This document shows positions 1 through 43,216 of a stretch of DNA of 43,216 nucleotides, piece after piece. The DNA lies in assembly GCA_030167865.1 (NCBI GenBank), contig JALAGF010003606.1, positions 62,001 to 105,216 of the forward strand, given 5' to 3'. The translations under genes and the position numbers were made by a program. Within the stretch, counting starts at the first letter, position 1, and every line of letters begins with the position of its first letter. This DNA is from Craspedostauros australis. Lineage: Eukaryota. The notes beneath the pieces are model-generated. The model worked only from the letters and a program-made list of their open reading frames with translations. It ran no database searches and was not told the origin of the DNA.

Positions 1-4
1 ACAG

Positions 5-1958
5 GACTGGACCAGCCGCGCAGGTAGGATTCATGGGGTACGCGAAGACATCGCAGATAGGTCATGGAATTCACACCAGACTCCGTGCCCGAGCCTACAT
101 CATTTCGCAGCTTGAGGACGGTGATGAAGAACAAGACGCAAACGTCGATGTAGGCTTGGATTTGATCCACCAGAAGCAGCAACAGCAACAGGAGCAGAAG
201 GCAGAACTGGCAAATGAGAGAACCAGCAACGTTGAAGATGCTGCCTACAAACGAGCCCCCAATCACAACCTGAAATATGAAAGAGTTCGAGTGGGGGGAC
301 ATCATCGGGGCCAACTATCGCATGTCAACGCAAACGCAAAGCCGAAGGAACCGGATGGCTCGCATTCGGCGGAACCGCGCACACTGCCTGAATCTGTATC
401 CCCTGACAACACAATCTGCTTTGTCAGCGTGGATATTGGAATGGGATCCGACCTGCTCAATATCCGCGTATTGAAGAGACTCGAAGAGCTACTGCCTGCT
501 ATGGATGATACTGGTCGGAGATTGTGCCATGTCGACAATCTGAGCATCAGCGGGACGCACACCCATTCCGCGCCGGGTGGGTTTCTTCAATACGTTCTGT
601 ACCAAATCACAACCGCAGGATTTTCGGAGGAGGCCATGGGTGCCTTTGTGGAGGGCGTCGCCCAGTCGATCGTGAGGGCGATTGGCGATATGGATCAAGG
701 CAGCATCAGCGTGAATCAAGGTAAGCTCTTCGGCGCCAATATCAACCGCTCACCCACCAGCTATCCTCTCAACCCGCAATCCGAACGCGATGAGTACTCG
801 ACGGACGGTGACACGGACAAGACCATGGTTCAATTGATGATTGAGCATACGTGGTCCAACACGTCCGGTCAATCGCAGGAGCCGATCGGATTGATCAACT
901 GGTTTGCTGTGCACGGCACCAGTCTCAATGCTACTAACCTCCTCATCTCCGGCGACAACAAAGGGTACGCCTCCTATCTGATGGAGAAGAAGATGAATCC
1001 AGGCATTCTACCCGGGCAGGGATCCTTCGTCGCCGCCTTCGCATCCACGAACCTTGGAGATGTTTCGCCAAACACCGCTGGGCCCAGATGCATCGATACT
1101 GGAAAGCCATGTGATTTGGTCACCTCCACGTGCGGCGGCAACACCAATCTCTGCATCGCATCAGGGCCCGGCAAGAACATGCTCGAATCCGCCGAGATCA
1201 TTGGAAGAAAGCAGTTCGAGAAGGCGATAGAGTTGATGGAGGCAGAGAGCGAGCAACTTGAAGGGACAGTGAGCTATCGCCACAGCTTTGTGGACATGTC
1301 GAATCTGACAGTCACGCTTTCAGACGGAACGGAGGTACAGACATGCCCAGCGGCACTGGGGTACGCGTTTGCCGGTGGCACCACGGACGGGCCGGGGCAG
1401 TTTCCATTCCATCAATCCACCAACACATCCAATCCGTTCTGGAACATGATCAGCGGCTTCCTGTCCATCCCAACACAGAAGCAGGTTGATTGTCAAGCAC
1501 CAAAGCCCATTCTGCTCAACACTGGCGAAGTGAAGCTACCGTACTCCTGGGATCCAAAGTCTGTACCGGTTTCCATCTTTCGAATTGGCAGCTTTTTCAT
1601 CCTCAATGTCCCTGCGGAGCTCACCACCATGGCTGGACGAAGGCTGAGGAAGGCGGTACGCTCCATCCTGGAAAACCGTGGAATCGATGATCCCTACATC
1701 ACGATCGCCGGGCTGGCGAACTCGTACACGCACTACGTCACAACATTCGAGGAGTACGCTGGACAACGGTACGAGGCAGCGAGCACCTTGTACGGTCCGC
1801 ACACATTGGCCGGTTACATCCAGGAATTCGAACGCATCACCAGCGATTTGATGGACGATCGTGAATCGTCATCAGATCCACCACCGAAGGACTTGGGGGA
1901 CAAACAGGTCTCGTTGATCCCTCCAAGAGCCGTGGATACTGTCGGTTTCGCCAGAACG
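5..1958 (+). CDS. Neutral ceramidase, large exon (gene 5' end lies outside the window)
   Basis: Frame is open from the window start: TGPAAQVGFMGY...LRARAYI, ISGTHTHSAPGG, NWFAVHGTS, ISGDNKGYASY, NLGDVSPN, AGGTTDGPG, ELTTMAGRRLR, GLANSYTHYVTTFEEY..QRYEAASTLYGPHTL. ACAG at 1-4 is a plausible acceptor. Phase-0 donor GTATGT at 1959. Confidence 0.95.
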
Positions 1959-2237
1959 GTATGTGGGCACAACAGATGAGAGAGATCGAGTTGATGCTGC
2001 TGTTAGTTTATTCTGCTGCAACCTGACCTGACCTGACATTGTGACCGTGTGAAATGGATTGTTCCCGACATGCATGCTCTTGGATGTACAATGGCATTTT
2101 ATTTGTTGGGCATCTGCTCACCAGTCTCTGCTCGAATTCTACAACAACCGTTTGCAACGCTCTGACTTTGTGTGGAACCTTTTGCATCCATTGCTATCAA
2201 CGTCATCCACCACCGCCAACAATGCGCATCGCGACAG
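1959..2237 (+). other. Spliceosomal intron (279 nt, phase 0) of the ceramidase gene
   Basis: GTATGT...GACAG. Removal joins DTVGFART to FGSVAVQPKDSY in frame, matching the linker into the ceramidase C-terminal domain. Confidence 0.85.
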
Positions 2238-2759
2238 TTTGGTTCCGTTGCCGTTCAACCTAAGGATTCTTACGTGAGGGGGCGCGACACAGCATCCGCG
2301 TCATTCCGATCAGCCAACCCGCGTCACAACCAGCGCATCGAGGGATCATTCCTCACGATCGATCTCCTTTCGGATGACGGTAATTGGGAGACTCGATACG
2401 TCGATGGGGATTGGTGCACTCGCTTCTTTTGGAACGGGGGCGACATCGATTCGTACGGCGTTTCGTTCGCGGAAATATCATGGGACATCCCCGACGATGC
2501 AGAACAAGGGATCTACAGGATCTGCAATTTTGGAACCCGCAAGACCATGATCGCCAATGTGGAATGGATGCTGGCCCACGCACCCGGTTGGTGGCTCCTG
2601 GACGCATTTGGCTCCATGTTTGTGGGCATTACAATCGAGGTGATCCGCACCGTCGCCTACTTCTACGAGCCACTGTCTGACTTCCTCAGCAACCTGAGCT
2701 TCCCACGCGAGGCAGAATTTAGCCGGTGCTCCAAGAGCTTTCTGGTGCGGACTGGATGA
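2238..2759 (+). CDS. Neutral ceramidase, terminal exon (C-terminal Ig-like domain)
   Basis: FRSANPRHN, SFLTI, DGDWCTRFFW, WDIPDDAEQGIYRI and SKSFLV motifs of the ceramidase C-terminal domain; stop at 2757-2759. Confidence 0.9.
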   Translation, partial: FGSVAVQPKDSYVRGRDTASASFRSANPRHNQRIEGSFLTIDLLSDDGNWETRYVDGDWCTRFFWNGGDIDSYGVSFAEISWDIPDDAEQGIYRICNFGTRKTMIANVEWMLAHAPGWWLLDAFGSMFVGITIEVIRTVAYFYEPLSDFLSNLSFPREAEFSRCSKSFLVRTG

Positions 2760-3369
2760 TGGCGCAGGACACACACGTGTGTACACACATCGTTGATTTC
2801 GATTCCTCGATGACGATTCCTACCTACATTAACTGCCTGGGTTGCATTGCATGATAGCAGCCTCGATTACTTTTCACAGTCTCAGTTGGAAGACTATTAT
2901 ACCATGCTATTGTCAATCTGTTTTTTATTGTTGGCTGTATGTGTGTAGTCGTACAAGCGCAGAGTGCTCGAAGGTGCTCTGCTCTGCTCTCGTCCGGATA
3001 CTCATTGCTTCACTCGTGTGTTTACGTGATTAGAATCCACGATTGAAACCTGATAGATCGAGGCTGTGTCATGTGCTGCGAGGCTGCCTCCACAAAACGA
3101 ACACTTCTTGCGACACAGGCCTACATGGCGTATCCAGTGCAGACATCAGCGTATCCAACGGCAGCATCCACCACATGGGGAATGATGTGATGAGACGCGA
3201 CAACGCGGACGCAGATACGGCTATGCATTTGACACGGACTCCTCTGCTTGCAATAGTGACGTGAGCAAAGGCAAAGATTTCCCAGAGTAAGACAGATCCT
3301 CTGCAGTCCTACACAAGCGCGCGAGTAAAGTCACGAACACAAGCTGAAGAGGTAGTGAACGTTGTCGAA

Positions 3370-4548
3370 ATGGGCAGCACGGCGGATGTGGCTGCTCTTT
3401 GCATGCCATGGCGCCTCCCCACCATCCGACACCTGAGGTTGGAGGGGGCGTTGGAATGCCCTCGGAAGTTGAACATTCTGTCAACTCGACTACCTCGGCT
3501 ATTCAACCTCAAACAGATCACATTTTACAACCAAGCCGTCGGCAGGAATGTGATTATGTCCGGCATTCAGACCCTGGAGAGATGTCCCAGATCGTTCGAA
3601 AAGATCGTCTTTGACCGTTGCCGAATCGACAATGCGTCGCTGCAGATGATCATGGACACGATAGCCAGAATCAAGTGGTTGAAAGGATTGGCATTCTTGG
3701 ATTGCGACGTCTCCGAATCCAGCATGACGACGGTGATTGGAGGCATCCAGGATTGTTCCACATTGAGGGAATTGATGATCTGCGGTCCACAGTTTGATGG
3801 GTCCGCCGAAGAGATGAGCGCCTTGGCGCGCTGGCTCGCCAACGATGCAGTCCATCTCACAGATCTCACCATGGTGGACTTTGCCGTTCTTGGAAAGAAG
3901 CCGTATCACGAAATCCTTCTGCAGTCGCTGTACTCCAGCCACGGCCTCTCGTCGCTCAATTACGCCTACAATCTACTCAACGACCGTTGCTTCAACGCGT
4001 TGGCAGACTTCGTCGCAAGGAGTACGGGCCTCAAGGAATTGGTGCTTGCGCACTGCAAGCTGCAATCAACAGCAGCAGGGCTCCGTTTGCTGTCAGCAAT
4101 ACGCGAAAGCACGACACTCCGCACGTTGGTGCTGAATCACAACTGTCTGGATATTGGCATGATGCAAACGTTGTGCCAAAGCATTCAGGCGAACACGAGT
4201 TTGAGACGAGTCGGATTGACGCACAATCCGGTATTCTTGCTGAGCAATGAAGGGACAAAGATGCTGGCCGAAACGATGGAGCATTGTACCAACATCGAAC
4301 GTGTCGAGATCACTAGATCACCGCCTCCGTATTCGATGAAGTACGATCGGCTGGTCCACTGGTACGCGTATCTCAATCGCAGTGGCAGACGAGCCATGTG
4401 CGCAGAAGGTGCATTCATCCCGTCCCACCTCTGGGCGATAATACTGGAGAAGCTGCAGTGCAGTAGGAGGAACAGAGAGCTTGAGAAGAATCCAGAATTC
4501 GCCACCAGCGCCTTGTATTTCTTCTTACGCGAAGGTGTGCACATTTGA
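3370..4548 (+). CDS. Ribonuclease-inhibitor-like leucine-rich repeat protein
   Basis: About 28-aa RI-type repeats (STGLKELVLAHCKL, STTLRTLVLNHNCL, NTSLRRVGLTHNPV) and a C-terminal LNRSGRR...LWAIILEK...ALYFFLRE tail. Start is uncertain; first in-frame ATG after the 3262 stop is 3370. Confidence 0.8.
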   Translation: MGSTADVAALCMPWRLPTIRHLRLEGALECPRKLNILSTRLPRLFNLKQITFYNQAVGRNVIMSGIQTLERCPRSFEKIVFDRCRIDNASLQMIMDTIARIKWLKGLAFLDCDVSESSMTTVIGGIQDCSTLRELMICGPQFDGSAEEMSALARWLANDAVHLTDLTMVDFAVLGKKPYHEILLQSLYSSHGLSSLNYAYNLLNDRCFNALADFVARSTGLKELVLAHCKLQSTAAGLRLLSAIRESTTLRTLVLNHNCLDIGMMQTLCQSIQANTSLRRVGLTHNPVFLLSNEGTKMLAETMEHCTNIERVEITRSPPPYSMKYDRLVHWYAYLNRSGRRAMCAEGAFIPSHLWAIILEKLQCSRRNRELEKNPEFATSALYFFLREGVHI

Positions 4549-4775
4549 TTTGATGGAATGTAGAGAGGCAGGTGCTCCATGGCAGCATCAGAGCGAAAGT
4601 CGTACGCCTGCTGCGAGCACATCTATTGTAGGAGATCATCACATTCTACACGACATGGTATGGCGGCATGCATGAAGAGTTCTTCTCTTTGGGAGATTCA
4701 TGACGCGTGCACTTTTATACTCCAACTACTCCGCTCTACTTTGCACCATCGTGCACCCAATTCCAGAGATTCCGT

Positions 4776-5662
4776 TCATTTGGCAAGCCACTGCCGATCC
4801 GACCGCGCGTACACCACCCGGCCATTCTTCACAGGCAGGGCCTTCTTTTGCTTCCAGCATCGCATCACATCGCGCTGCTTCTTGCCTGGATTATCGGCGA
4901 AGAAATCACGCGTGTACTGGCCAGCATGTTCTGTGGTGCGATAACGCGCTGAAACGTGGGATCCTTCACCTTGCGCTGGTCCATTTCGTGCCACGCATGG
5001 ACGGCATCCTGCAGAGTTGCGGTTTGCGCTTGGGATTTGACCCACGCCATGAAGTCGGAATGACACACGAACTTGGATCCGATCTGCGAAGTCATGAAAC
5101 CGCGAAAGTTCTTGCCGAAGGTGACGTTGTCCGTGATGATGGTGCCCAGCGTGAGGTCGGCTTCGGCCCAATTAAATTTGGATGTTGGCTTTGTTTTGAG
5201 ACGTTTGTTGTCCTTGTCGCTACTAGTGCCGTCGCTGCTGCAAGTGCTCTTCCTGGCGAAAGATCTTGTCGACGTCATCGCTGTTGTTCTTGCCTTCTTC
5301 GTCCTCGTCTTCCCAGCCACAGTACTCGTACCATCACCATTGGCGTCATTGTTCTCATCGCTGGCGTCCAGGAATCTCACGATGCGATCTCTCACATCGA
5401 ACTTCAGCCCTGCGCACGAGAGGCTGTTGGCCTTGCAGAATTGCACCATCTCCTCCTTGAGCCAGTACCAATTCATGAATTCTTGCGACGAAGCCACATC
5501 GAGGATGTCCGGACGACTGCGCTTTGGCATGGTCGCGTTTGCTGGTGTTATTGGATATGTGATGTCATGCGTTCTTGCTGTGAGCATGCGTGTGCTCGTG
5601 CCGATGTTCCTTGTTGCCTTGCGCGTTGTGAGGAAGATGAACGCGGATGCTGCCAAGCGCAT
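4776..5662 (-). CDS. Bacterial-type SAP-like + DUF6434 domain protein, split by a 1-nt frameshift near 4920
   Basis: FMNWYWLKEEMVQFCK..L...GLKFDVRDRI (SAP-like) and LTLGTIITDNVTFGKNFRGFM...KFVCHSDFMAWVK...TLQDAV (DUF6434-like). The expected C-terminus QYTRDFFADNPGK...CWKQKKALP...Y..SD continues in another frame (ORF 4776..5171). Alternative start ATG at 5530. Confidence 0.75.
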
Positions 5663-6288
5663 GGTCTCGGGACGGAACAATGGGTTGGGCACTTTGATCA
5701 GCTGTGTCTATGGATGTGTGAAGACACATCTATTGTGCTTGATGAGCATTGCTGAGTTGTGCTGCGTTGTGAATATAATAGAATGGACTGATGACCATCA
5801 CTGCGTCGCAGAGCCGTGGTTGAGATCTTCCTGGAGAGCACGAGCATTGAGGTTGCTGATGTGGCACAACCGTCACAACGACCACAACGTTGAAACTTCA
5901 TTCCAACAGCTCCGAACCAGCCAACGCTCTTCAACACAAAGCAGCGACAGCGATCATGTTACCAACACAAGCAAGTCCAACGATTTCATTCTTCCATTCA
6001 ATTCCTCTTTCTCTTGAATTCTGTCTATTATGTTTATTTGGCATGACCCACCGAGAGTTGTGCCTCGTGCGCAATTCGCCGCAGCAACAAGGCGCCTTGT
6101 CGTCTCCACGATTTCCTGTGCCATTCGATTGGATAGGGTTGGATTGTTTCTGCATAGCCTACTTCCCTCGCCTTGGGATGACATCCTGTCTCTCCCTGGA
6201 AGTTGTGCATCGGTGATATTGTACGATGGAACGTCCAGCACCACACGAGTATCGCGCCGAAATATGGACAGCCTCGATTGGGAGTACC

Positions 6289-6564
6289 TTAATCCGTCTT
6301 GTTCTGTTCCTTTCGGGCAGGCGCCGAAGCGGCCGGACCATCGCCTTCCGCCTTGGCTTTCAGTTTTCTGAATTCCGATTCGAACATGCTGAGGCTGAAG
6401 AGGAGACCGGCGCTGAGGAAGGACAGCACGGCCATGTGAATGCGCGCGACGCCCGCCGCGAATCCTGCCATGGTCAGTATGAGGAGCACGCCAATGACGG
6501 TTCTGACGAACGGAAGGAGCATGACTCCGCCGCCGGGCTGCATGACTTGCGAGACGAACGACAT
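6289..6564 (-). CDS. Small two-TM ER protein, Pkr1-like V-ATPase assembly factor
   Basis: 91 aa from ATG 6564. MQPGG motif, two hydrophobic helices with IHMAVLSFLSAGLLFSLSMF resembling the Pkr1 IHF..LS.L..GL pattern, and a charged tail ending KTD. Confidence 0.6.
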   Translation of the reverse strand: MSFVSQVMQPGGGVMLLPFVRTVIGVLLILTMAGFAAGVARIHMAVLSFLSAGLLFSLSMFESEFRKLKAKAEGDGPAASAPARKEQNKTD

Positions 6565-7027
6565 GGTGCGGGTGTTTGGATGTGGGAGGATTGAATTGAG
6601 TTGGATGAAATACGCCGAGCGAGACGCAGTTAGGGCTGGGTCCTGTCGTCTTGGACAGTGTTTGTGACGAGCGTTGTTCTTGGTTGTTGTTGTTGGTGGT
6701 GGTGGCAACAGCACCAACCAATGCGATTGCGGGCGTTTGTGTGGAGCAGAACAAAAACAACAAAACGAAATTCAAAATTCAGATTTGACCGTTCGATGGC
6801 GAATGACTAATTCGATCAGTAATTGTTCGTTACAATTTTAAACGGACATATATACCCACAATGCGGTCCGATAACAAACGAAGCAAACCCGAAACGAAGA
6901 TTGCGATCTCTGGGCGTCCTTGTTCACGTCCCGCCCACCAAGTGGGCTGTTCCCTCATCCTCTCGTATTCGCAGCGCTTGTGCGGACGACCACTACACAC
7001 AGAGCATCCAGGAGCAAATCCAGTACA

Positions 7028-9091
7028 ATGGCAACCACTTCCCCTCAATCAGACGCACAGTCGCAGTCACAATCACAATCGGAGCCAGCGTCCGAAGCGC
7101 AGGCCAAGCCATCAGAAGCAGCAACGGCTGGAGATGATGGAGCAAAGGGCGAAAGCGATGCCCCAGATACGCCGCCAAAGGCCACCAAGATGGACAAGCT
7201 CAGACGGGTCGTGTTCCTGCCGTACATCATCGGCTTGATATGGACCTCTCTCCATCCGTCATTCTCGGTCCTGACGGGCGAGTCCAAATGCAGGGGATGG
7301 TTCATCGATGAGAATTCGCTGAATGGCAACCACGTCGTGAGCGAACCCGGAAGGGTGGCGGCCTACCTCAGCGACAGCATGCCGCCACAACGGCTCAAGA
7401 CATCGAGCATTTGCGACACGCATCGCTTTCTGGAATCATCGGCACACACCGTTGGGACAGCGATGCCGCCAAACATGCCATGCCATCGTGCACAGAAATT
7501 CGATGTCCTTTCCATCCTTCCGTCCTCGGGTGCCATCCAGCCCATCGAGGAAGCGATAGTGATCGTGGTGCCGATGCCCAAGTCTGGCGATTGGAGCACC
7601 AGCTTGTTCCATTTCAAGTTCATGAAGCTGATGCATCATCTTGCGAACCCAACGGAATCACCGTGGTTGGCCAAGGCGATCCACGTCGTGTCACCGTCAC
7701 TGTCACCACCATCGTCATCAGTTTCATCTCAGACAAATACTAGTACCACCGGACTCATGGCTCTCGACGACACTGTGCAGCAATTTTTGGACGCGCATTC
7801 TGGAAGGACCCACTCCTCATCATCACTTCCATCGCGACGACTTCCACAGCACGTGTCGTCTTCGATCATTCGAAATCTGCTCGTCGTTGACGCCAACATC
7901 GTGGACAATCCATTCCGCTATCAATCAGCTGGATCCAACGAGTTCGCAAAACGACCCTTCGCAGAGATCAAGGTCATGCCGCAGGGCCGTCATGGAGTTC
8001 TGCCCAACATGGACATGGTGTTCATTGTCGCAAAGACCATGACACGCACCACGATCATGCACTCGCAGTCGTATCCGCGATCGCTTATGGTGGTGCATCC
8101 CTACCTGGAGGAGTACAAGCGTCTGCGTGACCACCTTGGCATTGATGCATTTGGCATCCACAAGCAATGGGTGGATGATGCTGTATTGAATCGCAAGCTG
8201 GTGGATTGGGCCGACGATTTCATCAATATGGCGTTCTTTGCCTACACCATGGTGATGGGTCCGTCACCGCCGCATGCACCTGCATTGTCGTACGGCATCG
8301 ATTCTGTTACAATCGAAGCGACGATCCACGGCGAAGCTTTCGCACGTTCCCCGATGGAAGACTTCTTGGAGTATCTGGGATTCATCCTACGCAACTTCTC
8401 CAACCTGCACGAGCGGCTACATCATTCCGAAACGCTCTACCTCATGCCGACGCCGCGCAAATTCGTGTCACACATGGAGTACTTTCTCCCCTGCGTCTTG
8501 CTGCTATTGCCACTCGTGATCCGTTCCGTTCATCTGCTGACGCAGAATCTTGGCAACGGCGTTCACTTCGAAGCGATCGCATGCTGGTTCCTGTGCGCAA
8601 TGCTGTTGCCCATCGCGCTGTTGTCTTGCGTTGGATTTGGGCCGAACAACACAACACCACCAGTAGCAGCAGTTATGCTATTCCTGTCGTATGGTGCTGT
8701 GACAACCTGGATATTTCAGATGGTTCGTCGCGACAACAACACTACCAACTCGCCCAACGACACAACGAAGCGGATAACGTCCACAATGCACCTGTGCGGC
8801 TGTTTACTGGCCATCTACGTCCACGTGCCGCTGGCGTTTGGGCACATCTCTGTGGCGTACCCATCGGCACTGCTATGGTCATTCGTGCTGGCGAGCGGCG
8901 GTTGCGGAACGCAGCCAAACGTCCTTCGAATCCTCTTTTGGTGCATCTTTGCGATTGCGACGTGTCCGTTGGTGTGGCCAGCAATCATGCCTGACTGGTA
9001 CTGTACCTGCGTTTGGATGCCGTTACACGTCAACGTGGTTGCAGTTGCTTTGAGTCACATGGTGGGCCAAATGCGATCATCTGTTCAATGA
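7028..9091 (+). CDS. GAA1: GPI transamidase component GAA1/GPAA1-like
   Basis: N-terminal TM then FIDENSL, G.LPNMDM, H...L.YGIDSVTI, LRNFSNLHERLHHS..LYL.....FVS...Y motifs, followed by several C-terminal TM helices. ATG at 7028. Confidence 0.88.
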   Translation: MATTSPQSDAQSQSQSQSEPASEAQAKPSEAATAGDDGAKGESDAPDTPPKATKMDKLRRVVFLPYIIGLIWTSLHPSFSVLTGESKCRGWFIDENSLNGNHVVSEPGRVAAYLSDSMPPQRLKTSSICDTHRFLESSAHTVGTAMPPNMPCHRAQKFDVLSILPSSGAIQPIEEAIVIVVPMPKSGDWSTSLFHFKFMKLMHHLANPTESPWLAKAIHVVSPSLSPPSSSVSSQTNTSTTGLMALDDTVQQFLDAHSGRTHSSSSLPSRRLPQHVSSSIIRNLLVVDANIVDNPFRYQSAGSNEFAKRPFAEIKVMPQGRHGVLPNMDMVFIVAKTMTRTTIMHSQSYPRSLMVVHPYLEEYKRLRDHLGIDAFGIHKQWVDDAVLNRKLVDWADDFINMAFFAYTMVMGPSPPHAPALSYGIDSVTIEATIHGEAFARSPMEDFLEYLGFILRNFSNLHERLHHSETLYLMPTPRKFVSHMEYFLPCVLLLLPLVIRSVHLLTQNLGNGVHFEAIACWFLCAMLLPIALLSCVGFGPNNTTPPVAAVMLFLSYGAVTTWIFQMVRRDNNTTNSPNDTTKRITSTMHLCGCLLAIYVHVPLAFGHISVAYPSALLWSFVLASGGCGTQPNVLRILFWCIFAIATCPLVWPAIMPDWYCTCVWMPLHVNVVAVALSHMVGQMRSSVQ

Positions 9092-9260
9092 TGATGGAAA
9101 CGATATTCTAGAATATATGGAGTTATATAATTGATGTTGCAGGCTGGGTCTGCTCTAGCTCGTAATTAACGTGATGAGTCTGCTCCGATTCGGTACCTTG
9201 CGCGTGAGGTATGGTCTCCTATGCGAGAAGAAAGTTGATTTTTTTTCTTCAATTCTGCAT

Positions 9261-10271
9261 TCAGCCATCCGACTTGGATGCCGGAACATGCGAAGCAGAT
9301 GCATCGTTGCTGCGCTGTTGTCCATGCCCCACGCTGGTGTGCGCTCGTCGTGGCAAAGTCTGCGCCTTCAGATTGAGATTGAGATGTCGAGGTGCCGTTG
9401 TGGTTGCGTGGACTTGAGACGGTTTGGGATGTGGCGGACTAGATCGATTGTCCCATGACGGTGATTGCATCTCAATATTCAGTTGCTCCGTCGCATCCAA
9501 ATGATCAAAGTAGGTCTTGATTGTGCGAGGCGATGATTTGTGAGAAGGGTTGCGAATCACTGCTGGTGTCGACGCTGTTGTTGTTGCCGTGTTGGGGGAC
9601 TCTGATTTGTTTGCTTTTGATTGTGTGGATTTCCTCGCATTGGGTTTCCTTTTGTTTCGCGTTGTCTGTGGCGCCTTCCGAGTGTTGGCGTTGCTGTCGC
9701 AGCCATTATCTGCTCTGTTGGACAATGTTTGTATCTCATCAGCTTTGCGTATCTGCGCGTCTTCAGCTTGAGATGTCAAGGTGGATGACTTGTCTCGCGA
9801 TAGATCCATAGGAACCGCGAGTGGCGACTCATCCTTGGTATCCATGAACAAGGACGGACGAAATGGTTTTGCGAATGTCTGGAAGTTGCCGCGTCGCCGT
9901 TTCCGTAAAGGTATGAACGTGGCATGTCCGGTACCGAGCGTCGATGGTGATGATGAGGAGGTCGCTGTGGTGGCAATGGCGGATTCAAACACACGAACGT
10001 CTCCCTCTTCGTCTCCATCGATCAAGCGTTCTCCATTGGCCAGTGTACCAATATCGCGTCTTCTGACAGCAGCTCCATCAATGCAAACCCCAGTCGCGAC
10101 GAATGGTGCTGGTGCTTCCGTTTCCGCAGAAATCCTCGAAGAACGCGCCGTGTCATCATTCACATCATCGGTCGATGATGATGATGATGATGCTCGTTGC
10201 GACCTTCCCCACCAAACTCCATTGCTCCCACCGAATGACCGTATTCCACGAGCACGTCGACGAGATGTCAT
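9261..10271 (-). CDS. Hypothetical low-complexity, basic S/T-rich protein
   Basis: 336-aa ORF with NLS-like PLRKRRR and a short ordered segment IKTYFDHLDATEQLNIE. No family recognised; exon limits uncertain. Confidence 0.45.
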   Translation of the reverse strand: MTSRRRARGIRSFGGSNGVWWGRSQRASSSSSSTDDVNDDTARSSRISAETEAPAPFVATGVCIDGAAVRRRDIGTLANGERLIDGDEEGDVRVFESAIATTATSSSSPSTLGTGHATFIPLRKRRRGNFQTFAKPFRPSLFMDTKDESPLAVPMDLSRDKSSTLTSQAEDAQIRKADEIQTLSNRADNGCDSNANTRKAPQTTRNKRKPNARKSTQSKANKSESPNTATTTASTPAVIRNPSHKSSPRTIKTYFDHLDATEQLNIEMQSPSWDNRSSPPHPKPSQVHATTTAPRHLNLNLKAQTLPRRAHTSVGHGQQRSNDASASHVPASKSDG

Positions 10272-11937
10272 GCGGTCCTGTCCACTCTCTACTGCGCACG
10301 GGAGTACGGGCGCAACACCTCCTGATGCGATTATTGTTCACTTGGAATTTTGTTCTGGTCTTCCTCAGAGGATTCATCCCACAGGGCGCTTCCAATCGCC
10401 TTGCCAAAGAATTGAGAGAACCAACGATGATGCCAAGTGCTGTTGCTGATGGCGATGTTGACAATGATGATGCCATCAACATGGTTCCCGACGCCTGCGT
10501 CCTTGGTTGGCCACAAAACTTGACCCCACACGCAAGGATTTGGCGCTTTTTGTGGACGCATCAGTTGGCATCGAGAGAGGTCTCAGCATGCATGACTCAA
10601 ATTGCGTGGAAGAAATGGCCAACCAAAAAGGAGCGCGTTTGTCGACAACGGTCGTATTGGTCATATTCCATAGATGGCGCGGTCCGTCCATCACCAGATA
10701 GCCAAACCAAAGATCCAAATCATCTTCGTCGTGACTGGCACAAAACCACGCAGTCTTGTTTGACCCAGGTCCTGTTTTCACCATGTGCTTTGTGTCTCGC
10801 GCGTAGGAAATGTACTGCGTCTCTACGTGTTTCATTTGGCGACCCCACCAAGACAAGACAACAAACAACAACACGAAGAGGGAGAAGGGAGAACACGCAT
10901 GTGTGCAATAACACACGAGCATCGGTGGCAGCAAAAAATCACGACCGACACGGAGCCCTTGTTGCGTGCTGTTTCGCGTTGTGGGGGAATTGCGCGGAAA
11001 AACAACGTAGAAAAACGGCACCACCCACCAACGACGGCGCGCACTCACACAACGGCATCGAAGATCAGCACCCACCATCGCAGAGGACATCAGCGCCATC
11101 GTGAGCATCGATTGCTTTGGGAAAACAGGGAAGGTACGTCGTTGATGCATCACGATTTTGCATGTGGAGGAAAGAAAATGGTGATTGTGAGGAAACAAGG
11201 TATCCGGCCCATTCACGAAACATTGAATCAGCATCGCAACTCGTGATTTGTGTGTTTTGGGCTTGATCCCGCAACGATGGAGGGATTGGGAATGGAGCGG
11301 CCATGCAGGACAGGAACGGATCATGGGAGAGGAGGGCGAAAGAGGGAGGCAACAGGTCCATGGTGGGACCGAAAGAGGCGACCATGACGGCAAAGAGTCT
11401 TGGGTTGGGACGAGTCACGATGATGGCCAACCCTCTCACACACGGGAGGAACGAAGAGAACAACAACGTCACAGTGTGGTGCGAACGGAACGAAACCCAT
11501 GGGTGTGTGTCTCTGTGCCGTTCGCCTTGTGCCCACAATGATGATGTTGTCTTGGGTCCATTTGGATGTGACGGACATCATCATCGTAATCCTGACTGAA
11601 GGACGGCGAACGCCATGGTCGTGCACCGTTTCACCATGACATCTGCCCCAACTTCAAATTGAGCCCATCTCACTTCGCCACTATATTCGTACGGCATGGC
11701 ACCATACTGCTCCACCTTCTTTCTGTGTCTCCACCATGCATGAATTCAACGGGGATGGACATGATCCGCTTGCGGTTACTCGTACCATACATCCAATGGC
11801 AAACGCATCCTTGAACGATACCAATGGCCGTCGCGTTCCTGCATGCCCGGATCCACGCTCAATCTCGCACTCATTCGATGATGGCAGCATCATAATCCGA
11901 GTCGGTTGAGACCTTGTCATCAATCGCGTTTACAACA

Positions 11938-14900
11938 ATGGCAGAAGACACTCCGGCAGCCGCACCAGCAGTGGCACCAGAAACCGTACCCACTGCACCC
12001 GCTCCAGCTCCAGAACAGGTCGCGGTACCCGTCGCAGCACCAGCGATGACACCAGTGCAACCAACCGTAGTTGCAGCTGTGGCTGCACCAACGACGGCCC
12101 CGCCACTCGTCGTCGCACAAGCGTCCCTTGCTTCACCTGCGCCAGCATCAGTCATGGTCGCAGCTGTCCCACAAGCAGTGCATACGCCGCCCGCGCCGGT
12201 GACGATCCAAGCCACGCCAGTCGCGGCCGCGTCGGTTATGGCATCAGTCGTTGCGCCAGCACCCGCGGTCGCCATCGCCTCACCGGCACAAGCACCAGTG
12301 CCAGTACCGGAACAGCCAGAAACGCAACCACCCATGCCGTCTGGCATAGACGGAGGCCAATCGTCACTCGCAGCAGCTGTGGCAGCAGCAACAGCAGCCA
12401 CAACTCAACCACCGCCAACAGTTGCACCACCACCAGCCCAACAGCAACCAATGCAAGTTGTGCAACCAGTGCAGACCGCCCCAGTTCCGGCAGCTGTCGT
12501 CGTTGCACCACCAGCTGTGCCAACAGCCGTCCCCGCGGTATCAGCACTGCCAGTACCCGCCCCAGCAGTTGCGGCAGCCGCGCCAGTCCCAGTGGCAGCA
12601 CTGCCAATGCAGACGCACGCACCTGTTCCAACCATGGTCGCTCAAGCTGCAGCCCCCTTGCCGGTAACAACGCAGATGCAGACGCAACCATCTGTGGCGC
12701 ATGTCGCACCTGCAACAGCACCAGCAGAGCCGGCTTCAGGGGTGCCCATGGATACCTCACCAGCGACGGTCGCCGTGCGAGATCGCGATCTGCTGCTTCT
12801 GCAGGCCGACGATATCGACATCGTCAACACGGCACACCATGCCAACATGCTCTTGGAGGATCTGGTCAACCTCCACGCCCTCCTTCGTCCAGACCGTTCG
12901 GCGGTCCCAGCAGTTATTATCAGCAAGGATGCACCGGTAGTTCAGGAAATCACGGAACGAATCTTCCAACTCTTCAACACAGGAAAACGCTACCAGCTTG
13001 CGGGCCTCAAGGACGTGCCGAAATCCTTCTTGAAGGGACAAGGGTACTTTTACAAGCCTAGGCCTGGGTCCACCGTGAACGCGGCTGATCCATCACAAAC
13101 ACTGGAGTACGTGCCGGCATCGGAGGCCGAGACCCGAGATTACATTGCGCAAAGGATCGTCACGCGCTTCGCCAGACCTCCGCAGCTGTCGCTTACAACG
13201 GATCCAAATTCCGCGCTCCTGGCAGCGGAGACGGAACAGTCCATCGCCGTCGTCCACCAGCGCAGGGTCAAAGAGGATGCCAATACAGGAGAATCGCACG
13301 TCAAGATCGATGCCAACGCAGTCGCAGCATCGGGAGGAGTCGGACAGCCTGATAGCGATGCCAAGGCAGCTGCTGTGGCAATGATCAGCGGGGGAGCCGC
13401 GGCGGCGGCGGCAGCCGCAGGACAGCCACCCCTCGATGTTGTGGCAGCCGCCGAAGCGGCCGCGGCGGCTGTGGCCGCACCCGGGGCATCAGGACTTGGT
13501 GGCCCGGTCGACGATGCCGTCCACCCCTCTCCGCGTGCATTCGATGTCGTCTTCCTCCCACAGGAGTATGTCGTCGACGATTCCCTTCCTTACGACCATC
13601 AAAGCGGCAACAAGCACCTTCTGTTCTTGGCATCCCGGTTCGTCTCTGGTGAGTCCACCACCTCCATGAGACGCGTGCCGGCAGCGCTGCGTCTCGTCAC
13701 CAACCAAGTCGAAGTCTCCACTGGAAACACGGTGACGACAAACATCCCACGATACATCGTGCAGCACATCGACCACGACCCTCACCCCACCAAGTGGCAC
13801 GAGATGCCAATCCTGGAGCTGACCGAATACGCCGTCATCTTCGCCTTCGAAGTGTTCCTCGAAAAGCAGATTCACTTCGTGATCACACCGCACACCAACA
13901 CCGCGTTGCCCATGGAGCCAATCATTCGACCACCGTCGGAGGTGCCCATCGAAACGCCGACCGTTCAAGATGTCCTCTTCGGACGCGGTGGAATGACCAA
14001 CGCGCACCCTGGTAACAGACGCTTCCGCGACATCATCGCGTTGCACCGACCTGACTACATCCGAGCCACCAAGATGGACAAGCCCAACGTCGCAAGGCGC
14101 ATCGTCCGCGCTATCCGCCAAGGCGATCCACCCGGCAGGTTCATGAAGAAGGGCGATAAGGACAAGTGGTACGACGTGGGCGATCGATGCGCCGCTGAGA
14201 AGACATCGCAAGGTCTGAGAGAACGTTCCAACGCGGAGAAGCGACAGCGCTCTGCCCTCCGCGAAGCCCTGCGCATCCGACGCGAGGATGTATCCCTATC
14301 GAAGGAGCCCGAGGCGAAGGTACGCAAGTTAACCACCTCCATCATCACAGGGCCTGACACTTCCGCCACCATTCTGCCTGGATACCACGAGGCGATGAAT
14401 CCTGTGAACTACGCCGGGTCCATCCCGCTGTCTCTCAACATGAGCGATCAACGGCAGAGAGGTATGATGATCAAGAAGAAGGACTCTATTGTTGGTACCC
14501 AACCAGACGTTTCGCAGGAGGCACTGCCGCCAAACGCATGCGATGCCGAAGGTAACATCCTCGTCACTGACTACGATATCCTATGCGGAAGAGGCGGCCT
14601 CACGAACCACCACAAGGGCAACAAGCGCTTCCGAGACATCGTCGCCTTGCACCGTCCCGATTACGTACGTGCCCCCAAGATTCAGAAGCCGTCAGTGGCC
14701 CGTGTCATCGTGCGTGCCATTCGCAACGGCGATCCGCCGGGTCGGTTCCTGAAGAAGAATGACGACACTGGCAAGTGGTACGACATCGGCGACAAGCGAG
14801 CAGCAGAAAAGACCAGCCAAGCATTGCGCGAGAAGGCGATCGATGAGAGGAACGCCCGTGCCAACACAGCCTCCGCCGCCCTGATCAATCCGACGCTGCT

Positions 14901-15336
14901 GGCCGGAACCGTTCCCAGAGACATGGCGGCCACCACAGTGGCTGCTGCGGCCGAAGCAGCCGTGCAGGCATCGCAGCATATGAAGCCTCACGTGCCCCAA
15001 ATGATGGCAGCTCCAGCCGCGCCGCCTGTGGCCACCGCCACTGCGCATCCCACAAGTGCGCCTGCAACTGCAACTGACGTGGCCGTCGCAGCAGCCGCGT
15101 CTGCAGTGGCAACCGAAGTAGCAACAGCAGCTGCTGCCGCAGCCGCTGCGGCGGCGGTCGTGAACATGGACACGACGACTGCCACGCCAACGGCCAAGAC
15201 CGAGACACCAGTGGCGACGGCCATCAGGGTGCAGGGCAGCGTGCCGACGGGTACGATCGTCGGCACTACGACCACGGGGGTCAGCAATGGCGGTCATGTC
15301 GCCACTGCAACACCACCGGAGACAGCCGAGATTTAA
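11938..15336 (+). CDS. Ala/Pro-rich protein with tandem DUF6824 domains
   Basis: Two canonical DUF6824 copies (DVLFGRGG...HPGNRRFR...GRF.K...WYDVGD..A.EKTSQ.LRE at 13957-14223; DILCGRGG...H.GNKRFR...KTSQALRE at 14563-14832) between A/P/V/T-rich termini. ATG at 11938. Confidence 0.9.
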   Translation: MAEDTPAAAPAVAPETVPTAPAPAPEQVAVPVAAPAMTPVQPTVVAAVAAPTTAPPLVVAQASLASPAPASVMVAAVPQAVHTPPAPVTIQATPVAAASVMASVVAPAPAVAIASPAQAPVPVPEQPETQPPMPSGIDGGQSSLAAAVAAATAATTQPPPTVAPPPAQQQPMQVVQPVQTAPVPAAVVVAPPAVPTAVPAVSALPVPAPAVAAAAPVPVAALPMQTHAPVPTMVAQAAAPLPVTTQMQTQPSVAHVAPATAPAEPASGVPMDTSPATVAVRDRDLLLLQADDIDIVNTAHHANMLLEDLVNLHALLRPDRSAVPAVIISKDAPVVQEITERIFQLFNTGKRYQLAGLKDVPKSFLKGQGYFYKPRPGSTVNAADPSQTLEYVPASEAETRDYIAQRIVTRFARPPQLSLTTDPNSALLAAETEQSIAVVHQRRVKEDANTGESHVKIDANAVAASGGVGQPDSDAKAAAVAMISGGAAAAAAAAGQPPLDVVAAAEAAAAAVAAPGASGLGGPVDDAVHPSPRAFDVVFLPQEYVVDDSLPYDHQSGNKHLLFLASRFVSGESTTSMRRVPAALRLVTNQVEVSTGNTVTTNIPRYIVQHIDHDPHPTKWHEMPILELTEYAVIFAFEVFLEKQIHFVITPHTNTALPMEPIIRPPSEVPIETPTVQDVLFGRGGMTNAHPGNRRFRDIIALHRPDYIRATKMDKPNVARRIVRAIRQGDPPGRFMKKGDKDKWYDVGDRCAAEKTSQGLRERSNAEKRQRSALREALRIRREDVSLSKEPEAKVRKLTTSIITGPDTSATILPGYHEAMNPVNYAGSIPLSLNMSDQRQRGMMIKKKDSIVGTQPDVSQEALPPNACDAEGNILVTDYDILCGRGGLTNHHKGNKRFRDIVALHRPDYVRAPKIQKPSVARVIVRAIRNGDPPGRFLKKNDDTGKWYDIGDKRAAEKTSQALREKAIDERNARANTASAALINPTLLAGTVPRDMAATTVAAAAEAAVQASQHMKPHVPQMMAAPAAPPVATATAHPTSAPATATDVAVAAAASAVATEVATAAAAAAAAAAVVNMDTTTATPTAKTETPVATAIRVQGSVPTGTIVGTTTTGVSNGGHVATATPPETAEI

Positions 15337-15554
15337 GTCCAGCACGGTGCAGTGCAGTGGACTGCTGTGTTCTGGCAGAGAAAGCTAGAATATGTGCACT
15401 CTAGTCGCCTCTGGGGATGGGTTTGCAAAGCTCAAATCATTATGTTAGGAGCTGCAGACTCGTAGTTGCGTGGCATAAATATACGGATACACGAGCACTC
15501 TAGTATAGAACTTATTATATGAACACACGATGACAGACCGATTCCTGATAGAAT

Positions 15555-15574
15555 GTTTGTTTGTTTGTTTGTTT
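15555..15574. repeat. Microsatellite (GTTT)x5
   Basis: Directly visible, between converging 3' ends. Confidence 0.9.
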
Positions 15575-15582
15575 AACTCCTG

Positions 15583-17394
15583 TTATCCCATCGTACGTAC
15601 GTCCTGTCGTTTGTCGTCGAATGGTCTTGGCCGAACAACCGTTCCTTGATGCAAGGCAGGAGGACCCCGGTGGTTGATGACGGACATGATTGCCCCGTGA
15701 TTATCCAGGCGCACTGTGAATGGATTCACCACGTGGACTCCTGGCGTGTCGGGACACTCGATAGCTGTCGTAACCTTCATCTCTTGGTTGCGGAAGTTCG
15801 AGTAGACGCCAGGAGCATGCAGTTCATGATCTTTCACGTTTGGCGAAACGAAGTACCCTCGAAAGTTCTGCTTTGCGTATTCGTCGTCTGCGTCGTAGGG
15901 CAGCTCACTCTGGTAGAAATGAACACGACCGCGCTCGCCGTTCCACACCGTCTGATGGCCATTCGCGTGCTCCACCGCCAGACCGTAGATCGTGACGTCG
16001 TCTCCGTTCACCTCAAGGCCCGTCCGCACCCTCGCCTCTGTCGCTTCATTCTGCCAGAACACCGGTGAGATGTTTGGATAGTTGGCCCGTTCTCCCGCAG
16101 CAAGTGCGGAATGATCGGCGCGCCACAGCCAGATGTTGTCGCCCACGACGTTGCCGGAATGCAACCTCATCATGGTGTCGATGGACACTGCCGCACGGTC
16201 GGAAGCTCCGCCACCCACTCTGCAAAATACATCGAACAGCCCGCCTGGATTGTTCGCATCGCCTGCGTCCTGAACGCCCGCGTTGCCCCACTCCAGAAGA
16301 GCACCGTCGCCATACGCTCGTGACGCCGCTTCCCGAGGCGATGCCTCCAGCATGATGCCAGCGATGCGAACACCTTGCAAATGCGGCTTCACATGGATGC
16401 AGGCGCTGCCGTCAGATGGATTGACAAGCGTCGCCAAGCCGAGGCCCAGCAGAACCGTGTTGCTGCGCGTGACTTCGATTGTGCGCCGCAGGCAGCAGAT
16501 GCCCGGACAAAAGACGACATCCTTGCCGCAACGCATCGCCGCTTCGATTGTACCATCGATGTCATCATCACATGGTGCGACGACGCAAACGTGCTCAAAG
16601 TCTCTCTTGTTCAGTTCGTCGTCACTCCAAATGGCACCCGACAACGACGCCTGCTTCCTGGTGGCCGTTGGCACGCACAGATCGAAGCGTCTGCCATCGT
16701 TCTGAAGGGCGACGAAAGGCTTCTCCATGCGGACGTGCGGTACCGTGATGGTCCTGGAGGCACCGCCATCGATGCAAGATGACGCGACGTTGCCCGAACA
16801 CCCCGCAAACACCAGACTCCACGCACCGCCGTCGACGCCCTGCGTTCCGAAACGAACGTTGCGACACAGATACTGCTGCTGGCCACCCATCCAGGTCCGA
16901 CCATCGATGCGTGCCGATGCCAAATGTCCGCCACTCGCGTAGGCGGCGCCATCGTGCAGATGCAGATCCCCTTGCACATGCACACGGCGCAATGGAGCGG
17001 CCTGACTCACGGCCCATTGCAGATTTCCGTGCGTCGTGAAGTTCTCCGCGGCGCGCCAGAACGTATCCAAGCTCTGACCGTGCGGTGCATGGATGTGCTT
17101 GTCGAGGGCCGGCACGAACGGACCCGTGGTGAAGCGCACGTCGTGCGGCGATGTGCCAAGTCCAGCGACCTGCACGTAATAGCCGACTTCGAAGTTGAGG
17201 GTATGGTACGTGCCGGGCGCAAAGAGGAGGGCCCATCGTTGATCGGAGAAGTGATGGGCCGTTGTGTAGCAGCCGTGCTGGACGTCGAATGGATCCTGCG
17301 TCTGCTCGATGGCTGCCATGATCTCGTCGCCATCCTGATCGGGATGGAAGATCTTGACGCTGCTGGGCCATCGTGGTGGATTCGGTTCCGTCAT
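15583..17394 (-). CDS. GH55 exo-beta-1,3-glucanase (laminarinase), bacterial type
   Basis: ALLFAPGTY..VGYY.QVAGLG, FWRAAEN, WAVSQAAPLRRVHV.G.L, ASGG, QQQY..RN, VLLGLGLATL, DNIWLWRADH, GLAVEH, WNGERGR..FYQSELPYD, recalled from actinobacterial GH55 enzymes such as SacteLam55A. Intronless. Confidence 0.85.
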   Translation of the reverse strand: MTEPNPPRWPSSVKIFHPDQDGDEIMAAIEQTQDPFDVQHGCYTTAHHFSDQRWALLFAPGTYHTLNFEVGYYVQVAGLGTSPHDVRFTTGPFVPALDKHIHAPHGQSLDTFWRAAENFTTHGNLQWAVSQAAPLRRVHVQGDLHLHDGAAYASGGHLASARIDGRTWMGGQQQYLCRNVRFGTQGVDGGAWSLVFAGCSGNVASSCIDGGASRTITVPHVRMEKPFVALQNDGRRFDLCVPTATRKQASLSGAIWSDDELNKRDFEHVCVVAPCDDDIDGTIEAAMRCGKDVVFCPGICCLRRTIEVTRSNTVLLGLGLATLVNPSDGSACIHVKPHLQGVRIAGIMLEASPREAASRAYGDGALLEWGNAGVQDAGDANNPGGLFDVFCRVGGGASDRAAVSIDTMMRLHSGNVVGDNIWLWRADHSALAAGERANYPNISPVFWQNEATEARVRTGLEVNGDDVTIYGLAVEHANGHQTVWNGERGRVHFYQSELPYDADDEYAKQNFRGYFVSPNVKDHELHAPGVYSNFRNQEMKVTTAIECPDTPGVHVVNPFTVRLDNHGAIMSVINHRGPPALHQGTVVRPRPFDDKRQDVRTMG

Positions 17395-18420
17395 GGTCTC
17401 TGATGCCGTCTTGTCTATCAGATCTTGCTATGTGAAGTTGGTAGAATACGCTATTTGGTTTGTGCTGGAGGTATCCACGTGCCGTTCCAAATGTATTATT
17501 CTAGAATGTATTCTATGTGATGCCATTTCACACACGGGAAGTTGTTTGTTGGCATTCACACAGATGGGCTTCGACTAGTCGTTGTGCACACGAGGAGATG
17601 GTTGTGCAGTCGCACCATCCAGCCTACCTACTGTAGTCGTAGTCGTACGTACCAGCATCCATCCGTTCACGGCATGTCAGCTGCCCAATCTGCATGCAAT
17701 GAGACGACACCGATTGCGACCACAAGAAGGACCTCTCTCCTTGTCGTTTTCGCGACAGTGAGAGTCTTGGTGGTAGTGGTATCACGGTAGGTACAATGGT
17801 CGTGCTATCCACGACAACCATGATCATCATGTTCCTCATGTTCATCAACAGCCCTCCTTCAGAAGATCTCTCTTCCCCCTGCTTCCGCTCTTGACGACTT
17901 GGCGCCAAAACGAATTGATGTCTTCTGTGTGAAACACGATTGGAGAGGTTGATTTTTCTCGAATGCGTGACGCGTGAAGAATCACAGTTGACTCGAACGA
18001 TTCAAATCATATCGTTTCGGGTGGCTGCCGACTTGTCGTGCAAACACGCGCATGGTTCATGTGTGTTGAATTTTTGGTGAAGCCACGAACTGTCACAATG
18101 AGCAACAGTCTGTCTAATTAAGTCATGCAACGACTCATTTGAGACATTGGTGAGACAAGTACCATCTATGAAGAAAGCCGTTCCGCCACCAACGACCACC
18201 GAACTCGACGAAAATGTGAAAAATGATGCCGAGCACATGCAGCCTCACAAACCAACAGACATGCGGAAGCTGACGAGGCGAGATGACGGCTGCCGGCGAA
18301 CATCACACAAGCCAGGTGCCTGGCACAACACCTATTTGAACGATGACGGTCTATCTTCACGAACCTGGTTTCTTGCTTGCTTGCTTTCTTGCTTGCTTGC
18401 TTTCTCGCTTGGTCGGTTGT

Positions 18421-18440
18421 TTGGTTTGGTTTGGTTTGGT
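18421..18440. repeat. Microsatellite (TTGGT)x4
   Basis: Directly visible; preceded by TTGC runs. Confidence 0.85.
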
Positions 18441-18672
18441 TTGATTGCCCTGTCTATCACAGTGGTGAAGTGCGACAGAGCGTGACAGAGATCATCGGTA
18501 TGATCCCATGCTCCATCTGAGAGTGAACAACCCAAAAGCAGCTTCCGCAACACGAGTAAACGGGTTCGTGGCAATCGCGTTCAGGTAGGAGAATAATATA
18601 ATCGTCAAGTGCTGCGGAACCAACAACAGGCAATGCCAACATCAGGCTGCAGGAGGATCCAGCCACACAGTG

Positions 18673-18699
18673 TCAGTATCAGTATCAGTATCAGTATCA
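18673..18699. repeat. Hexamer repeat (TCAGTA)x4.5 in the leader of the LRR gene
   Basis: Directly visible; explains the SVSVSV extension in the ORF track. Confidence 0.85.
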
Positions 18700-18720
18700 A
18701 TAGCAATAGGCGCCATCAAG

Positions 18721-21700
18721 ATGAACGCAAGGGAAGGACGCAGTGATTCGTGGACGGGACGGACGGTGGATCCGACAGGAAGGACAGTGACGAGCCCGCA
18801 CTTCGGAGCAGGAGACCGTCCTGATCCTCAAGGCCAAGCGCCTGCGTTTCGCGGATGGCGCCATGCTCCGCGTGGTGGATCGCTCCACAATCCCGGTTCC
18901 GTCCACTCTTCCAGCAGCGGCAGCAACGACAGCGGCAGGCACAGCGTTCCCAGTCTCGGCTTCAACCGTGCGAGCAGCAACGATCGCGATCAGCTGGGGA
19001 CGCAGGACGGCTTTGTCTTCAACAAGACACCCGTCAAGCCCGGCTTCGTCACCAACTTCCTGCGTGCGCCCAACACAACGATGGTCTCGTCGCTCTTCTG
19101 CGGTCTCTCCTTGCCTGCCGAGAATGGCGAGAATGGCGAGAATGATGACAGCACAAGTCCATCGCGTGCATGGCAAGCCAACCCACCCTCATTCAAGTAC
19201 GGCCAATCGGCTCGCGCCATTCGATCGTCTCGGTCGCAGGCTTCGACGGCGTCCACCGCATCGACGGGAGCATCGACGATCCTGTCGTCTTCCACCGCGG
19301 CCAGTCCAGCGCGGGAGGACTCCCCCCACAGTTCGTCGGCCGGCAGCCCGCTCCGCCCCAAGTTTCCCTACGATGAGAATGATGAAACGAACGACAGCTT
19401 CGAAATGAAGAAGGATGATGGCAACGTACGATCTGCGTCTGCCACTGTCAACGACGGATCAGTCTTCCATCCCAGGATTCTGCCTGCACAAGAGAGCCGC
19501 GACCACACACTCGGCATCCTTCCCAACCCGTACGCGGCAAAGCCTGCAACCTTGTCGGCCACGAACATGGGTCACAACGGCATCATGGACGACGACGACG
19601 ACGCCTCGCAGGCCACGACCGAATCCGCGACGCGCAAGAGCATCTTCAGCTCCGTCATGCTCGATGCCATGGATACCAGCGACGACTACGATGCGGCCAC
19701 CTACGGTCTCATCCAGCAGTACAGCCGCGTCAAACAGGAACCGCCCAAGAAGCGCAATCCGGTTGCCGATTTTTGCGGATTTCTCAATCATCAGAAGGAG
19801 GCTCCGCCACCGGTCGATTGCAACAACCTCAGCTTGTTGCATATATTGTCGCCGCCGGTGAAGCAAACAGCGTCCAAGCAACCAACTGTGGTCGCTGCGA
19901 CGCCGACGCCTGTGCAGGAACCAGCAATGACGCCACAACCAGACGCGGTAACATCTGCTCGACAGCGATCGACGACGCCTGTCCAAACCCCCATGCCAAC
20001 TCCAGTGCCAACTCCAGTGCCAACCCCGGAAGCATCGCCAGCGCAAAGTCCGAAGGCATCGCTGAGACGCATCGCAGTTTCGGAACCAGCGCCCACACCA
20101 ACGCCATCTCCAACCCCGACTCCACCACCAGCTCCAACTCCAACACAGATGCTGGAACGATCGCCATCTCCCGCGCGCATACCGATGCCGCTTTCAATCC
20201 GGGCACCGGAAATCACCACAACATCCACGCCCATGCCAGTGACACCGCGAGCACCAACACCGGCACCGCTCACGCCACTGCCAGGACCGGCTGCGTCGAA
20301 TCAAACGGGCTTCCTCACACTCTTTGATTCCGTCATGGCCGGCGCCAGCACACCGACCATCGAAAGGGATGACGCAGAGGTCGACAATCACTCCGTCCCG
20401 TCCTTGTACCGCCCGCGTGAATTGGAGAGCAACAGCGCGCCGCTCGTTCTCGATATGTATCAGCAGGAACAGCCGCAGTTGACACGTGACTGGCATCAAG
20501 CAAACTCCGCATCCGCCGAGCAACCAAACGTCTTGGGTGACGTCGACAACAGCATCGCGAACTACCACACCATGCACCTGCTGGGCGGCGACACCAGCAG
20601 CTCCGTGGGACCCAGCGCAGGTTGGGACGACACGGAGGCGCCGACATCCAACCAGCTCGCGGACCACGACAGCAACGAGAATTCAAATGACGAATCCGAG
20701 CGCATGATGCTGGCCATGTTCGCCAACGAGGATGGAACGGAAGCGCAGATCCAATCGCGCAACGATTCATTCGCGCAGCCGCGGTCGCCCACGCGACAGC
20801 GTCCGAACAACGAGTCGTCGGAACCAACGCAGAGCAGCTACCGCAAGCTCGTCGGCGACACGAGCCGAGCGGCATGCTTCTGCATCATGTTCACGATCTG
20901 CCTCCTGCTTGTCATACTGATCATGGTCATCCTGCACTTCTCCGGCACCGACGTGGGTTTTGGTGGATCCGACAACGACAGTCGCGCAGCGAGCGATGCT
21001 CAAGATCCCATCATCACGCAGTTCCCGTCGCACGCACCGTCGCACGTACCGTCGCTCGTTCCGTCGGTCGCTCCCTCCGTATCACCGACCGATTCACAGA
21101 CTCCCAGCTTTTCTCCTTCCGTGCGCAACGATCCCACGTTGGAGTTCTTCATGAGCCATCTTCCAACGTCAACCCGCACCGCCATCGACAACGACCCATC
21201 CTCACCGCAAGCATCTGCATTCGATTGGCTGCAGAACGATCCCAGTTTGCTGGATCTGTCGTTCGATCGTCGTATGCAGCGGTTCGTCCTTACCTTGCTC
21301 TACTTGTCGACCGAGGGTGAAACGTCATGGAAGAACAACGCGAACTGGACATCCTACGAGTCGCACGAATGCACGTGGTTCCAATCCCCGCCATCAACGC
21401 AACCAGTTTGCGCCCAGAACGGCACCTTGATCACGCTGGCGCTGGATGACAACAACTTGCGAGGAGACATACCTTTGGAGCTGTCCAAGATGACGTCGTT
21501 GCAATACGTCAGTTTGGCCAGCAACGGTTTGATGGGTCCAATCCCATCCGACCTTGGACTGCTTACCGATTTGCAGCATCTGAGCCTGTCCCAAAACACT
21601 CTTGAGCAAATGATTCCGACTGCGATTGGAAATGTGCGGCAGCTCACGCATCTCAATCTGCTGTCCTGCGCGCTGACAGGTCCAGTTCCAACCGAAATCG

Positions 21701-23403
21701 GGTACCTCACGAAACTGCGATACTTCTCCACCGCGCAGAATGGCCTCGATCACAGCATTCCCACCGAGATCGGGCGGCTGGTGGAACTCGAACTCCTGTG
21801 GATGCACAACAACCAACACGTAGGTCGTATTCCGTCGCAGATTGGCAATTTATTGAACTTAATGGATGTGCGTATGGACAGAAATCGGCTGACGGAATCC
21901 ATCCCATCCGACATTGGCAAGCTGCTGCAACTCGAAGTGCTCGACCTTGCATTCAACAACCTGGACGGGGTGCTGTCCGATGAGTTCTTCAATGCCCAGG
22001 CAATCAAGTATCTCGATCTCAAGAACAACCAACTGTCCGGAACGCTGTCATCCAACATCCGCACCATGACGAAAGCCAATCGCATCTTTCTGGAAAACAA
22101 CGACTTCCATGGCCCGCTGCCACCAGAAATCGGGTACATTCAGAACCTCACGGACTTTGTCATCCACGACAACAGGTTCAGCGGCACAGTGCCATCCCAA
22201 ATCTGCTCAACAGATGCCGACCCAAGCAGCGGAATGCAAGACGGAAACATCCCGGTGCTTGCCGGATTGGGCGTTGATCGATTCCTGGTGGACTGCGGCG
22301 AAGTCCAATGCGACGAATCGTGCTGCACCTGCCAATGCAAGCCTTTCACGCATTTCACCACCTTGATCACCATCGACGTGAACCGCCTGTTCCCAGATCT
22401 TGAGGATAGGCATATCAAGGTGCTGCAAGATGAATTTGTGAAAACGTACAACGATTTCGCCGACAAGAACTGCGATCCGTTTTACAGGAGCGTCAAGAGC
22501 GCAGAGATCGATTCGTTCGACCACACTTCCGTGAAGGGGAAGACCCTTGCGATGTTCAATGTCACCGGATGGTGCCAAGGATGCCCCGCGTCCGATGCGT
22601 CCATCTACGACGAAGATGCTCTGAAGGATCAGCTGGTGGGACGACCGGAAAGCAGCAGCTGCGAGTGCCCGAGGAGTTCATCCGTGAAGAGAGCACCGAC
22701 AGAGCGGGAGGTGGTTGATGCGTACCGCGCGGCCGTATTGAAGACGGGGCTGGTTGAACCCACCGAGGAACCCACAACATCTCCGTCCAATGTTCCTTCG
22801 AGGATGCCCACCGCATCGCCTTCAATGCATCCATCCACAGTGCCGTCCGTTGCACCATCGTCACTTCCTACCATGCGGCCCACAGGCGGCCCAACTTTCT
22901 TGCCGACATCGAATCCGACCTCAACGCCGACATCCCTGCCAAGTTCAAACCCGACCGCCCAACCCTCATCGCAGCCGACATCAGGACCGACAGTTGGGCC
23001 AACAACACAACCGTCATCTTTGCCCACGTCAAATCCCACATCGCAGCCGTCATCTTTGCCCACGTCGAACCCCACATCACAGCCGACATCTTTGCCCACG
23101 TCTCAGCCAACATCCATTCCGACTTCGCAACCAACGTCGCAACCAACGTCACGGCCAACGTCACAGCCAACGTCACAACCAACATCACGGCCAACATCAC
23201 AGCCAACCGCCAGACCAACGTCGCAACCAACGTCACGGCCAACCGCCAGACCAACCTCACAGCCAACCGCGAGGCCAACAAGCCGACCAACATCACGGCC
23301 AACCTCGAGACCGACAAGCCAGCCAACGAGGACGCCAACAGCAAAACCGACAGAACTCCCCACCGCACCTCTAACTCAGGGACAACAAGGCACTGGCATC
23401 TGA
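18721..23403 (+). CDS. Membrane-anchored LRR receptor-like protein without a kinase domain
   Basis: About 715-aa disordered N-terminus, one TM (20869-20940), PS-repeat stalk, diatom-type cap (PQASAFDWL...QRFVL..LY.ST.G..W....NW......C.W), a run of 24-aa plant-type LRRs (L..N.L.G.IP.EIG.L), a Cys-containing domain and a PTSQPT tail. ATG at 18721. Confidence 0.9.
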   Translation: MNAREGRSDSWTGRTVDPTGRTVTSPHFGAGDRPDPQGQAPAFRGWRHAPRGGSLHNPGSVHSSSSGSNDSGRHSVPSLGFNRASSNDRDQLGTQDGFVFNKTPVKPGFVTNFLRAPNTTMVSSLFCGLSLPAENGENGENDDSTSPSRAWQANPPSFKYGQSARAIRSSRSQASTASTASTGASTILSSSTAASPAREDSPHSSSAGSPLRPKFPYDENDETNDSFEMKKDDGNVRSASATVNDGSVFHPRILPAQESRDHTLGILPNPYAAKPATLSATNMGHNGIMDDDDDASQATTESATRKSIFSSVMLDAMDTSDDYDAATYGLIQQYSRVKQEPPKKRNPVADFCGFLNHQKEAPPPVDCNNLSLLHILSPPVKQTASKQPTVVAATPTPVQEPAMTPQPDAVTSARQRSTTPVQTPMPTPVPTPVPTPEASPAQSPKASLRRIAVSEPAPTPTPSPTPTPPPAPTPTQMLERSPSPARIPMPLSIRAPEITTTSTPMPVTPRAPTPAPLTPLPGPAASNQTGFLTLFDSVMAGASTPTIERDDAEVDNHSVPSLYRPRELESNSAPLVLDMYQQEQPQLTRDWHQANSASAEQPNVLGDVDNSIANYHTMHLLGGDTSSSVGPSAGWDDTEAPTSNQLADHDSNENSNDESERMMLAMFANEDGTEAQIQSRNDSFAQPRSPTRQRPNNESSEPTQSSYRKLVGDTSRAACFCIMFTICLLLVILIMVILHFSGTDVGFGGSDNDSRAASDAQDPIITQFPSHAPSHVPSLVPSVAPSVSPTDSQTPSFSPSVRNDPTLEFFMSHLPTSTRTAIDNDPSSPQASAFDWLQNDPSLLDLSFDRRMQRFVLTLLYLSTEGETSWKNNANWTSYESHECTWFQSPPSTQPVCAQNGTLITLALDDNNLRGDIPLELSKMTSLQYVSLASNGLMGPIPSDLGLLTDLQHLSLSQNTLEQMIPTAIGNVRQLTHLNLLSCALTGPVPTEIGYLTKLRYFSTAQNGLDHSIPTEIGRLVELELLWMHNNQHVGRIPSQIGNLLNLMDVRMDRNRLTESIPSDIGKLLQLEVLDLAFNNLDGVLSDEFFNAQAIKYLDLKNNQLSGTLSSNIRTMTKANRIFLENNDFHGPLPPEIGYIQNLTDFVIHDNRFSGTVPSQICSTDADPSSGMQDGNIPVLAGLGVDRFLVDCGEVQCDESCCTCQCKPFTHFTTLITIDVNRLFPDLEDRHIKVLQDEFVKTYNDFADKNCDPFYRSVKSAEIDSFDHTSVKGKTLAMFNVTGWCQGCPASDASIYDEDALKDQLVGRPESSSCECPRSSSVKRAPTEREVVDAYRAAVLKTGLVEPTEEPTTSPSNVPSRMPTASPSMHPSTVPSVAPSSLPTMRPTGGPTFLPTSNPTSTPTSLPSSNPTAQPSSQPTSGPTVGPTTQPSSLPTSNPTSQPSSLPTSNPTSQPTSLPTSQPTSIPTSQPTSQPTSRPTSQPTSQPTSRPTSQPTARPTSQPTSRPTARPTSQPTARPTSRPTSRPTSRPTSQPTRTPTAKPTELPTAPLTQGQQGTGI
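22770..23370 (+). repeat. Coding degenerate 12-nt tandem repeat encoding (P-T/S-x-x)n mucin-like tail
   Basis: Repeated CCAACGTCGCAA/CCAACATCACGG-type units translating to PTSQPTSRPTAR... Confidence 0.9.
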
Positions 23404-24793
23404 GCGCACTTCGCTGCTCTCCTCCCCAAGCTTGGCCGGATCGAGAACAAAGTTCGATCTTTCGCGGAACACACCGGAGCAGTCCAAACACGGCCTCGTG
23501 CCATGTGTGGACCCTGCCACCATTCAGTTCCGAATCAAGCAAGGCAGTTCAATTCACATTCAGGCCTTGGCTTCCAAATGTCCCACGCATTCATCTAGGA
23601 GGTCAATCAGGTATAGCGCATGATATGAGTAAGGTAGAGTAACCCGTTATTAAGTCGTCCGCACAATGCCCTGGACAGCACAGAATCGTATGAAATTTTG
23701 GAATAGAGTGCGCTGCTGAACATCATCATTCCATGTCTTGCACAGCTCCTCTCCTTCCTCATGAATACCACTCGGACGGTCAGTCTCTGTCGGGGACGAT
23801 CGTCGCGGTCTGCACTCAACAGGATCTTCGATTTCTCCATCTCGAGACGGGCAAATCACCACCAAAGCGTTCCTTCCTGACCCCACAAGACGTCATGACT
23901 CGGAAAACGATCTCAACATGATCTGAGCTCTTCAGCAATTGCTTCCATGGTCGATGTGCATTGGTGTGGTGGTCGCACGAGCATCGGCATGTACATCGTC
24001 GTGAGTTCCGTGGTGTAGTGGGTGTGGTGGCCACGGCGAACAAATGGCGAAGTCGCCAGCGTTGGGGAGCCACGTCTGATTTGTGATGATGTCATCCCTG
24101 TTCATTGTTGAGATCCCCAGCCTCCCCCCGCAGTGTCGCTCGAGCGCAGCCAAAAAGGCGAACCCTGGCGAAATCATCGAATTGTCGTGACTGGAACTTG
24201 GTTCTGAGCGCGTTCCCGTGATCGAAAACAAACCTGTACCCAAACCAGGATACCGCGTACGAGGTATGGCAACTGTGAACGACGAACCTCAAAGCAGCCT
24301 CCGCGATCCGTCGTCCTGCATGAAGGAAACGGTGAAGAGCCGAGCATATCGGGGCTTCTATTATTGTGTTGCATTGCAGAATACTATTGTATACGCTATT
24401 GCAATGAGCATCGTGGAATTTGACTAGTGAAACGACGATGCGGCCAGTTATGTCTATGACTGCGATGGCGTCGATGTGGATGTAGGAAGAGAGAGAGAGA
24501 GCGAGAGGCGTGGGGTGGGGTGGAACAAGAGACAGTTCATGTGTTTTCGGTACTGTGCGCGGCATGCTGCTGTCATGCGGGTCCGTCGTCCATGCCGAGC
24601 GTAACAATATCTCGCATCCAACGCTGACGCGATGTTGAGATTAGATGATGATGATGGTGAACGGCAAGATTTAGCTCTACTCTGATTTATTTTGCTCCAA
24701 TTCCTGTCCCATGTTTTCATGCAATTGTGTCGCACAGTATACCCATGTTGGGTGGAGTTACAGAATCAACCACGCCGTCCAACATAGATGCAT

Positions 24794-25246
24794 TCAGCTG
24801 CTATCGTCTTGCTTTTCCTTGCCTTGAACTATGTCAGTGAGCATCTCGTTTGCATGCTGAAGCAGATGGACGCAGCCCGAGAATGCGGCCCCAGCTTTGC
24901 CCAATCTCTCCACCATCAGGTCCAGCTCCTTTGTGAAGGCCTCATACTCTTTCCGCTTCAGCTCGATTTCCAAGGGCGGCCGGACAGCTCGGACATTGTG
25001 TTCTTTGGCAAACTTCTTTACCCAACTCTCGCTGCAAACGAAGGATTCGATTGCTTTCTTCTCTTTGGCGTCGAGGAACGCTTTGGCTTCGTGGAGTCCG
25101 AGGATATGTTGCTTCGTTTCAAGGCCCTTCGAAACGATGAATTTGGTCGACACCCTCTGTCGTTTGTGCTCTGACTTCCTCGCGTTGGCATCAAAGAAGT
25201 CTATCATCAATCGAGAGAGGTGGTGAAGGGGATCTCTGAGATTTGC
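24794..25246 (-). CDS. CENP-B/pogo-type HTH DNA-binding protein, exon 2 (Tc5/CENP-B second HTH plus helical tail)
   Basis: VSTKFIVSKG...FVCSESWVKKFAKEHNV resembles the F.AS.GW...F..RH.I signature of HTH_Tnp_Tc5. Stops about 50 aa later with no DDE domain. Confidence 0.7.
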   Translation of the reverse strand, partial: ANLRDPLHHLSRLMIDFFDANARKSEHKRQRVSTKFIVSKGLETKQHILGLHEAKAFLDAKEKKAIESFVCSESWVKKFAKEHNVRAVRPPLEIELKRKEYEAFTKELDLMVERLGKAGAAFSGCVHLLQHANEMLTDIVQGKEKQDDSS

Positions 25247-25734
25247 CTTCCCAGTAAATCGTGAAATTCAGAGCGGTGCAGAAGAAACATCGCGTGTTAG
25301 TGAACGTCAGTGAAATCATAGCAGCAGCAGCAGCAGCGGCGGCGGCAGCAGCGTTGGCGCTGATACTAGGGTGGCGCGAGAGAGCTGCTCGTACACGCAC
25401 CGCTGTGCCAAAGTCAGAGACGACTCGAACGCGTTCATTTTTGGGCTGCAACCATGCGTACCGTCAGATAGCGCCACACGTCAAGCGGCCTGTCCGAGAA
25501 CTGTTTGACGCTCAGCAACAACCAACAACCGGCAACGCCACGAAGAAGCACCGCCGAAACAGTCAAAGCCATACATAACCGATATCATCAAGCCAGGTAT
25601 TCAAGCACACGCGCACGCGTACGGGTGCGCATTGAAGTTCATGGTCTTCATTGTAGTTGCACACCGCCCAACTCCATAGCATAACATAGTACAGCGCAGT
25701 CCTCATACAGCACAGCGCTGTGGGTGCAACTCAC
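25247..25734 (-). other. Spliceosomal intron (488 nt, phase 0)
   Basis: GTGAGT donor, ACTAAC branch-like motif about 50 nt before the AAG acceptor, and an in-frame join KGWNRK|ANLRDPLHHL. Contains a GCT/GCC triplet run. Confidence 0.7.
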
Positions 25735-27417
25735 TTTTCGGTTCCAGCCCTTCTGTTGGACTGATCGCTTGATTCGAGATGCATTGGAAGTCTTCTGCCA
25801 ATCTCGGAGCGTATTCTGCGGGATGTCGTACTTTATCGACAACTCTCGTATCGTGCAGCCAGGATTCTTGGCTTCTCGCAATATCCTGGATTTAAGCAAG
25901 TTGTCGTATCGTCTGCGGTTCTTCTTGGCCTTCTGCACCGTCTTTGCTTTCGCTCGTGATTGGGACGGTACCGTTGCTTGCAGTTCGGGGGATGGGGACG
26001 GCGCAGACGCATGGCTTGAGCTTTCGGACGCTCCATTCGTCCCTACCGCCTGTGGATATTGAACAGATGAAGGAAAGGAGCTTCGTTGATGTTGATGTTG
26101 ATGCTCGAAGTCGGTCATGCGAGTGTCTCTGATCTGGTTGGCCATGCTGTTAGTTGTTGGTGGGCCTGTTTGCCCAGCTGCAAAAAATGGATCTGCCGCA
26201 AAACTCCGTGGTGTGGAGATAGCCATCATGTCTGGGTTTGCTGCTCGTGCTGCGTTAGACCCCGCAAGTACATGAGCCTGTGCGTCTGCTGTCGTGCTGA
26301 ATGGTAAGGGATGGTCCTGAACAGGAAGTAGCGATGATATGCCTGCAATTGCGTTTGCATTCGCATTCGCACTTTCATTGGTCGATTTGGAGCCCAGAGG
26401 TAGAAGCTCTAACGCCGACGTCCACGAGGTGTGGGGCATTGCCATGGCTGACCAGGGAGGTGATAGTGATGGTATCTGTGACGACACAGGCTCGAAATCA
26501 TTGCTGGCGATTGCATGTCCTCTCGCACCAGCTCGTCGGCGCTCATGAGAAGGGTCGATGATCATTTCGTTTTGTTGACGTCCATGGTCATATCTGAAGA
26601 TGTTTGGATGTGCAACGTGCCCGCCTTGCCTTTGATATGTGGAATCGGGATTTGCGCTCGTTCGGTGCCTGTTTTCATCTGACTGGTGCTGAGGATGACC
26701 GTGATGATCATGCTGATGCTGATGGTGCCGTTGATGCTTGTGACGAGCGGAGTGATCAAGAACGTGGCGGCGGTTGTTAGTGTTGTTCGTTCGGGAGTCA
26801 ATATGGCCTGGAGTCTGCAGGGAGGCTTGGAACGGGGACCGAGCTGTCGTTGATGGGGTATCAATGTCAAAGATATCATCGTACGCATCAAAGTCTGCAT
26901 CTCGCGATGCGTGGACTTTCTGCGAGTCTTTGTGCTCTCGTTGGTGACTTTGTGGCGGCCATGAATCTGCGCCTGGCCGTCCATGATGAGATTGTACGGT
27001 GGCAACATTTGAAATCGGAAATGCTGATTCCAGTTTCGTTGAATCTGTCTCTTGTTGCTCCTGCTGCGGTGGCGGCGGCGACCGCTGCAGTGCTGCTCCG
27101 TCATCGCTCTGTCCCTGCAAATACGTCTCTCTGTGTTGCTCGGAGAGCGTTCCCGTTGGTTGCTGCGTTAAACTGCTGCAGCCATCGTTGTTGACATCGT
27201 TGTTGCTATTGTCATTGCTGCTGCTTTTGGCATCGGCGTGGTTGCTGCCAAGAATGCCATCATCAGGAGTGCTACCGGTGTTCGGCGCATCGGTCTGTGA
27301 TCGTCCCTCTGCTGGTGTCGAGGAGCGAGTTGCGCCACGAAGACTGACTTCGTCGTCGTCGCCATGGTTCGTTGTTTCTGTTGTTGATGAACACTGAGAA
27401 TTGCCATCGTGAGACAT
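25735..27417 (-). CDS. CENP-B/pogo-type HTH DNA-binding protein, exon 1
   Basis: Long disordered region from ATG 27417, then a psq/CENP-B-N-like HTH RRRYDNLLKSRILREAKNPGCTIRELSIKYDIPQNTLRDWQK. Phase-0 donor GTGAGT starts at 25734. Confidence 0.78.
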
Positions 27418-29479
27418 GCTTGCTACTGAGATACTCGTACTTTTGGTAGTACGAAGTGTGTGAGAGGAGCCTCCCTCACCTGTGTGCACCGAGTTCCGCT
27501 GTCTTTCTGTGGTCGAGAAGCGGAAAAATGTGTGGTGGTGGAAAATGGCATCGGAAGTGTCTGTTTCCAAAATGTTGGACACCCACGGGAGTGTGTTCGT
27601 CATTCCTTTGATGCCTCTCCATGGTTGGGTGGCGACCAATCCACGAATACGAGACCCGACCACGCAAAAGGGCGAATCGCCATACCTACGAAGAAAACTA
27701 CGAGACAGTACACGGGGTTGAAGGACAATTTTGCCTCGTCATCCTCACCAGTTTGTTGGGACTTTTTCTCCGATCTTCGCTGTGCCTGGAGAAACGTGAA
27801 CCCTTCCTGTGCCGGAATTGACGTGAATTTCGCTGGTTATTTCGGTCAGCCTCAACATGGTCCCATGACTCTACGATCGATGCTGTAATGTTTGTGCAAA
27901 CACGAGTACACTTCTAGCCGGGAGAAACAGGGTTCATGGGAAAGCGAAGAGGAGACATCAGAGACAGAGACACGCCGACAGAAAACAGCAAACAAGAGAC
28001 ACACGAAGAGGAACTCCCATGGTGGGGAGATGTCGTAGCCTACTAGTATTGTACTCGTACGAGCTGTGATGCGAGTAGATCGTAGATGTGGTGGCTTACT
28101 GATTCTGATACGAATACAAGTAAATCCTCAGCCTGATCCAGAAGTCTGTCGTCGTACACAGTGTCGTGGTATGGAACAAAGACTCCTCAACTTTATTCCA
28201 CTCTCTTCTACTCTGTGGGGATAGAGAGCAGCAGACCATCGGAGTGACCTTTCAGTCGACTGGAATACGTGTACCACACGTTGCACGTTGGTGTTCGGAC
28301 CGTATGGTAAATTACAGGACTCTCAAGTGTGTACAAAAGTGGGATACTCTATTACATCGCCGCAGAATCACGGTCGGGGATGTGTGATGCGGTATGCCCG
28401 CCATGGGTTTGAAACAGGCATCGATTCAGCCGCCTCCCGAGGGGCACCGCGATCTTCGTTTCTTGTTGGCGCCAATTCTCCCAGAGATCCTTCCAGAGCA
28501 CCACAGAGTACTTTCTTCTCCTTCTCCGCCGCCTGCTCGCCGTCGCCGTCATTGCGGTCTTCCCCTTTCTCATTCTGATTGCACAATCCCGAGTATGCAG
28601 GCGTCTCCATCTTCCCTCATCGTACCGATTTACGATCTGTTTAGTATGGAGCGTGAGCCCGTACCTCCTGAGCCATCTCTAGCCTCGCCTCGCCTCAATT
28701 CGCCCAGCATGCCAAGTCCCCCTCTGCTTGCCAGGAACCGGATACGCTGTACCTTCTGCAGCGTTGGGACGGAGGGAGACGATTCTATCCTCCTCTCCTC
28801 GCCTCTGTTCGGTGCAGCTGCCGACCGATTTGGATTGAAGTCGGATGACAAAAAAGAGAGATCGATGCAGATTCAAGAAAAAAAGACGATGATGTGCTGG
28901 CAACAAGCGAATGAGGACGGGCATTGCCCACGAAACAATGGATTAGACCGGCTATGATGGACGACTGGACTTGGGAGTGCATAGAATATCAGATTGGTGA
29001 ACTTCATGTCGCCATTCCAAGGTTGCATGATGTTTGTGACGTCTGACGTGAGAGGAGGTACTTAATGAAGGAGGTTGTCTCTCGTTCTCTTCCATCGTTG
29101 TGAGCTGTTCTTCTCGGCCAAGGGACTCCAATAGAATAAACTGTTCTTTCTTTTGCATTCCAAAAGATGTCAAGCCATGCATCCATATCCTCGATATATC
29201 TATATGTGCTCTGCGGCGCCCATAATGGACACCTGCGGTCGAATGCCCACGCTGGTCAGGAATGCTCCGAGATGGCACTCCCCCTTGAATGCTTTGGAAG
29301 AGAATGTAGACCAGACAAGATCACATTTACTCCGCGGGCGCGCTGCTCTACTCGATTCGGCCCAGCCACTGCAAAACCGTCCGGGCAACATTGCTCTCGT
29401 TGCTGTCGTGCTATCCCTCCACGCGAGACTGTCGTTGTTCCGGTTCATAGTAATATAATATGTTGTTGCTTCGGTAGAT

Positions 29480-29539
29480 GCTCCAGTAGTTGCTCCAGTA
29501 GTTGCTCCAGTAGTTGCTCCAGTAGTTGCTCCAGTAGTT
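29480..29539. repeat. Perfect 12-bp minisatellite (GCTCCAGTAGTT)x5
   Basis: Five identical contiguous copies with no spacers. Confidence 0.97.
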
Positions 29540-29726
29540 GTCCGAAGGGGTAGCTGTCGTCTGAGGCTTTGACCGTCTTCTCTCTGCGTTGTTCACGTAA
29601 TTTTCTTGTGACGTTTCTCTTCTTCTATTCATAGTTCATTGATATGCGTGTGATGTCATTTCTGTACCTGACAGAATTGCATTGTGAATTGTGATGACGT
29701 GCACCAGCCAATGAAATCAATAGAGT

Positions 29727-30260
29727 ATGAAGGCAGAAGGAATTTCAGTTGCGGAAATGAGTCCATTCACAGTTGCCACGGACATGAAACTGGATGCGCT
29801 GTTCCAACAAATAGCGTCGCAAATGCGGTATGAATTCTGGTTACCGAGCGTGGTCTCGGATGATTTGCATCGGGCATAGAGTATTGGTGTTGGTGAGATC
29901 ACCAAAGGGGAGCAGAGCGTGTCGGAGGCACTCCTTTCACAAGGTATCCAGATGCGCCTCGATGAAGCATAGTGCATGCTCTTTCAAAGAATGGCGATAC
30001 CTTGCCCACCAGAAGGATGCGTGGGAGTGGTGGCGCTCGTGGGGAAGCGCGGGTTGGCTGCTGCGACAGACAGGCCAAATTGGTTGGATGCGCCCGTGAA
30101 CGAGACGTGCGCAACAGCCTTTGAAAGTCTCCAAATAACACATGATGCGGTAGACTTTGGGGACCTGGTCTGGTTCGCGACTGATTTTGTCGCATGTCGT
30201 GAGAGCGGGATCGCTGGAACTCACAGCGACTCGATCCTGCGCTGTGATGAGTGGTCATAA
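29727..30260 (+). pseudogene. Possible decayed reading frame (177 codons, two internal TAG)
   Basis: ATG 29727 to TAA 30260 in one frame, with stops only at 29877 and 29970. Protein-like composition but no family recognised. Confidence 0.25.
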
Positions 30261-30620
30261 AATCAACCCGACCCGGTTAACACAACCACACACTCAAACA
30301 ACGACAAAACACAACACAAAAAAGCTCCAAGGCAACAGGATCACAAACCCAACAATACCACGGTATCTCAAACCCCCACTAACAATCGAGGTGACAAAAC
30401 AAACACAAACACTGGGCAAGCGCTTCACTCTGTTGGTCTACTCGACTTCACACCATACCTACCGATACCACCACCACGCCACAGTCTCCATAAAACAGAC
30501 ACCATCCACTAAATCTAACTTCCTCAACGCACACAACTTCAAGACACGAAACGTCACAACACACACAAACCATCCAGCATCAACAACAACAGCAGCAGAA
30601 GCAACAACAACAGCAGCAAC

Positions 30621-31784
30621 ATGACTTGCAATTCAATCCTCGAGCCGATCACCACGGACATGGGCGCACTGAAACGTCCCGCACCGATCCACGTCTTCCC
30701 CTGCAAGCTGTTCACCATGCTGAGCAGCACGGAGGAGGACGGCAAGGAGCACATCGTCTCGTGGCTGCCCAACGACCAAGGCTTCCGCGTTCATGACCAG
30801 AAGGCCTTCGTCGCCGAAATCCTCCCAACCCACTTCCGACAGAGCGCGTACAGATCATTCCAGAGACAGCTCAACATCTACGGCTTCGCGAGGTGTCGGT
30901 CGGGCGTGCACTCGGGCTCATACAGCCACCCACTGTTCCTCAGGGGACGCATGGACCTGGCGGCGAAGATTATGAGAACGAACTGCGGCAGCAAGACGCA
31001 CAAGAAGCTCAAGCACATCAGCATCGCCAAGATCGACGAAGTCACCGAGGACGACATGGCCTTGATCAAGACGCGCCTGGAATCTCACACCTCCTCCGCG
31101 CCAATGACGACGCTGTCCAGTAGTGCCAGCACGCCGATCGCCTCGACTTCCTCCACTCCGCCAGCTCCTTGCCTCGTCTCTTCGCGCTCTGCTCCAGTGC
31201 GCTCCGAGCGTGCTTCGCGATCGCGCAGTAAGATCCTGAAGAAGGCCCACTCCGCATTCACCGGCGAGAACGAGAGGCAGGAGGAACAGTGGAAGAAGCA
31301 GCACCTCGCCAACCAGCCGGACGGCGATGACACGCTAATACCGCCGCCGAAGCTCTCCCTCGTGTCATCTGTCTCGCTGACTCTCAAGAAGCACAGCCCG
31401 CTTCATTTCATCGACACCGACCTTGGCACGCGAGAGATCATGGATCAGATCGACCGCAATGTGTTCGATCTGTTCGAGTTCCAGCCGGAACCTGTGCCAG
31501 AGCCGGAGCCAGTCAAGATCGACGCGGCTCTCGTCATCAGAAATATGCAGTTATACCTGCAAAACGGAGGAGATGTGAGCCCCGACCAGGGAGACAGTGT
31601 CAATTGCGATTACAACGCAGAGGACGATCAGGATACCCATTGTTTCGGCTGCTTTCCGGAAGTGACCCCGTCTTTGGTACCAACGTTCGGGGGCAACCAT
31701 ATCAGCCTGCTGGGTCCAGACAGGCAGAATGGCTTCCTCAGCTACGATAGATCTTCCACTATCGGATCATCTGTAGAGCTCTAA
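30621..31784 (+). CDS. Heat shock transcription factor (HSF DNA-binding domain)
   Basis: FPCKLFTML...IVSWLPNDQGFRVHD...F...ILPTHF.QS.YRSFQRQLNIYGF...YSHPLFLRG. Intronless, preceded by an A/C-rich leader. Confidence 0.95.
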   Translation: MTCNSILEPITTDMGALKRPAPIHVFPCKLFTMLSSTEEDGKEHIVSWLPNDQGFRVHDQKAFVAEILPTHFRQSAYRSFQRQLNIYGFARCRSGVHSGSYSHPLFLRGRMDLAAKIMRTNCGSKTHKKLKHISIAKIDEVTEDDMALIKTRLESHTSSAPMTTLSSSASTPIASTSSTPPAPCLVSSRSAPVRSERASRSRSKILKKAHSAFTGENERQEEQWKKQHLANQPDGDDTLIPPPKLSLVSSVSLTLKKHSPLHFIDTDLGTREIMDQIDRNVFDLFEFQPEPVPEPEPVKIDAALVIRNMQLYLQNGGDVSPDQGDSVNCDYNAEDDQDTHCFGCFPEVTPSLVPTFGGNHISLLGPDRQNGFLSYDRSSTIGSSVEL

Positions 31785-31800
31785 AGAGAGAGAGAGAGAG
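31785..31800. repeat. Microsatellite (AG)x8 immediately after the HSF stop
   Basis: Directly visible. Confidence 0.9.
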
Positions 31801-34800
31801 AAGCCCTGCTAATCAAGTTAGTACATATCATAGAGGCTAGCACCATTTTGACACAACCACGTCCGCAACTACTCTCAGACTACTAGCACATGCGTCCTCT
31901 CTACCACTACCTGGAGAGGGTCTTCTATCAGTGTACGAGCACTGATTCCATCACCATACAGAGTTGAACGACACGCCACAGCATGCCGCACGCATCTGTC
32001 ATCGACTCCGTCCTTCCTCGTTGGTCACTCCCTGTCGACACACTTGGGCGGCGGCAACTCTAGGTCGTGTTTCGACAGCTGTAGTCATGGCCCCTTCCAA
32101 ACCATGGTGCAGGTAAGAAGAGCAACAAAAGACGGAGCGGAGCTGATCGGAGGAGGAAATCTGTAACTGTTGTGCACCCCGGATGAAACGGTATCAAGAC
32201 CAGAAACCAAACGCGTCGCTGAGGATCAACGGTTTCGCGATTGTCTCGAAAGGGAGAAGACCGCGAACGTCGCCTCTCATCGCTGTTTCACGATCTCGGG
32301 TGATTTCATCCTCCTCTTGGTCGGAGGCCTTCTGCTCTGGATGTTCCCGTCGGGTAGATGGTCCGGATTCTTTTTCTCAGCTCTCTCTCTCTCTCCAATT
32401 CCTCGCTGCTCTTGTCAACTCGCACATGATGCGGTGCAGGTGGATCCAGGTCGACGAAGCAAGAGAAGACGTCCGATACCTGTCCCCTCTCGTCTCGCTT
32501 CTCTCCGTTCCATTTCAGGTTGTCTTTGGATCAACAAACGGCTCCTATTAGTACAGACGCTGCGAATACCAAACTTTCCCTCGATGCCCACATCATCACA
32601 AATTCGAATGCCGTACTCAACAAGTAAACATGCGTTACTAAAGCATTGGCAGAGCAGAGTACTCTATACACGGAATCATACGTGAAGAATCCAGGTCGGT
32701 GCACCAACAACTTCGCGAGATGTATCTCATGCACCCTTCTTTCCAATGGGCGTAAGGGCGCACCAACTTGTTCATTCCGACGCAAGTGTCCTCTGTTGCG
32801 CGAACCGGATTGTCGTTGAACTTGTGTCTGACGACATTTGGGGTGATCACCTGTCGTCCAGAGATATCAGATGAGGCGTGGCGACGAGGCATAAAAATAT
32901 GTCTCTGTTGTGGCTTCTGCGTTGATGTGTGCTCTTGTGGCTCGGTAACTATCCCCATGACTTAAATCTCGCGGACTTTTTCTTGTCACCATTGTGGCAT
33001 TTATTCAGTTATTGCGGCATGTTCCATTATGTGTCGATGATGAATACGACAGAAGCGCGACAAGGGGGTTGGTCTTTCACCGGTTGGTATTGCATCTTGG
33101 TTGTGGACACAACGAGGGAGCACAAGCATCGCCTTTCCAGGTTCAAGACAACGGACTCCGGCTTCATCGTAATTATCGCTGCGAGCACAACATTTAGCGG
33201 GGAGTTGCTTTTCTGTGTGTTGGCGGTTCTGGATTCGCTTCTACATCGCCAACATGCGGCACCCGGTGTTTAAGTTGCTCAAAGGAAGGCAAAAAGGCAA
33301 CATCGTACGTATACGGTCAGCCGTGTTGTCGCGCGATTTGACTGTGCGCAAGAGCGTTTGCTTTGATGGTACGGGGTTAAACAGAGAAAAGAATGAAGTT
33401 ATTTTTGTCACGAACTGGTCATTTTCCGACGTCCCTCGCTGCCTGTTGTCTTCTATCTCTCCCACACCAAAAAATGGAGCCGTTCCGACCACATGAATGG
33501 GGCTGTGCTCAAGCTTTGTATCGACATCAGAGGACGACGAGACCATACCCTATACCACACACACTCGCACCACACATTCATTGCACACACGAGTATGTAT
33601 GGTACTCTACTGCCAGGGCAGTCTTCGTCTTGCGGGTCAGCATCAGGCCATATCATGTGCGCACTCGAGACCATGATGCAAACGTGCGGGCACGCTGCTG
33701 CGACTATGGTCTTCCTGCGAACACTTCTACCAACATCTGGACCCCATGTATGACTGCCTCTCATCCTCCCTCCTGTACGGAATACGACTAGCTCGTGCAT
33801 TGCGACGTCACGCAAACATGAGACATGCACTAGTACTGTACCATATGTACTAATAAAAGTGTGGATGGAGTTGACGTCAGCTCTGGTGATGAATTCGGCA
33901 ATCCATCACTTCATCAGGCCGTCGCTGCATCTGTTGTACCACCCGGATAGGAAGAACGGTTCGCCATGGGCGTATCACACATACCCACGGGCGCCGACAG
34001 AGAGGACTGGGGAAGAAACAGTGGCAAACGTGACAACATCATCACAAAGTTGGTCGCCTCGTGCCCCTGGATGAGGTTGGTACTTAGTCACAGTTGACGC
34101 TCTGCGACAGGGTTGCGGATCAAAAGGGAAGAAACGAAGTCAGAATCGTGACTCTCAGACACCGACATCCATCATTCAGTGTCCCAATCATAGCCAAGGA
34201 CACCCACACGCCTCAGCCGGTTCGTTGCCATTGGTCCATTCCATTCTTGTATGCCGAACGCAGTGCACTCCAGTGGTATTGCACCGTTCCACACATACTC
34301 ATACTCGCACGAGTACTTCGCGCGTATGGGTGCGCTGTGTGCAGGGTGCAGATCGTCCACAACAATGTGCGAGTGCATACGAGCACGTACAAATGGGCCC
34401 TCAACAGGACACACCATCACGAACGACAGCGAATCGATCGTATCAACTTGGTTGTACCATCTGAGCTGCAAATGCAAAATCTATTGGTGGATTCTCGAAG
34501 CATGTATACTCGAGGGCATGGCAAATGCTCCGGATCAATTACCTCTACTCGACTGAACTCCATCCGGATCCGCATGTGGCAACTGGCCACACTTCCAGTT
34601 GATAACCAGCCGCGTTGTCGGTTGATTCAACGATACATCAGCGAACGTGGAAGTTGACATCAACAGTGACAACAGTAGCAACAACGATGGGATCTACCCC
34701 TGCCACTGGCTTCTGCCACCACCCCAGGACGTATGTCACAGTGCCAAGACTGCACCATCTTCCAGGCAACCTGCCACATGACAGCGCTTTCTTCTTGAAG

Positions 34801-34930
34801 GCTTCGGGGATCCGCTCTTCACTATCAGATGCGGGAGGACAGTGGATACGTAACCGAAGGGCCGCAAAGCTGTGTGCCACCAAGCTGTGGCACGCATGCG
34901 CCGAACACGCGTCGCAACGAAGAGAATCGA

Positions 34931-36373
34931 TCACATATCCTGTTGCCACATGAACCGCCTGCGTTCGCCGGGTTCCGCCACGGCCCCTGATCTCTTGGCG
35001 ATGTCGTAGCACTTGTCCAGGAAGGTCATGTGCGAATTGGCTTCTTGGCGGTTGCGACGCGCGACGCTCCTCGAATGCCAGCGCCACAAGTACATCGTCG
35101 CGGATTTGCCGGCGATCGTCCAGAAACCTGCCGATGTGGCGACGGCGGCTTGGCGCACCGTGTCGCCTTCGGCGGCGAGGTTGGCCTGCTTGAGCCAGAA
35201 ACGCGTCATCCACGTCGAGATCTCCATGAACTGTCTCGTGTCGCGACAGTTGGCGAGGTAAATGGACCACGCTGCGATCCGCTCGATGATCGCCAGCACG
35301 AGCAGCACCGTGATGGTGTGCAGGATCATGGGCTCGCGGCAGTAGATGGACGCCGCGACGATGATGCTCGCGAGCGCGTATCCGTTGACGCCTCCGTAGT
35401 AGTGGAAGGTCGACTTGAGGCGAACCCCGGGCAGGTCCTGATTCCGATAGCGACGCCGAAACGTCGCAAAGTAGACGTACACCGCGACGACACGAGCGGC
35501 GACTTCCCGGGGCGGTGCCGTGATGAGCAGGACGGCGCGCCTTGGCCATCCCTCGTCTTCCAAGACGGTATCGGCGTCGGACATGGCATCCGAGTCGGCA
35601 TTGAGATTGGACGACGACGAGCCCACGGTGTCAGTGTCGCTATCGCCGTCCAACTCCAATGAGCAGTCCGATGCCGATCCCAGCGACTTCCGAGAACTGT
35701 GCTGGTGAGATGCGTCCAGATTCATGGAGTCTCCATCTCGCATCTCCCCCTTGTGCTCCTTGGGTTCTTCGTTGGTATCATGGACACCGCCTTTCTGCGG
35801 GTTCCACCGTTGCTGGAACTTCCGTTGTTGCTTCAACTGCTTGCGTTGCCTCAGCATCGTGCGCTCCTCATGCAGAGTCGGCTTGGATGTTGGGCTTTGG
35901 CGTTCACGGTGATGATGTTTGTGTCCATGGTGATGGTGATGGTGTTTGTGATGATCGCGATGGTTGGAGTCAAAGTCGTTGTCATGAGTTCTGATGGTGC
36001 TGTTGCTCTCGCCGCTGACCACACGACCACCTCCCAACGACGAAACCGAGGAGGACACCGAAGATGTGTCCTTGGCTGTCTTGGCATGCATCGGAGAGGT
36101 GAAGGATCTGCTGGAGGCCAACGACGATGACTCCGTCCCGGTGCCATTGCCCCAGCGCAGCCGGTATCTGCGTCGGCGGCGACTGCGATTCAAGCTCGAG
36201 GCAGACGGCAGGCTCCCCACAACGCTGACGGCCTCGCTCTTGTTACTGGCACGCCAGCTGTCGTCGGTGGGTTCGTGTTGCCATCGTCGCCGCGGCATGC
36301 AGCAAGTGAAGGCCACCACATCATCCTGCGGCATGGTGTCTTGCGATGGTTTCTGCTCTTTTGGCGGTCCCAT
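34931..36373 (-). CDS. Hypothetical membrane protein with disordered His/Ser-rich N-terminal half
   Basis: 480-aa ORF with GC-rich third positions in the C-terminal half, a His tract and a hydrophobic hairpin (YALASIIVAASIY / ILHTITVLLVLAII). No family recognised. Confidence 0.7.
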   Translation of the reverse strand: MGPPKEQKPSQDTMPQDDVVAFTCCMPRRRWQHEPTDDSWRASNKSEAVSVVGSLPSASSLNRSRRRRRYRLRWGNGTGTESSSLASSRSFTSPMHAKTAKDTSSVSSSVSSLGGGRVVSGESNSTIRTHDNDFDSNHRDHHKHHHHHHGHKHHHRERQSPTSKPTLHEERTMLRQRKQLKQQRKFQQRWNPQKGGVHDTNEEPKEHKGEMRDGDSMNLDASHQHSSRKSLGSASDCSLELDGDSDTDTVGSSSSNLNADSDAMSDADTVLEDEGWPRRAVLLITAPPREVAARVVAVYVYFATFRRRYRNQDLPGVRLKSTFHYYGGVNGYALASIIVAASIYCREPMILHTITVLLVLAIIERIAAWSIYLANCRDTRQFMEISTWMTRFWLKQANLAAEGDTVRQAAVATSAGFWTIAGKSATMYLWRWHSRSVARRNRQEANSHMTFLDKCYDIAKRSGAVAEPGERRRFMWQQDM

Positions 36374-36421
36374 GGGTGGATTCGATGGGTATTCTCGTGT
36401 TGATTTGTATTACGTCTGGTA

Positions 36422-36452
36422 TTGCTCTGTTGCTCTGTTGCTCTGTTGCTCT
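36422..36452. repeat. Octamer repeat (TTGCTCTG)x~4
   Basis: Directly visible, upstream of the minus-strand membrane protein gene. Confidence 0.85.
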
Positions 36453-37211
36453 TTTGGTATTTTATGTTGTTATTGTGGGCTGTGATGGACCCAGCCGGGC
36501 GGTTGGTTGATTGCTTTTGATGGTTGCTATCGCTAAAGAAGCGTTTCTCTCTTATTTATGCGCGGAGTACCTCTTGTCGGTTCCAGCCTGAAAGCCTCCA
36601 TCGCTCTGCTCCTCCTCTGTTTGTGTCTGTGTGTGTCCTTGTCCCTCGCTCTGCCTCTCTTCGGGCTTCGCGACGCAAAAAACAGGATTGTGTGTGATGA
36701 CTTTCGTCGCTGTCGCCGCAGAATGGTTGTGTTCGGATGAGAGCGAAACACGATCAAGGTGTGGCTGTTGGTGCTGATGCTCCGTCTTTTGTCTCTCTCT
36801 CGTACCTCCAGCAATCGCTGTTCTGGTTGTTACCGCAACTGCCTTCACACATGACACCATGCATGACTGTGACAGGGGAAATATTGTTCTTCGTGACGCT
36901 TGTGACTTGAACTCACATGTCAAACATGAGTTGGCCAATCCGTCTTTCGGAAGTGCAAGATGGACTGCGCCACAATCAACGCCAAATTTTTCGCCTTCGG
37001 CTGCCTGTGCTGTTTGACAAGAGAAAACAACACATCTGAGTCGAATGCGCTTAGTTCGACTCATCGGAATAATCTGTTTTCCAGGAATTGGAAATGTCAG
37101 TGGTGGTTGGTTCCAACACCTCCGGAGGTGTTTTCTGGGTCGTTGGATTTCCCCACACGGTCATCGTACTCGTGTCACCTCCCACCACGTGCCTCTGTGG
37201 CTGTGAATCCA

Positions 37212-37759
37212 ATGACGATGATGACGGCGCTGACGAGAACAGGTGCAGTGAGAAACATCGGAAGGTTGGGAAGCAGTGGTACCCAAGCACCATCGCAGTT
37301 GATCCACCACGTCCGGCCGCTCAGCTTCATCTCTGATCGCAGTCTGCACTCTGCTGTCATCCATAGCAACAGCACAACGAATACAATCCACAGCGCCAGA
37401 ATGAGCGCCGAACAAAACGCCAAATCGGCATCGCGCGACAAGCACCTGCCATCGATGATCGTGTTCGATCTCGACGATTGTCTGTGGACGCCCGAGATGT
37501 TCGAGCTGCCTGGTTTGCCCAGCATCGCCGTGCATGACAAAGTGACCAACTTGGTCGTCGGCCTGCGGGTTCCCCATGCAGACGACACGGTGCGGCTGTT
37601 CGATGGTGCCAGGAAGGTGCTGACCGAACTCGCCACGAATCCAGCCTATCGCGACATCACATTGGCGACGGCGTCGTCGTCGTTGGAGCCATCGTATTCG
37701 TACGCCTGTTTGGCAGCGTTGCAGATTCTGCCCGACACGACGGTGGCCGATATGATGAG
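37212..37759 (+). CDS. MDP1: Magnesium-dependent phosphatase 1 (HAD IIIC), exon 1 only
   Basis: HAD motif I PSMIVFDLDDCLWTP, then VRLFDGAR.VL and motif II LATASSS. Similarity ends at donor AG|GTATGT (37760). The motif III Lys and motif IV FFDD are absent from the window. Alternative ATG at 37401. Confidence 0.82.
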
Positions 37760-38055
37760 GTATGTGGATGAGTGGTGTGTTGTCTATGGTGTGATTGGAA
37801 TGCGGCACAATTGAGTCCGGGCTGTGATGATGCACTCAACTATTGCATCATTTATCGTAGTCTCATCAAAGCACCACATCACTCACCCAACTTCTGCTCT
37901 GCTTCTGGATGGAACCATCCTCACACCGATCTCGACTTGGCTCCACACAACGAATACAATGCATTATGCATAGAATCGGAATTCCGACAAACCAAACCAA
38001 AGAAAAATAAAAACTAATTAATCCCCTAACACAACACAAACAACAGCAAAGCAAA

Positions 38056-40668
38056 ATGACTTCGAACAACCAACCCAACACGAGCCACCGCGAAGAGACC
38101 GAACCCGAGGAAGTACCAACTTTGGAGCCTCCGACCAAGGAGCCCGACAAACCCCCAGCCAAAGGAAGTATAGATGCAAGCAACCAGCACCGAGCTCGAC
38201 GGCAAGCAAAAAGAGCGATCTCATACGACGGCGGAATGGAAGAGAACGACCCCGACGATGTGTCCATCACATACAGACCTCGATCCAACACGTTCAAGAC
38301 AGCAGCCAACAAGACAGGAGTCGAAGTAGAACCATTCGAGAAAGCCACCGGCGACGGATCCATCGACAGAGCTGCGAAGGCGGCATGGAAGGCGCGAGCG
38401 ATATGGTATAACAACGACGAAGCAACAGCGGACCGAGAGAATCCAACAATCAAGCAGTGGGAGCACTTTTTCAGGGACCTCGCGGACGGCAGAGTGACCG
38501 CCTTCGGACCGATCACACTACCCAGCAAAGACCCCACAAGGTTGCGTCTCCTACAGTTCGTGCTCAATGTGGCATCAACAAACCCGCATGAAGTATTCCG
38601 CGCGCATCTCAACAGCAACGGCACAGTGAAAAGCGCACGCGCAGTCAAAGTCTGGAAAGCAGCGAACCGAGTCCTTGGATCCAACTACGACCTAGGGGCA
38701 GCACCTGCTGAAGACGCCGATGGCAACGAAACACGCATGGAAGGGCTCACGCTACAATCCAACGAAGATTTCCCAACAGACCCAAACGAATCACACGGAC
38801 CAGCAGCAGCCTCAATGCCAACTCATCTGAACACAGAATCGCTCAGCACCGACAGCGACTCATATACCAGCAGACAACCAACGAAAAGAACCAGGTTCAA
38901 ATCGCCGAAGAGCACCACAGACTCGCACCGAGTCAGCCAGCAAAGCGGAGGCAGTTCGCAGTCCACAGGATCAACACGAAGCAATGACTCATCCACGGAC
39001 TCTGGCATCACCAACGCCCGCCAACGCAAGAATCGACAAGCGACAAAGACGACAAGAACAGATGATCACTCAGTCAGCTCTGACGAAGAGTCCAACACGT
39101 CGCAAACAAAAATAGCGCCGCCAAGACACGAATTCACTACCCGATTCACCATCAAGCTCAACGTCGACAGAACCGAGGAAGACACAACGGCAGCAGTCCG
39201 AGATCGCATTCGACGCTGGTTCAGGCAAGTCCGGCGAATCGACCCGTCCGCGGTGATACTGCCATGGAGAGAGTCCAGCAACACGGGACCGCACATAGCA
39301 CACTCCGGGCAGATCCCAGAAAGAATGGACGAACTCCGAACCTTCTTCCCCGGACTCCGAGCACCGTCAGGCGAGACTGGAATCACCTACGCCAAAGTGC
39401 GCATCACCACCAGGGAAAACCCATTCGACATCACGGCGGACAGGAACTCAGAACTCAATGCATACTACTACAACGAACATGAAGGGTTGTACGAGGCGCA
39501 GCTCCAGGATGCAGAAGAAGTCAAAGAAATCGGATTCTTGCTGTACTCCGGAGGGTTCACCGACGTCGACGGCACAGTTGACATCATCAACAGAAGCCTC
39601 CGACGCAACAACAGCCAAATCCGAGTGGGAGGCAAGATCAAAAACATAGTTCAGGTCAGCACGGAAACAAGAGAAAAATTCAGGGAGGGCAAGAGGCACT
39701 GGACAGTGCAACCTTGGAGGGCAGTCAAACTTGAGGTTGAACGATCACAGGCATACAGCGCAGTCACTGAGGTGGCCAATCTGTTCAACACCAGAGAAGA
39801 GCGACCAGGAGCAACCAACTTCAGGTTCCTACCAGACAAAAAGTACGAACAGATGTCACGAAAGAAGGCCGAATTCAGAGAAGGGCTAGTGGCCAAGCAT
39901 CAGGCTATACTGTCAGTGATCGAGTACTCAGACGCCGATGGAGTGATCCACCTCGACAAGAAAGTCAAAGGCCGCGACAACAAGTCCATCACACTCAGGA
40001 AGCTCATCCTCAGAGAGACCAACGACAAAGGCAAGAGGATCTTTCACAGCGTAGACCGCGCAAGAGGAACAGACGACCAAGTCGTGGCCCACTCCTTTCC
40101 CGAATACCAGGAGGAGGCCAAGCACTACATGAGTCTGCTGCCGGCAATCGCGCGCCACAAAGTGGGAGAGAAGGCCGAGAAATGGTTCAGCCCTGAGGTG
40201 TGGATCGCCAGCCTCAACATCGTGCATGACCCGGCCACCAACGATTACACATCTCCAGATGTCCACAATCTCGAAGACATCGCCGACGAAGAATTTCCGG
40301 CCAGTGTGATAATCACCAACATCCCGGACATGATGCCCACCACTCATCGACCAGCAGCCCTCGACAACAGAAGCATCTTCAACCCCAACTCAACTGTCGG
40401 CACAACCAACCGGTCCATCGATTCTGCCTACACAGCAGCCCCCAGGCAGGAGACCGACAACCAACAGGCGGAGACCGACTCAACGGAACGAGCTCCCCAC
40501 CACGGCTCGGCAAGCCCCGAAGGGATACTCCGCACAGGATCCGACACAAGGTACAGTCAACAACAATCCCGGGAAGCCCAATTGCTCGCACAGGTCCAAG
40601 CACTCCGACGGGAGCTCGGCAAACCCAACGGCGACCCTCCGCAGCCCAATGGAGGACAGTCACCATGA
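38056..40668 (+). CDS. Retrotransposon ORF1 protein (870 aa)
   Basis: Long ORF directly upstream of, and overlapping, the APE-RT ORF, with the same compositional bias. Ordered central region (IDPSAVILPW, IGFLLYS, IFHSVD, KWFSPE). Confidence 0.85.
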   Translation: MTSNNQPNTSHREETEPEEVPTLEPPTKEPDKPPAKGSIDASNQHRARRQAKRAISYDGGMEENDPDDVSITYRPRSNTFKTAANKTGVEVEPFEKATGDGSIDRAAKAAWKARAIWYNNDEATADRENPTIKQWEHFFRDLADGRVTAFGPITLPSKDPTRLRLLQFVLNVASTNPHEVFRAHLNSNGTVKSARAVKVWKAANRVLGSNYDLGAAPAEDADGNETRMEGLTLQSNEDFPTDPNESHGPAAASMPTHLNTESLSTDSDSYTSRQPTKRTRFKSPKSTTDSHRVSQQSGGSSQSTGSTRSNDSSTDSGITNARQRKNRQATKTTRTDDHSVSSDEESNTSQTKIAPPRHEFTTRFTIKLNVDRTEEDTTAAVRDRIRRWFRQVRRIDPSAVILPWRESSNTGPHIAHSGQIPERMDELRTFFPGLRAPSGETGITYAKVRITTRENPFDITADRNSELNAYYYNEHEGLYEAQLQDAEEVKEIGFLLYSGGFTDVDGTVDIINRSLRRNNSQIRVGGKIKNIVQVSTETREKFREGKRHWTVQPWRAVKLEVERSQAYSAVTEVANLFNTREERPGATNFRFLPDKKYEQMSRKKAEFREGLVAKHQAILSVIEYSDADGVIHLDKKVKGRDNKSITLRKLILRETNDKGKRIFHSVDRARGTDDQVVAHSFPEYQEEAKHYMSLLPAIARHKVGEKAEKWFSPEVWIASLNIVHDPATNDYTSPDVHNLEDIADEEFPASVIITNIPDMMPTTHRPAALDNRSIFNPNSTVGTTNRSIDSAYTAAPRQETDNQQAETDSTERAPHHGSASPEGILRTGSDTRYSQQQSREAQLLAQVQALRRELGKPNGDPPQPNGGQSP

Positions 40669-43216
40669 TAGTCAGCCACATACGGGCACAGTCCAGCCCG
40701 AACCGCGACGGACCCAACAACACCGGACGCTCGAGATCGGATGATTCGAACGACCAACTACGACACCTGGGGCAACGGACGGACAACAAGCCGGCCACCC
40801 AAATCAGAATAGCCGCCCTCAACGTGGGCAGCATACCACCGGACGCCACAGATCCAAAGAACGACGACCTATGGCAAACGATCAAGCAGCACAAGATCGA
40901 CATCCTCATGCTCACAGAGGTCGGCCTCAACTGGAGCAAAATCTCCACGGAGGAAACCCTGAACCGCAGAGCAGACCAGCATCTGAAGATGACAAAGACA
41001 AGCACAGCCCACTGCCATACAATGAACCACAGCCCAAGACAATGGGGAGGCACAGCGATAGTGGTGCACGGAAAAATTGCAGGAAGAGTCCTCGCTCGAG
41101 AAAACGACCCGGAAAAGTGCGGAAGATGGGCGAGCGTACTCCTACAAGGCAGGCAGGGCATCAAGGTCCGCGCGGTGTCGGTGTACGTCCCCAACAAATC
41201 GACGCACACAGCGGGCACAGTCTACAACCAACAAGCCGTCCGAGCTGCGCTGCGACAGTCTACGTTAGACCCCATCGACCTCCTCATCCAAGACCTCAGC
41301 GCCCAAATAACGCAATGGAAACAGGCAGGGGAGTCAGTCGTCATCGGAGGAGACGTGAACATGGATATCAGGAGGTCCAAAATTGCCAACATGATGTCAA
41401 CAGCAGGCCTACACGAACACCACACCGCGGCCATAACGCAACCCTACGCTACTATGATCAGAAACAGGAGCAACATCCCCATTGATGGCATCTGGACCAC
41501 GAGCGATGTCAGACCGACACAACTTGGTGCCACACCCTACGGCAGTTGGGACCACAGGACGATATGGATGGACGTGGGCGAAGCCAGCCTCTTCGGGCCC
41601 ACCAAACTGCCTACAACGCCGTTCCGTGGTCGCAGACTCCAGATGAACCAACCAGCAACAGTACGGAAATACAAGCAAGCCTACACCGCCCAAGCAGAAA
41701 CACTCCAGCTCCTACGACGGGCGCAGGCGCTCAATGACGAAATCGGAGCAGGCCCAATCTCGACGCTGCAGGCTCAGCAACTGGAAGCTCTGGACAACGA
41801 CAGAGTGGCTGCCATGTTGCAAGCAGAGCGCAAGTGCCGGAAAGTGCGTGCAGGACATGTGCCATTTTCACCGCTAATGGCGAAGCTGCACTGGGAACAC
41901 CAGTTCTGGACCCTCAGCGTCAAACGCCGAAAGGGACATCAGATCCACGGGCGGACCATCGACAAAGCCAAAAAGAAGGCCAAGTTAACAGTACGCACCA
42001 AGGAAATGACGACGGCAGAAATGCAGCAGCGAAAGAACGCGGCATGGAAGGAGTACAAACACGAAAAACGCAACGCAGACAACCACAGAAGGACGTTCTT
42101 GGCGGAAGATGAAGAGGAAGAAACACGATCAGGGCGCGACACATCCAAATACCGAGCGCAAATACTCCAGCGCGAAGAGACCAAAGCCACATACAGACGC
42201 ATCAAGTGGTCGCTACAAGCCGATGGATCAGACGCGCAAGTCTCGATAGTGGTGAACGACGGCCCCGGAGGCGACGGCCAGCTTCTCACTTCGGGCGAAG
42301 ACGTCGCCAAAGCATGCTGCAACAACAATGTGGACAAGTACAGCCAGGCATGGAGAGCGGAGGTGTGCCAAAGGCCCTTGAAACACGCGCTTGGACGATA
42401 TGGCACCAACACTGCAGCCACGGCTGTGCTCCAAGGAATCGTCCCAACTCAAATCGAGACCAGCACCCGGGACCTCCTCCAGGCACTCAAACAGCCTGCG
42501 ACAGCCACGGAATGGAACCCCAGTCAACTCCAGATCAGTCCGTCAGACCACTCCCAAGGATGGGCAAAGATCAAGGAGAGCACCTCGTCCGGGCCGTCAG
42601 GAGTCCACTTCGGGTGTTGGAAAGTGAATGCTACCGACACAACATTGGCAACCATCGATGCCATCCTGCGCGAGATCCCGTATCGCACAGGGTACAGCCT
42701 CAAGCGATGGCAACAGTGCGTGGACATCCAGCTCCGTAAGAAGCCTGGAGATCTATCAGTCACCAAGACCCGGACCATCGGACTCATGGAGGGCGATTTC
42801 AACATGAATAATCGCCTCCTGGGGAAGCAGGCCCGTGCTCATGCCGAGGCACAAGGCACCATCGCAGCCGAACAATACGGCAGCAGGAAGGCCCACACAG
42901 CCCAAGAGGTCCTGCTCAACTCGGTGCTAATCGACGACATCCACAGGGTCACTGGTGAACACTATGCAGTATGCTCGAACGACGCGAAAGGATGCTACGA
43001 CCGCATCGCCCACTCCATCTTCAGCTTGGCCCTTCAACGACAAGGAGTACCCACGCCGCCAATCGCCAGCACGCTAAACACGCTCCAGTCTATGACACAC
43101 AGAATCCGCACAGCGGCCGGAACATCAGAAGCATCGTACTCGGGCAAACAACGCCGCAACCACCTGCAAGGCCTCGTGCAAGGACTCGGATCGGCGCCAA
43201 CCGGTTGGCTACTCAT
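40665..43216 (+). CDS. Retrotransposon ORF2: apurinic endonuclease-like domain + reverse transcriptase (3'-truncated by the window)
   Basis: Manual translation is open for 850 codons to the edge. APE motifs IRIAALNVGS, DILMLTEVGLNW, QWGGTAI, GRWASV, VSVYVP, VIGGDVN, PIDGIW, DHRTIW. RT motifs ESTSSGPSGVHFG, RTIGLMEGDFN, EQYGSRK, SNDAKGCYDRIAH, GLVQGLGSAP.GW. Confidence 0.95.
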   Translation, partial: MIVSHIRAQSSPNRDGPNNTGRSRSDDSNDQLRHLGQRTDNKPATQIRIAALNVGSIPPDATDPKNDDLWQTIKQHKIDILMLTEVGLNWSKISTEETLNRRADQHLKMTKTSTAHCHTMNHSPRQWGGTAIVVHGKIAGRVLARENDPEKCGRWASVLLQGRQGIKVRAVSVYVPNKSTHTAGTVYNQQAVRAALRQSTLDPIDLLIQDLSAQITQWKQAGESVVIGGDVNMDIRRSKIANMMSTAGLHEHHTAAITQPYATMIRNRSNIPIDGIWTTSDVRPTQLGATPYGSWDHRTIWMDVGEASLFGPTKLPTTPFRGRRLQMNQPATVRKYKQAYTAQAETLQLLRRAQALNDEIGAGPISTLQAQQLEALDNDRVAAMLQAERKCRKVRAGHVPFSPLMAKLHWEHQFWTLSVKRRKGHQIHGRTIDKAKKKAKLTVRTKEMTTAEMQQRKNAAWKEYKHEKRNADNHRRTFLAEDEEEETRSGRDTSKYRAQILQREETKATYRRIKWSLQADGSDAQVSIVVNDGPGGDGQLLTSGEDVAKACCNNNVDKYSQAWRAEVCQRPLKHALGRYGTNTAATAVLQGIVPTQIETSTRDLLQALKQPATATEWNPSQLQISPSDHSQGWAKIKESTSSGPSGVHFGCWKVNATDTTLATIDAILREIPYRTGYSLKRWQQCVDIQLRKKPGDLSVTKTRTIGLMEGDFNMNNRLLGKQARAHAEAQGTIAAEQYGSRKAHTAQEVLLNSVLIDDIHRVTGEHYAVCSNDAKGCYDRIAHSIFSLALQRQGVPTPPIASTLNTLQSMTHRIRTAAGTSEASYSGKQRRNHLQGLVQGLGSAPTGWLL

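What the first reader, a model, noticed from the sequence alone, without database searches (positions are those of the whole stretch)
37760..43216. Apparently intact non-LTR retrotransposon inserted, sense orientation, in the intron of a housekeeping MDP-1 gene
Seen: MDP-1 similarity stops exactly at a GTATGT donor (37760), the C-terminal HAD motifs are absent, and about 300 nt later two uninterrupted retroelement ORFs begin. Known: HAD IIIC enzymes need motifs III and IV. Inference: a young element sits inside the intron, so the gene either splices across more than 5.4 kb (other introns here are under 0.5 kb) or this allele is knocked out or prematurely polyadenylated.
Basis: partly seen in the sequence, partly recalled or inferred. 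Interest (0 to 1): 0.72.

Follow-up and report, generated by a model that had tools for sequence, protein, structure and literature searches.

The report
Jumping gene inside a diatom intron
A full-length 8.4-kb retrotransposon has recently landed just before the end of an intron in a diatom phosphatase gene and probably disables that copy of the gene, which is an ordinary kind of insertion mutation.

Summary
Confirmed. The contig ends at the window end, but the rest of the locus is on contig C6374: the element's 3' half, a (TA)n tail, a 15-17 bp target-site duplication, then MDP1 exons 2 and 3 with the missing HAD motifs. The element is about 8.42 kb: an 870-aa ORF1 and an ORF2 with AP endonuclease, RT, RNase H fold and CCHC. 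It turns a 222-nt intron into about 8.66 kb. It sits between the intron's branch-like motifs and the acceptor, 11-12 nt before the AG. Its own 5' end supplies the next AG, so I infer a splice into the element and a truncated 131-aa product. A CTAAC in its 3' end leaves rescue splicing possible. No read evidence was obtained, so splicing and zygosity are untested. The family has at least 27 5' ends and 37 3' ends, no shared target motif, and swapped ORF1/ORF2 halves between lineages. 'Housekeeping' is unsupported: three other MDP1-family genes exist. It is probably Ambal clade, but that could not be tested. Ordinary recent insertion.

The parts
37401..37759 (+). MDP1-family (HAD IIIC, PF12689) exon 1: 119 codons plus 2 nt, with motif I (DLDD) and motif II (ASSS)
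   Evidence: Pfam E 5.9e-14; best homolog 66% identical, named from Cylindrotheca closterium; single place in the genome. Motif numbering is recalled.
37760..37969 (+). 5' part of intron 1: GT donor at 37760; branch-like CTCAC at 37882 and 37920; no AG between 37872 and the element
   Evidence: The same intron position shows as read-through in 3 of 23 aligned homologs (P0003, P0012, P0014), so the intron predates the element.
37954..37970 (+). Target-site duplication, left copy (15-17 bp; the end bases are shared with the tail and the element start). Right copy at C6374:15112-15096
   Evidence: Longest shared string 17 nt
37970..38055 (+). Element 5' end and 86-nt A/C-rich 5' UTR. Its AG at 37972-37973 is the first AG after the native branch-like motifs (candidate trap acceptor). 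AATAAA at 38006
   Evidence: Family boundary; 25 of 27 5' ends begin ATAG; AG and AATAAA positions
38056..40668 (+). ORF1, 870 aa, no cysteine, no known domain; conserved core about aa 350-760
   Evidence: No Pfam hit, no PDB hit with a 40-sequence profile, no usable Atlas hit; 177 relatives at E<=0.001; 77-81% identical to five sister ORF1s
40400..40500 (+). Approximate switch point: upstream is nearest to one sub-lineage, downstream to another
   Evidence: Informative-site tracking, binned identity, two trees
40665..43216 (+). ORF2, 5' part: AP-type endonuclease (about 40818-41534) and start of RT (about 42738-43202). Continues on C6374 (minus strand) with the rest of RT, RNase H, CCHC, stop, about 75 nt of 3' UTR and a (TA)n tail
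   Evidence: Pfam; fold matches to R2 and LINE-1 ORF2p and to RNase HI; catalytic columns conserved
42646..43216 (+). 571-bp overlap with the end of contig C6374, which carries the element 3' half, the acceptor, exon 2 (C6374:15084-14976), intron 2 (232 nt) and exon 3 (from 14743)
   Evidence: 571 of 571 identical, but the same block is also 100% identical in C979 and C4055. The join therefore rests on the TSD and gene continuity, not on the overlap.

Best explanation
Shown: a full-length, about 8.42-kb autonomous non-LTR retrotransposon (ORF1; ORF2 with APE, RT, RNase H, CCHC) is inserted in sense orientation, with a (TA)n tail and a 15-17 bp duplication, in the pre-existing 222-nt first intron of an MDP1-family gene, 11-12 nt before the acceptor AG. 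Inferred from known LINE biology: it arrived by target-primed reverse transcription, recently, at an unselected site. Inferred and untested: the allele is a loss-of-function. The native branch-like motifs now precede the element's own AG, so exon 1 is spliced onto the element's fifth base, gains 12 codons and stops (131 aa, without motifs III and IV), or the transcript ends inside the element or is silenced. The cell tolerates this because of an unassembled empty allele, paralogs or dispensability.
For: TSD, tail and exons 2-3 on C6374. Exons and splice sites are intact, and both ORFs are open in all readable sequence, so the insertion is recent. The native CTCAC lies 62 nt before the native acceptor and 54 nt before the element's AG, with no AG in between. 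In 4 of 4 other introns measured, the acceptor follows an AG-free zone of 65-105 nt containing a CTNAC. The filled intron would be 30-50 times longer than those introns. 15 of 27 5' ends pair with a 3' end by a 13-19 nt duplication, and the sites share no motif. Precedent in humans: insertions into the acceptor or polypyrimidine tract disrupt splicing, and intronic L1 lowers mRNA by elongation defects or premature polyadenylation (PMC3219598, passages read).
Against: No transcript or read evidence was obtained. The element's 3' end carries CTAAC 61 nt before the native acceptor, almost the native spacing, which could rescue splicing. The branch points are motif guesses from four introns. No empty allele is assembled: exon 1 has one place and exons 2-3 have 1 match of 1 candidate. 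This does not fit a simple heterozygote, though short bubbles are often dropped. A run of about 150 N near the end of ORF2 is unread.
Confidence: 0.65

Rival explanations
1. The allele stays functional: the whole 8.66-kb intron is spliced out, using the CTAAC in the element's 3' end as a replacement branch point and the native acceptor.
For: CTAAC at -61 against native CTCAC at -62 and CTGAC at -63 in intron 2; no AG in the last 50 nt before the acceptor. All exons intact. No empty allele found in the assembly.
Against: Two AGs follow the CTAAC within 10 nt. The first AG after the native branch-like motifs is the element's. The intron would be far longer than the four measured (163-286 nt). 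AATAAA follows the ORF2 stop. CTAAC occurs in only 11 of 24 3' ends, so it is more likely part of the family's conserved end than a splicing aid.
Confidence: 0.2
2. The filled allele is simply silenced (element methylated, gene not transcribed or transcript degraded), so no chimeric splice product forms.
For: General knowledge of transposon silencing in diatoms (recalled); a stop after 131 codons followed by kilobases of trailer would invite decay (inference).
Against: Nothing measured. The family has several intact members (3 of 8 near-full-length copies), which suggests it escapes silencing at times.
Confidence: 0.12
3. Assembly artefact: the element was attached to the gene by a mis-join through repeats.
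For: Fragmented assembly (6734 contigs). The 571-bp overlap is shared by other copies. The copy is mosaic.
Against: Both unique flanks, on separate contigs, run into opposite ends of the element with the same 15-17 bp duplication, and the exons continue in frame. A mis-join would not create this. Only the interior path could be mixed.
Confidence: 0.03

Closest known systems
Ambal clade of non-LTR retrotransposons (Repbase; 'CRE-Ambal' in repeat annotation)
   Same: Listed as a non-LTR clade (PMC4455052, table passage), restricted to protists (PMC4438587, table passage) and reported as abundant in the diatom Pleurosigma (PMC12803021, passage). The diatom host and two-ORF APE-RT-RNase H layout fit the description I recall; that description comes from no call.
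   Different: No Ambal reference sequence or definition was available, so clade placement by RT phylogeny was not tested.
LINE-1 and R2 (solved non-LTR proteins)
   Same: Best fold matches of the ORF2 RT part (E 1e-15 to 4e-12); like L1 it has an APE, two ORFs, a C-terminal CCHC and TSDs of about 15 bp.
   Different: Only 11-17% identity; has an RNase H domain, a (TA)n rather than poly(A) tail, an 86-nt 5' UTR and an unrelated 870-aa ORF1; no site-specific target as in R2.
De novo L1/Alu insertions at 3' splice sites (NF1)
   Same: Retroelement placed in the acceptor region of an intron, disturbing splicing (PMC3219598, passages).
   Different: In NF1 the result is exon skipping. Here the gene is short, and the predicted result is splicing into the element's own 5' AG.
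MDP-1 / Acid_PPase family (PF12689, HAD IIIC)
   Same: Exons 1-3 give about 202 aa with DLDD, ASSS, the conserved K and FFDD.
   Different: One of four family members in this genome; substrate and essentiality not shown.

Membership tests
Autonomous non-LTR retrotransposon (APE type) | Non-LTR-type reverse transcriptase | tested here: met
   Pfam RVT_1; YVDD with VDD invariant in 92 aligned relatives; the top 14 fold matches are R2 or LINE-1
Autonomous non-LTR retrotransposon (APE type) | AP-like endonuclease upstream of RT | tested here: met
   PF03372 E 5.1e-9; the family profile's best PDB hit is 2v0s, named LR1, E 0.005
Autonomous non-LTR retrotransposon (APE type) | Simple-repeat 3' tail and variable-length TSD | tested here: met
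   (TA)n tail in the 3' ends shown; 13-19 nt duplications for 15 of 27 5' ends
Autonomous non-LTR retrotransposon (APE type) | Current mobility | not testable with these tools
   Open ORFs and exact TSDs suggest recency; no reads or population data
Ambal clade | RT groups with Ambal reference elements | not testable with these tools
   No named reference among the 120 listed relatives or the ten clusters looked up
Ambal clade | ORF2 with APE, RT and RNase H (definition recalled, not from a call) | tested here: met
   The RNase H domain model (pLDDT 80.7) matches RNase HI folds at E 5.6e-7 to 1e-5; D-E-D-H-D columns invariant or nearly so. By sequence alone Pfam RNase_H hits only 1 of 25 relatives and not this copy, and phmmer against PDB found none.
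Ambal clade | Diatom host (recalled; consistent with PMC12803021) | tested here: met
   The best named MDP1 homologs are from diatoms
MDP-1 / PF12689 | All four HAD motifs | tested here: met
   Motifs I-II in exon 1, K and FFD in exon 2, final D in exon 3; motif assignment recalled
MDP-1 / PF12689 | Phosphatase activity or housekeeping role | not testable with these tools
   Three paralogs present; no expression data

The most novel reading that the evidence does not exclude
The family's ends act as splice modules. The 5' ATAG captures the host donor and places the whole element, less four bases, under the host promoter (a self-driving gene trap), while the 3' TAAC end can stand in as a branch point. 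One allele would then yield both a host-driven element RNA and, across a 8.66-kb intron, normal MDP1 mRNA, in a genome whose measured introns are under 300 nt.
Probability: 0.08. Interest if true: 0.55.

Novelty: new member of a known kind. Interest (0 to 1): 0.22.

Why it matters
As it stands, this is one more recent insertion allele from an active diatom LINE family. Its modest value is as a ready natural test, by three RT-PCR primer pairs, of whether a diatom can splice a 8.7-kb intron and of how it picks acceptors. The family also shows many full-length copies, ORF1/ORF2 exchange between lineages and an ORF1 of no known fold, which would interest transposon specialists more than this insertion does.

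Tried and rejected
Reads: the run search listed one run with a share of 0.11 and no RNA holder on record; no reads were laid, so this is no evidence either way. Empty allele: none in the assembly; not decisive. Exon 1 carried by other copies (5' transduction): none, exon 1 has one place among 29 matches. Target specificity: no shared motif in 27 5' flanks; 3 of 15 paired sites lie in frames open for 150 codons or more on both sides, and the rest were not classed as intron or intergenic. RNase H by sequence search: nothing; found only by fold. ORF1 identity: nothing in Pfam, PDB or the Atlas. RNA structure at the ends: z -0.44 (3') and -1.81 (5'), not significant. The 571-bp overlap was rejected as proof of the join because other copies share it. 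Literature: no paper with Ambal, non-LTR and diatom as whole words; six with Ambal and transposable elements, of which five were read at the Ambal passage and none defines the clade; the listing for a diatom intronic insertion showed no relevant title; some searches were seen as listings with abstract starts. Passages of PMC11842555, PMC5029228 and PMC7017206 added nothing. One review sought by a recalled DOI is not held. No supplements were read. Three look-ups of earlier findings returned nothing.

Full report
Observation. An MDP1-family reading frame starts at 37401 and matches Pfam Acid_PPase over profile positions 2-101 of 169. Exon 1 ends at 37759 in phase 2, before the GTATGT donor. The best homologs are diatom proteins at up to 69% identity, and the second half with K...FFDD is missing from the window. 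ORF1 (38056-40668, 870 aa) and ORF2 (from 40665, open to the end) follow. A genome search with 37300-38300 gave 29 matches: only the window itself covers the gene part, and most others begin at window 37969-37970, which fixes the element's 5' end.

The rest of the locus. The window is the end of contig C3606. A search with PF12689 gave 8 matches, one of which, on C6374, encodes the missing part: exon 2 is 73% and exon 3 47% identical to the best homolog. Upstream of exon 2 lie the element's 3' half, a (TA)n tail and a second copy of the 15-17 bp that precede the element in the window. The end of C6374 overlaps window 42646-43216 with no mismatch, but that block is also identical in C979 and C4055, so the join rests on the duplication and on the in-frame exons. 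The element is about 8.42 kb, including about 150 unread N near the end of ORF2. The empty intron is 222 nt and the filled one about 8.66 kb (corrected by one base for the donor position). The three exons add up to about 202 aa with all catalytic motifs. Three of 23 aligned homologs read through at the same intron position, so the intron is older than the insertion.

The element. ORF2 has an AP endonuclease and an RT by Pfam. A model of its last 1169 readable residues (pLDDT 84) matches R2 and LINE-1 proteins best. A separate model of the domain after the RT matches RNase HI, and its D-E-D-H-D residues and a CCHC motif are conserved across 25 and 92 aligned sequences; sequence searches alone missed this domain (1 of 25). 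There are 227 relatives among 8000 scored candidates, many 1800-2000 aa long, none with a clade name among the 120 listed. ORF1 has 177 relatives but no known domain. This layout in a diatom fits my recollection of the Ambal clade. The papers I could read only list Ambal as a protist non-LTR clade, abundant in one diatom (passages of PMC4455052, PMC4438587, PMC12803021), so I put membership at about 70% and leave it untested.

The family in this genome. There are 27 5' ends among 29 matches and 37 3' ends among 53 matches, with 40 of 52 candidates scored; both are lower bounds. 25 of 27 5' ends begin with the same four bases. 15 of 27 pair with one of 24 located 3' ends by a 13-19 nt duplication, and the sites share no motif. 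Of 8 near-full-length single-contig copies, 3 have both ORFs uninterrupted, 1 runs through a gap and 4 are broken. They are 71-75% identical to this copy in DNA over the window part, while five ORF1s are 77-81% identical in protein, so several lineages have stayed under selection. This copy's first 300 nt agree with one group at 12 of 12 fixed sites, but its last bases agree with another at 2 of 2. Trees place it with the first group at the 5' end (support 86/83) and with the second in distal ORF2 (97/96), where the first group is about 70% identical. The switch is near 40400-40500, if contig C586 belongs to the first group, which is assumed. Halves have been exchanged near the ORF1/ORF2 border; which lineage is the recombinant is unresolved, and the interior path could be affected by assembly.

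How it most likely affects the gene. The insertion is 11-12 nt upstream of the acceptor and downstream of two CTCAC motifs (37882, 37920). In the four other introns I measured (163-286 nt), the acceptor follows an AG-free zone of 65-105 nt that holds a CTNAC. In the filled allele the first AG after those motifs is the element's own, at 37972-37973, 54 nt from the nearer CTCAC; the native spacing was 62. Splicing there adds 12 codons and a stop at 38008-38010, giving 131 aa without motifs III and IV, 45 nt before the ORF1 start. The only two sense AATAAA in the readable element are at 38006 and just after the ORF2 stop; whether diatoms use this signal was not checked. Against this reading, the element's 3' end has CTAAC 61 nt before the native acceptor, so a rescue splice is not excluded, although two AGs follow it closely and only 11 of 24 3' ends have CTAAC. 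All of this is inference from motifs. Human precedent for acceptor-region insertions and for lowered mRNA from intronic L1 is in PMC3219598 (passages).

What stays open. No reads were laid, so splicing, expression and zygosity are unknown. The assembly holds no empty allele, which does not decide the matter. Three other PF12689 genes exist, so neither 'housekeeping' nor a cost of loss is shown.

Verdict. A real, recent, full-length LINE insertion at the 3' end of an old intron, probably a null allele. It is a new member of a known kind. Interest 0.22; the bolder splice-module reading has probability 0.08 and would merit 0.55.

Noticed in passing
window 37970-43216 and family copies (L003, L004, L065, L095 against L093, L099, L067, L057): ORF1/ORF2 halves are exchanged between sub-lineages, with a switch near 40400-40500; direction unresolved.
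   Followed up: partly
window 38056-40668: ORF1 has a conserved core of about 400 aa with 177 relatives and no Pfam, PDB or Atlas match; not folded.
   Followed up: partly
family 5' ends (L063-L085): At least 27 5' ends against 37 3' ends, nearly all starting at one base: a high share of full-length copies for a LINE family.
   Followed up: partly
L020 (C6374:14975-14744): MDP1 intron 2 lies after FFD in phase 0, whereas paralog C5657 and 7 of 23 aligned homologs point to an intron 5 nt further on: a possible near-intron pair or slide.
   Followed up: partly
window 37373-37390 and 37946-37963: An 18-nt direct repeat (17 of 18 identical) before the MDP1 start codon and in intron 1, overlapping the target-site duplication.
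   Followed up: no
window 40665-40668: ORF1 stop and ORF2 start overlap as ATGA, suggesting termination-reinitiation (mechanism recalled).
   Followed up: no
L008 / L023 (C1134, C801): A sister copy interrupts a frame open for 357 and 212 codons on its two sides; by eye it resembles a piggyBac-type transposase (recalled, not searched).
   Followed up: no
window 34931-36409 (minus): 492-aa ORF with a His-rich stretch and no Pfam match, divergent from MDP1 about 1 kb away.
   Followed up: no
window 1-31784: Ordinary neighbours by Pfam: neutral ceramidase (3-1979), SAP/DUF6434 (4865-5707), Gaa1 (6875-9091), DUF6824 (11896-15336), LRR plus PT repeats (18589-23403), HTH_Tnp_1 (25648-27738), HSF (30519-31784); 15583-17427 and 3265-4548 have no match.
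   Followed up: no
L020 2563-4161 (minus): A UDPGP-family pyrophosphorylase gene lies downstream of MDP1 exon 3 on C6374.
   Followed up: no
G000 C799/C4278 and C2770/C2771: Contig pairs with identical scores, so the assembly holds some redundant sequence.
   Followed up: no
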